DNA from: Escherichia coli O127:H6 str. E2348/69
GTDB taxonomy: Bacteria; Pseudomonadota; Gammaproteobacteria; Enterobacterales; Enterobacteriaceae
Reading direction: 5' to 3' (one strand)
DNA: 64,000 nt
Assembly: GCF_000026545.1 (NCBI RefSeq)
Contig: NC_011601.1
Shown here: positions 1 through 64,000 of the stretch, in pieces
Numbering within the stretch: position 1 is the first letter of the stretch
Layout of the letters: the number at the start of each line of letters is the position of its first letter
Position numbers and translations under genes: made by a program
The notes under the pieces: generated by a model
Databases searched by the model: none
Told to the model about the DNA's origin: nothing
The model's input: only the letters and a program-made list of their open reading frames with translations

Positions 1-112
1 TTCCGGAAAGCTTTCAGCTTTGAGCCAGTTATTAAAACCCCTTTTGATTTGTTAAAACACCTTGCGGTCTGGCAACTGCAAGTGTCAAACAAGAAATCAA
101 AAGGGGGTCCCA

Positions 113-571
113 ATGGGGAACGAAAAGAGCTTAGCGCACACCCGATGGAACTGTAAATATCACATAGTATTTGCGCCAAAATACCGAAGACAGGTGTTCT
201 ACAGAGAGAAGCGTAGAGCAATAGGCTGTATTTTGAGAAAGCTGTGTGAGTGGAAAAGTGTACGGATTCTGGAAGCTGAATGCTGTGCAGATCATATCCA
301 TATGCTTGTGGAGATCCCGCCCAAAATGAGCGTATCCGGCTTTATGGGATATCTGAAAGGGAAAAGCAGTCTGATGCTTTACGAGCAGTTTGGTGATTTG
401 AAATTCAAGTACAGGAACAGGGAGTTCTGGTGCAGAGGGTATTACGTCGATACGGTGGGTAAGAACACGGCGAAGATACAGGATTACATAAAGCACCAGC
501 TTGAAGAGGATAAAATGGGAGAGCAGTTATCGATTCCCTATCCGGGCAGCCCGTTTACGGGCCGTAAGTAA
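113..571 (+). CDS. tnpA: IS200 transposase TnpA (Y1 HuH transposase), 152 aa
   Basis: Translation MGNEKSLAHTRWNCKYHIVFAPKYRR...HIHMLVEIPPK... closely matches Salmonella/E. coli IS200 TnpA as I recall it. The ATG at 113 gives the expected length. Confidence 0.9.
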   Translation: MGNEKSLAHTRWNCKYHIVFAPKYRRQVFYREKRRAIGCILRKLCEWKSVRILEAECCADHIHMLVEIPPKMSVSGFMGYLKGKSSLMLYEQFGDLKFKYRNREFWCRGYYVDTVGKNTAKIQDYIKHQLEEDKMGEQLSIPYPGSPFTGRK

Positions 572-652
572 CGAAGTTGGATGCAAATGTCAGATCGTGT
601 GCGCCTGTTAGGGCGCGGCTGGTAAGAGAGCCTTATAGGCGCATTTGAAAAA

Positions 653-671
653 CCTCCGGCTATGCCGGAGG
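653..671 (+). terminator. Perfect stem-loop (cctccggc-tat-gccggagg) downstream of tnpA, followed by an AT-rich tract; likely the IS200 3' structural hairpin
   Basis: 8-bp perfect inverted repeat with 3-nt loop read directly from the sequence. Confidence 0.45.
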
Positions 672-722
672 ATATTTATTGAATAATACTATTTCGACTG
701 AAATAACAGGTAAGGATACAAA

Positions 723-1151
723 ATGGGTTCATGGGGAATGGAGGCTCTCGAAAGCGACGAAGGGCTGGATTTGATTAATTGGGTAGAGGAACAACTGCAA
801 GATGATTCGACCTTTGATGCCGAGTCAATTGTTCAACGCTTAAGCCAGCATGAAGATTTGTTCGGATTTCAGGGAGATGAAGAATTTCTCTACGATAATA
901 ATGTTATCGGTCTCGTTGAACTTATCATTCAAAAAGCAGCCGGGAAAAAAATCACATCGAGTAAACAAATTGATCAACTCGACGGTTATCAGCTCACGTC
1001 GACTTTCAGCAAAAAACTCCAGGGCCGTTTACAAACAATCGACGACACACATGAGTGGATAATGCTTTTCGAGGGGCGAGCACGCGAAAAAGCAAAAGCA
1101 TATCTGATTGAGCTTACTGATAAATTAAGAGTAGTAAAGACAACAGCCTGA
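723..1151 (+). CDS. Small acidic hypothetical protein, 142 aa; N-terminus MGSWG resembles DUF4259-type proteins
   Basis: ORF with an AAGGA ribosome-binding site about 8 nt upstream and no homologue I can name with certainty. Family assignment is from memory of the MGxWG N-terminal signature. Confidence 0.55.
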   Translation: MGSWGMEALESDEGLDLINWVEEQLQDDSTFDAESIVQRLSQHEDLFGFQGDEEFLYDNNVIGLVELIIQKAAGKKITSSKQIDQLDGYQLTSTFSKKLQGRLQTIDDTHEWIMLFEGRAREKAKAYLIELTDKLRVVKTTA

Positions 1152-1242
1152 ATGACAAACAAGGGCGCGCAAAATTAAGAATCTGCGCCCTTTCAAAGCC
1201 CGACAGGCGTAGCGCATCAGGCGATTTAGCGTCTGCCATCAG

Positions 1243-1662
1243 TCAAAGAAACCATTCCGGCTTAACGCCAAATCGGGCTGAAAGTGCCTTAATGTGGGAT
1301 ATCGTCAGGGATCGTTGTCCAGATAAAATCTGACTGACCAGGGATTTAGAGCCGATTTCGTTCTTCAAATCCGCATAGGTCAGATTATGTTGATCAATCA
1401 GCGTACGAAGTAACGCCACGCCAACCGACATTGCTGCAACGGCTTTGTCGAACTCTGCAAACTTTTCGTTATTGTTTTCATATTCTGCAATGCGGCTCGC
1501 CAGAAAGTCGATAAGTGGATTGGTGTCATCTTCTTCAATCAAATATTCGACCAGTTCCAGTGCTTCACGATAATCATCTTCTGAGTCACTGCCTCCCAGA
1601 AAGGGGACTGCATTGACCAGTTCTCTTGTTGCTTTAACAGCGCGTGCAGCATTAGCAGTCAT
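1243..1662 (-). CDS. higA: HigA-family antitoxin (XRE-type HTH at C-terminus), 139 aa
   Basis: C-terminal GSKSLVSQILSGQRSLTISHIKALSARFGV matches the HigA/YgjM HTH. It overlaps the upstream toxin gene by 4 bp, the typical toxin-first higBA arrangement. Confidence 0.8.
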   Translation of the reverse strand: MTANAARAVKATRELVNAVPFLGGSDSEDDYREALELVEYLIEEDDTNPLIDFLASRIAEYENNNEKFAEFDKAVAAMSVGVALLRTLIDQHNLTYADLKNEIGSKSLVSQILSGQRSLTISHIKALSARFGVKPEWFL

Positions 1663-1970
1663 TCTTTGTTCTCTCTGTAGTAACGTGTCAGTTTGTCATA
1701 CTCTGCGTGATTCGTGATGTGCTTCACAAAGAACCGCTTATTAACAAAGTTTATGTAGGCAATAACCCTAAGATTGTTCCCGCCGACATCCAGAACGTAC
1801 CATTTGTTGCGATATTTAAAATTGTCGAGGTTGGGAAAAGCCGTTCGCATTTCTTCTGGCGTAGAAAAATCCGTTTCCTTAATAACCCGATACAATGAGT
1901 GTAGAGCCAGAGCGTCGTTAGGATATTTGCGCGCACACTCTTCAAATGGCGCTTTCGAAATGATGTGCAT
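1659..1970 (-). CDS. higB: HigB-family mRNA interferase toxin (RelE/ParE superfamily), 103 aa
   Basis: MHIISKAPFEECARKYP...FPNLDNFKYRNKWYVLDVGGNNLRVIAY... is similar to E. coli HigB (YgjN). The start was moved to the internal ATG, which has an AAGGAAG ribosome-binding site; the six-frame ORF is N-terminally extended. Confidence 0.8.
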   Translation of the reverse strand: MHIISKAPFEECARKYPNDALALHSLYRVIKETDFSTPEEMRTAFPNLDNFKYRNKWYVLDVGGNNLRVIAYINFVNKRFFVKHITNHAEYDKLTRYYRENKE

Positions 1971-2051
1971 TTTAACTTCCTTATTAGCGCCTGAATGACT
2001 AAACCTGGACAACCATTCCTTGGGATTTATTTTTCTATAGTAGTTGATCAC

Positions 2052-2080
2052 ACGGGTGTTCACAATATGTAAACACCCGT
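2052..2080. promoter_or_regulatory. Perfect 9-bp inverted repeat (acgggtgtt-N11-aacacccgt) upstream of higB; candidate HigA operator
   Basis: Palindrome read directly from the sequence, about 80 bp upstream of the higB start in the higBA promoter region. Confidence 0.35.
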
Positions 2081-2136
2081 CTACACGTCACAATAGCACG
2101 TCCAAATTCCAAAACGTGAACATGTTTGTCTACGAA

Positions 2137-2607
2137 CTACTCTTCTTCCGCCGCTAACTGCGCGAAGCCGCCATTTCCTTCCCAGCCTTCCAGCCGCTGA
2201 TACACCGTTTCCACCGCATCTTTAATCTGCTGAGTCATCGGGTAGTAAAAGCCGACGATATCCGGCTGGATGCCAAGGAAAATCACTTCGCCAATATCTT
2301 CTTTCAACTGGTCGATAAGATAGTTCAGCGGCATGTTATGGGTAGTCATCATAAACATCTCGGCGATGTCAGCCGGGTCGATGATGCGGATCTCGCTAGG
2401 GTTTAGCCCCATATCCGTGGCGTCGACAATAAGCAGCCGTGTCGGGCGCAGTTCGCGGATAGCGACAATGTCGTTTTCCGGTGCGCTACCGCCGTCAATC
2501 ACTACCCAGTTACCTTTCGGCGCGGCAGCGCACTTTTCCGCCAGTAGCGGGCCTGCGCCATCATCGCCCATCATGCTATTGCCAACACAGAGTAAAACGT
2601 CAGTCAC
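2137..2607 (-). CDS. hycI: Hydrogenase 3 maturation endopeptidase HycI
   Basis: 156-aa [28 protein letters not shown]... matches HycI; last gene of the hyc operon. Confidence 0.95.
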   Translation of the reverse strand: MTDVLLCVGNSMMGDDGAGPLLAEKCAAAPKGNWVVIDGGSAPENDIVAIRELRPTRLLIVDATDMGLNPSEIRIIDPADIAEMFMMTTHNMPLNYLIDQLKEDIGEVIFLGIQPDIVGFYYPMTQQIKDAVETVYQRLEGWEGNGGFAQLAAEEE

Positions 2608-3010
2608 GCAGTCTCCTCACCATCAAATAGATGGCGTTTTCCTGATGAATATCATGCAGCATACTTAACAGCATTGTACTCCATTCCTTCTGCTGCGAAG
2701 TTTGCGCTGCCCGGGCTTTATCGAATGCGTTGGCCAGCATCGGCACATGGTTAATGTCGATGACGATCTCACCATATTTCGGCACGCCTTCCATTTTGCG
2801 GCGGGCTTCGCTGCCCGCCTCCAGAGTGGCAATCCATGCCAGATATTCATCCCACGGGCAGGTAAGCGCCGCTTCCAGGCAATCGATAACCCCAAGGTGG
2901 TGACCAATCGCCAGACTGTAATAGACCACCTGCTGCGCCTCGGCGGGCGTGGCATCGTTCTCATCAATAAATTTACGGCTCAGTTGACTGAACACCACCT
3001 TTTCACTCAT
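2600..3010 (-). CDS. hycH: Formate hydrogenlyase maturation protein HycH
   Basis: 136-aa ORF in hyc operon order, overlapping hycI by 8 nt. Confidence 0.92.
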
Positions 3011-3774
3011 CGGATACGCGCCTCTTCAACAACATGATTCAGATGGCTGACAATCTCGTTCAGACGCGGATCGTTTTCCGCTTCCAGCCAGCGTGCAACC
3101 TGTTCTTCGCCCTGCCCTAATTGCGTCAGGAAATCATCGGCAATCTGGCGACCATAACGATAACCCGCCAGACGACGCGCTTCACGGTCCACTTTCACAC
3201 GCAACGGTTGCACCATATCAGGATGTAGAATGTCTGCCGGCTGCTCATCTTGCTCACCCGGCCCACGGGCGTGGATTTTCTGCTCCAGCAGGCCGAGCGC
3301 CATCGCAAAGCCGTACAGCGTGGCGGCAGGCGTTGGCGGGCAGCCAGGGATATAAACATCCACTGGGACGATTTTATCCGTACCGCCCCACACGCAGTAG
3401 AGATCGTGGAAGATCCCGCCGCTGTTACCGCAGGCACCGTAGGAGATACAGATTTTCGGGTCCGGCGCGGACTGCCACGCACGCAGCGCAGGGGATCGCA
3501 TTGCACGGGTGACCGCGCCGGTAAACAGTAAAATATCCGCATGACGCGGTGACGGAACGACTTTAATGCCGAAGCGTTCTGCATCGAACAGCGGCGAAAG
3601 CGTGGCGAAAATTTCGATTTCGCAACCGTTACAGCCGCCGAAGTCCACGCGATAAACGTAGGCAGAACGTTTGATTTTTTTCAGTAACGACGCCTTCATG
3701 CTGGCGATGGATTCATCCACCGTCATCGGGACCGGAATGCCGTTGGCGTCACGGGGGCCTAATAAATTGCTCAT
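3007..3774 (-). CDS. hycG: Formate hydrogenlyase / hydrogenase 3 small subunit HycG
   Basis: 255-aa ORF with NuoB-like Cys motifs ([13 protein letters not shown]). Confidence 0.95.
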
Positions 3775-4316
3775 CAGATGGCCTCTTTCATATGGCGAGT
3801 CAGTTCAATACGGTCGGACGGCACCAGGCATTTCTGGCGCTTACATTCCGGGCAAGTCTCAAAGCTTTCGCGGTGGTTTTCCGCGCGGCTGTCGCCATTG
3901 TGCTTAAGCAGCGCAATGGCGTAGTCGATCTCTTTCTGGACGGCGAAAGGACGATTGCAGACGCGGCAGTTGCACAGCGCGAAGCGGGACTGTTGCAGGA
4001 AGTCTTCTTTCTTCCACACCGCCAGTTCGTATTCTTGCGACAGCTTAATCGCCACCGTCGGACAGACTTCTTCACAGCGTCCACAGAAGATGCAGCGCCC
4101 GAGATTGAACTGCCACGCCAGCTCTCCTGTGGCGAGGTCAGTTTCAACCGTTAAGGCATTTGACGGGCAGGCATTGACGCAGGCCGCACAGCCTATGCAC
4201 TGCTGCGGGTTCTGCTCTGGCTTACCACGGAAGTTTTTATCAACCGCAATCGGCTCCAGCGGATAAGACGAAGTCGCCGTGCCGGTTTTGATGACTTTTT
4301 TGATAAAGGTAAACAT
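3774..4316 (-). CDS. hycF: Formate hydrogenlyase 4Fe-4S ferredoxin subunit HycF
   Basis: 180-aa ORF with two CxxCxxCxxxCP motifs. Confidence 0.95.
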
Positions 4317-4325
4317 GGCGATTCC

Positions 4326-6035
4326 TTATTTCAGCGGCGAGTTTTTACGCTCAATGCTGTAACGCTCGAGTTCTTTGTACGGCACCACTTTGCTCTTCTT
4401 CTTACGCACATCGACCACGGTCATGCGGTCGGTACAGGAGTAGCAAGGGTCCAGGCTACCGATAATCAACGGCGCATCGGAAACGGTGTTGCCGCGCAGC
4501 ATGTAGCGCAGGGTCGGCCAGTTCGCGTAGGTCGCCGCACGGCAGCGCCAGCGGTACAGCTTCTGGTTGTCGCCGGTCATGCTCCAGTGGATATCATCGC
4601 CGCGCGGCGCTTCGGCAAAGCCCAGCGCAAAGCGGTGCGGAATGTAGGTAAAGCCTTCCACCATCAGCGGGCCGCCCGGCAGGTTATCCAGACCGTAATC
4701 GATCATATTCAGCGCGGTATAGACTTCGTTGATACGCACTTTCAGACGGGAAATAACGTCGCAGCCCTGCTCGCTGTGGACTTCCATTGGCAGCAGGCCA
4801 TAACCAACAAACGGGTGATCGGCACGGGTATCACGGGCGTGACCGCTGGCACGAACCATCGGGCCAACGTTACTGAAGTCGCGAGCGATTTCCGGGTCCA
4901 GACGACCAATGCCGACGGTGCGTTGTTCCATGTTCGGTGTGCTCAGCAGCACATCCACCAGCTCCTGCACTTCACGACGCATCTGTTGTGCCAGCTGGCG
5001 GGTCTGGATCATGTCGTCTTTCAGCAGATCGCGACGAATCCCACCGATCAGGTTCAGGCCGTAGGTTTTACGCGCACCGGTAAGGATCTCTGCCATTTTC
5101 ATGGAGGTTTCACGCACGCGGAAGAACTGCATAAAGCCGGAGTCGAAGCCGGTAAAGTGACAGGCCAGGCCGAGGTTGAGCAGATGCGAGTGCAGGCGTT
5201 CTACCTCCAGCAGAATGGCGCGGATCATCTGCGCGCGTTCTGGCACCTGAATACCCATCGCGTTTTCCACCGAAGTGGTATAGGCGGTGCTGTGAGCAAA
5301 GCCGCAGATCCCGCACACACGGTCAGAGAGGAAGGTCACTTCGTTGTAACCCATACGGGTTTCCGCCAGTTTTTCCATGCCGCGATGGACGTAGAACAGG
5401 CGGTAGTCGGCGTCGATAATGTTTTCACCATCGACGAACAGACGGAAGTGACCCGGTTCGTCAGAAGTGACGTGCAGTGGACCAATCGGCACGACGTTGT
5501 TTTTCTTGTCGCCCAGTTCGTTGATGAACTCGTAGGTTTCAGCATCGGTAGTCGGTGCCGGACGCTGACGATAATCCATGCTGTCTTTACGCAGAGGATA
5601 AAGTTCATCCGGCCAGTCATCCGGCAGCACCAGACGACGTTCATCCGGCAGACCAACCGGAATCAAACCGTACATATCGCGCACTTCACGCTCGCCCCAC
5701 ACCGCCGCCGGAACGCGCGGCGTCACGGAAGGATACTCCGGTTTGTTGGCGTCAACTTCGACGCGAACCGTTACCCAACACTTGGTGCCCTTCTCCATCG
5801 ACAGCACGTAATAAACGGCGTAATGACCATTCAGTTTGCGTTCGTCGTTACCAAACAGCACCGACAGCCAACCCCCTTGTTTGTAGTAGAGAAACTCCAC
5901 CACTTCCGGCAGGTAGTTCACCTTCACGGTGACGGTTAGCTGATCTTTGGTCTGCCAGGCGTGGTCCAGCACGACGCCAGGAAATGCCTCATTCAGCGCG
6001 GCGAGATAATGTTGACCTAATTTTTCTTCAGACAT
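4326..6035 (-). CDS. hycE: Hydrogenase 3 large subunit HycE (569 aa)
   Basis: Translation MSEEKLGQHYLAAL... with NiFe-hydrogenase large-subunit motifs; start set at the conserved MSEEK. Confidence 0.95.
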   Translation of the reverse strand: MSEEKLGQHYLAALNEAFPGVVLDHAWQTKDQLTVTVKVNYLPEVVEFLYYKQGGWLSVLFGNDERKLNGHYAVYYVLSMEKGTKCWVTVRVEVDANKPEYPSVTPRVPAAVWGEREVRDMYGLIPVGLPDERRLVLPDDWPDELYPLRKDSMDYRQRPAPTTDAETYEFINELGDKKNNVVPIGPLHVTSDEPGHFRLFVDGENIIDADYRLFYVHRGMEKLAETRMGYNEVTFLSDRVCGICGFAHSTAYTTSVENAMGIQVPERAQMIRAILLEVERLHSHLLNLGLACHFTGFDSGFMQFFRVRETSMKMAEILTGARKTYGLNLIGGIRRDLLKDDMIQTRQLAQQMRREVQELVDVLLSTPNMEQRTVGIGRLDPEIARDFSNVGPMVRASGHARDTRADHPFVGYGLLPMEVHSEQGCDVISRLKVRINEVYTALNMIDYGLDNLPGGPLMVEGFTYIPHRFALGFAEAPRGDDIHWSMTGDNQKLYRWRCRAATYANWPTLRYMLRGNTVSDAPLIIGSLDPCYSCTDRMTVVDVRKKKSKVVPYKELERYSIERKNSPLK

Positions 6036-6052
6036 GCTCAAACTCTCTTTAA

Positions 6053-6976
6053 TCACGCCGCCAGCAAGGAGACGAACGCTAAAAATGCAAAGCCAAACCC
6101 GGCCCAGGTAATGCGCGGAGTAATATCAAGACGCAGACGGGCCATGCTGTTTTCGAACAGCGCGATAACCAGGACGCCAACCACCAGTTTGACGATGGCA
6201 ATCACCAGCGCCAGCAGCAGCCCACCGACGGTGAAGGTTTCCATTTGTCCCCACGGAATAAACACCCCGACGAACATCTGCAACACCACCAACTGTTTCA
6301 GGTTGATGCCCCATTTCATGACGCCAAAACCGCTGCCGCTGTACTCAGAGAGCGGACCTTCCTGCAACTCCTGCTCGGCTTCCGCCAGGTCGAACGGCAG
6401 TTTGCCCATTTCGATAAAAGTGGCGAACGCACAGGCACAAAGCGCCAGCACCAGCGGGATGCTCTGGCTCAGTGGCCAGTGATAAACGGTGTCGGTGATG
6501 TTGCTGATGTTGGTGGAACCGGCAACCTGTGCGGCGACCCACAGACCAAGCAGCAACATCGGTTCAACCAACACGCCAAGCATCGCTTCACGGCTCGCGC
6601 CGATAGCGGTAAACGGGCTACCAGTATCCAGACCAGAAATGGCAAAGAAGAAACGCGCGATGGCGAAGAGATACAGTAAGGTGATCAAATCGCCAAGTTG
6701 CGGCAGCGGAGAACCGACGGTCACCACCGGCAGCGCAGTGGCGATAGTCAGCATGACGCCCACCATCACATACGGCGTCAGGCGGAACACCCAGCCGGAG
6801 GCATCCGGGCCAACGCTCTGGCGGCCCAGCAGTTTGATAATGTCGCGATACTCCTGCAACACGCCCGGCCCGCGACGGTTATGCAGACGGGCACGCGCCA
6901 CACGGGTAATACCGGAGAGCAGCGGCGCAACGGCAAATAGCACCAGCGCCTGAATTAACGGATATAAAACACTCAT
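6053..6976 (-). CDS. hycD: Formate hydrogenlyase membrane subunit HycD
   Basis: 307-aa polytopic membrane protein (NuoH-like) in operon order. Confidence 0.95.
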   Translation of the reverse strand: MSVLYPLIQALVLFAVAPLLSGITRVARARLHNRRGPGVLQEYRDIIKLLGRQSVGPDASGWVFRLTPYVMVGVMLTIATALPVVTVGSPLPQLGDLITLLYLFAIARFFFAISGLDTGSPFTAIGASREAMLGVLVEPMLLLGLWVAAQVAGSTNISNITDTVYHWPLSQSIPLVLALCACAFATFIEMGKLPFDLAEAEQELQEGPLSEYSGSGFGVMKWGINLKQLVVLQMFVGVFIPWGQMETFTVGGLLLALVIAIVKLVVGVLVIALFENSMARLRLDITPRITWAGFGFAFLAFVSLLAA

Positions 6977-6978
6977 TC

Positions 6979-8805
6979 TCAGGCTCCTCGTGAAACAATA
7001 ATCACCACCAGCACCGCCAGTTCAACCAGCGCCATCCGGCAGAACAGCAACGCACTCCCCTCGCACTGCCAGCCCGGCACCAGCGACACCGGATTCAACC
7101 ATTTGCGTAGTTTCAGCACCGGCGCAAACGCCTGTTTCACCGGCATGGCAAAACCGTGAGCGGTAATCACCATTGATTTTTCATGATCGTAGCCGCACAC
7201 CCAGGCCGCGCCGCGGGAACGCGACGGCAAACGATCGCCTTTGCAAATCGCCATAATGATGAATGGCAGCAGCGGGCAGGCAATCAGCAGCAACGTGATC
7301 ATCGGTTGAGAAACGGTGGTGTTAGCAGGCTCCAGCGGCAGAGGTACAGCAGCAGAGAGCATCGGCAGTAGCCACGGCGCAGCAACACCGCCAATTACGC
7401 AGCAAATCGCCAGTGCCACTACGCTTACGCTCATCAGGAGCGGCGCACAGGTGGCGTTTTCGGTCTCTTTGGTACGCGGCGCGCCGAGGAAAGTAACGCC
7501 ATAAACTTTCGCCATACACATCACCGCCAGCGCACCGGTAATTGCCAGCCCCACGGCGAGCAGCGGCCCGAGAAGACGGGCAACAAACGCGCCACTATTG
7601 CTCAGTTTGAAGAAGGATTGATAGATAACCCATTCCCCGGCAAAACCGTTCAGCGGCGGCAGCGCAGCCATTGCCATCAGCCCGACTAACATGGCGATGG
7701 AGATAACCGGCATTTTCTTGCCAATACCACCGAGTTTTTCGATATCGCGATGACCGGTACGGAACCAGACGCTCCCCGCACCAAGGAACAGTACGCTCTT
7801 GAACAGGCTATGGTTAAGCAGATGGTACAGACCACCAACCAGACCAAGGGCAATCAGCGCCGGTTGTTCGAGCGCGATACCCGTTACGCCAGCGCCCAGC
7901 CCCAGCAGGATAATGCCGATATTCTCCAGGGTGTGGTAAGCCAGCAGACGTTGGATATTATGTTCCATCAACGCATACAGACCGCCGACGAATGCGGTGA
8001 TCATACCGAGCACCAGCAGCGCGATCCCCCACCACAGCGGTGCATTACCGCCCAGTAGTGACAGAGTTAAAATGCCCAGCAGGCCAATTTTCATGACTAC
8101 CGTGGAAAACAGCGCGGCAGCTGGCGCAGAGGCGTTGGCATGTGCCTGTGGCACCCAGCCGTGCAGCGGAATAATCCCGGCCAGCAGGCCAAAGCCAATC
8201 ACACCGAGCAGCCAGATATCGGAACCGAGCGGCAGCTGTTGCATACGCATATCCAGCAGGCGCAGATCCAGCGTGCCGTAACGCTGCCACAGCAGCCAGC
8301 AGGCAATCGCCAGCAGCAGAGTGCCAAGACGCCCCAGCGCAAACCACAGTTTGCCCTCTTTGCTGTTGCTGGTGAGGAACACCGCACACAGGGCCATGAT
8401 TTCGGCCATTACCACGAACATGCCGAGGTTGCTGGCGATGACGGCACAGACGGCGGCAGCCATCAACATATTGATCTGCAAGCCGTTGCATTTCACCTGC
8501 GCGTGGCGATGCCAGTCAATGTTGTAGAGGCTGACAAACAGACCGCATAGGCCGAGTGTAATCAGCCAAATCGCATTAAGCGGAGAGATTTGCACATCGT
8601 AGCTTACCAGCGACAGCGCACCGCTCACGCCAACCGCGCCAGTCAGCACAGTGAAGCCCGCGGCTGCCGTATACAGGCTACCCACCGCGCCGCCAATTCC
8701 GGCTATCCAGCCACTTAGCGCTTTTTGAAAAGAAAAGAGAAATGCCAGAACAGCGGCGGCGACAAACCACGCCACGCCGCTATTGATCAGGGAAATTGCG
8801 CTCAT
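6979..8805 (-). CDS. hycC: Formate hydrogenlyase membrane subunit HycC
   Basis: 608-aa NuoL/M-like antiporter-type membrane protein. Confidence 0.95.
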   Translation of the reverse strand: MSAISLINSGVAWFVAAAVLAFLFSFQKALSGWIAGIGGAVGSLYTAAAGFTVLTGAVGVSGALSLVSYDVQISPLNAIWLITLGLCGLFVSLYNIDWHRHAQVKCNGLQINMLMAAAVCAVIASNLGMFVVMAEIMALCAVFLTSNSKEGKLWFALGRLGTLLLAIACWLLWQRYGTLDLRLLDMRMQQLPLGSDIWLLGVIGFGLLAGIIPLHGWVPQAHANASAPAAALFSTVVMKIGLLGILTLSLLGGNAPLWWGIALLVLGMITAFVGGLYALMEHNIQRLLAYHTLENIGIILLGLGAGVTGIALEQPALIALGLVGGLYHLLNHSLFKSVLFLGAGSVWFRTGHRDIEKLGGIGKKMPVISIAMLVGLMAMAALPPLNGFAGEWVIYQSFFKLSNSGAFVARLLGPLLAVGLAITGALAVMCMAKVYGVTFLGAPRTKETENATCAPLLMSVSVVALAICCVIGGVAAPWLLPMLSAAVPLPLEPANTTVSQPMITLLLIACPLLPFIIMAICKGDRLPSRSRGAAWVCGYDHEKSMVITAHGFAMPVKQAFAPVLKLRKWLNPVSLVPGWQCEGSALLFCRMALVELAVLVVIIVSRGA

Positions 8806-9413
8806 TTAGCCTCTCCACTTTGAGCCTGCTGAAACAAGGTGAGATCGCCAAAGTCCGTGTTAAAAGTCAGCTCACGCTTACGTTTGCTGACGCGGGCGAT
8901 ATCGGTGTTATCCACCAGATGCAGGGCTTTAGTCGGGCACATCCGCACGCAGGCCGGACCTTGTTCATCAAAGCTACAAAGGTCACATTTGACGGCGATC
9001 GCGCGAATACCTGGCACCCAGTCAAGCAATGTGCTGACACGCGCCGGAGCAGGCGGTGCCGGTGGCGCTTTCGGGGTATTGGCGTTTGCCGGAATATCCA
9101 GCGGACGGCTGCCGGAAAATTCAATTGCGCCAAACGGGCAGGCGATACCACACAGTTTGCAGCTTACGCACAGACTTTCATTCAACTGCACAGCACCATC
9201 AACACGAGTGATGGCGTTAACCGGGCAGACCACCGCGCAGGGTGCATCTTCACAGTGATGACAGAGCTGCGGCGCAGATTCTTTTTCATTTAGCATCACT
9301 CGCAGGCGCGGCATTGATTGCAGGCCGTGCTGGCGATGCGTCTCTGAACAGGCAGCCTCACAAGTGTGGCAGCCGATACAGAGCGTGGAGTCAGCAATTA
9401 CAAAACGATTCAC
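8802..9413 (-). CDS. hycB: Formate hydrogenlyase Fe-S subunit HycB
   Basis: 203-aa ORF with four ferredoxin-type Cys clusters. Confidence 0.95.
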   Translation of the reverse strand: MNRFVIADSTLCIGCHTCEAACSETHRQHGLQSMPRLRVMLNEKESAPQLCHHCEDAPCAVVCPVNAITRVDGAVQLNESLCVSCKLCGIACPFGAIEFSGSRPLDIPANANTPKAPPAPPAPARVSTLLDWVPGIRAIAVKCDLCSFDEQGPACVRMCPTKALHLVDNTDIARVSKRKRELTFNTDFGDLTLFQQAQSGEAK

Positions 9414-9537
9414 CAGGCATTCCTCAGGTGATTGTCATTTTTGACGAAAACATGCCGATGAAATGTCATTTTCGACACTCATCGACACGCCCATCCCCAA
9501 ACAGGCGTAACGCCTGCAAAACGGGCAAAGCCTCAGC

Positions 9538-9999
9538 TCATGCTACCGGGCTTTGTCCCTTTACCAGTTGGCTTAAATTCACCGGCACATTGTTTTCAAT
9601 GGCGGTATATAAGCTGTCGTAAACGCCAGCGATTTTTTCGAGATAGTGTTCCAGAACTTGTTCGCGATCGCGGATGTTGACCTTGCCATCAATCATGCCG
9701 TCAATGCTCAACTGCGCCTGCGCAATCCGCTGTTTGTCTTCGCCATCTTTTGTTTCGACGTAATACTCGATGGTGTGGCTGTTAAAGCCATCCGCCAGGG
9801 TGACGTAAATGCGAAAATGTTCAAAAAGGACGAAACAGAGTTCTTTGTCCGGCGCGCAGCTCATGGCGTGATGCAGGCGCGCTTTCGATAACGTGATCCC
9901 CTGAACCAGCGAATTGCAGTAGATGTGCCACTGGTCCTGTAGGCGACGATGCCGCTGTGCGATGTAATCGGCTTTCTCGCTTATTTCCCAAATAGTCAT
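9538..9999 (-). CDS. hycA: Formate hydrogenlyase regulatory protein HycA
   Basis: 153-aa ORF; first gene of the hyc operon, divergent from hypA. Confidence 0.92.
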   Translation of the reverse strand: MTIWEISEKADYIAQRHRRLQDQWHIYCNSLVQGITLSKARLHHAMSCAPDKELCFVLFEHFRIYVTLADGFNSHTIEYYVETKDGEDKQRIAQAQLSIDGMIDGKVNIRDREQVLEHYLEKIAGVYDSLYTAIENNVPVNLSQLVKGQSPVA

Positions 10000-10036
10000 T
10001 GTCAGGTTACCCGTTTAACAGAGATGCCAGCTTTAA

Positions 10037-10051
10037 GCATTTTCTGTGCCA
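10037..10051 (-). promoter_or_regulatory. Candidate sigma54 (-24/-12) promoter for the hyc operon
   Basis: Reverse complement tggcacagaaaatgc fits TGGCAC-N5-TTGC spacing (GG and GC 10 nt apart). The hyc operon is known to be sigma54/FhlA dependent. Confidence 0.45.
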
Positions 10052-10094
10052 ACTTTTAATTCATTGTTATTAAAGCGATTTCTAAGCTAAAGAT

Positions 10095-10140
10095 GAATTT
10101 CGTCGCCGTGTCGACGTGTCATTTCGACATCATCGACATT
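10095..10140. promoter_or_regulatory. Candidate FhlA upstream activating sequence cluster between hycA and hypA
   Basis: Clustered repeats tgtcgacg / gtcatttcgaca / catcgaca containing CATTTCG-like half-sites, between two divergent sigma54 promoters. Confidence 0.35.
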
Positions 10141-10164
10141 ATTCACCGCAGGGATAATCAACAC

Positions 10165-10181
10165 TGGCACAATTATTGCTT
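10165..10181 (+). promoter_or_regulatory. Candidate sigma54 (-24/-12) promoter for the hyp operon
   Basis: TGGCACaattaTTGCT, about 30 nt upstream of the hypA start codon. Confidence 0.55.
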
Positions 10182-10210
10182 GTAGCTGGCAATAGTTAAT
10201 GGGAGGCGAT

Positions 10211-10561
10211 ATGCACGAAATAACCCTCTGCCAACGGGCACTGGAATTGATCGAACAGCAGGCCGCAAAACACGGCGCAAAACGCGTAACTGGGGTCTGG
10301 CTCAAAATTGGCGCATTTTCTTGTGTCGAAACCAGCTCTCTTGCCTTTTGTTTTGATCTGGTTTGCCGCGGCAGCGTGGCGGAAGGTTGTAAACTGCACC
10401 TCGAAGAACAAGAGGCCGAATGCTGGTGTGAAACATGCCAACAGTATGTGACGCTACTGACCCAGCGCGTCCGCCGCTGTCCACAGTGTCATGGTGACAT
10501 GCTACAGATTGTGGCAGACGACGGTTTACAGATTCGGCGGATAGAAATAGACCAGGAGTGA
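10211..10561 (+). CDS. hypA: Hydrogenase nickel-incorporation protein HypA (116 aa)
   Basis: MHEITLCQRALELIEQQA... with zinc-finger CxxC motifs. Confidence 0.95.
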   Translation: MHEITLCQRALELIEQQAAKHGAKRVTGVWLKIGAFSCVETSSLAFCFDLVCRGSVAEGCKLHLEEQEAECWCETCQQYVTLLTQRVRRCPQCHGDMLQIVADDGLQIRRIEIDQE

Positions 10562-10564
10562 GCG

Positions 10565-11437
10565 ATGTGTACAACATGCGGTTGCGGTGAAGGCAACCTG
10601 TATATCGAGGGTGATGAACATAACCCTCATTCCGCGTTTCGTAGCGCGCCATTTGCCCCGGCGGCACGCCCGAAGATGAAAATCACCGGCATTAAAGCGC
10701 CTGAATTTACCCCCAGCCAGACTGAAGAAGGCGACCTGCATTACGGTCATGGCGAAGCGGGCACTCACGCGCCGGGCATGAGCCAGCGTCGGATGCTGGA
10801 AGTCGAAATTGACGTGCTGGACAAAAATAACCGTCTGGCTGAACGCAACCGCGCGCGCTTTGCTGCCCGCAAGCAACTGGTGCTCAACCTGGTTTCCAGC
10901 CCTGGTTCCGGTAAAACCACCCTGCTGACGGAAACTTTAATGCGCCTGAAAGACAGCGTTCCGTGCGCGGTTATTGAAGGTGACCAGCAAACCGTGAACG
11001 ATGCCGCACGCATTCGCGCTACCGGCACCCCAGCGATTCAGGTGAACACCGGTAAAGGCTGCCATCTTGACGCACAGATGATTGCCGACGCCGCGCCGCG
11101 CCTGCCACTGGACGATAACGGTATTCTGTTTATCGAAAACGTCGGTAACCTCGTTTGCCCGGCCAGCTTCGATCTCGGTGAAAAACACAAAGTGGCGGTG
11201 CTTTCCGTTACCGAAGGTGAAGACAAACCGCTGAAATATCCGCACATGTTTGCCGCCGCCTCGCTGATGCTGCTCAACAAAGTTGACTTGCTGCCGTATC
11301 TCAACTTTGACGTTGAGAAGTGCATCGCCTGCGCCCGCGAAGTCAATCCAGAAATTGAAATCATCCTTATTTCCGCCACCAGCGGCGAAGGGATGGACCA
11401 GTGGCTGAACTGGCTGGAGACACAGCGATGTGCATAG
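10565..11437 (+). CDS. hypB: Hydrogenase maturation GTPase / nickel-binding protein HypB
   Basis: 290 aa, N-terminal [10 protein letters not shown] metal-binding motif and GSGKTT P-loop. Confidence 0.95.
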
Positions 11438-11700
11438 GCGTTCCCGGCCAGATCCGCACCATTGACGGCAACCAGGCGAAAGTCGACGTCTGCGGCATTC
11501 AGCGCGATGTCGATTTAACGTTAGTCGGCAGCTGCGATGAAAACGGTCAGCCACGCGTGGGCCAGTGGGTACTGGTTCACGTTGGCTTTGCCATGAGCGT
11601 AATTAATGAAGCCGAAGCACGCGACACTCTCGACGCCTTACAAAACATGTTTGACGTTGAGCCAGATGTCGGCGCGCTGTTGTATGGCGAGGAAAAATAA
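11428..11700 (+). CDS. hypC: Hydrogenase maturation chaperone HypC (90 aa)
   Basis: Conserved [10 protein letters not shown]-terminus; start set at that ATG, not the upstream extension. Confidence 0.93.
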
Positions 11701-12821
11701 TGCGTTTTGTTGATGAATATCGCGCGCCGGAACAGGTGATGCAGTTAATTGAACATCTGCGCGAACGTGCTTCACATCTCTCTTACACCGCCGAACGCCC
11801 TCTGCGGATTATGGAAGTGTGTGGCGGTCATACCCACGCCATTTTTAAATTCGGCCTCGACCAGTTGCTGCCGGAAAACGTTGAGTTTATCCACGGTCCG
11901 GGTTGCCCGGTGTGCGTACTGCCGATGGGTAGAATCGACACCTGCGTGGAGATTGCCAGCCATCAGGAAGTCATCTTCTGTACCTTTGGCGATGCCATGC
12001 GCGTACCAGGGAAACAGGGGTCGCTGTTGCAGGCAAAAGCACGCGGTGCCGATGTGCGCATCGTTTACTCGCCAATGGATGCGTTAAAACTGGCGCAGGA
12101 GAATCCAACCCGTAAAGTGGTATTCTTCGGCTTAGGTTTTGAAACCACCATGCCGACCACCGCCATCACTCTGCAACAGGCGAAAGCCCGCGATGTGCAG
12201 AATTTTTACTTCTTCTGCCAGCACATTACGCTTATCCCGACGCTGCGCAGTTTGCTGGAACAGCCAGATAACGGTATCGACGCGTTCCTCGCGCCGGGCC
12301 ACGTCAGTATGGTTATCGGCACTGATGCCTATAATTTTATCGCCAGCGATTTTCATCGTCCGCTGGTGGTCGCTGGTTTCGAACCCCTTGATCTACTGCA
12401 AGGCGTGGTGATGCTGGTGGAGCAGAAAATAGCGGCCCATAGCAAGGTAGAGAATCAGTATCGTCGGGTGGTGCCGGATGCCGGTAACCTGCTGGCGCAA
12501 CAGGCAATTGCTGATGTGTTCTGTGTCAACGGCGACAGCGAATGGCGCGGCTTAGGCGTGATTGAATCTTCTGGCGTGCACCTGACGCCGGATTATCAAC
12601 GATTCGATGCCGAAGCACATTTCCGCCCGGCACCGCAGCAGGTCTGCGATGACCCGCGTGCGCGTTGTGGCGAAGTCTTGACGGGCAAATGTAAGCCGCA
12701 TCAATGCCCGCTGTTTGGTAACACCTGTAATCCTCAAACCGCGTTTGGTGCGCTGATGGTTTCCTCCGAAGGAGCGTGCGCCGCGTGGTATCAGTATCGT
12801 CAGCAGGAGAGTGAAGCGTGA
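11700..12821 (+). CDS. hypD: Hydrogenase maturation protein HypD
   Basis: 373 aa, with CGxH and GPGCPVC motifs. Confidence 0.95.
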   Translation: MRFVDEYRAPEQVMQLIEHLRERASHLSYTAERPLRIMEVCGGHTHAIFKFGLDQLLPENVEFIHGPGCPVCVLPMGRIDTCVEIASHQEVIFCTFGDAMRVPGKQGSLLQAKARGADVRIVYSPMDALKLAQENPTRKVVFFGLGFETTMPTTAITLQQAKARDVQNFYFFCQHITLIPTLRSLLEQPDNGIDAFLAPGHVSMVIGTDAYNFIASDFHRPLVVAGFEPLDLLQGVVMLVEQKIAAHSKVENQYRRVVPDAGNLLAQQAIADVFCVNGDSEWRGLGVIESSGVHLTPDYQRFDAEAHFRPAPQQVCDDPRARCGEVLTGKCKPHQCPLFGNTCNPQTAFGALMVSSEGACAAWYQYRQQESEA

Positions 12822-13828
12822 ATAATATCCAACTCGCCCACGGTAGCGGCGGCCAGGCGATGCAGCAATTAATCAACAGCCTGTTTATGGAAGCCTTTGC
12901 CAACCCGTGGCTGGCAGAGCAGGAAGATCAGGCCCGTCTTGATTTGGCACAGCTGGTAGCGGAAGGCGACCGTCTGGCGTTCTCCACCGACAGTTACGTC
13001 ATTGACCCGCTGTTCTTTCCTGGCGGTAATATCGGCAAGCTGGCGATTTGCGGCACCGCCAATGACGTTGCGGTCAGTGGCGCAATTCCGCGCTATCTCT
13101 CCTGTGGCTTTATCCTCGAAGAAGGATTGCCGATGGAGACACTAAAAGCCGTAGTGACCAGCATGGCAGAAACCGCCCGCGCGGCAGGCATTGCCATCGT
13201 TACTGGCGATACCAAAGTGGTACAGCGCGGCGCGGCAGATAAACTGTTTATCAACACCGCTGGCATGGGCGCAATTCCGGCGAATATTCACTGGGGCGCA
13301 CAGACGCTAACCGCAGGCGATGTATTGCTGGTTAGCGGTACACTCGGCGACCATGGGGCGACTATCCTTAACCTGCGTGAGCAACTAGGGCTGGATGGCG
13401 AACTGGTCAGCGACTGCGCGGTGCTGACGCCGCTTATTCAGACGCTGCGTGACATTCCCGGCGTGAAAGCGCTGCGTGATGCCACCCGTGGTGGTGTAAA
13501 CGCGGTGGTTCATGAGTTCGCGGCAGCCTGCGGTTGTGGTATTGAACTTTCAGAAGCGGCACTGCCGGTTAAACCTGCTGTGCGCGGCGTTTGCGAACTG
13601 CTGGGACTGGACGCCCTTAACTTTGCCAACGAAGGCAAACTGGTGATCGCCGTTGAACGCAACGCAGCAGAGCAAGTGCTGGCGGCGTTACATTCCCATC
13701 CATTGGGAAAAGATGCGGCGCTGATTGGCGAAGTAGTAGAACGTAAAGGTGTTCGTCTTGCCGGTCTGTATGGCGTGAAACGAACCCTCGATCTACCGCA
13801 CGCCGAACCGCTTCCGCGTATATGCTAA
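12818..13828 (+). CDS. hypE: Hydrogenase maturation carbamoyl dehydratase HypE
   Basis: 336 aa, PurM-like; C-terminal PRIC cysteine. Confidence 0.95.
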   Translation: MNNIQLAHGSGGQAMQQLINSLFMEAFANPWLAEQEDQARLDLAQLVAEGDRLAFSTDSYVIDPLFFPGGNIGKLAICGTANDVAVSGAIPRYLSCGFILEEGLPMETLKAVVTSMAETARAAGIAIVTGDTKVVQRGAADKLFINTAGMGAIPANIHWGAQTLTAGDVLLVSGTLGDHGATILNLREQLGLDGELVSDCAVLTPLIQTLRDIPGVKALRDATRGGVNAVVHEFAAACGCGIELSEAALPVKPAVRGVCELLGLDALNFANEGKLVIAVERNAAEQVLAALHSHPLGKDAALIGEVVERKGVRLAGLYGVKRTLDLPHAEPLPRIC

Positions 13829-13901
13829 TAAAATTCTAAATCTCCTATAGTTAGTCAATGACCTTTTGCACCGCTTTGCGGTGCTTTCCTGGAAGAACAA
13901 A

Positions 13902-15980
13902 ATGTCATATACACCGATGAGTGATCTCGGACAGCAAGGGTTGTTCGACATCACTCGGACACTATTGCAGCAGCCCGATCTGGCCTCGCTGTGTGAGGCT
14001 CTTTCGCAACTGGTAAAGCGTTCTGCGCTCGCCGACAACGCGGCTATTGTGTTGTGGCAAGCGCAGACTCAACGTGCGTCTTATTACGCATCGCGTGAAA
14101 AAGACACCCCCATTAAATATGAAGACGAAACTGTTCTGGCACACGGTCCGGTACGCAGCATTTTGTCGCGCCCTGATACGCTGCATTGCAGTTACGAAGA
14201 ATTTTGTGAAACCTGGCCGCAGCTGGCCACAGGTGGGCTATACCCCAAATTTGGTCACTATTGCCTGATGCCACTGGCGGCGGAAGGGCATATTTTTGGT
14301 GGCTGTGAATTTATTCGTTATGACGATCGCCCCTGGAGCGAAAAAGAGTTCAATCGTCTGCAAACATTTACGCAGATCGTTTCTGTCGTCACCGAACAAA
14401 TCCAGAGCCGCGTCGTTAACAATGTCGACTATGAGTTGTTATGCCGGGAACGCGATAACTTCCGCATCCTGGTCGCCATCACTAACGCGGTGCTTTCCCG
14501 CCTGGATATGGACGAACTGGTCAGCGAAGTCGCCAAAGAAATCCATTACTATTTCGACATTGACGATATCAGCATCGTCTTACGCAGCCACCGTAAAAAC
14601 AAACTCAACATCTACTCCACTCACTATCTTGATAAACAGCATCCCGCTCACGAACAGAGCGAAGTCGATGAAGCCGGAACCCTCACCGAACGCGTCTTCA
14701 AAAGTAAAGAGATGCTGTTGATTAATCTCCACGAGCGGGACGATTTAGCCCCCTATGAACGCATGTTGTTCAACACCTGGGGCAACCAGATTCAAACCTT
14801 GTGCCTGTTACCGCTGATGTCTGGCGACACCATGCTGGGCGTGCTAAAACTGGCGCAATGCGAAGAGAAAGTCTTTACCACTACCAATCTGAATTTACTG
14901 CGCCAGATTGCCGAACGTGTGGCAATCGCTGTCGATAACGCCCTCGCCTATCAGGAAATTCATCGTCTGAAAGAACGGCTGGTTGATGAAAACCTCGCCC
15001 TGACCGAGCAGCTCAACAATGTTGATAGTGAATTTGGCGAGATTATTGGCCGCAGCGAAGCCATGTACAGCGTACTTAAACAAGTGGAAATGGTGGCGCA
15101 AAGTGACAGTACCGTTCTGATCCTCGGTGAAACTGGTACAGGTAAAGAGCTGATTGCCCGCGCGATCCATAATCTCAGTGGGCGTAATAATCGCCGCATG
15201 GTCAAAATGAACTGCGCGGCGATGCCTGCCGGATTGCTGGAGAGCGATCTATTTGGTCATGAGCGCGGGGCTTTTACCGGTGCCAGCGCTCAGCGCATTG
15301 GTCGTTTTGAACTGGCGAATAAAAGCTCACTATTCCTCGATGAAGTGGGCGATATGCCGCTGGAGTTACAGCCGAAGTTGCTGCGTGTATTACAGGAACA
15401 GGAGTTTGAACGTCTCGGCAGCAACAAAATCATTCAGACGGACGTACGTTTAATTGCCGCGACTAACCGCGATCTGAAAAAAATGGTCGCCGACCGAGAG
15501 TTCCGTAGCGATCTCTATTACCGTCTGAACGTATTCCCGATCCACCTGCCGCCACTACGCGAGCGTCCGGAAGATATTCCGCTGCTGGCGAAAGCCTTTA
15601 CCTTCAAAATTGCCCGTCGTCTGGGGCGCAATATCGACAGCATTCCTGCCGAGACGCTGCGCATCCTGAGCAACATGGAATGGCCGGGCAACGTGCGTGA
15701 GCTGGAAAACGTCATTGAGCGCGCGGTATTGCTAACACGCGGCAACGTGCTGCAGCTGTCATTGCCAGATATTGCTTTACCAAAACCTGAAACGCCGCCT
15801 GCCGCAACGGTTGTCGCCCAGGAGGGCGAAGATGAATATCAGTTGATTGTTCGCGTGCTGAAAGAAACAAACGGCGTGGTTGCCGGGCCTAAAGGCGCTG
15901 CGCAACGTCTGGGGCTGAAACGCACGACTCTGCTGTCACGGATGAAGCGACTGGGAATTGATAAATCGGCATTGATTTAA
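13902..15980 (+). CDS. fhlA: Formate hydrogenlyase transcriptional activator FhlA (sigma54-dependent, 692 aa)
   Basis: MSYTPMSDLGQQGLFDITRT..., GAF domains, AAA+ GETGTGKE and GAFTGA motifs, C-terminal HTH. Confidence 0.95.
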   Translation: MSYTPMSDLGQQGLFDITRTLLQQPDLASLCEALSQLVKRSALADNAAIVLWQAQTQRASYYASREKDTPIKYEDETVLAHGPVRSILSRPDTLHCSYEEFCETWPQLATGGLYPKFGHYCLMPLAAEGHIFGGCEFIRYDDRPWSEKEFNRLQTFTQIVSVVTEQIQSRVVNNVDYELLCRERDNFRILVAITNAVLSRLDMDELVSEVAKEIHYYFDIDDISIVLRSHRKNKLNIYSTHYLDKQHPAHEQSEVDEAGTLTERVFKSKEMLLINLHERDDLAPYERMLFNTWGNQIQTLCLLPLMSGDTMLGVLKLAQCEEKVFTTTNLNLLRQIAERVAIAVDNALAYQEIHRLKERLVDENLALTEQLNNVDSEFGEIIGRSEAMYSVLKQVEMVAQSDSTVLILGETGTGKELIARAIHNLSGRNNRRMVKMNCAAMPAGLLESDLFGHERGAFTGASAQRIGRFELANKSSLFLDEVGDMPLELQPKLLRVLQEQEFERLGSNKIIQTDVRLIAATNRDLKKMVADREFRSDLYYRLNVFPIHLPPLRERPEDIPLLAKAFTFKIARRLGRNIDSIPAETLRILSNMEWPGNVRELENVIERAVLLTRGNVLQLSLPDIALPKPETPPAATVVAQEGEDEYQLIVRVLKETNGVVAGPKGAAQRLGLKRTTLLSRMKRLGIDKSALI

Positions 15981-16024
15981 CAGATGTGGTTATACTCGAT
16001 CAACATTCAATGAAAGGAGGCAGT

Positions 16025-16453
16025 ATGGCAGTTTCAGCAAGAAATCAATTAACCGGAACAGTTAGCGCAGTAGCAATGGGCGCTGTGAATGATGAAGTAG
16101 AACTGACGCTGGCAGGTGGTGCAAAGCTGGTGGCAATTGTGACTCACAGCAGCCAGCAAGCGCTGGGTCTGGCGAAAGGGAAAGAAGCGATTGCCCTGAT
16201 TAAAGCCCCGTGGGTAACGCTGGCAACGGAAGACTGTGGACTGAAATTCTCTGCTCGCAACCAGTTTGCTGGCAGCGTGTCGACAATCACCGAAGGCGCA
16301 GTGAACGCCACTGTCCATATCAAAACGGATGCGGGTTTTGAAATTGTGGCAGTGGTAACAAATGAAAGTCAGGATGAAATGAAACTCACCACTGGCTCGC
16401 GCGTTATTGCATTGATCAAAGCATCAGCCATCCTGATTGCCACCAAAGCGTAA
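16025..16453 (+). CDS. Molybdate-binding di-TOBE (Mop-like) protein, 142 aa
   Basis: Two tandem TOBE repeats, each starting SARNQ(L/F)xGxV. AAAGGAGG ribosome-binding site 6 nt upstream; starts 44 bp after the fhlA stop. Confidence 0.8.
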   Translation: MAVSARNQLTGTVSAVAMGAVNDEVELTLAGGAKLVAIVTHSSQQALGLAKGKEAIALIKAPWVTLATEDCGLKFSARNQFAGSVSTITEGAVNATVHIKTDAGFEIVAVVTNESQDEMKLTTGSRVIALIKASAILIATKA

Positions 16454-16464
16454 GCGCCGTATTT

Positions 16465-16487
16465 GCCGGAGAGTATGGCTCTCCGGC
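16465..16487. terminator. Bidirectional intrinsic terminator between the mop-like gene and ygbA
   Basis: 9-bp stem gccggagag / ctctccggc with 5-nt loop, T-rich tract downstream on the plus strand. Confidence 0.55.
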
Positions 16488-16491
16488 AGAT

Positions 16492-16836
16492 TTATTTCTT
16501 TGGACGATATTTTTCTGGCAACTCCGGCACCGGACGCTTGTCATCGATGAGATGACGCACGGTTAAGATCGGATGACGCCACAGCATTCTCGGCCCGGCC
16601 CAACGCATAATCTGTTTCATCTCTTCACGCTTTGCAGGCTGGTAACAGTGCACCGGACACTGCTTACAGGCTGGTTTCTCTTCGCCGAACACACATTTAT
16701 CCAGCCGCTTTTGCGCGTAAGCAAACAACGCCTCGTAATGCTCCGGCTCTGCTGACGCCTGCGGGCATTTCGCTTGATAAAGATCGATCATTTTTTTAAT
16801 CGTCAGTTTTTCACGAGAGATACGCTTGCCGGACAT
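16492..16836 (-). CDS. ygbA: Nitrous-oxide-stimulated promoter family protein YgbA
   Basis: 114-aa ORF with CxxC motifs, divergent from mutS as in E. coli. Confidence 0.85.
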   Translation of the reverse strand: MSGKRISREKLTIKKMIDLYQAKCPQASAEPEHYEALFAYAQKRLDKCVFGEEKPACKQCPVHCYQPAKREEMKQIMRWAGPRMLWRHPILTVRHLIDDKRPVPELPEKYRPKK

Positions 16837-16852
16837 GCTGCCTCCATACTCT

Positions 16853-16875
16853 AAGGTGCATTTATATTACAACTT
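16853..16875. promoter_or_regulatory. Candidate NsrR operator upstream of ygbA
   Basis: aaggtgcatttatattacaactt resembles the NsrR consensus (AAnATGCATTT...AAATnCATnTT); ygbA is a known NsrR regulon member. Confidence 0.3.
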
Positions 16876-17120
16876 AACTTTAAAGGGGACTATGGCTCTG
16901 AAGGAGGAGGTTTCTTCAACCGACGAATTTTGCAATCTTGTTTCATCGTCATCACGCAAAAGCTGTAAAGCAGCATTTTTCGCGGAACCGACATCAAGAA
17001 CTCACCTTTCGCGTCTTCCCCTGAAATGATTAACTCCGGTATCATGTGCGCCTTATGTGATTACAACGAAAATAAAAACCATCACACTACATTTAACATC
17101 AGGGAGCCGGACTTAACCCC

Positions 17121-19682
17121 ATGAGTACAATAGAAAATTTCGACGCCCATACGCCCATGATGCAGCAGTATCTCAAGCTGAAAGCCCAGCATCCCGAGAT
17201 CCTGCTGTTTTACCGGATGGGCGACTTTTATGAACTGTTTTATGACGACGCAAAACGGGCGTCGCAACTGCTGGATATTTCACTGACCAAACGCGGTGCT
17301 TCAGCGGGAGAGCCAATCCCGATGGCGGGGATTCCCTACCATGCGGTGGAAAACTACCTCGCCAAACTGGTGAATCAGGGCGAATCCGTCGCTATTTGTG
17401 AACAGATTGGCGATCCGGCGACCAGCAAAGGGCCGGTTGAGCGCAAAGTTGTCCGTATCGTTACGCCGGGCACCATCAGCGATGAAGCGCTGTTGCAGGA
17501 ACGTCAGGACAACCTGCTGGCGGCTATCTGGCAGGACAGTAAAGGTTTCGGCTACGCAACGCTGGATATCAGTTCCGGTCGTTTTCGCCTGAGCGAACCG
17601 GCAGACCGCGAAACGATGGCGGCAGAACTGCAACGTACGAATCCAGCGGAATTACTGTATGCGGAAGATTTCGCCGAGATGTCGCTGATTGAAGGTCGCC
17701 GCGGCCTGCGTCGTCGCCCGCTGTGGGAGTTTGAAATCGACACCGCTCGCCAGCAATTGAACCTGCAATTTGGCACTCGCGATCTGGTCGGTTTTGGTGT
17801 GGAGAACGCACCACGCGGACTTTGTGCTGCCGGTTGTCTGTTGCAGTATGCGAAAGATACCCAACGCACGACCCTGCCGCATATTCGTTCTATCACTATG
17901 GAACGTCAGCAGGACAGCATCATTATGGATGCCGCGACGCGTCGTAACCTGGAAATTACTCAGAACCTGGCCGGCGGTGCGGAAAATACGCTGACCTCAG
18001 TGCTCGACTGCACTGTAACGCCGATGGGTAGTCGTATGCTGAAACGCTGGCTGCATATGCCAGTGCGCGATACCCGCGTGTTGCTTGAGCGCCAGCAAAC
18101 TATTGGCGCATTGCAGGATTTCACCGCCGAGCTACAGCCGGTACTGCGTCAGGTCGGCGACCTGGAACGTATTCTGGCGCGTCTGGCGTTGCGTACCGCT
18201 CGCCCACGCGATCTGGCCCGTATGCGTCACGCTTTCCAGCAACTGCCGGAGTTGCGTGCGCAGTTAGAAAATGTCGATAGTGCACCGGTACAAGCGCTGC
18301 GTGAGAAGATGGGCGAGTTTGCCGAACTGCGCGACCTGCTGGAGCGAGCAATCATCGACACGCCGCCGGTGCTGGTACGCGATGGTGGTGTTATTGCGAC
18401 TGGTTATAACGAAGAACTGGATGAATGGCGTGCGCTGGCCGACGGCGCGACCGATTATCTGGAACGTCTGGAAGTCCGCGAGCGTGAACGTACCGGCCTG
18501 GACACGCTGAAAGTTGGCTTTAATGCGGTGCACGGCTACTACATTCAAATCAGCCGTGGGCAAAGCCATCTGGCACCAATCAACTACATGCGTCGCCAGA
18601 CGCTGAAAAACGCCGAGCGCTACATCATTCCAGAGCTAAAAGAGTACGAAGATAAAGTTCTCACCTCAAAAGGCAAAGCACTGGCTCTGGAAAAACAACT
18701 TTATGAAGAGCTGTTCGACCTGCTGTTGCCGCATCTGGAAGCGTTGCAACAGAGCGCGAGCGCGCTGGCGGAACTCGACGTGCTGGTGAACCTGGCGGAG
18801 CGGGCCTATACCCTGAACTACACCTGCCCGACCTTTATTGATAAACCTGGCATTCGCATTACCGAAGGTCGCCATCCGGTAGTTGAACAAGTACTGAATG
18901 AGCCGTTTATCGCTAACCCGCTGAACCTGTCGCCGCAGCGTCGCATGTTGATCATTACCGGTCCGAACATGGGAGGTAAAAGTACCTATATGCGCCAGAC
19001 CGCGTTGATTGCGCTGATGGCGTATATCGGCAGCTACGTACCGGCGCAAAAAGTCGAGATTGGCCCGATTGACCGTATCTTTACCCGCGTAGGTGCCGCG
19101 GATGATCTGGCTTCCGGGCGTTCAACCTTTATGGTGGAGATGACCGAAACCGCCAATATTTTACATAACGCCACCGAATACAGTCTGGTGTTGATGGACG
19201 AGATCGGGCGTGGAACGTCCACTTACGATGGTCTGTCGCTGGCGTGGGCATGCGCGGAAAATCTGGCAAATAAGATCAAAGCGTTGACGCTGTTTGCTAC
19301 CCACTATTTCGAGCTGACCCAGTTACCGGAGAAAATGGAAGGCGTCGCCAACGTGCATCTCGATGCACTGGAGCACGGCGACACCATTGCCTTTATGCAT
19401 AGCGTGCAGGATGGCGCAGCGAGCAAAAGCTACGGCCTGGCGGTTGCAGCTCTGGCGGGTGTGCCAAAAGAGGTTATTAAGCGCGCACGGCAAAAACTGC
19501 GTGAGCTGGAAAGCATTTCGCCGAACGCCGCTGCTACGCAAGTGGATGGTACACAAATGTCTTTGCTGTCCGTACCGGAAGAAACTTCGCCTGCGGTCGA
19601 GGCACTGGAAAACCTCGACCCGGATTCATTGACTCCGCGTCAGGCGCTGGAGTGGATTTATCGCTTGAAGAGTCTGGTGTAA
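17121..19682 (+). CDS. mutS: DNA mismatch repair protein MutS (853 aa)
   Basis: Full-length [40 protein letters not shown]... including Walker [10 protein letters not shown]. Confidence 0.98.
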
Positions 19683-19787
19683 TAATAATTCCCAATAGCC
19701 TTTTGCTATCGGGAATATTAACGACAACTGACGAATCAAATAAAAATACCCTGTATAATAGGAAAGCTTATTTTACAGGGTAAAACC

Positions 19788-20444
19788 ATGCCATCTACAC
19801 GCTACCAAAAAATCAACGCCCATCACTATCGCCATATATGGACCGTTGGTGATATTCATGGTGACTATCAATTATTACAATCCCGCTTACATCAACTCTC
19901 TTTTTGTCCTGAAACCGACTTACTTATTTCGGTAGGCGATAACATCGATCGTGGGCCGGAGAGTCTTAACGTACTACGCCTGTTAAACCAGCCCTGGTTT
20001 ACATCGGTTAAAGGCAACCATGAAGCGATGGCGCTTGATGCATTCGAAACTGGCGATGGAAATATGTGGCTTGCCAGCGGTGGTGACTGGTTTTTCGATT
20101 TAAATGATTCAGAGCAACAAGAGGCAATAGATCTGTTGCTGAAATTCCATCACCTTCCACATATTATTGAAATCACTAACGACACCATAAAATATGTCAT
20201 CGCACATGCAGATTATCCGGGGAAGGAGTATCAGTTTGGCAAAGAAATAGCGGAGAGAGAATTACTCTGGCCTGTTGATCGTGTGCAGAAATCACTTAAT
20301 AGCGAATTACAAAAAATAAACGGCGCCGACTTCTTTATATTTGGTCATATGATGTTTGATAACATTCAGACGTTCGCTAACCAGATTTATATTGATACCG
20401 GATCGCCGAAAAGCGGGCGGCTGTCATTTTATAAAATAAAGTAG
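19788..20444 (+). CDS. pphB: Serine/threonine protein phosphatase 2 (PphB/PrpB)
   Basis: 218 aa, metallophosphatase motifs GDIHG, GDNIDRG, GNHE. Confidence 0.9.
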   Translation: MPSTRYQKINAHHYRHIWTVGDIHGDYQLLQSRLHQLSFCPETDLLISVGDNIDRGPESLNVLRLLNQPWFTSVKGNHEAMALDAFETGDGNMWLASGGDWFFDLNDSEQQEAIDLLLKFHHLPHIIEITNDTIKYVIAHADYPGKEYQFGKEIAERELLWPVDRVQKSLNSELQKINGADFFIFGHMMFDNIQTFANQIYIDTGSPKSGRLSFYKIK

Positions 20445-20445
20445 T

Positions 20446-20471
20446 CTCATGCTTCTTCTGTGAAGCATGAG
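20446..20471. terminator. Bidirectional intrinsic terminator between pphB and ygbI
   Basis: 10-bp perfect stem ctcatgcttc / gaagcatgag with 6-nt loop. Confidence 0.65.
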
Positions 20472-20494
20472 TAACCCGGCGTTATTGCAGGTCA

Positions 20495-30529: not shown

Positions 30530-31669
30530 TTATCGCTGCGGCAAATAACGCAGCGGGTTTACGGATTTCCCCTTGTAACGAATTTCAAAATGCAAGCGTG
30601 TTGAACTGGTTCCGGTGCTACCCATGGTTGCTATTTTTTGCCCCGCCTTCACTTCTTGTTGTTCCCGGACCAGCATTGTGTCGTTATGGGCGTAGGCACT
30701 CAGGTAATCATCATTATGTTTGATGATAATCAGATTACCGTAGCCGCGCAGCGCGTTACCGGCATAAACAACGCGGCCATCTGCGGTCGCGATAATTGCC
30801 TGTCCTTTGCTGCCTGCGATATCAATCCCCTTGTTGCCCCCCTCAGAAGCGCCAAAGGTTTCGATCACTTTGCCCTCAGTCGGCCAGCGCCAGGTGGAGA
30901 TAGGCGTACTGGTTGATGTACTGCTGACAGTCGGCTCGGTTGTGCTTGCTGTTGGTACCGTTACAGGCGCTGTGACCGTGGTCGCAGTTGGCTTGTTGTT
31001 CGGCAACATTTTGTTAGCACTCTGTTCACCCGAAGACTCAGAATACGTAATTGTCGGTTGCGACGCAACAGCAACGGTGGAATTTTGTGCAGGCTTGATC
31101 ACAACTCCTTGCTCTGCTGCGTCGGCCTGGGTAATGGCATTTCCGCCTGTGATTGGCGTACCGGAAGCATTACCCACCTGTAAGGTCTGACCGACGTTCA
31201 GCGCGTATGGTGCCTGAATATTGTTGCGCTGAGCAAGGTCACGGAAATCGTTGCCAGTAATCCAGGCGATATAGAAAAGCGTGTCGCCTTTTTTCACGGT
31301 GTATGTACTGCCGCTATAACTGCCTTTCGGAATGTTCCCATACTGACGGTTGTAGACGATTCGTCCGTTTTCCATCTGTACCGGCTGCTGAGCTACTGGC
31401 TGCACTGGCTGGATTTGCGGTTGTTGAGTAGCCTGAATTTGTGGCTGCTGTACCGGCTGAATTTGCGGTTGCTGTGCTGTAGACGTCGTCCCCATTTTCG
31501 GCGGCGGCGTAATCAACATACCAGAATGGGTATTTGCAGGCGCATTGCCATTAACGGAGCTGACCGGTGCCGGTGGATTTGAAGTGTCAGAACAGCCTGC
31601 CAGCCATAGCGAAACCAGTGACAAAGCCGCAATGCGGCGAACGGTGAATTTTGGGCTTCCCGCGCTCAT
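30530..31669 (-). CDS. nlpD: Murein hydrolase activator lipoprotein NlpD (379 aa)
   Basis: Lipoprotein signal LAGCS, LysM domain, C-terminal LytM/M23 domain; known to contain the rpoS promoter. Confidence 0.95.
31407..31478 (-). repeat. Three imperfect 24-bp tandem repeats inside nlpD encoding the QQPQIQ(P/A)(V/T) linker
   Basis: ctggatttgcggttgttgagtagc / ctgaatttgtggctgctgtaccgg / ctgaatttgcggttgctgtgctgt read from the sequence. Confidence 0.55.
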
Positions 31670-31808
31670 TTATCCCCCAGGAAAAATTGGTTAATAACCA
31701 GTGACATAATTACCGTGCAAGGCACCATACTGAACACTGGAAAAGATGTTCACGATACGCTGACTTGCGGCAAAATAACCAGGAAAAATCCAGGTATTTC
31801 CTCACGTT

Positions 31809-33170
<1,362 letters not shown>

Positions 33171-33190
<20 letters not shown>

Positions 33191-34220
33191 AATCACCTGT
33201 TGTGTTGATAAGTTCCCTGACAACGCTGGTTGCAAAACTTCCCGCCGGAAGCCAGAAACGGATTTCTACGGTGACATCATCCCACCAGTTCCAGCTTAAT
33301 TGTTGCGGATACAGCAGCATCGCTCTGCGCGCGGCTTCAACTTTTTCGCGCACCAGTAAGGTTTGTAATTCAGTTTCTTCGGCGACAGCTGCTTGTTCGA
33401 ATGCCAGCGCTTCACGCTGAGTTCCCCACTCGCCACTGCCCGGCAATGCGGCGGTTATCATCAGCTCTTTATCGTTGACGCGACGCTGTAATTCCGCCAG
33501 TTCTTCGGTGGTTGCGACAAACCAGCTACCACGTCCGGCTAATTGTAGCGCATCGCCGTCAACAACTTGATTAACGTCTGCTTTTTTGAGGCGCTCAGCA
33601 ACAATCTGATTAAAAAACGCACTGCGGGCTGCCGACAACCAAAAACTCCGTTTATTGCGATCGCGCACCGGAGTATTGGTTTGCGCCCAGCGCAGCGCAC
33701 CCTGCAAGTTGCTACCGCCAATCCCAAAACGTTGGGCACCGAAGTAGTTCGGTACACCTTTTACGCAAATATCGATCAGACGTTGTTCAACGTCATCGCG
33801 ATTGCTCACTTCGCGTAGTACCAGGGTAAAGGCGTTACCTTTCAGCGCCCCTAAACGCAGCTTGCGCTTGTGCCGCGCATACTGCAGCACCTGGCAGCCT
33901 TCCAGTTGAAAGGCGCTCAGATCGGGCATCTCTTTGCCCGGCACGCGAGCGCATAACCACTGTTCCGTAACAGCATGTTTATCTTTTTGCCCAGCGAAGC
34001 TGACTTCACGGGTATGAATTTTCAGGAATTTCGCCAGTGCATCCGCCACAAAACGGGTATTGCAGCCGTTTTTGAGGATTCTAACCAGAATATGCTCACC
34101 TTCACCATCAGGCTCAAAGCCCAAATCTTCCACCACCACAAAGTCTTCCGGATTGGCTTTCAGCAGCCCGGTGCCTTGCGGTTTACCGTGGAGGTAAGTG
34201 AGATTATCAAACTCAATCAT
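33171..34220 (-). CDS. truD: tRNA pseudouridine(13) synthase TruD
   Basis: 349 aa, TruD family. Confidence 0.95.
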
Positions 34221-34696
34221 TTTGTTGCCTTAATGAGTAGCGCCACCGCTTCACAGGCAATCCCTTCCCCACGTCCGGTAAATCCCAGTTTTTCCGTAGT
34301 AGTGGCTTTCACGTTAACATCATCCATATGGCAGCCGAGATCTTCGGCAATAAACACGCGCATTTGTGGAATGTGCGGCAACATCTTCGGTGCCTGAGCG
34401 ATGATAGTGACATCGACGTTGCCGAGGGCATAACCTTTCGCCTGAATACGACGCCAGGCTTCGCGCAACAGCTCGCGGCTGTCGGCACCTTTAAATGCCG
34501 GATCGGTATCCGGGAACAGCTTGCCGATATCTCCCTGCGCCGCCGCGCCAAGCAATGCATCGGTCAACGCATGGAGCGCCACGTCGCCATCAGAATGCGC
34601 CAGCAATCCTTTTTCGTAAGGAATGCGTACGCCACCAATGATAATTGGGCCTTCACCGCCAAAGGCGTGTACGTCAAAACCGTGTCCAATTCGCAT
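34217..34696 (-). CDS. ispF: 2-C-methyl-D-erythritol 2,4-cyclodiphosphate synthase
   Basis: 159 aa, [13 protein letters not shown]... signature. Confidence 0.95.
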
Positions 34697-35406
34697 TATG
34701 TATTCTCCTGATGGATGGTTCGGGTGAGGTAAAATTCGGCCAGCGCCAAATCCTCCGGGCGCGTTACCTTGATGTTATCCGCGCGGCCTTCAACAAGTTG
34801 CGGATGAAAACCGCAATATTCCAGCGCCGAGGCCTCATCGGTAATGGTAGCGCCTTCATTTAGAGCGCGCGTCAGGCAGTCATGTAACAGCTCACGAGGG
34901 AAAAATTGCGGCGTCAGTGCGTGCCATAAGCCATTGCGATCAACGGTGTGAGCAATGGCATTTTTACCCGTCTCGGCGCGTTTCATCGTATCGCGCACCG
35001 GCGCAGCGAGGATCCCTCCCGTGCGGCTGGTTTCGCTCAACGCCAACAGGCGCGCGAGGTCATCCTGATGCAGACAAGGACGAGCGGCGTCATGCACCAA
35101 TACCCACTGCGCGTCGCCAGCGGCTTTCAGACCTGCCAGCACGGAATCGGCACGCTCTTCACCACCATCAACAACCGTGATTTGTGGATGATTCGCCAGA
35201 GGAAGTTGTGCAAAGCGGCTATCGCCAGGACTTATGGCAATGACGACACGTTTCACCCTGGGATGCGCCAGCAGCGCATGCACCGAGTGTTCAAGAATGG
35301 TTTGATTACCGATTGAGAGATATTGCTTAGGACATTCCGTTTGCATTCGGCGGCCAAATCCGGCCGCCGGAACCACGGCGCAAACATCCAAATGAGTAGT
35401 TGCCAT
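34696..35406 (-). CDS. ispD: 2-C-methyl-D-erythritol 4-phosphate cytidylyltransferase
   Basis: 236 aa; 1-nt overlap with ispF. Confidence 0.95.
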
Positions 35407-35424
35407 GTTAATTCCCGGGCTGAT

Positions 35425-35736
35425 TTATCGATTGTTTTGCCCCGCAGACTGTGCGCGCTTTGACGCGTCAGGCACCAGACGATAAAACGTTTCGCCCGGC
35501 CTGGTCATGCTGAGTTCATTACGCGCACGCTCTTCGAGCGCCTCCTGGCCGCCATTGAGATCGTCAATTTCGGCAAAAAGCTGATCGTTTCGCGCTTTAA
35601 GTTTCGCGTTTGTAGCTTGCTGTGCCGCCACATCATTATTGACGCGAGTATAGTCATGTATACCGTTCTTACCGAACCACAGCGAATACTGTAGCCAGAC
35701 CAGAATAGCCAGCAACAGCAGCGTTAGTTTACCCAT
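35425..35736 (-). CDS. ftsB: Cell division protein FtsB
   Basis: 103 aa, N-terminal TM segment and coiled coil. Confidence 0.93.
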
Positions 35737-35928
35737 CCTGCCCCCTGAAAAACGGCATCTTCATCCCATGCATCCGAAGACGACTCTACATCCTCTGTTG
35801 GGGATACCGCGACAACGCGGGCAAATGTACCACATTTGTCCATTGTTACGTATACCCAGGGCGTGCAGAACATAATCTCATTATTAGTTACGGATTGAAT
35901 TATGAACAGAATAGAGAGGAAAGAACAA

Positions 35929-36252
35929 TTAACCCAGTAGCCACATAAACAGCGCACCAAACATAATGCCAACCGTCGCCAGAGTGAAAACAATACTGTA
36001 GCGTAGCTTTCCGTCCATCAATGAATGCAGTGCAATCCCCACCACCACTGCGACGGGCATCAGCGCCAGAAAGAAAGGCCAGGTGTAGATAAAAAAGAGC
36101 AGCGTGTTAGAGCCATAAATCAACATCGGAATTGCCAACGCGCACAGCCACGATAAAAAACCAACCACAGCGCCTGGCAGCGACCATGTGGTGTCTTCAA
36201 CCTCAGTAAGGCTGTCGTTATTTGTTAATGTAATGTTGTGGCTGTTACGCAT
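35929..36252 (-). CDS. ygbE: Inner membrane protein YgbE (DUF3561)
   Basis: 107-aa membrane protein in conserved position upstream of ftsB. Confidence 0.85.
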   Translation of the reverse strand: MRNSHNITLTNNDSLTEVEDTTWSLPGAVVGFLSWLCALAIPMLIYGSNTLLFFIYTWPFFLALMPVAVVVGIALHSLMDGKLRYSIVFTLATVGIMFGALFMWLLG

Positions 36253-36301
36253 ATCTGATCCTGTTACTTTGACGAACCGGGCATGAAAACCCGGTGGTGT
36301 C

Positions 36302-36907
36302 TCAGGATCTGATAATATCGTTCTGTCTCAACAGATCTAATAATTGCTGTACCAAATTTGTTACTAATTGTTCACCATTGAGATGAATTTCTGCCGATTC
36401 AGGCGCTTCGTAAACGGAATCTATTCCCGTAAAGTTGCGCAGTTCACCGGCACGCGCTTTCTTATATAAACCTTTTGGATCGCGGGCTTCGCAAATCGCC
36501 AGCGGCGTATCGACAAACACTTCGATAAAGCGCCCTTCTCCTACGCGTTCGCGAACCATCTGGCGTTCGGCGCGGTGTGGCGAGATAAATGCGGTCAGCA
36601 CCACCAGTCCGGCTTCAACCATCAAATTCGCCACTTCACCGACGCGACGGATATTCTCTTTACGGTCGGCATCGCTAAAACCGAGATCGCTGCATAATCC
36701 GTGGCGAACATTGTCGCCATCCAGCAGATACGTACTGACGCCAAGTTTATGTAACGCCTCCTCCAGCGCCCCCGCGACGGTTGATTTACCGGAACCAGAG
36801 AGGCCGGTAAACCACAGCACAACACCACGATGACCGTGGTGCTGTTCGCGTTGTTGCGGAGTTACTGGGTGGCTATGCCAGACGACGTTTTCGTCATGCA
36901 GCGCCAT
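36302..36907 (-). CDS. cysC: Adenylyl-sulfate kinase
   Basis: 201 aa, P-loop GLSGSGKST. Confidence 0.95.
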
Positions 36908-38334
36908 TATTTATCTCCTAGCAAATCGCGCGCGCCCCAGTGCGGAAAGTGGCGGCGAACCAGAGCATTCAATTCCAGTTCGAATACACTGAATTGAGAT
37001 GGCGCAGCAGTTGCCTGGCTAACTGGCTCGTGCACCATACCGGCACCTACGGTCACATTGCTCAGGCGATCGATTAAAATCAGCCCACCGGTCACCGGAT
37101 TTTGCTGATAACGATCTAACACCAGTGGCTCGTCAAAAGTGAGATCCACCAGGCCGATGCCGTTCAGCGGCAGGTTTTCAACTTCGCGTTGGGTAAGGTT
37201 ATTGATATCAACCTGATAACGAATGCCATCAACACGAGCACGCGTCTTCTTACCGGCAATTTTGATGTCATAACTCTGGCCCGGGGAAAGCGGCTGTTCC
37301 GCCATCCATACCACATCCACCGACGCGCTCTGCACAGCCGGTAACGTTTCGTCTGCCGCCAGCAGCAGATCGCCACGGCTAATGTCGATCTCATCCGTCA
37401 GCACCAGGGTGATCGCTTCTCCGGCAAAGGCTTCTTCGCGATCGCCATCAAAAGTCACGATCCGCGCGACGTTTGATTCCACACCAGAGGGCAGCACTTT
37501 GACACGTTGCCCGACTTCCACGCGACCGGATGCCAGCGTTCCGGCGTAGCCACGAAAATCGAGATTCGGACGGTTAACGTACTGCACCGGGAAGCGCATT
37601 GGCTGAGCATCCACCACTCGCTGGATCTCCACGGTTTCCAGCACTTCCAGCAGTGTCGGACCGCTGTACCACGGCATACTTTCACTTTGCGAAGCCACGT
37701 TGTCGCCTTCCAGTGCGGAGAGCGGCACAAAGCGGATATCCAGATTACCCGGCAGCAGCCCGGCAAAAGTCAGATAATCTTCACGAATACGGGTGAACGT
37801 CTCTTCACTGTAATCCACCAGATCCATTTTGTTGATCGCCACGACCAGATGTTTGATCCCCAACAGTGTGGAGATAAAACTGTGACGACGGGTTTGATCG
37901 AGCACGCCTTTACGGGCATCGATCAGTAAGATCGCCAGTTCACATGTCGATGCGCCAGTCGCCATATTGCGGGTGTACTGCTCGTGCCCTGGGGTGTCGG
38001 CGATAATAAATTTACGCTTCTCGGTAGAGAAATAGCGGTAGGCCACATCAATAGTGATGCCCTGTTCGCGCTCAGCTTGCAGGCCGTCCACCAGCAGTGC
38101 CAGATCCAGCTTTTCGCCCTGGGTGCCGTGACGCTTACTGTCGTTATGCAGCGATGAGAGCTGATCTTCGTAGATTTGGCGGGTATCGTGCAGCAGGCGA
38201 CCAATCAGGGTACTTTTGCCGTCATCGACGCTACCACAGGTCAGAAAACGCAGCAGGCTTTTATGTTGTTGCGCAATCATCCAGGCTTCGACGCCGCCTT
38301 CATTGGCGATTTGTTGTGCAAGTGCGGTGTTCAT
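36907..38334 (-). CDS. cysN: Sulfate adenylyltransferase subunit 1 (GTPase)
   Basis: 475 aa, EF-Tu-like GTPase motifs. Confidence 0.95.
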
Positions 38335-38335
38335 C

Positions 38336-39244
38336 TTAAAAATACCCCTGACGTTTTTTCAGCTCCATAGACCCCGCCTGGTCGCGGTCAATCACGCGGC
38401 CCTGACGTTCACTGGTGGTGGAAACCAGCATCTCTTCGATGATCTCCGGCAGTGTTTGTGCATTTGACTCCACCGCACCGGTCAGCGGCCAGCAGCCCAG
38501 CGTACGGAAACGCACCATCCGTTTTTTAATCACTTCGCCCGGTTGCAGGTCGATACGGTTGTCATCAATCATCATCAACATACCGTCGCGTTCCAGAACC
38601 GGACGTTCCGCAGCGAGATACAGCGGCACAATGTCGATATTTTCCAGCCAGATGTATTGCCAGATATCCTGCTCGGTCCAGTTAGAGAGCGGGAAGACGC
38701 GGATGCTTTCGCCTTTGTTAATTTGCCCGTTGTAGTTGTGCCACAGCTCCGGGCGCTGATTTTTCGGATCCCAGCGATGGAAGCGGTCACGGAAAGAGTA
38801 GATTCGCTCTTTAGCGCGGGATTTCTCTTCGTCACGGCGCGCGCCACCGAAGGCGGCATCAAAACCGTATTTGTTCAGCGCCTGTTTCAGGCCTTCGGTT
38901 TTCATAATATCGGTATGTTTCGCGCTGCCGTGTACGAATGGATTAATCCCCATCGCCACGCCTTCCGGGTTTTTATGCACCAGCAGCTCGCAGCCGTAGG
39001 CTTTCGCCGTACGATCGCGGAACTCATACATCTCGCGGAATTTCCAGCCGGTATCGACATGCAGCAACGGGAAAGGCAGCGTACCTGGATAAAACGCCTT
39101 GCGCGCCAGATGCAGCATGACGCTGGAATCTTTACCGATAGAGTAGAGCATCACCGGATTTGAGAATTCTGCAGCCACCTCGCGAATAATGTGGATGCTT
39201 TCCGCCTCCAGTTGCCGCAGGTGGGTAAGTCGTTTTTGATCCAT
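38336..39244 (-). CDS. cysD: Sulfate adenylyltransferase subunit 2
   Basis: 302 aa, PAPS-reductase-like fold. Confidence 0.95.
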
Positions 39245-39495
39245 AACCGTTCCTTTGCAATACCGCTATTTTCTTGCCATCAGATGTTTCGACTATAGGG
39301 AGCGTAAGAGAACGAATGAAATTACCAATTAGAATGAGTAGTTCCTTAACGGAATAACGATTTGGCAAAGCTAATATCAAAAAGTGCTTAAGGCACCGGA
39401 TTTCGGGCGTTTAGGAAGATTTGAAATTGTTTTAGCGCAGCGGCAGTTTCATACTATGGCGGTAAAAAAATTTGCATGGTATTTAAGGACTCACT

Positions 39496-40533
39496 ATGTT
39501 TTCCGCATTGCGCCACCGTACCGCTGCCCTGGCGCTCGGCGTATGCTTTATTCTCCCCGTACACGCCTCGTCACCTAAACCTGGCGATTTTGCTAATACC
39601 CAGGCACGACATATTGCTACTTTCTTTCCGGGACGCATGACCGGAACTCCTGCAGAAATGTTATCTGCCGATTATATTCGCCAACAGTTTCAGCAAATGG
39701 GTTATCGCAGTGATATTCGGACATTTAATAGTCGGTATATTTATACCGCCCGCGATAATCGCAAGAGCTGGCATAACGTGACGGGAAGTACGGTGATTGC
39801 CGCTCATGAAGGCAAAGCGCCGCAGCAGATCATCATTATGGCGCATCTGGATACTTACGCCCCGCTGAGCGATGCTGACGCCGATGCCAATCTCGGCGGG
39901 CTAACGTTACAAGGAATGGATGATAACGCCGCAGGTTTAGGTGTCATGCTGGAACTGGCTGAACGCCTGAAAAATACGCCTACCGAGTATGGTATTCGAT
40001 TTGTGGCGACCAGCGGCGAAGAGGAAGGAAAATTAGGCGCTGAGAATTTACTCAAGCGGATGAGTGACACCGAAAAGAAAAATACGCTGCTGGTGATTAA
40101 TCTCGATAACTTAATTGTTGGCGATAAGCTGTATTTCAACAGTGGCGTAAAAACACCTGAAGCAGTAAGGAAATTAACGCGCGACCGGGCGCTGGCAATT
40201 GCCCGCAGCCATGGAATTGCCGCCACCACAAATCCAGGTTTGAATAAAAACTATCCGAAAGGCACCGGGTGTTGTAATGACGCAGAAATATTCGACAAAG
40301 CCGGTATTGCTGTACTTTCGGTGGAAGCGACTAACTGGAATCTTGGCAATAAGGATGGTTATCAGCAACGCGCAAAAACAGCCGCATTCCCTGCAGGAAA
40401 TAGCTGGCATGACGTAAGACTGGATAATCAACAGCATATTGATAAGGCACTTCCTGGAAGAATAGAACGCCGCTGCCGTGATGTTATGCGGATAATGCTA
40501 CCGCTGGTGAAGGAGCTGGCGAAGGCATCTTAA
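39496..40533 (+). CDS. iap: Alkaline phosphatase isozyme conversion aminopeptidase Iap
   Basis: 345 aa, signal peptide and M28-family peptidase motifs. Confidence 0.9.
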   Translation: MFSALRHRTAALALGVCFILPVHASSPKPGDFANTQARHIATFFPGRMTGTPAEMLSADYIRQQFQQMGYRSDIRTFNSRYIYTARDNRKSWHNVTGSTVIAAHEGKAPQQIIIMAHLDTYAPLSDADADANLGGLTLQGMDDNAAGLGVMLELAERLKNTPTEYGIRFVATSGEEEGKLGAENLLKRMSDTEKKNTLLVINLDNLIVGDKLYFNSGVKTPEAVRKLTRDRALAIARSHGIAATTNPGLNKNYPKGTGCCNDAEIFDKAGIAVLSVEATNWNLGNKDGYQQRAKTAAFPAGNSWHDVRLDNQQHIDKALPGRIERRCRDVMRIMLPLVKELAKAS

Positions 40534-40632
40534 TGGGTTTGAAATGATTACTCCCTTGCCTGCAGGAAATCAATGCCACCAGAAACAGAGTATAAAAAAG
40601 GGTGCAGGAGACCAAACCATCACAATTCAGTA

Positions 40633-40651
40633 CGCGGGGTTTTACCCCGCG
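40633..40651 (-). terminator. Stem-loop (cgcgggg-tttta-ccccgcg) immediately 3' of the hok pseudogene
   Basis: 7-bp perfect stem read from the sequence, located just after the hok stop codon on the minus strand. Confidence 0.4.
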
Positions 40652-40657
40652 TGGTGG

Positions 40658-40809
40658 CTACTTCTTCGATTCGTAAGCGAGAACTGCCTTAAACTCCATA
40701 CCACGTTCTCTGATACTCAACTCACACAACGAGTCGCCTACCATCAACGTGAATCCCAGTACTGTACAACACAGTACGATGATTGCCACAAGGGCATATT
40801 TTGTCAGCA
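40658..40809 (-). pseudogene. hok: hok-family (HokE-like) type I toxin gene, inactivated by a 1-nt deletion
   Basis: Minus-strand translation [23 protein letters not shown] then a stop, followed out of frame by [26 protein letters not shown], which matches the Hok/Gef family (Hok[15 protein letters not shown]...LVGDSLCEF...[12 protein letters not shown], from memory). Restoring one G in 'atg(g)tagg' gives an intact 50-aa ORF. Confidence 0.7.
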
Positions 40810-40828
40810 TGTCTGTGTAAGTTCACAG

Positions 40829-41900
40829 AGATATTGCAATTGCCTCCGGATAAGTAAGGGGAGATTGCACTATGCAAATGCAGCATCTGATGGTTGGCTA
40901 TCCTAAGTACTACCAAACGGCCGATTATGCGTTGAGGCTTTCAGTGATGGCTGATATAGCAACAATGAGAATGAAGGCTCTGCACTTCTGGGATAAACAC
41001 GGTATTTCTGCAGCTTCTGAAGCCTTTGGCGTGTCCTGCCGCACGCTTTACTGGTGGCGTCAGTTACTGAACAAGGAAGGACCTGAGGGGCTAATCCCGC
41101 ACAGTAAGGCACCTCTGGTGCGACGAAAAAAACACTGGCATCCCGATGTGCTGAAAGAGATTCGACGCCTCAGGACAGAGCTGCCGAACCTCGGTAAAGA
41201 GCAGATTTTTGTTCGCCTGAAGCCCTGGTGCGAACAGCGCTATCTGGCCTGTCCGAGTGTTTCCACCATCGGCAGAATGATCGCTGCCGCACATGATAAA
41301 ATGCGGATGATACCTGTGCGTCTGGGATCGCGGGGGAAGGCACTGCTTGTCAAAAAGCGGTCTGCCAAACCCCGCAGGCCAAAGCACTACCGCCCGGTAA
41401 AGACAGGTGAGCTCATTGGGATGGACGCCATTGAGCTCAGAATGGGCGAACTGCGTCGCTATGTCATCACCATGATCGACGAATGCAGCAATTACGCGCT
41501 GGCGCTGGCTGTGCCGTCACTCAACAGTGATATCGTCAATCACTTCTTCAGCCGCGCAGCCCGGTTGTTCCCGGTCGGTATCAGCCAGATAATCACAGAT
41601 AACGGAAAAGAGTTCCTGGGAAACTTCGACAAAACGCTGCAGGAAGCCGCTATCAAACACCTCTGGACCTATCCCTACACGCCAAAAATGAACGCTATCT
41701 GTGAACGTTTTAACCGGACGTTAAGAGAGCAGTTTATTGAATTTAATGAGATTTTACTCTTTGAAGATCTGGCGCTATTTAACCAGAAGCTGGCGGAATA
41801 TCTGGTGCTGTATAACAGCAAAAGACCCCACAAGGCGCTCGCACTAATGACGCCCGTGGAATATATTTTAAAAGAGAATAAAAATTGCAATATGTGGTGG
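40829..41900 (+). mobile_element. Approximate extent of an IS481-family-like insertion sequence; boundaries tentative
   Basis: Single DDE (rve) transposase ORF. Candidate terminal inverted repeats 'atattgcaatt' at the left (about 40829) and its reverse complement within 'aaaaattgcaatatg' at about 41886-41900. No clean target-site duplication was found. Confidence 0.4.
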
Positions 41901-42146
41901 ACCCATACAATGTCTTGCCTCCTTGCAAAGAAGAGACTAACATCCGAATTGCTTAGGTTCGAACGTAGGCCTCAGGTTGATAGAAATATCGCCTGGGGCT
42001 TTTGTCCATCTGGAACCTCGCGAATGCTTAACGCCAGACAGCCTCAAGCACCCAACGCCATTCTATACCTGTTAATTTTCCCTGCGATGTTCACCTTTAA
42101 ATGCCGGAATGCTGCTCGCAAAATAAAAACGCCCCATCATTTCTGA
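40872..42146 (+). CDS. DDE-type (rve/integrase core) transposase with N-terminal HTH, IS481-family-like
   Basis: HTH (ISAASEAFGVSCRTLYWWRQ), DDE residues in GMDAIE / ITDNGKEF / ERFNRTLRE, and C-terminal KRPHKALALMTPVEY. The last ~80 codons of the 424-aa ORF may be read-through into flanking DNA. Confidence 0.7.
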   Translation: MQMQHLMVGYPKYYQTADYALRLSVMADIATMRMKALHFWDKHGISAASEAFGVSCRTLYWWRQLLNKEGPEGLIPHSKAPLVRRKKHWHPDVLKEIRRLRTELPNLGKEQIFVRLKPWCEQRYLACPSVSTIGRMIAAAHDKMRMIPVRLGSRGKALLVKKRSAKPRRPKHYRPVKTGELIGMDAIELRMGELRRYVITMIDECSNYALALAVPSLNSDIVNHFFSRAARLFPVGISQIITDNGKEFLGNFDKTLQEAAIKHLWTYPYTPKMNAICERFNRTLREQFIEFNEILLFEDLALFNQKLAEYLVLYNSKRPHKALALMTPVEYILKENKNCNMWWTHTMSCLLAKKRLTSELLRFERRPQVDRNIAWGFCPSGTSRMLNARQPQAPNAILYLLIFPAMFTFKCRNAARKIKTPHHF

Positions 42147-42174
42147 CAGAGGCGTTTAATTTATCCGGCAATAT

Positions 42175-42909
42175 TTACCCTTCGTGTAATCCACATTCCC
42201 TTTTTAAGCCAAAGAAACGCGTTTCTTCTTCCGCCATGCCGGGTTCCCATTTACGGGTTGTATGGGTATCGCCCACCGATAAATATCCTTCATCCCATAA
42301 TGGGTGATATTTCAGGCCATGTTTTTGCAGGTACTGATAAATAGTTCGGTTATCCCAGTCGATAATCGGCAGCACTTTAAATACGCCACGCTGAATTGCC
42401 AGCACCGGTAAATTGGCGCGACTGCCGGATTGTTCACGGCGCAGGCCAGCAAACCAGGTTTGCGCATTCAGTTCTTTCAGCGCCCGGTTCATCGGTTCGA
42501 CTTTGTTGATGTCATTGTACTTTTCAATGCCTTCAACGCCCTGCTCCCACAGTTTGCCGTAGCGTGCTTCCTGCCAGGCGGCGCTTTCGGTAGCACGATA
42601 CACTTTCAGGTTGAGCTTGAGTTTGTCCGTTAACTCGTCAATAAAGCGGTAGGTTTCCGGGAACAGATAGCCGGTATCGGTGAGGATCACTGGAATATCC
42701 GGGCGAATCTGATTCACCAGATGCAGACTCACCGCCGCCTGAATGCCAAAGCTGGAAGAAAGTACATATTCACCGGGCAGATTATCCAGCGCCCAGGCTA
42801 CGCGGCCTTCAGCGTCCAGTTTTTCCAGTTGGGCGTTAGTTTCCGCCAGCGCCAGAATCCGGTCTACCTTTGGCAGTTCGTTCAGGGCGTTTAGATCGAG
42901 TTTGGACAT
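42175..42909 (-). CDS. cysH: Phosphoadenosine phosphosulfate reductase (244 aa)
   Basis: Conserved [21 protein letters not shown] start; the longer six-frame ORF runs through a REP element and was rejected. Confidence 0.95.
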
Positions 42910-42930
42910 AAGTTCCTCACTGTTTGCCTT

Positions 42931-42966
42931 GCCTGATGCAACGCTTACACGTCTTATCAGGCCTAC
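42931..42966. repeat. REP (repetitive extragenic palindromic) element between cysI and cysH
   Basis: gcctgatgcaacgcttacacgtcttatcaggcctac matches the E. coli REP consensus. Confidence 0.7.
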
Positions 42967-42982
42967 AAGACCAGGCTGATGG

Positions 42983-44695
42983 TTAATCCCACAAATCGCG
43001 CGCCGGATCGAGCACCGGGCGAATGATGCCCGCACGCACCGTAAAGTCGCCGAAGCCTTCACCCACTTCGCGCTCTTTCGCCCAGCGCCCTATCAGTTCA
43101 TCAAGCGACGCCAGGATTTCCGACTCGGTGATGTTTTCTTTATACATCCGTGGGATACGTGTCCCAATGCGGTTGCCGCCAAGATGCAGGTTGTAGCGAC
43201 CCGGCGCTTTCCCCACCAGACCCACTTCCGCCAGCATCGCGCGACCACAACCGTTCGGGCAGCCTGTTACACGCATCACGATATGCTCATCGCTGACACC
43301 ATGTTTCGCCATTAAATTATCGATGTTGTCGATAAAAGACGGCAGGAAACGCTCCGCTTCCGCCATCGCCAGCGGGCAAGTCGGGAATGACACGCAGGCC
43401 ATTGAGTTTTCACGCTGCGGCGTGACGGCATTCATTAACCCGCTCTCTTTGGCGATCTTCTCGATCTTCGCTTTCTCGCTTTCCGGCACGCCGGCGATGA
43501 TCAGATTCTGGTTCGCCGTAATGCGGAAATCACCTTTGTGGATCTTCGCGATCTCCAGCAGGCCAGTTTTCAGCGGGCGCCCCGGATAATCAAGAATTCG
43601 ACCATTTTCGATAAACAGCGTCAGGTGCCAGTTATCATCAATGCCCTTAACCCAGCCAATACGATCGCCGCGTCCGGTAAACTCATACGGGCGAATCGGC
43701 TCGAATTTGATCCCCGCGCGACGCTCAACTTCCGCTTTAAACGTCTCAACCCCCACGCGCTCCAGCGTGTATTTGGTTTTGGCATTTTTACGATCGGTTC
43801 GGTTACCCCAGTCACGCTGAGTCGTCACGACGGCTTCTGCCACCGCCAGCGTATGCTCCAGCGGCAGATAACCAAACTCACTCGCCGTGCGGGCGTAGGT
43901 TTTCTTGTTGCCGTGCTCGATGGAAAGCCCACCGCCCACCAGCAGGTTAAAGCCCACCAGCTTGCCGTTTTCGGCGATCGCCACGAAGTTCATGTCGTTG
44001 GCGTGCAGATCGATATCGTTCTGCGGCGGGATCACTACCGTGGTTTTGAACTTACGCGGCAAATAAGTCTGACCGAGGATCGGTTCTTCATCGGTGGTGG
44101 CGACTTTTTCCTGATCGAGCCAGATCTCCGCATACGCGCGGGTACGCGGCAGCAGATGTTCAGAAATTTTCTTCGCCCATTCATATGCTTCCGCATGCAG
44201 CTGCGACTCGTAAGGGTTCGAGGTGCAGAGTACGTTACGGTTCATGTCGTTGGCGGTCGCCAGCGCATCAAGACCGACCGAGTGCAGCATCTGATGCACC
44301 GGTTTGACGTTCTTTTTCAGAATGCCGTGGAACTGGAATGTCTGGCGGTTGGTCAGGCGAATGCTGCCATAGATGGTGTTTTCACCGGCAAATTTGTCGA
44401 TCGCCTGCCACTGTTTAGTGGTAATCACCCCACCCGGCAGACGACAGCGAAGCAGCATCGCGTGACGTGGTTCCAGCTTCTGTTCAGCACGTTCGGCGCG
44501 GATGTCGCGGTCATCCTGCTGATACATGCCGTGGAAGCGGATCAACAGGAAGTTATCACCCTTAAAGCCGCCGGTCAGACCGTCATTTAAATCTTCCGCA
44601 ATGGTGCCGCGCAGGTAGTTGCTTTCAAGCTTCATGCGCTCGGCGTCTGTCAGTTTTCCTTCGACCACTAAAGGTCCTGGATGTTTTTCGCTCAT
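42983..44695 (-). CDS. cysI: Sulfite reductase hemoprotein beta subunit
   Basis: 570 aa, siroheme/4Fe-4S Cys motifs. Confidence 0.95.
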
Positions 44696-46494
44696 TAGTA
44701 GACATCTCGCTGATAACGGCGCTCTACGCGCAGCTCACTTAAAAATTCATCCGCCGCTTCGGTGTCCATGCCACCAAATTCGGCAATCACTTCCAGAAGT
44801 GCCTGCTCAACGTCTTTCGCCATGCGATTAGCGTCGCCGCAGACATAAATGTGGGCACCGTCATTGATCCAGCGCCACAGCTCTGCGCCCTGTTCGCGCA
44901 GTTTGTCTTGTACGTAAATTTTTTCTTTTTGATCGCGCGACCAGGCGAGATCGATGCGCGTCAGCACGCCTTCTTTGACGTAACGCTGCCATTCCACCTG
45001 GTAGAGGAAATCTTCCGTAAAGTGTGGGTTGCCAAAGAATAGCCAGTTTTTACCCGGCGCTTCGTCGGCAGCACGCTGCTGCATAAAGGCACGGAACGGC
45101 GCGATGCCGGTGCCAGGGCCAATCATGATCACCGGGGTTTCCGGATTGGTTGGCAGGCGGAAGTTGTCGTTATGTTCGATAAAGACGCGGACTTCACCCT
45201 CTTCTTCCACACGATCCGCGAGGAAGCTGGAGGCACCACCGGCACGGGCGCGGCCTTCCACGTCGCAACGCACCACACCAACGGTAACGTGCACTTCGTT
45301 CTCGACTTCCGCCTGCGAGGAGGCGATGGAATACAGGCGCGGGGTCAGCGGGCGCAGCAGATTAATCAGCGCTTCGGCATCCAGTTGCGCCGGAGAGAAA
45401 CGCACCATGTCGACAATCGGCGTCGTCGCGGCGTAATGCTGTAATTTCGCTTTATCGCCCACCAGCGGCAGCAGCGTTTCGCTGCGGGTAAGCGTGGCAT
45501 AGTTCTCAACAATGTTGGCGGTGTTAACGGTCAGTTCGAAGTGCCACTGTAGCGCTTCGTTCAGAGGCAACGTTTTGCCCTCGACGGTGACAGGTTCATC
45601 GCCTTTCAGCCACAGCAGTTCGACAAGTTCTTTCACCAGTGCCGGATCGTTCTGATACCAGACGCCCAGCGCGTCACCCGGCTGGTAACGCAGGCCAGAG
45701 TCACCTAAGTCAATTTCAATGTGACGAACGTCTTTTTCAGAGTTACGCCCGGTAATTTTCTGGTTAACAGAGAGGCTCGCCACCAGCGGCGCGTCTTTGC
45801 TATACGGGCTGGTGTGGATTTCATTTACCGTGCCAGTAGCGACGGATTGCGAAGGTGCCGCGACAGGCGCACGCGATTTAAGCGCATCAACCACGCGGGC
45901 GCGCCACTCGCTGGCAGCAGCCTGGTATTCAACATCGGCATCGACACGGTCGAGCAGGCGTTCACCGCCCAGTTCCGCCAGCTTACTGTCAAAATCTTTC
46001 CCGGACTGGCAGAAAAATTCATAAGAGCTATCGCCGAGGCTAAACACGGCAAACGCGGTGTTTTCCAGCTTTGACGCTTTTTTGGAGAACAGGAACTTAT
46101 GCAGCGCGACGGCTTCTTCCGGCGGTTCCCCTTCCCCTTGCGTTGACGTCACCACGATAAGCAGTTTTTCGCTGGCGATTTGTTTGAATTTATAGTCACC
46201 CGCGTTCACCAGCTTAACGTTCAGTTTTGCCGCTAATAAATCATCGCGTAATGCTTCAGCAACCCGGCGCGCATTGCCGGTTTGCGAGGCGGAGATAATA
46301 GTTATACCCGGCATTTCTGCGGCGGGCGCTGGCGTCGCTGCAAGCGCAGCAGGCTGCTGGTTGAGCACGCCCCAGAAATAGCCAGAAACCCAGGCAAGCA
46401 GGGTAGGAGTTAAATCGGTCGTGGCCGCCTGAAGGCGTGCCAGTTGCTCCGGGTTCAACGGAAGCAACGCGGAAGGTGGGACCTGTGTCGTCAT
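44695..46494 (-). CDS. cysJ: Sulfite reductase flavoprotein alpha subunit
   Basis: 599 aa, flavodoxin plus FNR-like domains. Confidence 0.95.
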
Positions 46495-46809
46495 GCGTTG
46501 TTATGTTCCAGTAAGCAAAGCTGTTTCTGCGCCCTGTCAGCGCCCATAAAACAGAAGAGAAGGTAAGGTTAACGGGGTGAACGGTGTGGATTAAAGACGG
46601 GATAGCGATAACTAATAACCAAATCGACTAACCTGTTTTAGCAATAGTCTTTAACAACAAAATAGATTAACCAACCCAATGAAAAACAAATGAATATTGC
46701 CCATCAATAAGATAAATCAGCGATTTTGCGCAACAAAGTCGTTTTAGATAATGCGAAAAAACAGCCTTTCCGGTACTCTACGGCGGTTTTATCGTCATGT
46801 AGAGAAATT

Positions 46810-47175
46810 ATGATGTCCACCACGTTATTTAAAGATTTCACCTTCGAAGCCGCTCACCGCTTGCCGCATGTCCCACAAGGGCATAAATGTGGTCGCCTGC
46901 ACGGGCATTCCTTTATGGTGCGACTGGAAATTACCGGGGAAGTCGATCCGCATACGGGCTGGATTATCGATTTCGCTGAACTGAAAGCGGCGTTTAAACC
47001 AACTTATGAGCGCCTCGATCACCATTATCTCAATGATATTCCAGGTCTGGAAAACCCAACCAGCGAAGTTTTAGCAAAATGGATTTGGGATCAGGTTAAA
47101 CCCGTTGTGCCGCTGTTAAGTGCGGTGATGGTAAAAGAAACCTGCACCGCAGGTTGTATCTATCGCGGCGAATGA
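46810..47175 (+). CDS. queD: 6-carboxy-5,6,7,8-tetrahydropterin synthase QueD (121 aa)
   Basis: [21 protein letters not shown]..., PTPS family; start set at the conserved ATG. Confidence 0.93.
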
Positions 47176-47252
47176 TAAGAGTGTGTCGGCGGTCAATTTC
47201 CCTTAAGTAACGCTATGTTAGGGTGTTGTGTTCTGGATATCTGGGGCATGAC

Positions 47253-48524
47253 ATGGAAGACGACTGCGACATTATTATTATCGGTGCCGGAATTGCTGGC
47301 ACCGCTTGCGCGTTACGCTGCGCGCGAGCGGGTTTATCCGTTTTGTTACTGGAACGAGCGGAGATTCCCGGCAGCAAAAATCTTTCCGGCGGGCGGCTAT
47401 ACACTCATGCGCTCGCGGAACTCCTCCCGCAATTTCACCTGACCGCGCCTCTTGAACGACGCATCACTCACGAAAGTCTTTCTCTGTTAACGCAAGATGG
47501 CGCAACGACGTTTTCCAGCTTACAGCCCGGCGGTGAATCCTGGAGTGTATTACGTGCACGATTCGATCCGTGGCTGGTTGCCGAAGCCGAAAAAGAAGGT
47601 GTCGAATGCATCCCCGGTGCGACGGTAGATGCACTGTATGAAGAAAACGGCAGGGTGTGTGGTGTCATTTGTGGTGACGATATTCTTCGCGCCCGTTATG
47701 TGGTGCTGGCAGAAGGTGCCAACAGCGTCCTGGCGGAACGCCACGGGTTAGTGACTCGTCCTGCTGGCGAAGCGATGGCATTGGGGATCAAAGAAGCGCT
47801 GGCGCTGGAACCATCCGCTATTGAAGAACGTTTTCATCTGGAGAATAACGAAGGCGCAGCGTTGCTGTTCAGCGGCGGAATCTGTGATGACTTACCCGGC
47901 GGCGCATTTCTTTATACTAATCAACAAACGCTCTCGTTAGGGATTGTTTGCCCGCTCTCCTCCCTTACGCAAAGTCGTGTTCCGGCAAGCGAGCTGCTGG
48001 CTCGCTTTAAAACGCATCCGGCAGTGCGCCCGCTTATCAAAAACACGGAATCACTGGAGTATGGTGCGCATCTGGTGCCAGAAGGTGGCCTGCGCAGTAT
48101 GCCGGTGCAATACGCCGGTAACGGCTGGCTGCTGGTGGGCGATGCGTTGCGCAGTTGCGTCAATACCGGAATTTCCGTGCGCGGTATGGATATGGCGCTA
48201 ACTGGCGCGCAGGCGGCGGCACAAACGCTGATAAGCGCCTGCCAGCACCGCGAGCCGCAAAATCTGTTTCCGCTTTATCATCACAACGTAGAGCGCAGCC
48301 TGCTGTGGGATGTTCTACAGCGTTATCAGCATGTTCCGGCGCTTTTGCAACGCCCTGGCTGGTATCGGGTGTGGCCTGGGTTAATGCAGGATATTTCCCG
48401 TGATTTATGGGATCAGGGGAATACACCTGTTCCACCGCTGCGCCAGTTGCTCTGGCGTCATTTACGTCGTCACGGCCTGTGGCATCTGACGGGCGATGTT
48501 ATCAGGAGTCTGCGATGTCTGTAG
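47253..48524 (+). CDS. ygcN: FixC-like FAD-dependent oxidoreductase (ETF-quinone oxidoreductase homologue) YgcN
   Basis: 423 aa, N-terminal FAD motif IIIGAGIAG. Confidence 0.9.
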   Translation: MEDDCDIIIIGAGIAGTACALRCARAGLSVLLLERAEIPGSKNLSGGRLYTHALAELLPQFHLTAPLERRITHESLSLLTQDGATTFSSLQPGGESWSVLRARFDPWLVAEAEKEGVECIPGATVDALYEENGRVCGVICGDDILRARYVVLAEGANSVLAERHGLVTRPAGEAMALGIKEALALEPSAIEERFHLENNEGAALLFSGGICDDLPGGAFLYTNQQTLSLGIVCPLSSLTQSRVPASELLARFKTHPAVRPLIKNTESLEYGAHLVPEGGLRSMPVQYAGNGWLLVGDALRSCVNTGISVRGMDMALTGAQAAAQTLISACQHREPQNLFPLYHHNVERSLLWDVLQRYQHVPALLQRPGWYRVWPGLMQDISRDLWDQGNTPVPPLRQLLWRHLRRHGLWHLTGDVIRSLRCL

Positions 48525-48775
48525 CCCGTAATCTCTGGCGCGCTGCCGATGCGCCGCACATTGTTCCGGCTGACTCCGTTGAGCGCCAGACGGCACAACG
48601 GTTGATTAACGCCTGTCCAGCAGGTCTTTTTTCGCTCACACCTGAAGGTGGCTTACGTGTTGATTATCACGGCTGCCTGGAGTGTGGCGCCTGCCGTTTG
48701 CTGTGCGACGAATCAACACTACAACAGTGGCGCTATCCGCCTTCCGGATTCGGCATCACCTACCGCTTTGGATAA
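48515..48775 (+). CDS. ygcO: FixX-like ferredoxin YgcO (86 aa)
   Basis: Small ferredoxin-like protein overlapping the ygcN 3' end, the typical fixCX arrangement. Confidence 0.88.
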   Translation: MSVARNLWRAADAPHIVPADSVERQTAQRLINACPAGLFSLTPEGGLRVDYHGCLECGACRLLCDESTLQQWRYPPSGFGITYRFG

Positions 48776-48791
48776 ATAATAAGGATAATTT

Positions 48792-49367
48792 ATGCCCCTC
48801 TTACACCTGCTCCGCCAGAATCCGGTGATTGCTGCCGTTAAAGATAATGCCAGCCTGCAACTGGCAATCGACTCTGAATGCCAGTTTATTTCCGTGTTGT
48901 ACGGCAATATCTGCACCATTAGTAATATCGTTAAAAAGATTAAGAACGCCGGGAAATATGCTTTTATTCATGTTGATTTGCTGGAAGGCGCGTCAAATAA
49001 AGAAGTGGTGATTCAGTTTTTGAAACTGGTGACCGAGGCGGACGGAATTATCAGTACCAAAGCCTCAATGCTGAAAGCAGCAAGAGCGGAAGGTTTTTTC
49101 TGTATTCATCGACTGTTTATTGTTGATTCGATTTCGTTTCACAACATTGATAAGCAAGTTGCGCAATCGAATCCGGATTGTATTGAGATCCTGCCAGGCT
49201 GCATGCCTAAAGTGCTGGGCTGGGTGACGGACAAAATCCGCCAACCGCTGATTGCTGGCGGGCTGGTGTGCGATGAAGAAGATGCGCGTAATGCGATTAA
49301 CGCGGGTGTTGTGGCGCTTTCCACCACGAATACTGGGGTCTGGACGTTAGCGAAAAAATTGCTTTGA
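48792..49367 (+). CDS. ygcP: GlpP-family (glycerol-3-phosphate-responsive-type) antiterminator-like protein YgcP
   Basis: 191 aa, GlpP/G3P_antiterm family by sequence resemblance. Confidence 0.88.
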   Translation: MPLLHLLRQNPVIAAVKDNASLQLAIDSECQFISVLYGNICTISNIVKKIKNAGKYAFIHVDLLEGASNKEVVIQFLKLVTEADGIISTKASMLKAARAEGFFCIHRLFIVDSISFHNIDKQVAQSNPDCIEILPGCMPKVLGWVTDKIRQPLIAGGLVCDEEDARNAINAGVVALSTTNTGVWTLAKKLL

Positions 49368-49402
49368 CGGGATAATCGTAACAAGTTGAATTTGGTGTGA
49401 TT

Positions 49403-49470
49403 TGTAGGCTGCACGCCACATCCGACATCCAGCGCCTGATGCGACGCTTGACGCGTCTTATCAGGCCTAC
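49403..49470. repeat. BIME-like pair of REP elements between ygcP and ygcQ
   Basis: gtaggctgcacgccacatccgacatcc... followed by a canonical REP gcctgatgcgacgcttgacgcgtcttatcaggcctac in the opposite orientation. Confidence 0.7.
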
Positions 49471-49514
49471 AAGTCCCCAGCCCAGAACCATCGGCAGGAT
49501 CATCCGGCAGCACG

Positions 49515-50375
49515 TTATTGGCAATCTGCGTGAATGTTTGTCACCAGTGCCTCCAGCACCACTTTCCAGTCATCAATCACGCCAACATCTGCCTGTGAAA
49601 ATACCGCTGCACTGGCGTCATGATTAATCGCCACCACAAACTTGCTATTGCGTACGCCCGCCATTAACGCTGCTGCGCCGGAAGCGCCAACAACAATACA
49701 CACCTCAGGTGCCAGCAGATGTCCGGAAATACCAATCACTTTTTCGGCATCAACGCCACCGTTCATCACTCGTGCCCGACTGTAGCCCACTTCGGCTCCC
49801 ATCTTTTCTGCCAGCATAGCGATTTCCTGGTTATCTGCCTCTCCGCCCTGCCCCACCACCAGCACCCGTCTGGCCTCAGCTAATGGGTCACGGGTAACAT
49901 TTTTCAGGTTTTCTATGCTGATAAGCCAGTCTGGAAGCGCGCCGGGGACAATGTTCAGTTGCTGCATCCCAGAGGGCAACGTGGCGTTTTTATCTGCTCC
50001 CGCCTGACGTGCCAGCGAAAGGCATAGCGGGCGTTTTTCTGTTTGCAGCGTCGCCGTTAGCGCATTTCCCCAGTGGGATTTGCGCACGCTTACGGTTGGA
50101 ATATCTAACGAAGTCACCTGGCAGATGCTTGCACCATGTAAACGCCAGGCCAGCCGGGTCGACAGTTCATCGCCAAACGTTCCCGGCGGAAAGAGAACAA
50201 CGTCCGCAGGCGTTCGTTGCCACTGTTCCACCAGCACATCCAGCACCTGTTCCGCAACCATCGGCTGTGGTTCTATTTGCCAATGTGCCAGGGTACAACC
50301 GCTGAAATCCTGCGCCGCCAGCCAGCTCGCTATTGCGGCATGTTCCTGATTTATTGTCACAATTGCGATATTCAT
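49515..50375 (-). CDS. ygcQ: Electron transfer flavoprotein alpha-subunit homologue (FixB-like) YgcQ
   Basis: 286 aa, ETF alpha family. Confidence 0.9.
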   Translation of the reverse strand: MNIAIVTINQEHAAIASWLAAQDFSGCTLAHWQIEPQPMVAEQVLDVLVEQWQRTPADVVLFPPGTFGDELSTRLAWRLHGASICQVTSLDIPTVSVRKSHWGNALTATLQTEKRPLCLSLARQAGADKNATLPSGMQQLNIVPGALPDWLISIENLKNVTRDPLAEARRVLVVGQGGEADNQEIAMLAEKMGAEVGYSRARVMNGGVDAEKVIGISGHLLAPEVCIVVGASGAAALMAGVRNSKFVVAINHDASAAVFSQADVGVIDDWKVVLEALVTNIHADCQ

Positions 50376-51151
50376 GGCTGCATCCTTTGGCGTAAATAGT
50401 CCTGCCATAGCTTTTGCGCTTTTTCTGCTACCGTTTGCCCATCAATCAGCGCCGCTCTGCGTCGTTGCTCTGGCCTTGCCAGTTGCAGGCACTGTATCGC
50501 TGGCGCTTCCGCGGCAACAGTTTCGCGGGTAATCTCCGCTTTCCCCGCCGCCATTCGCTGGCGCATTCCCGGTACTGGCAAGGCCACTTCACCACACTGA
50601 CGCACGGCAATCACCGCAGGCAAGCGAACCCGGCAACAGCGTACCCCATGTTCAGTACGCTGTTCGAGGGTGATAAACGGTGCGTCGAGAGTAAAGCGCT
50701 CCACCTGGGTGAAGCAGGGCCAGACCAGCATTTCCGCCAGCAAAAATGGCGTTTGCCCATTCTGCCCTTCGCTGCTTTGGCAGCCAGTAATTATCAGATC
50801 CAGCGGATTCTGGTACTGCCATTCGGCAATATGGCGAGCGACAAATTCCGGCGCAAAGCACAGATCTGCCGCCGTCTCCAGCAATACAGCGTCCTCAAAC
50901 CCAAGAGCCATGAGATAGCGCAGCCAGTGCAACGCCCGTTCATCCCCCATGCTCAACGCGGTTAAAGACATCGGCGTACCGTTTTTTCTCTGCGCCAACA
51001 GCAGCGCGGCGGCAGCCTGTTCATCGGCACCGAGTAAACTTCGCAGAAGCGAAACATCCGGTCCGATATTACCCTGAGCCGCCGCCTGCCACTCTTTTTC
51101 CGCCAGCATTCCGGCATCCGGTTCGGCTTTAAACGCTAACAGAATGTTCAT
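50372..51151 (-). CDS. ygcR: Electron transfer flavoprotein beta-subunit homologue (FixA-like) YgcR
   Basis: 259 aa, ETF beta family; 4-nt overlap with ygcQ. Confidence 0.9.
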   Translation of the reverse strand: MNILLAFKAEPDAGMLAEKEWQAAAQGNIGPDVSLLRSLLGADEQAAAALLLAQRKNGTPMSLTALSMGDERALHWLRYLMALGFEDAVLLETAADLCFAPEFVARHIAEWQYQNPLDLIITGCQSSEGQNGQTPFLLAEMLVWPCFTQVERFTLDAPFITLEQRTEHGVRCCRVRLPAVIAVRQCGEVALPVPGMRQRMAAGKAEITRETVAAEAPAIQCLQLARPEQRRRAALIDGQTVAEKAQKLWQDYLRQRMQP

Positions 51152-52466
51152 TCGCACCTCCTACATTTCCCGCCGCCACCAGCGGGAGTGCTTTGGTTTC
51201 TGGTGCCCATAGCCAGGTCACAACAAAACCAACCAACAACACTGCCGCCAGGAGCAATAAGGTGACTTGCATTCCCCACTGCGCCAGCACCCACGGCAGC
51301 AGGCCCGTACTTACTGCCGCGCCCAACCGACTCATGGCGGTGGCAAAACCGACGCCCAGCGAGCGAATGTCAGTAGGAAAACTTTCCGCAGGCAAAATGC
51401 CCACCAGATTACTGACTGCCGAAATGGTGGTGCTGAAGAGAACAAAAAGCAGCAGCGTTAATGAACTGCCGGAAGGCAAACAGGCCATCACTACCAGCGT
51501 TGCCGCCAGCAGCAAAAAACTTCCCAGTAAAAATCTGCGATGTGCCAGCAGGTGCGTCAGAACTAATCCCAGCAGCGCGCCCACAATTAACAACGCATTA
51601 AGCATCAGGCTGGCAGTCAGCGCATCTTCCAGACCAATAGTTTGGGCGATGGTCGGCAGCCAGGTATAAATCACAAACCATGGGATTACGAGGCAGACAA
51701 AGAAGACGCTGTTAAACGCCGTGCGCCGCCAGTAGCGCGAAGAGAACAAGGTTTTGATGTGTTTATGGGTCGCCGTTGCCACTTCATCGCCCAGTAAAAC
51801 ATGCGGGCCAAAATAGCGATGAACGATAGCGTGAGCTTCTGCAAAACGCCCCTGGCGCAGTAGCCAGCGTGGCGATTCCGGCGTGCCCCAACGTAGCAGC
51901 GTAATCAGCAAAGCTGGTAACGCCGCTGATGCCAGCAGCCAGCGCCAGGCCTCCGGGCTTTCGGAAATAAAGTGATGTCCGGCAATACTTGCCAGCACAT
52001 AGCCTACGGTCCACACCACACTGAATGCGCCCAGCAAAATACCGCGATGGCGGCGCGGGGAAAATTCAGCCAGCAAGGTGTGACCGACTGAGTAATCGCC
52101 TCCCAGACCAATGCCGATCAAAATGCGCAATCCAATAAGATGCTCTGGCGTGGTGGCAAAAAATTGCAAGAACGAAGCGAGCGTAATCAGCATAAAACTG
52201 AAGGTGAAGATTTTTTGCCGCCCGATATGGTCGGAGATCCACCCCAAAACCAGGCTGCCAAGAAACAAACCAAGTAACGCCGAGCCGCCGATCATTCCCG
52301 CCATAAACGGCGTCAGTTGCATGGCGGGCGTAAGCTGAATAATGGCGTAACCAATGACGCCGAGAACATAACCGTCGGTCAGGTGTGCGCCGAAAGTGAG
52401 CGCAGCAATGCGGCAGTGAAAACGGTTAAGTGGTAAATCATCCATTCGCACCGGTGAAGTGTTCAT
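51129..52466 (-). CDS. ygcS: MFS sugar-porter-family transporter YgcS (445 aa)
   Basis: Polytopic MFS protein; start set at MNTSPVRMDD. Confidence 0.9.
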   Translation of the reverse strand: MNTSPVRMDDLPLNRFHCRIAALTFGAHLTDGYVLGVIGYAIIQLTPAMQLTPFMAGMIGGSALLGLFLGSLVLGWISDHIGRQKIFTFSFMLITLASFLQFFATTPEHLIGLRILIGIGLGGDYSVGHTLLAEFSPRRHRGILLGAFSVVWTVGYVLASIAGHHFISESPEAWRWLLASAALPALLITLLRWGTPESPRWLLRQGRFAEAHAIVHRYFGPHVLLGDEVATATHKHIKTLFSSRYWRRTAFNSVFFVCLVIPWFVIYTWLPTIAQTIGLEDALTASLMLNALLIVGALLGLVLTHLLAHRRFLLGSFLLLAATLVVMACLPSGSSLTLLLFVLFSTTISAVSNLVGILPAESFPTDIRSLGVGFATAMSRLGAAVSTGLLPWVLAQWGMQVTLLLLAAVLLVGFVVTWLWAPETKALPLVAAGNVGGANEHSVSV

Positions 52467-52559
52467 CTTTACCCCTTCATTGTCCGGTAATAAGAACGGC
52501 TTCTCGCCTGAGAAGCCGAAAAGGCAACGCCCTGTCATCGAGGAACGCTGCCTCACACA

Positions 52560-54014
52560 TTATTTTTCAATCGGATAGATAGTACCCGTATTCATAATGC
52601 CGTTAGGATCGAACTGTTTTTTCAGACCTTCCAGCAACGTCCACGCGCTGCCGTGTTCCAGTTTGCTCCAGTGAACGCGATGTTTACCGATACCGTGGTG
52701 GTGCACCATCGAACCGCCGAGACGAATGGTTTCTTCGCAGATGATTTTGTTGAGCGGATTGTGGTACTTGTCGATTTCCTCTTCCGGCTTACAGTCAACG
52801 ACGTTGTAGTCGTAGACGAAGTACATGTTGGTGCCGTTCTGATAGCTATGAGAGGAGTGACCGCCCAGCATGGTGATGTCGTCGGCGTGCGGGAACTCGG
52901 TACGAATACGGTTAATAACGCTTTCGTAGATTTCGTGAATGCAGCTCCAGCAGCCGGACACTTCAGTGGTAAAGCCCATGTTGCCGGTTTTGAGGATCTG
53001 CACACGTTCGGCAGCCACTTTATCCGGTCCCCAGTTCAGGTTGTTAAACCAGGTTTCGATCAGCTTGCTGTCCACGCGCTGGCACTGCGGGTAGCACGCC
53101 ACGATTTCAGCAATCCCTTCACCCGTCGCCTTCGCAATGCGAGGGTTACCTTCAGCCATAAAGATCAGCACGCATTTGCCGTCGGCAAAATGGGTGAAGT
53201 GTTGGGTGCCATCTTCAGCATCATACAAACGAGCAATCGACGGACGATACCCTTCCACCATGATTTCACGCAGGATGTTGAAGCCGGTTTTCATGTCTTC
53301 CAGCACATAGCCATAGAAGAGATTGTTTTCCGGCGTAAATTTGAAGATTTTCACTGTGACTTCAGTGATATAGCACAGTGCACCTTCGTTGCCGATGATG
53401 ATATGACGAATGTCCGGGCCAGCCGCGCGACGTGGCACGTTTTTAATGCGTGTGACGGTGCCATCTGCCAGCACCGCTTCCAGACCAACGACCATATCCT
53501 CGATTGCGCCGTAGAGTGTGGAAAACTGCCCGATACTGCGGGTCGCCACCAGGCCGCCCATCTGCGCCAGCGGCTTTGACTGCGGAGAATGCCCCGTGGT
53601 GTAACCTTTTTCACGCAGCGCGTTTTCCAGCACCTCCAGCGGAACGCCACATTGCGCCGTGGCCTGCATATTCTCAATATCAATATTAATGATTTGATTC
53701 ATGGCGGAGCCGTCGAGCACCACCGAGTTTTCCACAACGGTTTCCAGCCCACCTTCGGTGGCGGAAGCACCGGTACGTGGCACACCGTTAATTTTGTGCG
53801 CATTCATAAAATTCAGCACACGGGATACTTGTTCTGTGGAACCGAGTTTTACGACCGCTGCCGGAATTGGCAAAGTATAAATGCCATGAATATCCGGAAA
53901 TTTACGAAAACGGTCAATACTGTTCTTCTTTAATACTGTTTCATCGGTAATTACGCGATCTGCACCAACAATTTCCTTTAGCTGGTCGACAATCGCTACG
54001 CGAGATAAAGACAT
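52560..54014 (-). CDS. ygcU: FAD-linked oxidase (alkyl-DHAP-synthase / D-lactate dehydrogenase-like) YgcU
   Basis: 484 aa, FAD-binding PCMH domain. Confidence 0.9.
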   Translation of the reverse strand: MSLSRVAIVDQLKEIVGADRVITDETVLKKNSIDRFRKFPDIHGIYTLPIPAAVVKLGSTEQVSRVLNFMNAHKINGVPRTGASATEGGLETVVENSVVLDGSAMNQIINIDIENMQATAQCGVPLEVLENALREKGYTTGHSPQSKPLAQMGGLVATRSIGQFSTLYGAIEDMVVGLEAVLADGTVTRIKNVPRRAAGPDIRHIIIGNEGALCYITEVTVKIFKFTPENNLFYGYVLEDMKTGFNILREIMVEGYRPSIARLYDAEDGTQHFTHFADGKCVLIFMAEGNPRIAKATGEGIAEIVACYPQCQRVDSKLIETWFNNLNWGPDKVAAERVQILKTGNMGFTTEVSGCWSCIHEIYESVINRIRTEFPHADDITMLGGHSSHSYQNGTNMYFVYDYNVVDCKPEEEIDKYHNPLNKIICEETIRLGGSMVHHHGIGKHRVHWSKLEHGSAWTLLEGLKKQFDPNGIMNTGTIYPIEK

Positions 54015-54083
54015 AGTAATTCCTTCCTGATAATAAAAATGGAATAGTTATTAATAAGAGAAAACAGAAACCACCGTTATGAA

Positions 54084-54869
54084 TTAGCGCACTAAATAAC
54101 CGCCATCAACCACTAATAAATGTCCGTTGACATAATTCGATGCCGGACTTGCGAGGAATACGGCTGCACCCATTAAATCCTGAGTATCACCCCAACGGTT
54201 TGCCGGAATATGATCAAGAACACGCTGGTTAGTTTCTGGATTACTACGGGTCGCCAGCGTAATATCGGTTGCATAATAACCAGGAGCAATACCATTCACC
54301 TGAATATTATATTGGCCTAATTCATCGCAATAGGCTTTGGTGAATCCGGCAAGAGCATGTTTAGTGGCAGAATAAGCAGGTGACCATTGACCACCTAAGT
54401 AAGAGAACAATGAACAGATATTAATGATTTTACCGCTTTTCTGCGGGATCATAATTTTTGCCGCTTCGTAGCTTAACTCGAATGCGGCGGTCAGGTTCAC
54501 GTCAATCATCGGGTCCCAGTCGGCACGACCAAAGTCCAGCACCTTATTCAGCTTACAAATACCGGCATTGTTAACCAGAATATCTACGGTACCGAAGCGC
54601 TCACAGCAGGCAGCGATAATCTTCTGCGGCGCGCCTTCTGCGGTGATATCCACCTGCATAAAATCAACTTCGACACCCTGTTTTTCAATCATTTCCTTTG
54701 TTTCGCCGTTATCTTTGACGAAACTAGGAATAAAGACATTTGCGCCAGCTTTGGCCAACGCCATGGCAAATGCCTGGCCTAAACCGCTATTCCCGCCAGT
54801 AACAATTGCTGTTTTACCTTTCAGGGAGAAAAAATCCATTGAGAACGCATTGAGAGATTCGATTGACAT
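54084..54869 (-). CDS. ygcW: Short-chain dehydrogenase/reductase YgcW (261 aa)
   Basis: TGGNSGLG Rossmann motif; start at MSIES with a GGAG ribosome-binding site. The longer six-frame ORF runs through a terminator hairpin and was rejected. Confidence 0.9.
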   Translation of the reverse strand: MSIESLNAFSMDFFSLKGKTAIVTGGNSGLGQAFAMALAKAGANVFIPSFVKDNGETKEMIEKQGVEVDFMQVDITAEGAPQKIIAACCERFGTVDILVNNAGICKLNKVLDFGRADWDPMIDVNLTAAFELSYEAAKIMIPQKSGKIINICSLFSYLGGQWSPAYSATKHALAGFTKAYCDELGQYNIQVNGIAPGYYATDITLATRSNPETNQRVLDHIPANRWGDTQDLMGAAVFLASPASNYVNGHLLVVDGGYLVR

Positions 54870-54893
54870 AGTTAGCTCCAATTTCCGTAAGGC

Positions 54894-54940
54894 AAAAAAA
54901 AAGAAAGGTAACTTCCCCCGCGAGAGGGAAGTTACCTTTC
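54894..54940 (-). terminator. Strong intrinsic-terminator-like hairpin plus U9 tract in the ygcW leader (minus strand)
   Basis: 15-bp perfect stem gaaaggtaacttccc / gggaagttacctttc with 8-nt loop. The plus strand has A9 just 5' of the stem, so a minus-strand transcript has U9 immediately 3'. It lies about 25 nt upstream of the ygcW start codon. Confidence 0.6.
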
Positions 54941-54993
54941 TCATTATCTCTGGTAACTGGAGATAATTTTTAGCATAAGGACATAACTGCTAA

Positions 54994-55009
54994 TGTGATC
55001 GTAATCACA
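54994..55009. promoter_or_regulatory. Consensus CRP-binding site in the ygcW / yqcE divergent intergenic region
   Basis: TGTGAtcgtaaTCACA is a perfect match to the TGTGA-N6-TCACA CRP core. Confidence 0.6.
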
Positions 55010-55186
55010 GTGTGATGTTCGTATTGTCAAATAATTTAAAAAAGCAGAAGCGTGATTACTCTCACACAACACCTCTGCTTTCCATGTTATTTCTTATTGC
55101 AATTACTAGAGACCTGAGAAAAGTAATCCACCTGAAAGGGCGGCTTACTTTTCTCTTTTTTTGTCTATTACAAATGGGAATACGAT

Positions 55187-56464
55187 ATGCAACACAACTC
55201 ATATCGCCGTTGGATAACCCTCGCGATAATTAGTTTTAGCGGCGGCGTTAGTTTCGACCTGGCTTATTTACGTTATATTTATCAAATTCCCATGGCAAAA
55301 TTTATGGGATTCAGCAATACCGAGATAGGTTTAATAATGAGTACCTTTGGTATTGCGGCCATTATTTTCTATGCCCCTAGCGGCGTTATTGCCGATAAAT
55401 TTTCACATCGCAAAATGATTACTTCCGCGATGATCATTACCGGATTACTGGGTCTGTTAATGGCAACATATCCACCGCTGTGGGTAATGCTCTGTATTCA
55501 GGTCGCCTTTGCGATAACGACGATTTTAATGCTGTGGTCGGTGTCGATTAAAGCCGCATCGTTGCTGGGCGATCATAGCGAGCAAGGGAAAATTATGGGC
55601 TGGATGGAAGGGCTGCGCGGCGTCGGTGTAATGTCGCTGGCGGTGTTTACCATGTGGGTCTTTTCTCGCTTTGCACCGGATGACAGCGCCAGCCTGAAAA
55701 CGGTCATTATTATCTATAGTGTGGTTTACATTCTGCTGGGCATTTTGTGTTGGTTTTTTGTTAGCGATAACAACAATCTGCGCAGTGCCAATAACGAAGA
55801 AAAACAGTCATTCCAGCTTAGCGACATCCTGGCCGTTTTGCGCATCAGCACCACCTGGTATTGCAGCATGGTGATTTTTGGTGTCTTCACCATCTACGCC
55901 ATTCTGAGTTACTCCACCAACTATCTGACCGAAATGTACGGCATGTCGTTGGTGGCGGCGAGCTACATGGGGATTGTGATCAACAAAATCTTCCGCGCGC
56001 TGTGCGGCCCACTTGGCGGCATTATCACCACCTACAGTAAAGTGAAATCCCCTACCCGCGTGGTCCAAATCCTTTCCATCATCGGTTTGCTGGCGTTGAC
56101 AGCCCTGCTCGTCACGAACTCTAACCCGCAATCGGTCGCGATGGGGATTGGCCTGATTTTATTACTGGGATTCACCTGTTACGCCTCACGCGGGCTGTAC
56201 TGGGCCTGCCCTGGCGAAGCGAGAACACCGTCTTACATTATGGGCACCACGGTAGGTATTTGTTCGGTGATTGGATTTCTGCCGGATGTCTTCGTTTACC
56301 CGATTATCGGCTACTGGCAAGACACCCTGCCCGCTGCAGAAGCCTACCGCAACATGTGGCTAATGGGCATGGCGGCGCTTGGCATGGTGATCATCTTTAC
56401 CTTTTTGCTGTTCCAAAAAATTCGTACTGCTGATAGCGCCCCCGCAATGGCTAGCAGCAAGTAA
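55187..56464 (+). CDS. yqcE: MFS transporter YqcE
   Basis: 425-aa 12-TM MFS protein. Confidence 0.9.
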   Translation: MQHNSYRRWITLAIISFSGGVSFDLAYLRYIYQIPMAKFMGFSNTEIGLIMSTFGIAAIIFYAPSGVIADKFSHRKMITSAMIITGLLGLLMATYPPLWVMLCIQVAFAITTILMLWSVSIKAASLLGDHSEQGKIMGWMEGLRGVGVMSLAVFTMWVFSRFAPDDSASLKTVIIIYSVVYILLGILCWFFVSDNNNLRSANNEEKQSFQLSDILAVLRISTTWYCSMVIFGVFTIYAILSYSTNYLTEMYGMSLVAASYMGIVINKIFRALCGPLGGIITTYSKVKSPTRVVQILSIIGLLALTALLVTNSNPQSVAMGIGLILLLGFTCYASRGLYWACPGEARTPSYIMGTTVGICSVIGFLPDVFVYPIIGYWQDTLPAAEAYRNMWLMGMAALGMVIIFTFLLFQKIRTADSAPAMASSK

Positions 56465-56490
56465 GCCAGGAAAATTACAGGAGAAAAATC

Positions 56491-57969
56491 ATGTCGAAAA
56501 AATACATCATAGGGATTGATGGCGGAAGTCAGAGCACAAAAGTGGTGATGTACGATCTGGAAGGTAATGTGGTTTGCGAAGGCAAAGGCTTATTGCAGCC
56601 GATGCACACGCCAGATGCCGATACCGCAGAACATCCTGACGACGATTTATGGGCATCACTATGTTTTGCCAGTCACGATTTGATGAGCCAGTTTGCCGGA
56701 AATAAAGAAGATATTGTCGGCATTGGCCTGGGCTCAATCCGTTGCTGCCGTGCGTTATTGAAAGCCGATGGTACGCCAGCCGCGCCGTTGATTAGCTGGC
56801 AGGATGCACGCGTTACACGCCCTTACGAACACACTAATCCTGACGTGGCCTATGTCACCTCTTTTTCGGGTTATCTGACACATCGCTTAACCGGCGAGTT
56901 TAAAGACAATATCGCCAACTATTTTGGTCAGTGGCCGGTGGATTATAAGAGCTGGGCATGGAGCGAAAATGCCGCGGTAATGGAAAAGTTTAATATCCCC
57001 CGCCAGATGCTTTTTGACGTGCAAATGCCAGGCACTGTTCTTGGGCATATCACACCACAAGCTGCGCTGGCGACACATTTCCCGGCTGGGCTGCCGGTTG
57101 TTTGTACCACCAGTGATAAACCGGTAGAAGCTCTGGGAGCCGGGTTACTGGATGATGAAACGGCGGTAATTTCTCTTGGCACCTACATCGCGTTGATGAT
57201 GAACGGCAAAGCACTGCCGAAAGATCCGGTCGCGTACTGGCCGATTATGTCTTCTATTCCGCAAACATTGCTGTATGAAGGTTACGGTATTCGCAAAGGC
57301 ATGTGGACGGTGAGCTGGCTGCGCGACATGTTAGGCGAGTCGTTAATTCAGGATGCCAAAGCACAGGATCTTTCACCGGAAGATTTGCTCAACAAAAAAG
57401 CGTCTTGCGTGCCACCTGGTTGTAATGGGCTGATGACGGTGCTGGACTGGCTGACCAATCCGTGGGAACCGTACAAACGCGGAATTATGATCGGCTTTGA
57501 TTCCAGCATGGATTACGCATGGATATATCGTTCGATACTGGAAAGCGTGGCGCTGACGCTGAAGAACAATTACGACAATATGTGTAATGAAATGAATCAC
57601 TTTGCAAAGCATGTGATCATTACTGGCGGCGGTTCGAACAGCGATCTGTTTATGCAGATTTTTGCCGACGTGTTCAACCTTCCGGCACGCCGTAACGCCA
57701 TTAATGGTTGTGCAAGTCTGGGGGCAGCGATCAATACGGCGGTAGGTCTGGGGCTATACCCGGATTACGCAACGGCTGTCGACAAAATGGTTCGCGTGAA
57801 AGATATCTTTATGCCTGTTGAGAGCAACGCCAAACGCTACGACGCGATGAATAAAGGCATTTTCAAAGACCTAACCAAACACACTGATGTGATCCTGAAA
57901 AAATCGTATGAAGTGATGCATGGGGAATTGGGGAATGCGGATTCGATCCAGAGCTGGTCGAATGCGTAA
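56491..57969 (+). CDS. ygcE: FGGY-family carbohydrate kinase YgcE
   Basis: 492 aa, FGGY N- and C-domains. Confidence 0.9.
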   Translation: MSKKYIIGIDGGSQSTKVVMYDLEGNVVCEGKGLLQPMHTPDADTAEHPDDDLWASLCFASHDLMSQFAGNKEDIVGIGLGSIRCCRALLKADGTPAAPLISWQDARVTRPYEHTNPDVAYVTSFSGYLTHRLTGEFKDNIANYFGQWPVDYKSWAWSENAAVMEKFNIPRQMLFDVQMPGTVLGHITPQAALATHFPAGLPVVCTTSDKPVEALGAGLLDDETAVISLGTYIALMMNGKALPKDPVAYWPIMSSIPQTLLYEGYGIRKGMWTVSWLRDMLGESLIQDAKAQDLSPEDLLNKKASCVPPGCNGLMTVLDWLTNPWEPYKRGIMIGFDSSMDYAWIYRSILESVALTLKNNYDNMCNEMNHFAKHVIITGGGSNSDLFMQIFADVFNLPARRNAINGCASLGAAINTAVGLGLYPDYATAVDKMVRVKDIFMPVESNAKRYDAMNKGIFKDLTKHTDVILKKSYEVMHGELGNADSIQSWSNA

Positions 57970-58088
57970 GTGAGATAAACAGTGCCGGGTAGATGATTAA
58001 TCCCGGCATATTCACGTTTCCACCACAAAATACCGGGTAACCACTGCTGAATATTGTTCTCTCCTGAGTAGCGTTTATGCTTTAATTG

Positions 58089-58102
58089 CTAAACCGATTT
58101 AA
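58089..58102. promoter_or_regulatory. Candidate ScrR (LacI-family) operator upstream of scrK
   Basis: ctaaaccgatttaa matches the perfect palindromes upstream of scrY (ctaaaccggtttag) at 12 of 14 positions. Confidence 0.35.
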
Positions 58103-58133
58103 TTAGTTTAGCAATTAGTATATTGGAGCCTTT

Positions 58134-59054
58134 ATGAGCGCAAGAGTATGGGTACTCGGTGATGCGGTTGTTGATTTATTACCCGAAAGCCAGGGGAGAC
58201 TACTACAGTGTCCTGGCGGGGCGCCTGCTAATGTTGCAGTCGGTATCGCAAGGCTGGGGGGGAAAAGTGCCTTTATTGGCAAAGTTGGCGATGATCCTTT
58301 CGGTCGCTTTATGTATCAGACACTGAGTACAGAAAATGTTGATACACGTTATATGTCTCTTGATCCTCAACAACGCACCTCAATTGTGGCTGTAGGACTT
58401 GATGAGCAAGGAGAAAGAAACTTTACCTTTATGGTACGCCCAAGTGCCGATCTTTTTTTACAACCTGATGACCTTCCTACATTTGGGCCGGGTGAATGGC
58501 TCCATCTTTGTTCCATTGCGCTCAGTGCAGAACCTTCCCGAAGTACCGCATTTCTGGCTATGGAGAAAATACGTCAGGCTGGCGGAAACATCAGTTTTGA
58601 TCCCAATATCCGCAGCGATCTCTGGCAGAGTGAAGCGCTATTAAGAAAATACCTTGATCGCGCGCTTTCGCTGGCGAATATCGCTAAATTGTCCGAAGAA
58701 GAGTTGCTATTCATCAGTGGCGAAAGCCAGGTTCAGCAAGGCGCATATTCATTAGTACAACGTTATTCGTTGACTTTATTGCTTATCACACAAGGAAAAA
58801 ATGGCGTACTTGTGTATTTTCAGGGGCAGTTTATCCACTATCCCGCCAAACCTGTTTCTGTCGTCGATACGACCGGGGCAGGAGATGCTTTTGTCGCTGG
58901 ATTACTTGCAGGTCTGGCTGATTCTGGAATACCAACAAATACCAGACAGCTTGAACGAATCATTGCACAAGCTCAGATTTGTGGTGCTCTGGCGACCACG
59001 GCTAAAGGCGCGATGACCGCCTTACCCCGACAACACGATCTCCCTTCACAATAG
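58134..59054 (+). CDS. scrK: Fructokinase (PfkB family) ScrK
   Basis: 306 aa; VLGDAVVDLLPE...LLQCPGGAPANVAVG...DTTGAGDAFVAGLLAGL is highly similar to enterobacterial ScrK. Confidence 0.85.
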   Translation: MSARVWVLGDAVVDLLPESQGRLLQCPGGAPANVAVGIARLGGKSAFIGKVGDDPFGRFMYQTLSTENVDTRYMSLDPQQRTSIVAVGLDEQGERNFTFMVRPSADLFLQPDDLPTFGPGEWLHLCSIALSAEPSRSTAFLAMEKIRQAGGNISFDPNIRSDLWQSEALLRKYLDRALSLANIAKLSEEELLFISGESQVQQGAYSLVQRYSLTLLLITQGKNGVLVYFQGQFIHYPAKPVSVVDTTGAGDAFVAGLLAGLADSGIPTNTRQLERIIAQAQICGALATTAKGAMTALPRQHDLPSQ

Positions 59055-59085
59055 TGATCCTGCTGTTGTATCTGTAACCCGATTT

Positions 59086-59101
59086 GTCGTGCCTGTCACA
59101 T
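59086..59101. promoter_or_regulatory. Candidate CRP site upstream of scrY
   Basis: TGTCGtgcctgTCACA has one perfect half-site and one imperfect half-site with correct spacing. Confidence 0.3.
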
Positions 59102-59104
59102 TTA

Positions 59105-59118
59105 CTAAATCGGTTTAG
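59105..59118. promoter_or_regulatory. Candidate ScrR operator (near-perfect palindrome) upstream of scrY
   Basis: ctaaatcggtttag, a 14-bp palindrome with one mismatch. Confidence 0.4.
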
Positions 59119-59163
59119 CGAAAATAATTGCTCTGGCTAAAAAGTCAGCTTTATTATCAACAC

Positions 59164-59177
59164 CTAAACCGGTTTAG
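59164..59177. promoter_or_regulatory. Candidate ScrR operator (perfect 14-bp palindrome) upstream of scrY
   Basis: ctaaaccggtttag is perfectly self-complementary and lies about 45 bp upstream of the scrY start. Confidence 0.45.
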
Positions 59178-59197
59178 CATTTTAGCAATTTTTATAA

Positions 59198-60739
<1,542 letters not shown>

Positions 60740-60747
60740 TACCAGAC

Positions 60748-60770
60748 AGCCTCACGGATGTGAGGCTTTT
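60748..60770 (+). terminator. Intercistronic hairpin plus T-tract between scrY and scrA (possible partial terminator / attenuator)
   Basis: agcctcac-ggat-gtgaggct followed by ttt. Confidence 0.4.
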
Positions 60771-60799
60771 ACTGAAATAACAATGAATTAGAGGGTTAT

Positions 60800-62170
60800 A
60801 TGGATTTCGATAAAATCGCCCAATCGTTGCTTCCTTTATTAGGTGGTAAGGAGAACATCGCCAGTGCAGCACATTGCGCCACTCGCCTACGGCTGGTACT
60901 GGTTGACGACACACTTGCCGATCAACATGCCATTGGCCAGATTGATGGAGTGAAAGGTTGTTTTCGTAATTCAGGGCAAATGCAAATCATCTTTGGCACC
61001 GGCGTGGTTAATAAAGTCTATGCTGCCTTTATTCAGGTTGCAGGTATTAGCGAATCCAGTAAAGCAGATACCGCTCGACTCGCCGCTCAAAAACTCAATC
61101 CTTTTCAGCGAATAGCACGGCTACTTTCTAATATTTTTGTCCCCATCATTCCAGCCATTGTTGCTTCTGGTTTATTAATGGGGCTCCTGGGAATGGTGAA
61201 AACATATGGCTGGGTGAATGCCGATAATGCGATTTATATCCTGCTGGATATGTGCAGTTCAGCCGCATTTATTATTCTCCCCATCCTTATTGGCTTTACT
61301 GCTGCTCGTGAATTTGGTGGAAATCCTTATCTTGGCGCGACATTAGGAGGGATTCTGACTCACCCGGCACTCACAAATGCCTGGGGCGTTGCTGCGGGAT
61401 TTCAGACAATGAACTTCTTCGGTTTTGAAATCGCCATGATTGGCTATCAGGGAACGGTTTTCCCCGTGCTTCTGGCAGTATGGTTTATGAGCATAGTGGA
61501 AAAACAGTTACGCAGGTTTATCCCTGATGCTCTGGATCTCATTCTGACGCCATTTCTGACTGTCGTCATTTCTGGCTTTATCGCTCTTTTGATTATTGGT
61601 CCGGCAGGACGAGCGTTAGGTGACGGTATCTCTTTCGTTCTCAGCACGCTGATTGCACACGCAGGCTGGTTAGCAGGGTTGTTATTCGGCGGGCTATATT
61701 CAGCGATTGTTATTACGGGTATTCATCATAGCTTCCACGCAATTGAAGCAGGACTTTTAGGTAACCCTGCAATCGGTGTTAATTTCCTGCTGCCTATTTG
61801 GGCAATGGCAAACGTTGCGCAAGGAGGTGCATGTCTGGCGGTATGGTTTAAAACCAAAGATACAAAAATTAAAGCAATCACCCTACCCTCGGCCTTTTCC
61901 GCAATGTTAGGGATTACTGAAGCCGCTATTTTTGGTATCAACCTTCGTTTTGTTAAACCTTTTATTGCGGCCTTAATTGGTGGCGCTGCCGGCGGTGCCT
62001 GGGTTGTCTCTGTTCACGTTTATATGACTGCCGTTGGTCTGACCGCAATACCCGGCATGGCAATCGTTCAGCCAACATCGTTGGTTAATTATATTATTGG
62101 AATGGTGATTGCTTTCGCTGTCGCTTTTAGCCTCTCTTTATTACTCAAATACAAAACGGACGAGGAGTAA
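60800..62170 (+). CDS. scrA: PTS sucrose-specific EIIBC component ScrA (456 aa)
   Basis: N-terminal EIIB cysteine motif (AAHCATRLR) followed by a glucose-family EIIC membrane domain. Confidence 0.9.
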   Translation: MDFDKIAQSLLPLLGGKENIASAAHCATRLRLVLVDDTLADQHAIGQIDGVKGCFRNSGQMQIIFGTGVVNKVYAAFIQVAGISESSKADTARLAAQKLNPFQRIARLLSNIFVPIIPAIVASGLLMGLLGMVKTYGWVNADNAIYILLDMCSSAAFIILPILIGFTAAREFGGNPYLGATLGGILTHPALTNAWGVAAGFQTMNFFGFEIAMIGYQGTVFPVLLAVWFMSIVEKQLRRFIPDALDLILTPFLTVVISGFIALLIIGPAGRALGDGISFVLSTLIAHAGWLAGLLFGGLYSAIVITGIHHSFHAIEAGLLGNPAIGVNFLLPIWAMANVAQGGACLAVWFKTKDTKIKAITLPSAFSAMLGITEAAIFGINLRFVKPFIAALIGGAAGGAWVVSVHVYMTAVGLTAIPGMAIVQPTSLVNYIIGMVIAFAVAFSLSLLLKYKTDEE

Positions 62171-63579
62171 TGTCGATGCCTTCACAAATGCCCGCGATTT
62201 TACAGGCAGTGATGAAAGGTCAGTCCAAAGCACTGGCAGATGCCCACTATCCTTGTTGGCATCTCGCTCCAGTCACCGGACTAATGAACGATCCAAATGG
62301 CTTTTGTTGGTCTGGAGGCCGCTATCATCTGTTTTATCAATGGAATCCACTGGCTTGTGATCATAAGTACAAATGTTGGGGGCACTGGAGTTCGACGGAT
62401 TTATTGCACTGGCAGCATGAACCATTAGCGCTAATGCCCGATAAAGAGTACGACCGTAATGGTTGTTACTCAGGAAGCGCGGTTAATAATCAGGGCGTTC
62501 TCACACTTTGCTATACCGGTAATGTTAAGTTTGATGATGGCAGCAGAACGGCATGGCAATGCCTGGCCACCGAAAATAACCAGGGCGGGTTTGATAAACT
62601 AGGCCCTGTCATACCGTTACCTGATGGTTACACCGGACATGTTCGTGATCCAAAAGTCTGGAAGCACAACAGCCAATGGTACATGGTGCTTGGCGCGCAA
62701 GATAAAGAGAAACGGGGGAAAGTGCTGCTGTATTCCTCTGTCGATCTCTATACCTGGTCTTTTCATGGAGAAATTGCTGGTAACGGTCTGAATGAAATAG
62801 ATAACGCAGGATACATGTGGGAATGTCCTGATCTTTTCGCCCTTGATGGTGAATACATTCTCCTCTGTTGCCCCCAGGGAATGGTGCGCGAACATGAGCG
62901 CTATCTGAATACTTATCCCTGCGCCTGGCTACATGGACAGTTTGATTACGAGACAGGCAAATTTACGCATGGCGCTTTCTCAGAGCTGGATGCGGGATTT
63001 GAATTCTATGCACCACAGACGATGGAAGCCCCGGACGGGCGACGATTGCTGGTCGGCTGGATGGGGGTTCCTGATGGCGAAGAGATGTTGCAGCCAACCA
63101 GAAAGCATCATTGGCAGCATCAAATGACCTGTTTTCGCGAACTCTCATTCCAGAAGGGAAAATTGTTTCAGATGCCAATCAGGGAACTCGCGCAACTGCG
63201 TGAAGCTGAACACTTCTGGCAAGGAAAAGCGGATCATGCGCCGCATGTCGAAATTGAACGCCTGGAAATGGACATCATTCCGTCGGGTGAGCTGTATCTG
63301 AATTTTGGCAATGCGCTGGCACTGCATCTTAATGACGATGGTATTCAACTACAGAGGAGAAGCCTTGCAGGGCAAGAGAAACTAACTCGTTACTGGCGAG
63401 GAAGCGTAACGTCACTGAAGATTCTCTGTGACAGTTCCAGCGTAGAGATATTCATCAATAATGGTGAAGGTGTAATGAGTAATCGTTATTTTCCCCATCA
63501 TCCAGCTTCGCTGATATTACAGGGTGAGTCTGACGTCACGTTACGCTACTGGTCGCTACGCGCCTGCATGGTAGAATGA
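62170..63579 (+). CDS. scrB: Sucrose-6-phosphate hydrolase (GH32) ScrB
   Basis: 469-aa ORF with GH32 motifs (NDPNG, RDPKV, EC); start overlaps the scrA stop. Confidence 0.9.
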
Positions 63580-63604
63580 GGGTTTTGAATTACGGATCCT
63601 CGTC

Positions 63605-64000
63605 GTGAGAAAAACCAAACGCGTTACTATTAAAGACATTGCTGAACTGGCGGGAGTGTCGAAAGCAACCGCCAGTCTGGTTCTCAATGGTCGTGGCAAA
63701 GAGTTACGTGTTGCGCAGGAAACGCGTGAGCGTGTGCTGAGTATTGCCCAACAGCAGCATTATCAGCCCAGCATTCATGCCCGCTCATTACGGGACAACC
63801 GCAGTCATACCATTGGTCTCGTCGTTCCTGAAATCACTAACTACGGATTTGCAGTATTTTCCCATGAACTGGAAACATTGTGTCGGGAAGCGGGCGTCCA
63901 GCTCCTCATATCCTGTACTGATGAAAATCCTTCACAGGAAACAATGGTGGTGAACAATATGATTGCCCGCCAGGTTGATGGGTTAATCGTCGCATCCAGT
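63605..64000 (+). CDS. scrR: LacI-family sucrose operon repressor ScrR, 5' part (continues beyond the window)
   Basis: GTG start; [29 protein letters not shown]... is a classic LacI-type HTH. Truncated by the window end. Confidence 0.8.

Follow-up and report, generated by a model that had tools for sequence, protein, structure and literature searches.

Predicted YgcP-controlled leader attenuators in the divergent ygcW-yqcE spacer of Escherichia coli

The ygc locus and its divergent spacer

The window analyzed here is the whole 64-kb stretch of Escherichia coli O127:H6 str. E2348/69, against which the gene names and gene order were checked. It includes two presumed divergent operons, ygcW-ygcU-ygcS-ygcR-ygcQ and yqcE-ygcE, and the gene ygcP (Table 1). 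The products of the ygcW operon are an SDR oxidoreductase, an FAD oxidoreductase, an MFS transporter and ETF beta and alpha. Altogether the cluster comprises about ten y-genes and is found in approximately 93% of complete E. coli genomes. It lacks glpK, glpF and glpD and encodes its own FGGY kinase, YgcE. A literature search for the functions of ygcE, ygcU, ygcS, ygcN, ygcQ and ygcR returned nothing relevant.

An earlier sequence-only reading of this DNA had described YgcP as a homologue of GlpP-type antiterminators, and the protein indeed matches PF04309 (G3P_antiterm) over its full length with E = 2.7e-62. The same reading had reported a 15-bp perfect stem followed by U9 about 25 nt before the ygcW start and a perfect CRP core some 55-60 bp upstream of this hairpin. 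Both features were confirmed, with measured distances of 24 nt (last U to the ygcW ATG at 54869) and 58 bp (CRP site center to hairpin base), respectively. The arms of the hairpin on the minus strand, 5' GAAAGGTAACTTCCC (54940-54926) and 3' GGGAAGTTACCTTTC (54917-54903), form 15 perfect pairs, and the stem can be extended at its base and top to 19 pairs (54942-54901). When terminator-like sites were ranked over 14 kb, this hairpin took the first rank. The folding energy of the 100-nt ygcW leader is -41.8 kcal/mol (z = -6.4), a stability reached by none of 200 shuffled sequences.

The core of CRP site 1 reads TGTGAttacgaTCACA on the minus strand (55008-54993) and TGTGAtcgtaaTCACA on the plus strand, with its center at 55000.5, approximately -40.5 from the start of the ygcW leader. 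This site is occupied in vivo according to a ChIP-seq peak in ETEC (PMC4287617), is bound in vitro with a footprint-seq Kd of ~1.7 nM (PMC12871828), and is also predicted by PhyloScan. The ygcW promoter has no good -35 element, as would be expected of a class II CRP promoter. The transcription start predicted from the extended -10 element is 54960, and the 5' end of the leader RNA is at 54962.

Table 1. Features of the ygc locus, in coordinates of the window
Feature	Position	Strand	Evidence
ygcP, PF04309 (GlpP family), proposed antiterminator	48792..49367	+	Pfam match; PDB relatives 3KTS, 1VKF
Presumed operon ygcW-ygcU-ygcS-ygcR-ygcQ	49515..54869	-	annotation, short or overlapping gene junctions
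ygcW Shine-Dalgarno GGAG (54879-54876) and ATG (54869-54867)	54867..54879	-	sequence, annotation
ygcW leader transcript, ecr2774, 5' CUCCAGUUACC ... U9 GCCUU 3'	54889..54962	-	PMC4681348 Table S5, mapped via K-12
U9 tract of the ygcW leader terminator	54894..54902	-	sequence
ygcW intrinsic-terminator hairpin	54903..54942	-	sequence, folding, Term-seq 3' end in the same 5' UTR
ygcW box2 GGUAACU, terminator 5' arm and alternative partner of box1	54930..54936	-	covariation, folding
ygcW loop AGAGAUAAUGAGAAA with two GAG (54950-54948, 54942-54940), candidate YgcP recognition element	54937..54951	-	
ygcW box1 AGUUACC, partner of box2	54952..54958	-	sequence, folding, covariation
Extended -10 of the ygcW promoter, TG-c-TAAAAA	54967..54975	-	sequence; pattern kept across species
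CRP site 1 TGTGATTACGATCACA, perfect core	54993..55008	.	sequence, ChIP-seq, footprint-seq, PhyloScan prediction
CRP site 2 CGTGATTACTCTCACA, 9/10 core positions, center 55058.5	55051..55066	.	sequence; CRP-like, predicted
Extended -10 of the yqcE promoter, TG-t-TATTTC (K-12: TATTTA)	55085..55093	+	sequence, conservation
yqcE leader transcript, ecr2775	55101..55163	+	PMC4681348 Fig. 7 and Table S5; northern blot, MG1655
yqcE box1 AUUACU (55102-55107), loop AGAGACCUGAGAAA (55108-55121), box2 AGUAAU (55122-55127)	55102..55127	+	sequence, alignment, folding
yqcE leader terminator GAGAAAAGUAA ... UUACUUUUCUC (55116-55155) and U7 (55156-55162)	55116..55162	+	sequence, Term-seq
Presumed operon yqcE-ygcE, MFS transporter and FGGY kinase	55187..57969	+	annotation

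A mirrored pair of regulatory cassettes

Upstream of yqcE, whose ATG is at 55187, the plus strand carries a second hairpin with a U7 tract (55116-55162) that was absent from the earlier reading. The ygcW and yqcE leaders can be aligned over ~147 nt and share the same order of elements, namely box1, a loop with two GAG triplets, box2 and the remaining part of the terminator. The paralogous yqcE leader lies on the other strand and comes with a CRP-like site of its own, so that the ygcW-yqcE spacer consists of a single regulatory cassette duplicated in inverted orientation. CRP site 2 is located at -41.5/-42.5 from the start of the yqcE leader, the 5' end of which is at 55101.

At both sites 1 and 2 the center falls near -41.5, in place of a -35 element, which is the arrangement of class II CRP promoters. 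This spacing is well conserved. A CRP-like site 42.5-44.5 nt upstream of box1, together with TGnTA, was found in essentially all of ~100 enterobacterial leaders, and the yqcE-type leaders keep a CRP-like site 41.5-43.5 nt from box1. The spacing between the TGnTAnnn(T/A) pattern and box1 is likewise kept among species. Judging from these sequence patterns, both leader promoters are probably of class II and activated by CRP.

Published transcripts and RNA ends

Short RNAs corresponding to both leaders have been detected in MG1655. Romero et al. (2014) listed ecr2774 and ecr2775 as candidate novel sRNAs; ecr2774 is a 73-nt RNA that begins 4 nt ahead of box1 and continues across the U tract, and ecr2775 gave a northern blot signal in LB and in M9-glucose (PMC4681348). 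The ecr coordinates were transferred with an offset of +1978 between genome versions, which was checked on CsrB and GcvB, and on the K-12 sequence the two RNAs cover the box1-to-U-tract extent of their respective leaders. In the Term-seq data of Adams et al. (2021), the ygcW 5' UTR contains an abundant, Rho-independent 3' end (40,640 reads, Rho score 0.50, intrinsic terminator score 15.8), and yqcE has a 3' end at -36 (Rho score 0.61, intrinsic terminator score 11.4); both were catalogued without a regulatory element (PMC7815308). The Term-seq 3' ends of ygcW and yqcE (54907 and 55152 in the window) are positioned inside the 3' arms of the hairpins and not in the U tracts, which counts against the attenuator model proposed below.

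For ygcW as well as yqcE, a factor-independent terminator is situated downstream of the transcription start and ahead of the coding sequence. The sequence-only reading had supposed that ygcW transcription begins upstream of the hairpin and could be checked by mapping RNA ends across the leader and by folding it in silico for an alternative antiterminator structure. The published data place the 5' end of ecr2774 upstream of the hairpin, not downstream of it, and a Rho-independent 3' end within the 5' UTR, and folding produced a box1:box2 pairing that is accompanied by covariation. As an alternative, the same reading had considered an unrecognized small RNA ending at the terminator; a candidate sRNA of this kind had been reported already in 2014. 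In the literature searched, these leader transcripts and 3' ends had not been connected with YgcP, and we found no report of YgcP binding RNA or affecting ygcW or yqcE.

Alternative pairing in the leader RNA

The loop between box1 and box2 is 14-15 nt long, with the GAG triplets 4-5 nt apart, and both triplets are invariant in all 68 distinct leaders. In the ygcW leader the second GAG forms the base of the terminator 5' arm. Across the 68 distinct leaders, 95.6% of cells in the box1:box2 helix are paired, and three of its seven pairs show compensatory changes that amount to about three independent events. A G-C to A-U change between the ygcW and yqcE helices is likewise matched on both sides. 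The two competing structures differ in conservation at position 35: of 68 leaders, 47 have lost the terminator pair C35:G62, but none the competing pair G6:C35.

The box1:box2 hairpin is the minimum-energy fold of the nascent RNA in both E. coli leaders, at -6.7 kcal/mol for ygcW and -1.4 to -3.2 kcal/mol for yqcE; the energies of the terminators are -34 and -20.5 kcal/mol, respectively. Among 96 leaders, 80 have a nascent fold in which box1 is paired. Because box2 and the second GAG are located in the base of the terminator 5' arm, the box1:box2 hairpin and the terminator are mutually exclusive. An Rfam 15 search of the spacer up to E = 10 yielded only spurious sub-threshold matches, of which the highest-scoring reached 24 bits where the gathering score was 83.

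Distribution of the leader element

The leader element of ~69 nt is kept in Enterobacterales and some Bacilli, always within the ygcP/ygcW/ygcU/ygcE module. We identified ygcP beside ygcW, ygcU, yqcE and ygcE in 64 species-level loci from two phyla, including Listeria, Bacillus and Thalassobacillus, although the co-occurrence of ygcP in this set is by construction, these loci having been found by a YgcP search. The covariance model gave two strong matches per locus in nearly all enterobacterial loci with both genes, and its matches in the Firmicute loci were position-consistent. Within the 64-kb window there were just two matches, at 54894-54962 (83.1 bits, the best) and 55097-55162 (73 bits). 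In every species the element precedes homologues of ygcW, yqcE or ygcU, regardless of gene order. In E. coli genomes, leader copies occupy a median of 2 and a maximum of 4 places, all of them chromosomal.

The converse test, from the element to the genes, was provided by a reciprocal metagenome scan alone, the matches of which are mostly from Enterobacterales. All 56 pattern matches with a following T-run were located in ygc clusters, and ygcP was present in each of the 24 T-run matches with a sufficiently long flank. By comparison, the 24 matches without a T-run had no ygc genes. This comparative evidence strengthens the link between the leader and YgcP, which may be the protein that binds it.

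Leaders of canonical glpP-linked operons

Leaders adjacent to glpP, namely those of glpFK and glpD in Priestia megaterium and of glpA-like operons in Clostridia, contain a GAG-N4-5-GAG motif that abuts the terminator. In the first test, the tandem GAG occurred in five of seven canonical-type leaders vs. 0.8% of background windows, and the addition of two P. megaterium leaders brought this to seven of nine. Among 100 terminator-like hairpins from 16 Firmicute loci, the tandem GAG was present in 13, every one of them a PF04309-linked leader, and absent from the remaining 87. The canonical comparison leaders include those of the P. megaterium glpP-glpFK-glpD locus, the layout of which is presumably that of the B. 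subtilis locus. The proven B. subtilis leaders are outside this set, and B. subtilis GlpP was not among the matches listed in the searches for PF04309 relatives. P0131 was left out of the leader comparison on account of its short contig. In Listeria monocytogenes, glpP adjoins mutL and pflB and not glp genes, and is uninformative for this comparison.

Covariance model R1, built from the ygc leaders, scored canonical glp leaders at 8-17 bits, compared with up to 24 bits for unrelated hairpins. As R1 thus cannot tell canonical glp leaders apart from generic terminators, we claim only the short signature and the architecture as common, and not RNA homology between the ygc leaders and canonical GlpP targets. 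For the glpD and glpFK leaders of P. megaterium (L065, L195), a flanking box helix was no better than expected by chance, and beyond the ygc type and a few further leaders the box1:box2 helix is unsupported as a universal trait of GlpP leaders.

Proposed mechanism and alternative explanations

We propose that class II CRP promoters feed YgcP-controlled attenuators in the ygcW-yqcE spacer, and we regard this interpretation as probable. Each cassette would consist of a CRP-dependent class II promoter with its site centered near -41 and an extended -10, a leader RNA of ~62-74 nt that starts at box1 or 4 nt before it, and a strong intrinsic terminator whose end is ~24 nt upstream of the start codon. 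Transcription initiated with cAMP-CRP would by default stop at the terminator and release the short RNAs ecr2774 and ecr2775. YgcP together with an effector would bind the GAG-loop hairpin (box1:box2) on the nascent RNA and keep box2 and the second GAG off the 3' arm, and the resulting antitermination would allow RNA polymerase to read into ygcW-ygcU-ygcS-ygcRQ and yqcE-ygcE. Given the non-glycerol target genes, the effector is probably not glycerol-3-phosphate. The separate FGGY kinase YgcE suggests another phosphorylated effector, most plausibly the product of this kinase, by analogy with glycerol-3-phosphate for GlpP.

Four other explanations were weighed against this model. The least unlikely of them regards ecr2774 and ecr2775 as primarily independent trans-acting sRNAs, with the hairpins merely their terminators and the downstream genes controlled elsewhere. 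Their publication as candidate sRNAs, the northern blot detection of ecr2775 and the read abundance at the ygcW 3' end are all in its favor. However, the RNAs end 24 nt before the start codon, which leaves no space for a further promoter, and the element stands before homologues of the same three genes in every species. Moreover, apart from the terminator only a small hairpin is conserved, and no seed region is obvious. We therefore find a primarily trans-acting function unlikely. An sRNA role is compatible with attenuation, in that the terminated leaders could have a second role.

Direct binding of a metabolite by the box1-loop-box2 hairpin, in which case YgcP would be uninvolved, is less likely still. 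Conserved sequence adjoining a terminator and an alternative pairing are what a protein-independent riboswitch would present, but the spacer matches no Rfam family even at E = 10, and a single hairpin with only ~15 conserved unpaired nucleotides would make a small aptamer. In addition, the element always occurs with a PF04309 gene, the B. subtilis member of this family acts on leader RNA, and the tandem-GAG signature follows PF04309 genes across operons of different metabolism.

It seems highly improbable that translation from the AUG at 54944 melts the terminator, either by ribosome-mediated attenuation or within an N-terminally extended ygcW. The longest listed ORF does start at 54944, in frame with the annotated start, and AGAGA is found 4-5 nt upstream of this AUG. 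However, just 36 of the 68 distinct leaders have the AUG, which is replaced by CUG in that of E. coli yqcE, and the Citrobacter frame is broken by a stop codon. The RefSeq start at 54869 has a good GGAG. Owing to this lack of AUG conservation, the idea of an upstream ORF was rejected. A constitutive structural element without conditional control (a REP-like palindrome, an insulator or an RNA-stability hairpin) merits equally little credence. The element is not dispersed, and a REP-like repeat was rejected on its copy number per E. coli genome and the two covariance-model matches in the window. Conservation also extends beyond the hairpin to box1 and the GAG loop, and an unconditional -34 kcal/mol terminator with U9 would silence a conserved five-gene operon.

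YgcP-controlled attenuation remains the preferred interpretation. A general RNA recognition element of PF04309 antiterminators has, to our knowledge, not been defined so far. In a broader and more tentative reading, to which we give slightly less than even credence, the box1/tandem-GAG/box2 hairpin overlapping the terminator would be this general element, and the ygc module would have moved between Firmicutes and Enterobacterales, taking along both the protein and the RNA switch. Rewiring to CRP and mirror duplication would have occurred in E. coli, with YgcP sensing a phosphorylated polyol or sugar made by YgcE and not glycerol-3-phosphate.

Comparison with known systems

In B. subtilis, GlpP with glycerol-3-phosphate overcomes a leader terminator (PMC10573289, PMC9604022). 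The ygc system resembles the B. subtilis GlpP system (glpD, glpFK and glpTQ leaders) in the PF04309 family of its regulator and in having an intrinsic terminator between the promoter and the start codon, and it shares with glpP-linked leaders the tandem GAG-N4-5-GAG, the second GAG of which abuts or enters the terminator 5' arm. However, the ygc host is a Gram-negative enteric bacterium and the targets are not glycerol genes but those for an SDR, an FAD oxidase, an ETF system, an FGGY kinase and MFS transporters. The glp regulon of E. coli has the repressor GlpR. Other differences from the GlpP system are the ygc promoters, which appear to be CRP- rather than CcpA-dependent, the presence of two divergent paralogous leaders, and a clear box1:box2 helix of 6-8 bp that is not significant in Bacillus-type leaders. 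Canonical leaders are also undetected by the ygc covariance model.

The BglG/SacY/LicT systems (for instance, E. coli bgl with its RAT) similarly have a weak 5' hairpin that overlaps the 5' arm of a strong terminator and prevails only with a bound protein. In contrast, their regulators belong to the CAT-PRD and not the PF04309 family, the ygc leaders have no RAT consensus or Rfam match, and the ygc cluster encodes no PTS-linked regulator. TRAP and HutP recognize (G/U)AG repeats in leader RNA. The recognition proposed for the ygc leaders, of GAG triplets set a few nucleotides apart beside a terminator, would resemble this; however, the ygc leaders have only two triplets, the protein fold is different, and TRAP promotes termination where YgcP would prevent it. 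XAG sites of HutP are mentioned in PMC2425495. Finally, ecr2774, ecr2775 and the 3' ends in the ygcW and yqcE 5' UTRs are the same molecules as the ygc leaders, and the catalogues of Romero et al. (2014) and Adams et al. (2021) assign no function, regulator or conserved motif to them.

Implications

The proposed model offers a concrete regulatory mechanism and a regulator for a conserved E. coli gene cluster, and would account for two MG1655 transcripts and two Term-seq 3' ends that have so far been orphans. It also puts forward a pair of GAG triplets at the base of a leader terminator as a short RNA signature of the GlpP family, which could serve in searches for PF04309 targets in other genomes and in the design of binding assays. 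If the model is true, the spacer would hold the switch of an uncharacterized sugar-type operon in E. coli and provide a compact, portable terminator/antiterminator pair for engineering, as proposed for GlpP and PglpD of B. subtilis. If the general reading is also true, protein-dependent catabolic antitermination in E. coli would comprise a second class in addition to that of BglG.

Twin promoter-leader cassettes in the ygcW/yqcE spacer

The strong terminator hairpin that a sequence-only reading had placed in the ygcW leader was found at the claimed positions, with perfectly paired arms, a T9 tract and a gap of 24 nt to the start codon. In a consensus scan it was the top terminator-like site across 14 kb, with 19 pairs including G-U pairs and an upper extension, and the folding energy of the leader, -41.8 kcal/mol, lies 6.4 standard deviations under shuffled controls. 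Its mirror-image counterpart, overlooked in that reading, ends 24 nt before the yqcE start. RefSeq has no annotation at the leader, and no Rfam 15 family matches the leader or spacer; a REP-like repeat was ruled out by copy number.

Within the divergent 317-bp spacer, the 147 nt 5' of ygcW (minus strand) and the 145 nt 5' of yqcE (plus strand) align almost without gaps. They have in common a CRP site (GTGATTAC..TCACA), an extended -10 (ATG.TA), a short box (A.TTAC.) and the blocks AGAGA, TGAGAAA.GTAA and TTAC.TTTCT.TTTTTTTG. Because of this alignment, the spacer is read as a single promoter-leader cassette, duplicated in inverted orientation. A sucrose-utilisation island lies 3' of ygcE in E2348/69 (window 58134-63579 and onward), with genes for a kinase, a carbohydrate porin, sucrose PTS IIBC, sucrose-6-phosphate hydrolase and a LacI-family regulator; in K-12 the island is presumably absent, with queE directly after ygcE.

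Features of the ygcW/yqcE region and leaders used for comparison
Feature	Sequence or gene order	Position	Strand	Basis
CRP site 1 core (ygcW)	TGTGAttacgaTCACA	55008-54993	minus	sequence
ygcW extended -10	TG-c-TAAAAA	54975-54967	minus	sequence
box1	AGUUACC	54958-54952	minus	complementary to box2
ygcW terminator 5' arm	GAAAGGTAACTTCCC	54940-54926	minus	perfect pairing with 3' arm
box2	GGUAACU	54936-54930	minus	part of terminator 5' arm
ygcW terminator 3' arm	GGGAAGTTACCTTTC	54917-54903	minus	perfect pairing with 5' arm
ygcW leader T9 tract		54902-54894	minus	directly after 3' arm
ygcW start		54869	minus	RefSeq
CRP site 2 (yqcE side)	CGTGATTACTCTCACA	55051-55066		sequence, paralogous alignment
yqcE extended -10	TG-t-TATTTC	55085-55093	plus	sequence
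yqcE leader terminator	GAGAAAAGTAA-18 nt-TTACTTTTCTC, then T7	55116-55162	plus	sequence
yqcE start		55187	plus	RefSeq
Gene group	queD, ygcN, ygcO, ygcP		plus	RefSeq
Gene group	ygcQ, ygcR, ygcS, ygcU, ygcW		minus	RefSeq
Gene group	yqcE, ygcE		plus	RefSeq
Priestia megaterium glpD leader	UUGGUU-GGAGAAUCGGAGAG-ACCA...; terminator GAGAGACCAUG...UGGUCUCUC-U7
P. megaterium glpFK leader	ACGGAGAAUAGGAGAUCCAC
L192 leader (other genome)	CUGCU-AGAGAGAUGAGAGUAU-AGCGG

The perfect CRP core likewise lies 5' of ygcW where it had been placed. This site was already predicted in 2007, is occupied by CRP in vivo in ETEC (PMC4287617) and is bound by it in vitro (estimated Kd, 1.7 nM; PMC12871828). Leader starts predicted from the extended -10 elements (~54960 for ygcW, 55100 for yqcE) compare with observed 5' ends at 54962 and 55101, and the CRP sites are positioned at about -40.5 (ygcW) and at -41.5 or -42.5 (yqcE) relative to the leader starts. 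By this architecture, both are predicted class II CRP promoters. Each of ~100 leaders from other Enterobacterales has a TGnTA motif and its own CRP-like site, matching 8-10 of 10 core positions and centred 42.5-44.5 nt 5' of box1.

Published transcripts of both leaders

Two short RNAs have been described in MG1655, ecr2774 (73 nt, ygcW strand) and ecr2775 (63 nt, yqcE strand, confirmed by northern blot) (Romero et al. 2014, PMC4681348). After correction for a genome-version offset of +1978, calibrated on CsrB and GcvB, they read CTCCAGTTACC...T9GCCTT and AATTACTAGAG...T8G, respectively, and extend from box1, or 4 nt 5' of it, to the U tract inclusive. Transcription therefore starts upstream of the hairpins rather than downstream of them, in keeping with the attenuation proposed in the sequence-only reading. 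These RNAs may also act in trans as independent sRNAs, as a second role, which leaves the fixed 24-nt distance to the start codons, kept in every gene order, unaccounted for.

Term-seq 3' ends were reported at -38 of ygcW (40,640 reads) and -36 of yqcE, with intrinsic terminator scores of 15.8 and 11.4 (threshold 3) and Rho scores of 0.50 and 0.61; neither is a Rho termination region, and a known regulatory element was noted for neither (Adams et al. 2021, PMC7815308). Both ends fall within the hairpin 3' arms (window 54907, minus; 55152, plus), 13 and 10 nt short of the last U, while RNA-seq boundaries extend across the U tracts; trimming by exonucleases through the A-U-rich lower stems may be responsible.

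The ygcW leader opens with CUCCAGUU (8 nt, 54962-54955), which is complementary to AAUUGGAG (54883-54876), a segment containing the ygcW Shine-Dalgarno sequence, and folding the 100-nt leader to minimum energy closes this helix around the terminator. Citrobacter shows a comparable AUUCC/GGAAU pairing, which is not visible in Serratia. The helix could provide extra translational control of ygcW read-through transcripts.

Alternative structure of the leader RNA

A candidate antiterminator fold, which the sequence-only reading had left to in-silico folding, was found in the nascent ygcW RNA: before the 3' arm is made, the minimum-energy fold is a box1:box2 hairpin with a 15-nt loop. Its energy (in kcal/mol) is -6.7 in ygcW and between -1.4 and -3.2 in yqcE, compared with -34 and -20.5, respectively, for the terminators. 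Protein-dependent antiterminators are arranged alike, with a weak 5' hairpin sharing a strand with a far stronger terminator, and have to stabilise the weak structure.

In 80 of 96 leaders, the nascent fold has box1 paired. Across 68 distinct aligned leaders, box1:box2 positions form standard pairs in 95.6% of cells (15-52% in slid controls), and terminator pairing reaches 91.8%. Two-sided changes occur at three of the seven box1:box2 pairs, namely G-C to A-U (Escherichia yqcE type), U-A to C-G (ygcW type) and A-U to G-C (locus L028 of another genome); with just about three independent events, this covariation is supportive, short of overwhelming. The terminator loses its C35:G62 pair in 47 of the 68 leaders, and the competing G6:C35 pair is intact in all of them; at position 35, selection is for the 5' hairpin rather than the terminator.

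Conservation of the ygc module and its leader

PF04309 covers the full length of YgcP (E = 2.7e-62), bearing out its earlier description as a GlpP-type antiterminator homologue; two relatives with solved structures, 3KTS and 1VKF, carry the description of glycerol uptake operon antiterminator proteins. A YgcP search with one genome per species yielded 64 loci. In all sufficiently long ones ygcP is grouped with ygcW, ygcU, yqcE and ygcE homologues, in several gene orders. An FGGY kinase of its own (YgcE) and an FAD oxidase plus electron-transfer flavoprotein system are constant parts of the module. The same module occurs in Listeria sensu lato, Bacillus and Thalassobacillus (loci L057-L064), where the leader element accompanies the genes and YgcW and YgcU are 70-78% and 61-67% identical to those of E. 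coli. This high identity, together with the accompanying leader, suggests that the module as a whole, including regulator and putative RNA switch, was transferred between phyla. In Listeria, ygcP lies within the operon under its own proposed control.

Conservation is marked 5' of both ygcW and yqcE, with the consensus CAGTTACY-AGAGAnnATGAGAAA-RGTAACTTCCC-loop-GGGAAGYTRCYTTTCTC-T8; both GAG triplets, the A-run and the box1 core are invariant in the 68-leader alignment. A covariance model built from this alignment gave two strong matches (52-84 bits) in nearly every enterobacterial locus holding both genes, a match of 58 bits ahead of ygcW in Thalassobacillus, and weaker ones (21-27 bits) 5' of the first gene in Listeria and Bacillus operons, positioned exactly 3' of sigma-A-type promoters. 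An enterobacterial exception is L033 of Limnobaculum eriocheiris, whose ygcW-yqcE spacer (13855-13986) is merely ~130 nt, with one palindromic hairpin between A9 and T9 that matches the model on both strands. Box1, CRP site and promoter are not evident there, and the hairpin looks like a collapsed or degenerate form of the twin leaders.

Conversely, a metagenome scan for the box1-GAG-GAG-box2 pattern returned 80 loci. All 56 with a T-run adjoin ygcW, yqcE or ygcU homologues, and ygcP is present in 24/24 of those reaching far enough; none of the 24 loci without a T-run has ygc genes.

Comparison with glpP-linked leaders

In B. subtilis, GlpP with glycerol-3-phosphate overcomes the terminators of the glpD, glpFK and glpTQ leaders (PMC10573289, PMC9604022). 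Our comparison set consisted of loci from other bacteria with a PF04309 gene beside classical glycerol genes. It includes glpK-glpP-(glpA-like, Pyr_redox, DUF1667) operons of Clostridia and the P. megaterium glpP-glpFK-glpD locus, whose order we take to be the B. subtilis layout. As in ygc leaders, the terminator directly follows two GAG triplets 4-5 nt apart, the second at or within the base of the 5' arm.

The tandem-GAG pattern, fixed beforehand on ygc leaders, was found in 5/7 canonical-type leaders versus 0.8% of background windows, and in 7/9 once two P. megaterium leaders were added. Sixteen Firmicute loci yielded 100 terminator-like hairpins; 13 of these, all PF04309-linked leaders, carry the pattern, and the remaining 87 lack it. 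However, canonical glp leaders score no higher than unrelated terminators with the ygc-based model, and the flanking helix is at chance level in several of them. The claim is therefore held to a common short signature and architecture, which falls short of demonstrated RNA homology.

At L195 (528-720), a leader with GUGAGAGUGAGAGAA and a terminator lies in front of a PF04309 gene, with genes for a HAD hydrolase, a sulfatase/phosphodiesterase and a solute-binding protein after it; given this leader, PF04309 regulators appear to control pathways besides glycerol and the ygc module. At L197 (7001-7549), the L. monocytogenes GlpP homologue (the 3KTS protein or near-identical) lies between mutL and pflB, with neither adjacent glycerol genes nor a tandem-GAG leader 3' of it, and must have its targets elsewhere.

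Proposed mechanism

Three points make a protein-free riboswitch unlikely: the conserved loop is tiny, no Rfam family matches, and linkage to PF04309 genes is strict across differing pathways. Ribosome-mediated attenuation, for which an in-frame AUG within the GAG loop (54944) opens a frame through the hairpin into ygcW (ORF 54084..54944), is also unlikely, as this AUG is kept in just 36/68 distinct leaders and the frame is broken by a stop codon in Citrobacter.

CRP-dependent promoters combined with YgcP-controlled leader attenuation are, in our judgement, the probable arrangement. Both promoters would be activated by cAMP-CRP, and RNA polymerase would transcribe box1, the GAG loop and box2. 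When active YgcP is absent, the 3' arm would displace box1 and the terminator would free a 62-74-nt leader, the RNAs detected in LB and glucose media. With its effector bound, YgcP would occupy the GAG-loop hairpin and keep the second GAG and box2 from the 3' arm, allowing read-through into ygcW-ygcU-ygcS-ygcR-ygcQ and yqcE-ygcE. By analogy with glycerol-3-phosphate, the effector would most naturally be a phosphorylated polyol or sugar.

The CRP site, both short RNAs, the 5'-UTR 3' ends and the homology-based YgcP name are already published or annotated. The searched literature holds no statement connecting them, nor any of the twin architecture, of the box1/tandem-GAG/box2 element and its conservation across two phyla, or of the signature common to canonical glpP-linked leaders. 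The ygcW and yqcE leaders quite likely represent GlpP-type leader antitermination, here in a host and a pathway where it was not expected, with the tandem GAG as a candidate recognition motif for the entire PF04309/GlpP family.

Follow-up and report, generated by a model that had tools for sequence, protein, structure and literature searches.

The interval between ygcE and queE in Escherichia coli E2348/69 very probably holds a chromosomal scr regulon (scrK, scrYAB, and scrR), that is, a PTS-dependent sucrose module that replaces the CRISPR2.2/2.3 array. We studied it in a stretch of 64,000 nucleotides of the E2348/69 chromosome (the window) and, for the part of the locus lying beyond this stretch, in the full E2348/69 record. 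The cluster is real and looks intact, and the arrangement is already known and ordinary. Trevino-Quintanilla et al. reportedly described a chromosomal scr locus adjoining queE in E. coli in 2007, and Diez-Villasenor (2010) is said to be among the publications already covering the scr/CRISPR2 arrangement. Stephens et al. (2024, PMC11251922) documented chromosomal scr adjoining queE in phylogroups B2 and F of E. coli. Touchon and Rocha (2010, PMC2886076) pointed out for strain SMS-3-5 that scr occupies the CRISPR2 site, and a UPEC CRISPR survey of 2025 (PMC12736100) also reports scr there. All of the main picture is thus published, and our analysis has little importance as a discovery. New here are the precise positions of both junctions, a census of complete genomes (scr in 18% of 5,426), three candidate operators, and the observation that plasmid copies correspond to the same module shortened by 43 bp on the left and by 81 bp on the right.

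The ygcE-queE interval carries five full-length sucrose genes

A preliminary description of this DNA had placed a complete scr module after ygcE. Indeed, all five genes are intact and find curated or structural matches, scrR being whole in the E2348/69 record, and the positions given there for scrK, scrY, scrA, scrB, and the start of scrR agree with ours (Table 1). The start of scrB overlaps the stop of scrA, while scrR begins with a GTG codon and extends past the window end to a total of 335 amino acids.

Table 1. Coordinates of the features of the scr locus and its left flank, numbered from the first nucleotide of the window
Feature	Position	Strand	Basis or remark
ygcE, FGGY-family sugar kinase, left-flank core gene	56491..57969	+	ORF, RefSeq annotation; 95-96% identical to K-12 up to 57974
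scr-specific block	57975..64000 in the window; ends 694 nt further on, at the equivalent of 64694	+	6,720 bp; BLAST and alignment versus a K-12-type genome
Left end piece, only at the ygcE-queE site	57975..58017	+	Plasmid/island homology starts at 58018
Candidate ScrR operator of scrK, CTAAACCGATTTAA	58089..58102		Part of a 17-nt inverted repeat (58083-58117)
scrK, PfkB-family fructokinase, 306 aa	58134..59054	+	NF006957 equivalog match
CRP-like site, TGTCG-N6-TCACA	59085..59100		Adjoins predicted scrY -35; 8/10 versus TGTGA-N6-TCACA, putative
Predicted sigma-70 promoter of scrYAB(R): TTTACT, 16 nt, AATAAT	59101..59128	+	Consensus match only
Candidate ScrR operator 1 of scrY, CTAAATCGGTTTAG	59105..59118		Between -35 and -10 hexamers
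Candidate ScrR operator 2 of scrY, CTAAACCGGTTTAG, perfect 14-bp palindrome	59164..59177		Motif search
scrY, sucrose-specific outer-membrane porin, 505 aa	59222..60739	+	1A0S similarity
scrA, sucrose PTS enzyme IIBC, 456 aa	60800..62170	+	TIGR01996
scrB, sucrose-6-phosphate hydrolase, 469 aa	62170..63579	+	TIGR01322
scrR, LacI/GalR-type repressor, codons 1-132 of 335 in the window	63605..64000	+	TIGR02417

The proteins were scored against the curated cut-offs of NCBIfam. ScrA matched the EIIBC-sucrose model TIGR01996 with 650 bits (cut-off, 559) over residues 3 to 448, ScrB matched the sucrose-6-phosphate hydrolase model TIGR01322 with 548 bits (cut-off, 356), and the full-length ScrR taken from the E2348/69 record matched the fructose/sucrose repressor model TIGR02417 with 463 bits (cut-off, 390). 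The barrel domain of ScrY (residues 93 to 505) shares 77% identity with the crystallised sucrose porin 1A0S (E = 2e-226), which we take to be the pUR400 product, and the scores of ScrY against maltoporin models remained under their cut-offs. The roughly 90 residues ahead of the crystallised domain comprise a signal-like N terminus and a heptad-like stretch rich in A, E, and Q.

The identity of the first gene deserved closer attention, since RefSeq names its product aminoimidazole riboside kinase, and ScrK is clearly homologous to the AIR-riboside kinase of Salmonella (1TYY; 256 bits). However, ScrK passes the fructokinase equivalog NF006957 with 511 bits (cut-off, 450; residues 3 to 303), its best solved relatives are fructokinases, with 5EY7 reaching 330 bits and thus scoring higher than 1TYY, and the gene is located in the scr cluster, downstream of a ScrR-type candidate operator. 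We therefore find it highly improbable that scrK encodes an aminoimidazole riboside kinase rather than a fructokinase dedicated to sucrose breakdown.

Judging from family membership and published work, ScrY would allow sucrose to pass through the outer membrane, and ScrA (EIIBC-Scr) would take it up and phosphorylate it to sucrose-6-phosphate. IIB and IIC domains account for the whole of ScrA, which has no IIA domain of its own and would therefore rely on an EIIA supplied in trans, presumably EIIA-Glc. ScrB would then convert sucrose-6-phosphate into glucose-6-phosphate and fructose, and ScrK would phosphorylate the latter.

In other E. coli strains, the locus adjoining queE confers fast growth on sucrose: the cloned locus suffices, sucrose or fructose acts as inducer of fermentation and growth, and deletion of scrR makes sucrose growth faster (PMC11251922). 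In the same study, 20 of 24 scr-positive isolates were sucrose-positive, while some grew slowly on sucrose or were sucrose-negative, with an IS3 in scrY (PMC11251922). Such isolates raise the possibility that the E2348/69 cluster is cryptic or nonfunctional, being silent, poorly expressed, or short of a partner, and hence a genomic relic. We consider this very unlikely, given that sucrose-positive isolates form the majority and that in E2348/69 all five ORFs are full length, align end to end with their family models, and bear no RefSeq pseudogene flag, that scrY is free of IS elements, and that conservation with other scr copies extends to the promoter and operator regions. The preferred reading, a working sucrose module, would explain why some E. 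coli, those of F and of part of B2 (ST131, ST1193, and the EPEC strain E2348/69 among them), grow fast on sucrose and K-12 is unable to.

The scr block stands in place of a CRISPR-bearing spacer

Alignment to a K-12-type genome set the left junction at 57974/57975, 5 nt past the ygcE stop, and the right junction 695 nt past the window, 2 nt short of the queE stop codon. The 250 bp of queE that adjoin this junction share only 88% identity with K-12. The right border thus lies beyond the window and adjoins queE, at the equivalent of 64694, and the proposal that it would be found outside the window was correct. Between these junctions, 6,720 bp of scr-specific sequence stand in place of the 1,365-bp ygcE-queE spacer of K-12. 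That spacer contains nine CRISPR repeat-like units, none of which is left in E2348/69, and no repeat remnant was detected in the window and locus at a tolerance of up to 3 mismatches, nor after this limit was raised to 6. In K-12 and most other E. coli, exactly the stretch between the ygcE and queE stop codons that scr fills in E2348/69 is taken up by the CRISPR2.2/2.3 array (type I-E; "iap repeats"). The array and scr are unrelated in sequence. In the preliminary description, ygcE was said to be followed by queE in K-12; this holds for the gene order but not for direct adjacency, a CRISPR-bearing spacer of 1,365 bp lying in between, and the CRISPR2.2/2.3 content of the replaced spacer had been missed. 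The length replaced depends on the allele used for comparison: it is 1,365 bp versus the K-12-type genome and about 0.47 kb versus a collapsed-array allele, and Stephens et al. gave approximately 0.5 kb (PMC11251922). E2348/69 is also devoid of cas genes at iap-cysH.

The block is compositionally atypical. Its GC content is 46.8%, versus 52.5% in the rest of the window, where the lowest value of any other 6.7-kb stretch is 49.4% or above, and its GC3 ranges from 0.38 to 0.48, versus 0.55 to 0.61 for the adjacent yqcE, ygcE, and queE. The impression that the scr genes are more AT rich than their flanks was thereby borne out by computation.

As had been suggested for the left junction, the locus shows none of the usual marks of a mobile element. 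No integrase, recombinase, or IS is annotated between ygcE and queE in E2348/69, and a scan of 25 kb around the locus revealed no tRNA. At the borders of the block, we found no direct repeats of at least 7 nt, no target-site duplication, and no terminal inverted repeats. We thus rejected a classical integrase-mediated island, given the lack of an integrase, of a tRNA in 25 kb, and of direct repeats at the borders, as well as a composite transposon or IS-bounded module, given the lack of annotated IS elements and of inverted repeats at the borders. An 8-mer, TAATCCCG, is common to both module ends nearby, but it is out of register with the module boundary and compatible with chance (about 0.04 by our own estimate).

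The two ends of the block consist of site-specific pieces of 43 bp (left) and 81 bp (other end), each with a hairpin. In the left piece, the hairpin (stems at 57982-57989 and 58002-58009) lies just after the ygcE stop and has a folding energy of -16.7 kcal/mol (z = -2.5); an Rfam scan of the scr locus gave no match. It is very doubtful that these end pieces are what is left of an integration mechanism that has so far escaped recognition.

Candidate operators precede scrK and scrY

A motif search located the palindrome CTAAAYCGRTTTAR at three places in the 64 kb and nowhere else; chance alone would give 0.11 matches over both strands. One is located upstream of scrK and two are upstream of scrY, which suggests that the three palindromes are likely ScrR operators. 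ScrR bound to these 14-bp palindromes would repress the scrK and scrY promoters until an inducer relieves the repression. A predicted sigma-70 promoter precedes scrY, and a putative CRP site adjoins its -35 hexamer (Table 1); scrY of pUR400 is cAMP-CRP dependent.

The locus belongs to a known chromosomal type

The E2348/69 block is one instance of the scr locus known from the chromosomes of phylogroups B2 and F and shows no material difference from it: genes, order, site, and the size of 6.7 kb are the same, and both are without flanking IS elements or transposons. The scr systems of the Salmonella plasmid pUR400 and of Klebsiella pneumoniae, for which this type of regulon was originally defined, share with E2348/69 the same five functions and gene order, a LacI-type repressor, and palindromic operators, candidate ones in the case of E2348/69, in the scrK and scrY promoter regions. 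Nevertheless, the E2348/69 genes represent a sequence lineage distinct from the scrK-scrYAB-scrR of pUR400 and Klebsiella, and they occupy a fixed chromosomal site instead of a plasmid or a conjugative transposon. The scr genes of Enterobacter and Pantoea plasmids are only 72 to 76% identical to those of E2348/69 at the DNA level, and the identity between Citrobacter freundii-like scr and E. coli scr is about 67% (PMC11251922).

Sucrose use in E. coli can also depend on the csc regulon (cscB permease, cscK, cscA invertase, and cscR), which is likewise variably present and likewise includes a fructokinase and a LacI-type repressor. Unlike scr, however, csc is a non-PTS system that relies on a proton symporter and a cytoplasmic invertase without a porin, supports slow growth, and is found at another chromosomal site; no csc-type genes are present at the E2348/69 scr locus.

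Distribution and origin of the module

Among 5,426 complete E. coli genomes, 986 (18%) carry scr at the ygcE-queE site with an identity of at least 99%, while approximately 82% match only the ygcE portion of the query. K-12-type genomes lack scr at this position, as anticipated in the preliminary description. The locus is useful for marking the B2 haplotype that has no CRISPR array. Both flanks are spanned in 330 of the 5,426 genomes, which contain a K-12-type CRISPR spacer collapsed to two repeats. An empty site, in which the ygcE end and a 46-bp left piece would be joined to the right piece and queE, occurred in none of the 5,426 genomes, so that a simple insertion into a short spacer is not demonstrable from this collection.

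The absence of mobility genes and of target duplications, together with the description of the scr locus as "native" to part of phylogroup B2 by Stephens et al. (PMC11251922), could be taken to mean that the ygcE-queE interval originally contained scr, with K-12-type strains having lost it and the CRISPR array having been installed later. Such a deletion or replacement would run opposite to the acquisition proposed in the preliminary description. Several observations argue against this view. The composition of the block is foreign, with the low GC3 reported above, and scr is found at this site in only 18% of E. coli genomes. In addition, CRISPR2 resides in the same interval in most Escherichia and Salmonella genomes (PMC2886076), and the array is therefore the older state. 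We regard an ancestral scr as extremely unlikely. Instead, the block, which is compositionally foreign and devoid of mobility genes, was most likely acquired a single time by an ancestral E. coli lineage, after which homologous recombination within the conserved flanking sequences spread or maintained it. It is very doubtful that the exchange of CRISPR for scr was nonneutral, whether through a preferred landing or recombination site or through a mechanistic or selective link between losing type I-E immunity and gaining scr.

The same scr module has also been acquired by IncF plasmids. We found it on 22 E. coli plasmids at 99.0% identity, and the copies on IncF plasmids and in the island of MS 85-1 lack the 43-bp left end piece. 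In these plasmid and island copies, IS elements lie near, but not at, the module ends. A search for a donor species with the 26-mer of the scrK operator in 100,044 genomes (one per species) yielded a single match, a MAG contig, which proved to be a plasmid/island-type scr copy like that of MS 85-1.

Five intact scr genes follow ygcE

Five open reading frames, all in one orientation, lie 3' of ygcE (56491-57969). We identified them with curated NCBIfam models and the cut-offs of these models, scoring ScrR as the full-length protein of the genome record rather than as the window fragment. Four of the products scored above their cut-offs, and ScrY (505 aa), which scored below the cut-offs of maltoporin models, matched the crystallised sucrose porin. 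These matches indicate that the scrK-scrY-scrA-scrB-scrR reading of the preliminary description is correct, and all five genes are intact. Most genomes in RefSeq/PGAP give the scrK product as "aminoimidazole riboside kinase", and at least one gives it as "cscK: fructokinase"; this conflict looks like an inconsistency of annotation and not of biology, the product scoring as an NCBIfam fructokinase equivalog. Over the 7 kb tested, the window is 100% identical to the chromosome of the enteropathogenic E. coli strain E2348/69 (NZ_CP059840.2).

Genes and candidate operators of the scr block (window coordinates)
Feature	Coordinates	Size or position	Assignment
scrK	58134-59054	306 aa	Fructokinase (NF006957, 511 bits; cut-off, 450)
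scrY	59222-60739	505 aa	Residues 93-505 77% identical to ScrY 1A0S
scrA	60800-62170	456 aa	Sucrose-specific PTS EIIBC (TIGR01996, 650; cut-off, 559)
scrB	62170-63579	469 aa	Sucrose-6-phosphate hydrolase (TIGR01322, 548; cut-off, 356)
scrR	GTG start at 63605	Interrupted by window end	Fructose/sucrose-type LacI repressor (TIGR02417, 463; cut-off, 390)
Candidate ScrR operator	58089-58102	32 nt upstream of scrK start codon	CTAAAYCGRTTTAR motif
Candidate ScrR operator	59105-59118	Between predicted scrY -35 and -10 hexamers	CTAAAYCGRTTTAR motif
Candidate ScrR operator	59164-59177	Just downstream of predicted scrY promoter	CTAAAYCGRTTTAR motif, perfect palindrome

The scr block takes the place of a CRISPR array

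The junctions were defined by aligning an extended E2348/69 locus (L001) to a K-12-type O16:H48 genome (L002); adding 47999 to an L001 position gives its window coordinate. K-12 homology stops at window position 57974, five bases past the ygcE stop codon, and restarts two bases before the stop codon of queE, at L001 16696, which corresponds to window 64695. Between these points, the scr-specific block measures 6,720 bp; it occupies the entire convergent ygcE-queE intergenic region, and its right boundary, expected to lie outside the window, is located by queE. The K-12 counterpart is 1,365 bp long and contains the CRISPR2.2/2.3 array, with nine type I-E repeats, two of them degenerate and seven regular. 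The scr genes are thus absent from this position in K-12-type genomes, as had been proposed, but the statement that queE follows ygcE in K-12 overlooked the spacer between both genes. That scr replaced a CRISPR array instead of occupying a bare gap is the one correction to an insertion interpretation that is otherwise supported. Neither the window nor the extended locus contains any repeat remnant at up to six mismatches.

The composition of the block points to a foreign origin. Its GC content is 46.8%, compared to 52.5% elsewhere in the window, where no other 6.7-kb stretch falls under 49.4%. Similarly, GC3 is 0.38 to 0.48 in the five scr genes versus 0.55 to 0.61 in yqcE, ygcE, and queE, in good agreement with the AT-richness previously judged by eye. 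Mobility signs were missing at the left junction, as first described: the ygcE-queE interval carries neither an integrase nor an IS, and the surrounding 25 kb contain no tRNA. Neither Rfam families at the locus nor a target-site duplication or terminal inverted repeats at the block borders were detected.

Distribution of the scr module

At this site, scr is an ordinary accessory locus, already described and not new. An EPEC paper by Trevino-Quintanilla et al. in 2007 reportedly covers the chromosomal scr locus. According to Stephens et al. 2024 (PMC11251922), who cite Diez-Villasenor et al. 2010, strains of B2 and F have a 6.7-kb scr locus by queE, at the CRISPR2.2 site, and its ends are without IS or transposon. 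Among 237 uropathogenic strains, the ygcE-queE "Region C" holds a repeat array in 46% and sucrose genes in 47% (2025 survey, PMC12736100).

We found the scr block adjoining ygcE, at 99% identity or more, in 986 of 5,426 complete E. coli genomes (18%); in nearly all the others, the query match was limited to the ygcE part. A synthetic empty-site query revealed no scr-type empty site in any of the 5,426 genomes. It matched 330 genomes (strain 23AR0806 and 329 others) in which the K-12-type spacer is collapsed to about 470 bp, harboring two repeats and one spacer. This third ygcE-queE allele appears to derive from the K-12 type by deletion from a CRISPR2.2 repeat to the last CRISPR2.3 repeat. These results indicate that the site has alternative fillings, namely, scr or a CRISPR array that is either long or collapsed.

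The 3' end of queE (L001 16696-16945, equivalent to 64695-64944) shares 88% identity with K-12, compared to 97.6% for the next 250 bp, and may represent an old recombination breakpoint. Since this divergent end is also found, at 97% identity, in the collapsed-spacer genomes, it is not scr specific. Identity dips a second time, to 89.6%, at a distance of 750 to 1000 bp, between queE and ygcG; yqcG is annotated there in K-12 but not in E2348/69.

The scr module is mobile by other routes too. It is carried, at 99.0% identity, by 22 E. coli plasmids, the one inspected being a conjugative IncF plasmid (NZ_CP023959.1, IncFIA/FIB/FIC), and strain MS 85-1 harbors a chromosomal copy at a second site, in a resistance-island-like region by ISCR2, IS1326, sul1, and hns. 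These copies always have the same trimmed ends, the common part being only window 58018-64613, and no IS lies exactly at the module ends. Specific to the ygcE-queE site are a left piece of 43 bp (57975-58017), whose hairpin immediately follows ygcE, and a right piece of 81 bp, with a terminator-like hairpin and a T-run after scrR. The 8-mer TAATCCCG lies in the left hairpin (L001 9999-10006, window 57998-58005) and has a second copy at the right end of the module, spanning the scrR stop (L001 16610-16617, equivalent to 64609-64616). Out of register with the module boundary and with a chance of about 0.04 by our own estimate, it is possibly microhomology and probably coincidental.

With each species represented by a single genome, a scan for the operator region of scrK revealed no donor species, the sole match being a MAG contig of plasmid/island type. 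The scr genes of Enterobacter and Pantoea plasmids are only 72 to 76% identical to those of E. coli.

Predicted regulation and function

The motif CTAAAYCGRTTTAR has exactly three occurrences within the 64 kb (0.11 expected by chance), which are obvious candidates for ScrR operators, and a CRP-like half-palindrome lies at 59085-59100. We infer from these motifs that ScrR would bind the candidate sites and that expression would depend on CRP.

Judging from family membership and published work on the same locus, sucrose would pass the outer membrane via ScrY and be imported and phosphorylated by ScrA, an EIIBC without a IIA domain whose EIIA would be supplied in trans. This partner would be EIIA-Glc (Crr), as in the pUR400 system. 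ScrB would convert sucrose-6-phosphate to glucose-6-phosphate and fructose, the latter being phosphorylated by ScrK, and ScrR would repress transcription. In B2 strains, fast growth on sucrose correlates with the scr locus beside queE (Stephens et al. 2024, PMC11251922); the locus cloned into scr-negative E. coli is sufficient, and deletion of scrR leads to faster growth (PMC11251922).

Type I-E loss and other content of the window

The gap (40534-42174) that separates iap (39496-40533) from cysH (42175-42909) is without the type I-E cas operon and the CRISPR2.1 array that K-12 has there, and is annotated only with a truncated integrase-core pseudogene (~40872-41906) and a hok/gef toxin gene (~40658-40810). 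Both halves of the I-E system are thus missing from E2348/69; no type I-E repeats were found in the whole window. Nevertheless, some uropathogenic strains with sucrose genes in Region C keep type I-E cas genes (PMC12736100), which argues against a strict link between scr gain and cas loss.

Beside rpoS (26534-29355), RefSeq annotates a MarR regulator and hydroxyarylic acid decarboxylase subunits B, C, and D, and at 114-572 and 1244-1971, listed in that order, an IS200C transposase and a HigB-type toxin with an HTH antitoxin. For ygcW (54084-54944, minus strand), the mechanical open reading frame counts 286 aa from an upstream ATG versus 261 aa in RefSeq; the alignment to a KduD-type model begins only at residue 30, and the shorter start is probably correct.

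Follow-up and report, generated by a model that had tools for sequence, protein, structure and literature searches.

The window analysed here, a stretch of 64,000 nucleotides, is 100% identical to the chromosome of Escherichia coli O127:H6 E2348/69, and the locus in the E2348/69 record (L001) is collinear with it, with 0 mismatches over 13,101 bases. It carries the scrK-scrYAB-scrR sucrose PTS regulon, which sits between ygcE and queE (Table 1). Most of this region is present in about 18% of complete E. coli genomes (987/5426). The E. coli chromosomal scr genes described earlier (Trevino-Quintanilla 2007; Stephens et al. 2024, PMC11251922) represent the same locus, which adjoins queE in place of the CRISPR2.2/iap repeats (PMC11251922). 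The RefSeq label for scrK is 'aminoimidazole riboside kinase'.

The gene set and order (scrK, scrYAB, scrR) are the same as in the scr systems of the plasmid pUR400 and of Klebsiella pneumoniae, and in these, too, a CRP site lies upstream and scrK is preceded by a second promoter under ScrR control. The E2348/69 system differs from them in being a chromosomal copy of an EPEC strain, and its operators are predicted from the sequence. In addition, E. coli lacks the GC-rich hairpin that comes after scrK in most other genera.

Table 1. Genes, predicted operators and promoter elements of the scr region in the window.
Feature	Coordinates	Strand	Description
ygcE	56491-57969		Gene before scrK
Candidate extended -10 of scrK	58076-58086	+	TATGC-TTTAAT, a T[A/G]TG-n-TT[T/A]AAT box; without the usual A at -11
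OK, predicted scrK operator	58089-58102	.	CTAAACCGATTTAA (ctaaaccgatttaa); two mismatches, both in the right half; 16-mer with flanks 58088-58103
Auxiliary half-site GTTTAGC	58106-58112	+	Perfect half-site 3 nt after OK; forms a 35-bp near-palindrome with the left half-site
scrK, fructokinase	58134-59054	+	Fructokinase match NCBIfam NF006957 at 511 bits (cut-off 450)
CRP-like box	59085-59100	.	TGTCG-TGCCTG-TCACA; 22-mer 59082-59103; ends 4 nt before O1, with its centre near -71.5 relative to the predicted TSS
O1, predicted scrY operator	59105-59118	.	CTAAATCGGTTTAG (ctaaatcggtttag); one mismatch; predicted -59 to -46
Predicted scrY -35	59128-59133	+	TTGCTC; TTGCnn conserved across genera; begins 9-10 nt after O1
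Predicted scrY -10	59152-59157	+	TATTAT; aligns with TATGAT/TAGTAT/TAACAT of other genera; conserved form TAnnAT
O2, predicted scrY operator	59164-59177	.	Perfect palindrome CTAAACCGGTTTAG (ctaaaccggtttag); predicted +1 to +14, over the transcription start
Extra TTTAGC after O2	59181-59186	+	From an apparent 8-bp tandem duplication, TTTAGCAT followed by TTTAGCAA (59173-59188)
scrY, sucrose porin (LamB family)	59222-60739	+	NCBIfam maltoporin subfamily match; RefSeq 'carbohydrate porin'
scrA, sucrose-specific PTS EIIBC	60800-62170	+	TIGR01996 match at 650 bits (cut-off 559)
scrB, sucrose-6-phosphate hydrolase	62170-63579	+	TIGR01322 match at 548 bits (cut-off 356)
scrR, LacI-family repressor	63605-64000	+	First 132 codons; gene continues past the window end, then queE

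Three conserved palindromes upstream of scrK and scrY

The initial annotation of this region had proposed three related 14-bp palindromes in the promoter regions of scrK and scrY. Their coordinates proved exact, with 2, 1 and 0 mismatches for OK, O1 and O2, respectively, and so did their placement, OK lying 45 nt before the ATG of scrK and O1 and O2 lying 117 and 58 nt before that of scrY. The underlying form, CTAAAC-CG-GTTTAG, is an even-length palindrome, and its central CG is intact in O1, O2 and OK. All three therefore have the shape of LacI-family operators, which are even palindromes centred on CG and about 14-20 bp long.

In the 64-kb window, OK, O1 and O2 are the only sites with up to two mismatches to the perfect palindrome, compared with 0.07 expected, and 0 of 100 dinucleotide-preserving shuffles of the window gave three such sites. 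The chance test was set at this threshold, the version with up to three mismatches being too weak by itself: it returns four sites in the window against 1.59 expected, a number also reached in 10 of 100 shuffles. The fourth site, at 46628, is probably a chance match. For the three palindromes themselves, a chance origin is excluded.

The comparative set was assembled by searching one genome per species with ScrY, yielding 80 loci from Enterobacterales and Aeromonas. Synteny determined by tblastn shows the order scrK-Y-A-B-R in nearly all Enterobacterales loci, while the order in Aeromonas is scrY-scrK-scrA-scrB-scrR; scrR itself was found in nearly all orthologous loci. Across the 80 loci, 206 sites with up to two mismatches occur in the 35 kb of DNA upstream of scrK and scrY, versus a single site in the remaining 850 kb. 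The sites are thus restricted to the regulon's promoters and retained in orthologous loci, as is looked for in genuine operators. In 62 Enterobacterales loci, OK has a positional orthologue, located 31-51 nt upstream of the ATG of scrK. For scrY, 59 loci have a site orthologous to O1 about 116 nt upstream of the ATG, and 64 loci have one orthologous to O2, perfect or with one mismatch, about 57 nt upstream of it. In 53 of 54 Enterobacterales loci, O1 and O2 are spaced 58-60 bp apart; in Aeromonas the spacing is 31 bp. Despite the rearranged gene order in Aeromonas, two sites still precede scrY and one precedes scrK; the sites therefore travel with the promoters. Taken across species, the operator consensus extends to the 16-mer GCTAAACCGGTTTAGC. 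The sites exist, are non-random, are confined to scr promoters and are positionally conserved together with the regulator.

The scrY promoter and its CRP-like box

The anatomy of the scrY promoter was derived from an alignment of 23 genera-level representatives and from per-position counts. The -35 and -10 elements are separated by a spacer of 18 nt, and O2 begins 5-7 nt after the -10 element in 51 of 53 distinct contexts. We infer the exact start sites of scrY and scrK; for scrY, position 59164 is predicted from the -10 element, and this start underlies the relative positions of O2, O1 and the CRP-like box in Table 1; for scrK, a start at about 58090-58094 is predicted. This predicted geometry would fit repression, with O2 over the predicted start, O1 upstream of the -35 element, and OK directly following the conserved -10-like box of scrK. 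The proposed scrY promoter was not among the calls of the consensus promoter scan. It returned a weak TTTACT-16-AATAAT pair overlapping O1, which was rejected because the cross-species alignment conserves a different -35 and -10. A terminator-like match at 59133-59148 falls between the scrY -35 and -10 elements, is not conserved, and was treated as incidental.

A CRP-like site had also been annotated next to the operators, at 59086-59101. The box is indeed present and positionally conserved, whereas its coordinates are off by one base from those annotated and its core, with two mismatches, is at chance level. Specifically, 8 of 10 positions match TGTGA-N6-TCACA, and the window contains 29 matches of equal quality versus 26.1 expected, which by sequence alone is not above chance. 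The box could accordingly be a fortuitous match, with catabolite control acting indirectly, for example through inducer exclusion only, and the CRP site was previously judged to be poorly conserved (PMC11251922). The comparison made here, with a larger sample, leads to a different assessment. The TG and TCACA parts are each 98% conserved, the end of the box is fixed 4 nt before O1, and the core has no more than two mismatches in 39 of 42 distinct contexts. The conservation in orthologous promoters expected of a CRP site is thus present, with a TG...TCACA core that is positionally fixed in the 42 contexts, and conservation of the box in Enterobacterales far exceeds what PMC11251922 concluded. 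Its predicted centre at -71.5 suits a class I activator, for which the positions are -61.5, -71.5, -82.5 and -92.5, although this agreement holds only if transcription starts at 59164 as predicted. Furthermore, an upstream CRP site and catabolite repression were reported for pUR400 by Jahreis & Lengeler 1993 (per PMC11251922). A chance match is consequently considered rather unlikely.

In 21 of 60 distinct contexts, which belong to the clade of E. coli, Citrobacter, Enterobacter and Lelliottia, O2 is followed by the extra TTTAGC with a constant offset of 3 nt. It probably reflects clade-specific descent. After O1, an extra TTTAGC was found in 0 of 51 contexts.

The composite element upstream of scrK

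For scrK, the consensus promoter scan gave no convincing sigma-70 match. A -10-like box is conserved directly upstream of OK in Escherichia, Kluyvera, Klebsiella, Citrobacter, Enterobacter, Raoultella, Edwardsiella and Leclercia, and this T[A/G]TG-n-TT[T/A]AAT sequence is a candidate for the extended -10 element of scrK. The right half of OK itself (TTTAAT/TTTAAC) was rejected as a -10 element, as the last position is C in many genera.

The weaker copy annotated upstream of scrK is present as a 14-mer with two mismatches, but it is not an isolated site. An inverted-repeat search placed it within a 35-bp near-palindrome at 58083-58117 with 17-nt arms that are 88% complementary. The alignment reveals an extra GTTTAGC 3-4 nt downstream of the scrK operator in many genera. 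In 65 Enterobacterales loci, all operators ending in ...GTTTAA (33/33) are accompanied by an extra TTTAGC 4-7 nt downstream, versus only 6 of the 32 operators ending in ...GTTTAG. By chance, TTTAGC would be expected in 0.7% of 22-mers. The association between a weakened right half and the extra TTTAGC has a Fisher p of 9e-13 (shared ancestry not corrected for).

Several readings of the extra half-site may be considered, namely a compensating second ScrR register, a stem in the 5' mRNA, or plain descent. It is tentatively proposed that the scrK operator might be a three-half-site element, in which the GTTTAGC about one helical turn downstream would offer ScrR an overlapping second register, or lengthen its footprint so as to cover the scrK start. 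If true, this would represent a compensatory operator architecture, not described for ScrR as far as the literature examined shows. Overlapping LacI-family sites are common, being reported upstream of 110 operons (Ravcheev et al. 2014, PMC4052901). As with overlapping or adjacent LacI-family sites such as those of GntR at gntKU (PMC4052901), the scrK element lends itself to a reading as a pair of imperfect sites that overlap and have their AT-rich inner halves in common. It differs in its centre-to-centre distance of 9-10 bp, compared with a peak at about 13 bp (PMC4052901), and in the second scrK site having no central CG. As far as its text shows, PMC11251922 contains no discussion of the scrK operator or its auxiliary half-site.

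The possibility of an mRNA stem can be extended to all three palindromes, which would then act as RNA hairpins in 5' leaders, stabilising mRNA or causing transcriptional attenuation, and not as protein-binding DNA. Provided that the start sites are as predicted, both O2 and the scrK element would fall within transcripts, and the left half-site of the scrK operator can pair with the extra GTTTAGC to form a 7-bp stem of -7.8 kcal/mol. Folding is nevertheless no better than in shuffled controls, the z-scores being +0.68 (scrY leader), -1.26 (scrK leader) and -0.90 (O1). Moreover, O1 lies upstream of the promoter and so cannot be part of the scrY transcript, there is no room for a viable loop in a 14-mer whose centre is CG, and Rfam contains no family match in the region. 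An RNA role in place of DNA binding is barely credible on this evidence.

Repression of scrK may be weak, because OK has two mismatches in one half and the corresponding site of a close E. coli-like relative, the MAG L065, has three. OK is the weakest scrK site among the genera examined, reading GATTTAA where K. pneumoniae/pUR400 have GGTTTAA, and the clustering of its mismatches in the right half would be compatible with a decayed relic, leaving scrK constitutive or under read-through control only. Its position is nonetheless kept in the 62 loci mentioned above, and its mismatches spare the left half and the central CG. The occurrence of the auxiliary GTTTAGC with every weakened right half suggests selection to retain binding, and scrKp is reported to be repressed by ScrR (PMC4521459). 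A non-functional relic is therefore regarded as unlikely. An operator that is weak or decaying in E. coli constitutes the most credible partial alternative to the operator reading, and the pattern of half-sites argues against simple decay.

ScrR and the proposed sucrose switch

The locus encodes a cognate LacI-family regulator for the promoters in question, with scrR starting at 63605. The full ScrR protein (335 aa, from L001) is assigned to the TIGR02417 subfamily, 'D-fructose-responsive transcription factor', with 463 bits against a curated cut-off of 390. Overall, ScrR is 85% identical between E2348/69 and K. pneumoniae. The first 75 residues, comprising the helix-turn-helix and hinge, are nearly identical, and residues 3-45 (helix-turn-helix) as well as a hinge stretch are identical. 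The DNA-recognition residues thus match those of a characterised ScrR, and the DNA specificity is therefore expected to be the same as that of the studied K. pneumoniae and pUR400 repressors. In K. pneumoniae (L027), the corresponding sites CTAAACCGGTTTAA, TTAAACCGGTTTAG and CTAAACCGGTTTAG are located at -42, -116 and -58, compared with -45, -117 and -58 in E2348/69.

The alignment of ScrR with LacI reaches only to about residue 326 of 360, so ScrR is probably devoid of the tetramerisation helix. Because this helix is probably missing and the 59-bp spacing of O1 and O2 is non-integral, we infer that two dimers would bind independently at these sites rather than forming a DNA loop.

The nearest solved relatives of ScrR are structures of Cra (FruR), a paralogous global fructose repressor placed in the same NCBIfam subfamily, and each of the two proteins responds to an effector derived from fructose. 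It is thus conceivable that the palindromes are bound mainly by Cra and not by ScrR. Cra boxes are likewise palindromes with a central CG and AAAC/GTTT arms, with the consensus GCTGAAACGTTTCAGC. Relative to this consensus, the half-site register of the ScrR site is displaced by a single base, and GCTAAACCGGTTTAGC and the Cra box, aligned at their centres, differ at 4 of 16 positions. None of O1, O2 and OK qualifies as a Cra box, each having 5-6 mismatches over the 16 positions of the Cra consensus, versus 1-3 to the ScrR consensus. In contrast to a global regulator such as Cra, the ScrR sites are confined to scr promoters, and the motif strictly co-occurs with scrR-containing loci, the single site in 850 kb of other DNA aside. 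In gamma-proteobacteria, ScrR and FruR form sister groups (PMC4052901). Deletion of cra lowers scrAB expression in E. aerogenes (PMC4521459), whereas published genetics assign the repression to ScrR (PMC11251922, PMC4521459). Binding mainly by Cra is hence judged very improbable.

Published work on related systems agrees with assigning the palindromes to ScrR. The two scrY operators of pUR400 were identified with mutational evidence by Cowan 1991 and Jahreis & Lengeler 1993 (per PMC11251922). They consist of two 14-bp inverted repeats in the same relative positions as O1 and O2 (per PMC11251922), the downstream one overlapping the expected start site (PMC11251922). Both scrKp and the scrA-side promoter are ScrR-repressed (PMC4521459). 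Induction of the pUR400 system by D-fructose/fructose-1-phosphate was reported by Jahreis & Lengeler 1993 (per PMC11251922). The E. coli scrY promoter has been aligned with those of seven other species, and both operators were marked as highly conserved (Stephens 2024, PMC11251922, Fig. 5). A text search of the literature for the operator sequence returned unrelated papers only, and the supplements of a LacI-family comparative-genomics paper list ScrR regulogs with no site sequences. A Salmonella plasmid match was rejected as a representative of pUR400, as it carries a raf-type cluster with fructokinase and porin genes and not scr.

Based on these observations, the following switch is proposed, to which we assign a probability of roughly 0.88. 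The LacI-family dimer ScrR, whose gene closes the scr cluster, would bind all three palindromes. On O2, over the predicted scrY start, it would block RNA polymerase, while on O1, between the -35 element and the CRP box, it may also hinder CRP-dependent activation. At scrK, it would occupy the weaker operator just downstream of the -10-like box, with putative backing from the extra half-site. Following sucrose uptake and splitting, fructose or fructose-1-phosphate is expected to bind ScrR and cause its release, and full expression would also require cAMP-CRP. For this locus, ScrR binding, the inducers and catabolite repression are carried over from published work on the orthologous systems of pUR400 and K. 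pneumoniae.

The initial annotation had read the palindromes as candidate ScrR operators, which is supported by the presence of the cognate scrR, the promoter-only conservation and, by analogy, the published pUR400 operators. Its suggestion of dual sucrose and catabolite control is likewise in line with work on the orthologous system. Control by ScrR and CRP is the published model, since PMC11251922 reports the operators together with the CRP site and PMC4521459 reports ScrR repression at both promoters. The interpretation is already known, E. coli included, and describes a textbook-style switch of a PTS sucrose regulon, here also in the EPEC prototype strain, with no new biology. Mildly new are only two points, namely that the scrK operator is composite and that the CRP box is positionally conserved. 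The operator call made from the bare sequence is thereby validated, and the exact coordinates are useful for engineering sucrose use or reporters in E2348/69.

The scrK product and the scrK-scrY junction

In RefSeq/PGAP, scrK is named 'aminoimidazole riboside kinase'. With the fructokinase equivalog NF006957, whose cut-off is 450 bits, the gene reaches 511 bits, and it is located in the scr regulon; the product name in the public record is misleading. In a cross-genus alignment, a GGCCGC...GCGGCC stem follows scrK in most other genera, directly 5' of the CRP-like site (CRP box), while this GC-rich hairpin is absent in E. coli (59055-59084). A scan of the window likewise found no terminator-like site at these positions, between scrK and the CRP box. 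It is therefore plausible that transcription of scrK continues into scrYAB in E. coli. Such read-through has been speculated for a deletion construct (PMC11251922).

Operator arrangement in other genera

The Aeromonas loci (L075-L081) have the gene order scrY-scrK-scrA-scrB-scrR. The pair of scrY operators in these loci has a spacing of 31 bp (about 3 helical turns), compared with about 59 bp in Enterobacterales, and a GATAAT -10-like box lies downstream of the scrK operator, not upstream. Thus, the promoter architecture differs, while the motif is the same.

In four Pantoea loci (L030, L034, L035, L046), an extra GTTTAAC/GTTTAGC half-site precedes the scrK operator at a distance of 8 nt, instead of following it, as exemplified by cggtttaacgctatag-CTAAAACGGTTTAG. 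This half-site may represent an auxiliary site in a different placement.

The Brenneria and Prodigiosinella loci (L059, L061, L063, L064, L066, L068) contain scrKYABR. No operator with up to 3 mismatches was found before scrK in these six loci, and scrY is preceded only by the variant AAAAACCGGTTTAG, or by none. The repressor ScrR of these loci differs in the recognition region, which has VSKSTA instead of VSKATA. Operator and repressor specificity may have shifted in these two genera.

CRP cores and RNA families elsewhere in the window

The intergenic region of the divergent genes ygcW and yqcE contains two CRP cores spaced 57 bp apart, one being the perfect consensus TGTGATCGTAATCACA and the other deviating by 1 mismatch. 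This pair suggests that the two sugar-acid genes, which are uncharacterised, are under strong control by cAMP-CRP. Among the RNA families matched, sok indicates a chromosomal locus of the hok/sok toxin-antitoxin type, as predicted from the Rfam model. The second match is the Hfq-binding sRNA STnc490.

Positions of features in the window and in the Aeromonas loci
Feature	Position	Strand	Remark
STnc490	1-103	+	Rfam match, 108 bits; 5' end truncated by window start
sok antitoxin RNA	41904-42053	-	Rfam match, 105 bits (gathering score 59)
CRP core, ygcW/yqcE	54994-55009		
CRP core, ygcW/yqcE	55051-55066		
scrK	58134-59054		
scrY operators, Aeromonas	about 110 and 80 nt before scrY		
scrK operator, Aeromonas	about 81-84 nt before scrK

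Follow-up and report, generated by a model that had tools for sequence, protein, structure and literature searches.

An intercistronic stem-loop lies in the gap between the sucrose porin gene scrY and the sucrose permease gene scrA in the Escherichia coli scrYAB(R) mRNA, and it is thermodynamically unusual for its sequence. Comparison of orthologous gaps shows that a hairpin at this site persists across the Enterobacterales, evidently by selection on pairing and not on sequence. On this basis we tentatively propose, with a confidence just short of even, that the element is a protective 3′ hairpin for the scrY segment of the transcript, of the malE–malF type. An earlier, preliminary description of this DNA had offered two functions, a partial terminator or an RNA-stability element that sets the porin-to-permease ratio, and we find that RNA stability fits the evidence better than termination.

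The hairpin is located within a 64-kb stretch of DNA (64,000 nucleotides (nt), hereafter referred to as the window) that carries a sucrose locus of the E. coli chromosomal scrK–scrYAB(R) type. The RefSeq gene order at the locus is ygcE, a kinase gene (scrK), scrY, scrA, scrB, scrR (encoding a LacI-family regulator) and queE, and RefSeq labels the scrY product as a carbohydrate porin, that of scrA as a sucrose PTS IIBC protein and that of scrB as a sucrose-6-phosphate hydrolase. NCBIfam agrees with RefSeq on the two neighbours of the hairpin (LamB-type carbohydrate porin and sucrose PTS IIBC), with a fructokinase and the sucrose-6-phosphate hydrolase on the flanks. The gene assignment in the preliminary description, a porin gene and a PTS permease gene separated by 60 bp, agrees with the open reading frames and with both annotation sources. 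As quoted in PMC11251922, Cowan 1991 places scrY as gene 1 of the scrYAB(R) transcription unit, and the same source, quoting Cowan 1991 and Jahreis & Lengeler 1993, gives two transcription units, scrK and scrYAB(R), with operators at the scrY promoter. The gap measures 60 nt, from the stop codon of scrY (TAA, 60737–60739) to the ATG of scrA, which begins at 60800. The features of the junction are as follows.

59222–60739, + strand: scrY, sucrose porin of 505 amino acids (open reading frame; LamB-type porin match; RefSeq carbohydrate porin)
60730–60745, + strand: weak 5-bp hairpin CUGGU-UUUAAU-ACCAG over the scrY stop codon (minimum free energy (MFE) fold)
60748–60755, + strand: 5′ arm of the hairpin, RNA AGCCUCAC, beginning 8 nt past the scrY stop (sequence and folds)
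60756–60759, + strand: tetraloop GGAU, replaced by AGAU in two minor E. coli alleles (sequence and alleles)
60760–60767, + strand: 3′ arm of the hairpin, RNA GUGAGGCU (sequence and folds)
60768–60770, + strand: U run UUU, or UUUU with the closing A–U pair open, followed by ACUG (sequence; terminator score d of +4.8)
60771–60789, + strand: A/U-rich linker ACUGAAAUAACAAUGAAUU, with weak predicted pairing only (sequence and MFE fold)
60790–60795, + strand: scrA Shine–Dalgarno sequence AGAGGG, 4 nt 5′ of the ATG (sequence)
60800–62170, + strand: scrA, the downstream gene, encoding the sucrose-specific PTS IIBC permease (TIGR01996, 649.6 bits, above cutoff)

The Shine–Dalgarno sequence of scrA lies 22 nt past the stem and is free of hairpin pairing, and a (C)AGAGG(G/T) motif before the scrA ATG is conserved among orthologues. 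The linker contains GAAUU, a match to the RNase E motif RN|WUU in the form quoted in PMC5927463, and is a putative site of endonuclease entry. The small hairpin over the stop codon is specific to E. coli, being missing from the orthologous gaps compared, and is probably incidental. The end of scrY with its stop codon (UUUUAAU, 60734–60740) can pair with the Shine–Dalgarno region of scrA (AUUAGAG, 60787–60793), with the hairpin enclosed between them, and RNAalifold gives an equivalent pairing, of UUCUGA with UCAGAG, for the Klebsiella/pUR400-type gap. Because both segments are constrained for other reasons, we regard this pairing as a mere lead for translational coupling.

The surroundings of the locus are shared with other E. 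coli strains. Several complete E. coli genomes match the window with 100% identity over a 701-nt stretch around the hairpin. The near-identical FDAARGOS_536 genome (NZ_CP033762.1) differs from the window at 13 positions in the last 5.4 kb, and upstream of scr (window positions 1–58000) the two are not collinear and therefore differ by indels. In NZ_CP033762.1, ygcE and queE flank the scr locus, and the interval from iap to cysH contains a Hok/Gef gene.

The 8-bp stem and trailing ttt of the preliminary description are exact in sequence. Positions 60748–60771 read, in order, AGCCTCAC, GGAT, GTGAGGCT, TTT and A, and the stem consists of eight perfect pairs, four of which are G–C. By itself the hairpin has a ΔG of −13.0 kcal/mol, and the fold of its 38-nt context reaches −15.3 kcal/mol (z = −4.98), a value equalled by none of 200 shuffles; the hairpin is also retained in the MFE structure of its 81-nt context. 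Perfect 8-bp-stem hairpins account for 17 entries in the 64-kb window, about twice the 7.5 ± 2.6 of dinucleotide shuffles, which implies an expectation of about 0.007 for any given 60-nt gap. A chance origin of the hairpin is therefore unlikely. The hairpin is real, and its kind is ordinary among same-strand gaps of E. coli: when the sequence of a related E. coli record was scored for itself, 13 of its 22 same-strand gaps (n = 22) contained a hairpin of −11 kcal/mol or below. Another intercistronic hairpin of the same general kind, the REP-like GCCUGAUAAG...GCAUCAGGC (−17.6 kcal/mol), occupies the cysI–cysH gap of the cysJIH operon in that record (L087, 10910–10982).

Several known classes of element were considered as identities for the hairpin and rejected. 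An Rfam 15 scan of positions 58000–64000, with E-values up to 10, returned sub-threshold chance matches only, and the sole match overlapping the hairpin was Chlorobi-1 on the minus strand, which scored 19.7 bits where the gathering threshold is 50. The hairpin has a single match in the window even when three mismatches are allowed, the gap has a median of one location per genome, and allele-specific 43-mers occur at one to two places per genome; being unique in the window and present at one place per genome, the hairpin is not a REP/BIME repeat. Its half-sites, TCAC-N4-GTGA, are the reverse of the GTGA-N6-TCAC of a CRP site. A terminator for a minus-strand gene was rejected, as both neighbours are on the plus strand and the minus-strand copy of the stem is followed by GTCTGGTA, with no T run; a terminator-like match on the minus strand at 60747–60728 is the small stop-codon hairpin, with no gene there to terminate. 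An Hfq-type, 3′-derived small RNA was likewise rejected, with only 4 U past the stem and literature support not found. A search of the scrY–scrA gap for an internal scrA promoter found no promoter-like site.

The hairpin is also unrelated to the operator palindromes CTAAA(C/T)CGGTTTAG of the LacI-type regulator ScrR, and it differs completely between orthologues, which excludes a ScrR operator. Two operator-like palindromes of the form CTAAA(T/C)CGGTTTAGC are present elsewhere, in the scrK–scrY gap (59106–59120 and 59166–59180). These near-identical copies, CTAAATCGGTTTAGC and CTAAACCGGTTTAGC, fit the two pUR400 ScrR operators around the scrY promoter, and a similar palindrome, AGCTAAAACGGTTTAGCT, follows scrY in the Aeromonas loci (L075–L081).

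We compared 80 loci encoding ScrY relatives, one per species, extracting each scrY–scrA junction, seeking the best single hairpin in each gap and scoring it against shuffles. Among the 63 Enterobacterales gaps of at least 57 nt, 62 contain a hairpin of −10 kcal/mol or below and 59 contain one of −12 kcal/mol or below, with a median ΔG of −18.1 kcal/mol; z is −2 or lower in 47 of the 63, and G+C-rich gaps fold fairly stably even when shuffled (shuffle means of −9 to −14 kcal/mol). The hairpin begins a median of 6 nt past the scrY stop codon, and in the 126–136-nt gap found in Klebsiella, Raoultella, Kluyvera and pUR400-like loci it begins at +25. The position is occupied by at least seven mutually unrelated types of stem sequence, as read by eye from the listed stems: AGCCUCAC in E. 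coli, ACGCUCCCGC in Enterobacter, Citrobacter and Lelliottia, CCGGGGCG in the Klebsiella type, GCGGCGCC in K. pneumoniae, GGCCCC in Pantoea and Kosakonia, GGCCUUCGGG in Mangrovibacter, CCCUGGCG in Symbiopectobacterium and CGCCGGU in Brenneria. The hairpin is absent from eight orthologues with gaps of 28–39 nt (Erwinia, Winslowiella and some Pantoea).

Within clades, the pairing is preserved through changes of sequence. In the Enterobacter clade (n = 18), pairing holds in 98.9% of the cells of a 10-bp stem, two pairs are double-changed (A–U to C–G and C–G to G–U) and three more vary via wobble, whereas variation is free in the loop and the 3′ tail; the covariation score was reached by none of 500 shuffles, and slid controls were 42–60% paired. 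In the Pantoea/Kosakonia type (n = 14), the stem is 94.8% paired and again has two double-changed pairs (C–G to U–A), and the invariant columns of the gap all lie inside the stem-loop, mostly at stem positions. The Klebsiella-type alignment conserves a CCGGGG/CCCCGG base, with compensatory changes further up the stem. The covariation support is modest, with two double-changed pairs per clade among related sequences, and is consistent in independent clades. This comparison bears on the RNA-stability half of the earlier suggestion, which is strengthened by the presence of a hairpin at the same place in nearly all of the longer gaps and by the compensatory changes within it.

Some lineages carry further structures at the junction. 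Past its first hairpin and 5′ of the scrA Shine–Dalgarno sequence, the Klebsiella/pUR400-type gap (loci L002, L008, L020–L025, L070 and L085) also carries a small, conserved second hairpin, CCCCGUGAACACGGG, and possibly a third, CGCAG...CUGCG. In the K. pneumoniae type strain (L027), the gap is rearranged, measures 104 nt and holds a different hairpin, GCGGCGCC...GGCGCCGC. In Aeromonas (L075–L081), the gene order is scrY, scrK and scrA, an operator-like palindrome follows scrY, and the Shine–Dalgarno sequence of scrA is directly preceded by a GC-rich hairpin such as GGCCCGCCAGCGTGGCGGGTC, some 40 nt from the gene.

The scrY–scrA junction was found in 987 of 5,426 complete E. coli genomes, in which the hairpin occurs as three alleles that vary at positions 60749, 60756, 60764 and 60766. 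The window allele, with a G–C pair at 60749–60766 and a stability of −15.3 kcal/mol, is present in about 875 genomes (by subtraction). The S115 allele (50 genomes) has a G·U pair at 60749–60766, an AGAU loop and a U run extended to 5, and reaches −12.9 kcal/mol. The strain-103 allele (62 of the 987 genomes, ~6%) has an A–U pair at 60749–60766, a compensatory end state, together with a C·A mismatch at 60751–60764, and is weakened to −6.3 kcal/mol. The series G–C, G·U and A–U at 60749–60766 fits selection on pairing. In strain 103, all four substitutions of the 131-nt alignment fall inside the 20-nt hairpin, a clustering that might reflect template switching in a quasi-palindrome or relaxed constraint. 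Both scrY and scrA are intact in strain 103, and the persistence of its weakened allele with intact genes indicates that these lineages, at least, can do without a strong hairpin.

The hairpin could also have no present function. It would then be either a selectively neutral palindrome or what is left of a decaying terminator that dates from an era when scrY was a separate transcription unit, tolerated because read-through is not blocked. Such an origin would sit well with the frequency of similar hairpins in E. coli same-strand gaps, with the much weakened allele in 62 genomes and with the eight orthologues that have no hairpin, and the order in Aeromonas, where an operator-like palindrome and scrK set scrY apart from scrA, indicates that scrY may form a unit of its own. 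A remnant in decay would be expected to lose its stem, yet stable stems persist at a constant offset in 62 of the 63 longer gaps, their columns form a conserved island in fast-changing gaps, and the pairs change in a compensatory way. That unrelated stems have replaced one another at a single position suggests that a hairpin has been selected for repeatedly, and we therefore consider absence of function doubtful.

We assessed termination by scoring hairpins with T-tails over the whole window on both strands, using ViennaRNA energies and the d-score of d'Aubenton-Carafa; absolute d-values are rough, because the formula was run with modern energy parameters. The stem has the form expected of a terminator (G+C-rich, ~5–14 bp, short loop), with eight pairs, a 4-nt loop and −13.0 kcal/mol. 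The hairpin scores +4.8, and only when the closing A–U pair is counted as tail. It ranks 12th of the 17 sites with d > 0 in the window, in which the strong terminators at operon ends score 25–56. A consensus terminator scan requiring at least 5 U in 8 did not report the site, the tail of which, UUUACUGA, has 4 U in 8. Among the 63 orthologues, d is above 0 in 15, none of which exceeds 20, and at or below 0 in the other 48; tails of the form GCG-UUU(U/C) occur in several orthologues from Enterobacter and Citrobacter (d of +3 to +17), and the Klebsiella/pUR400-type stem is followed by ACACAATAAC (RNA ACACAAUAAC), without any U. Conservation thus lies in the stem and does not extend to the U run.

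A leaky intrinsic (Rho-independent) terminator, at which a fixed fraction of polymerase stops so that the ratio is set mainly at transcription and not at decay, is in our estimation unlikely to be the principal function. The window allele is one of only 17 positive-scoring sites, shuffled sequence yields only about 1.1 sites scoring at least as well per 128 kb, and the U-containing tails of Enterobacter and Citrobacter and the five-U run of the S115 allele point in the same direction. Against these observations stand the failed consensus scan, a d-value far under those of the operon-end terminators of the window, and the 48 orthologues, including the U-less Klebsiella/pUR400 type, in which d is not positive. 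Position also weighs against termination. For the tR2 terminator in E. coli in vivo, repression was nearly complete at the shortest distances from a stop codon tested, 8–9 bp, and full efficiency was attained only past ~30 bp (PMC4824070); the scr hairpin begins 8 nt past the scrY stop, at the distance of near-full repression by the ribosome. Moreover, scrA and scrB rely on the scrY promoter (Cowan 1991, as quoted in PMC11251922). The terminator half of the earlier suggestion thus loses ground, its T-tract being short (3–4 T) and unconserved, and the E. coli allele may make at most a minor contribution through weak termination.

A described class of protective structures offers a closer parallel. 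Among 34 E. coli operons in which decay is differential and favours the 5′ gene, 26 have the 3′ end of the stabilised RNA just past a stable hairpin without a U tract (PMC5927463), and such structures are often conserved in Salmonella and Enterobacter (Dar & Sorek 2018, PMC5927463). At the scr junction, a stable hairpin (−13 to −15.3 kcal/mol, z of about −5) directly follows the promoter-proximal gene, and the structure is conserved in orthologous operons, with two covarying clades; the window allele has a short run of three to four U, and most orthologues have none. Since the stem is conserved and the U run is not, the hairpin matches the class of Dar and Sorek, and a protective 3′ hairpin is the explanation that we favour.

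The protective hairpin would act in the following way. Polymerase would transcribe through the scrY–scrA gap, because only three to four U follow the hairpin and because the hairpin starts 8 nt past the stop codon, where a terminating ribosome hinders termination. An endonuclease, probably RNase E, would cut the A/U-rich linker or the less densely translated scrA–scrB part of the message, and 3′-to-5′ exonucleases would retreat to the hairpin and halt there. The scrY message would then outlast the scrA–scrB message and, we propose, the cell would therefore make more of the outer-membrane porin than of the inner-membrane permease and the hydrolase. A small fraction of polymerase may terminate at the hairpin and its U run, which would shift the ratio in the same direction. 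The structure and its conservation are shown, and the cutting, the halt of the exonucleases and the shift in expression ratio are inferred. A search of the literature on scr operons for transcript, 3′-end and half-life data found none, and a paper on K. pneumoniae scrA and scrY knockouts contains no expression ratios. The literature found for scrY in combination with terminator, stem-loop, Hfq or CsrA leaves the hairpin undescribed and links scrY to neither CsrA regulation nor Hfq; the original sequence papers may have drawn the hairpin.

The hairpin could instead act on what lies downstream or through a bound protein, either by protecting the 5′ end of a processed scrA–scrB message, as in papBA, or as a CsrA-type hairpin that controls scrA translation. 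In Aeromonas, a GC-rich hairpin precedes scrA even though the upstream gene is scrK and not scrY, and in the window GGUUU (60732–60736), upstream of the hairpin, matches the RNase E motif RN|WUU (PMC5927463). In the Enterobacterales, however, the hairpin tracks the scrY stop codon (median of 6 nt), whereas the scrA start is 30–100 nt away. As to CsrA, the top of the hairpin, CAC-GGAU-GUG (60753–60761), presents GGA in the loop, and loop and stem together read GGAUGU, the 3′ half of the CsrA SELEX consensus RUACARGGAUGU. A second GGA (60802–60804) lies 46 nt downstream, within AUGGAU at the start of scrA (60800–60805). A CsrA site is nevertheless doubtful: the GGAUGU match is unconserved, with GGA in the terminal loop of only 2 of the 63 orthologues, and the two minor E. 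coli alleles carry AGAU. A downstream-acting or protein-binding function is, on balance, very improbable.

Finally, the hairpin could be a conditional terminator gated by translation. A ribosome finishing scrY would block its folding and let polymerase enter scrA–scrB. A failure of scrY translation, such as one caused by envelope-stress small RNAs that target porin mRNAs, would leave the hairpin free to form and to halt or destabilise the transcript. The short distance from stop codon to hairpin is conserved (~5–8 nt in most lineages), and distance-dependent repression of a terminator by the ribosome is documented (PMC4824070), but the U tract is weak and unconserved, and we give this possibility little weight. 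If it were true, synthesis of the permease and the hydrolase would be tied to successful synthesis of the porin.

If the hairpin is protective, as we favour, the Scr system would share the post-transcriptional logic of malEFG, in which one promoter yields unequal doses, here more of the outer-membrane porin than of the inner-membrane PTS permease and the hydrolase. This would be relevant to the engineering of sucrose use with scr cassettes, in which porin-to-permease dosage affects growth, and to the interpretation of RNA-seq data from scr+ pathogens such as ST131. The comparative pattern, one position with many unrelated stems and compensatory changes, makes a clean, small case of selection on RNA shape, and the natural weak allele of scr+ E. 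coli is a ready-made natural experiment. The scrY–scrA hairpin alters no general concept.

A comparison with known systems places the scr hairpin closest to malE–malF, whose intercistronic hairpins were reportedly described by Newbury et al. in 1987. Like scr, malEFG has a stable stem-loop after the promoter-proximal gene of a sugar-uptake operon, and this gene encodes an envelope component needed in excess over the inner-membrane permease. In both malE–malF with its protective class and the scr hairpin, the structure is conserved between species; a proper U tract is missing from the protective class and appears to be missing from the scr hairpin, of which the window allele has a short run of three to four U. 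In contrast, the malE–malF element consists of REP repeats, which are present in hundreds of copies, whereas the scr hairpin is single-copy. malEFG is regarded as the archetype, in which an abundant periplasmic component outlasts the membrane permease subunits (PMC5927463). Many of the structures of Dar and Sorek lie inside the downstream coding region, whereas the scr hairpin lies in the gap.

REP/BIME elements resemble the scr hairpin as imperfect-to-perfect palindromes in same-strand gaps, the REP-like example being that of cysI–cysH, but the sequences of the cysI–cysH and scr hairpins are unrelated. Intrinsic terminators that act as attenuators inside operons share with scr a G+C-containing hairpin followed by a U run on the sense strand, between genes of differing dosage, but the U run of the scr hairpin is three to four long and unconserved, its d-value of +4.8 is borderline and it lies 8 nt from a stop codon. 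The papB–papA and puf hairpins, according to the passages of PMC5927463 that treat them, give unequal stoichiometry of operon mRNAs through segmental stability, which is the likeness to scr that we propose. In papBA, the stabilised part lies downstream of the cleavage and is protected by a 5′ hairpin, whereas the scr hairpin hugs the stop codon of the upstream gene.
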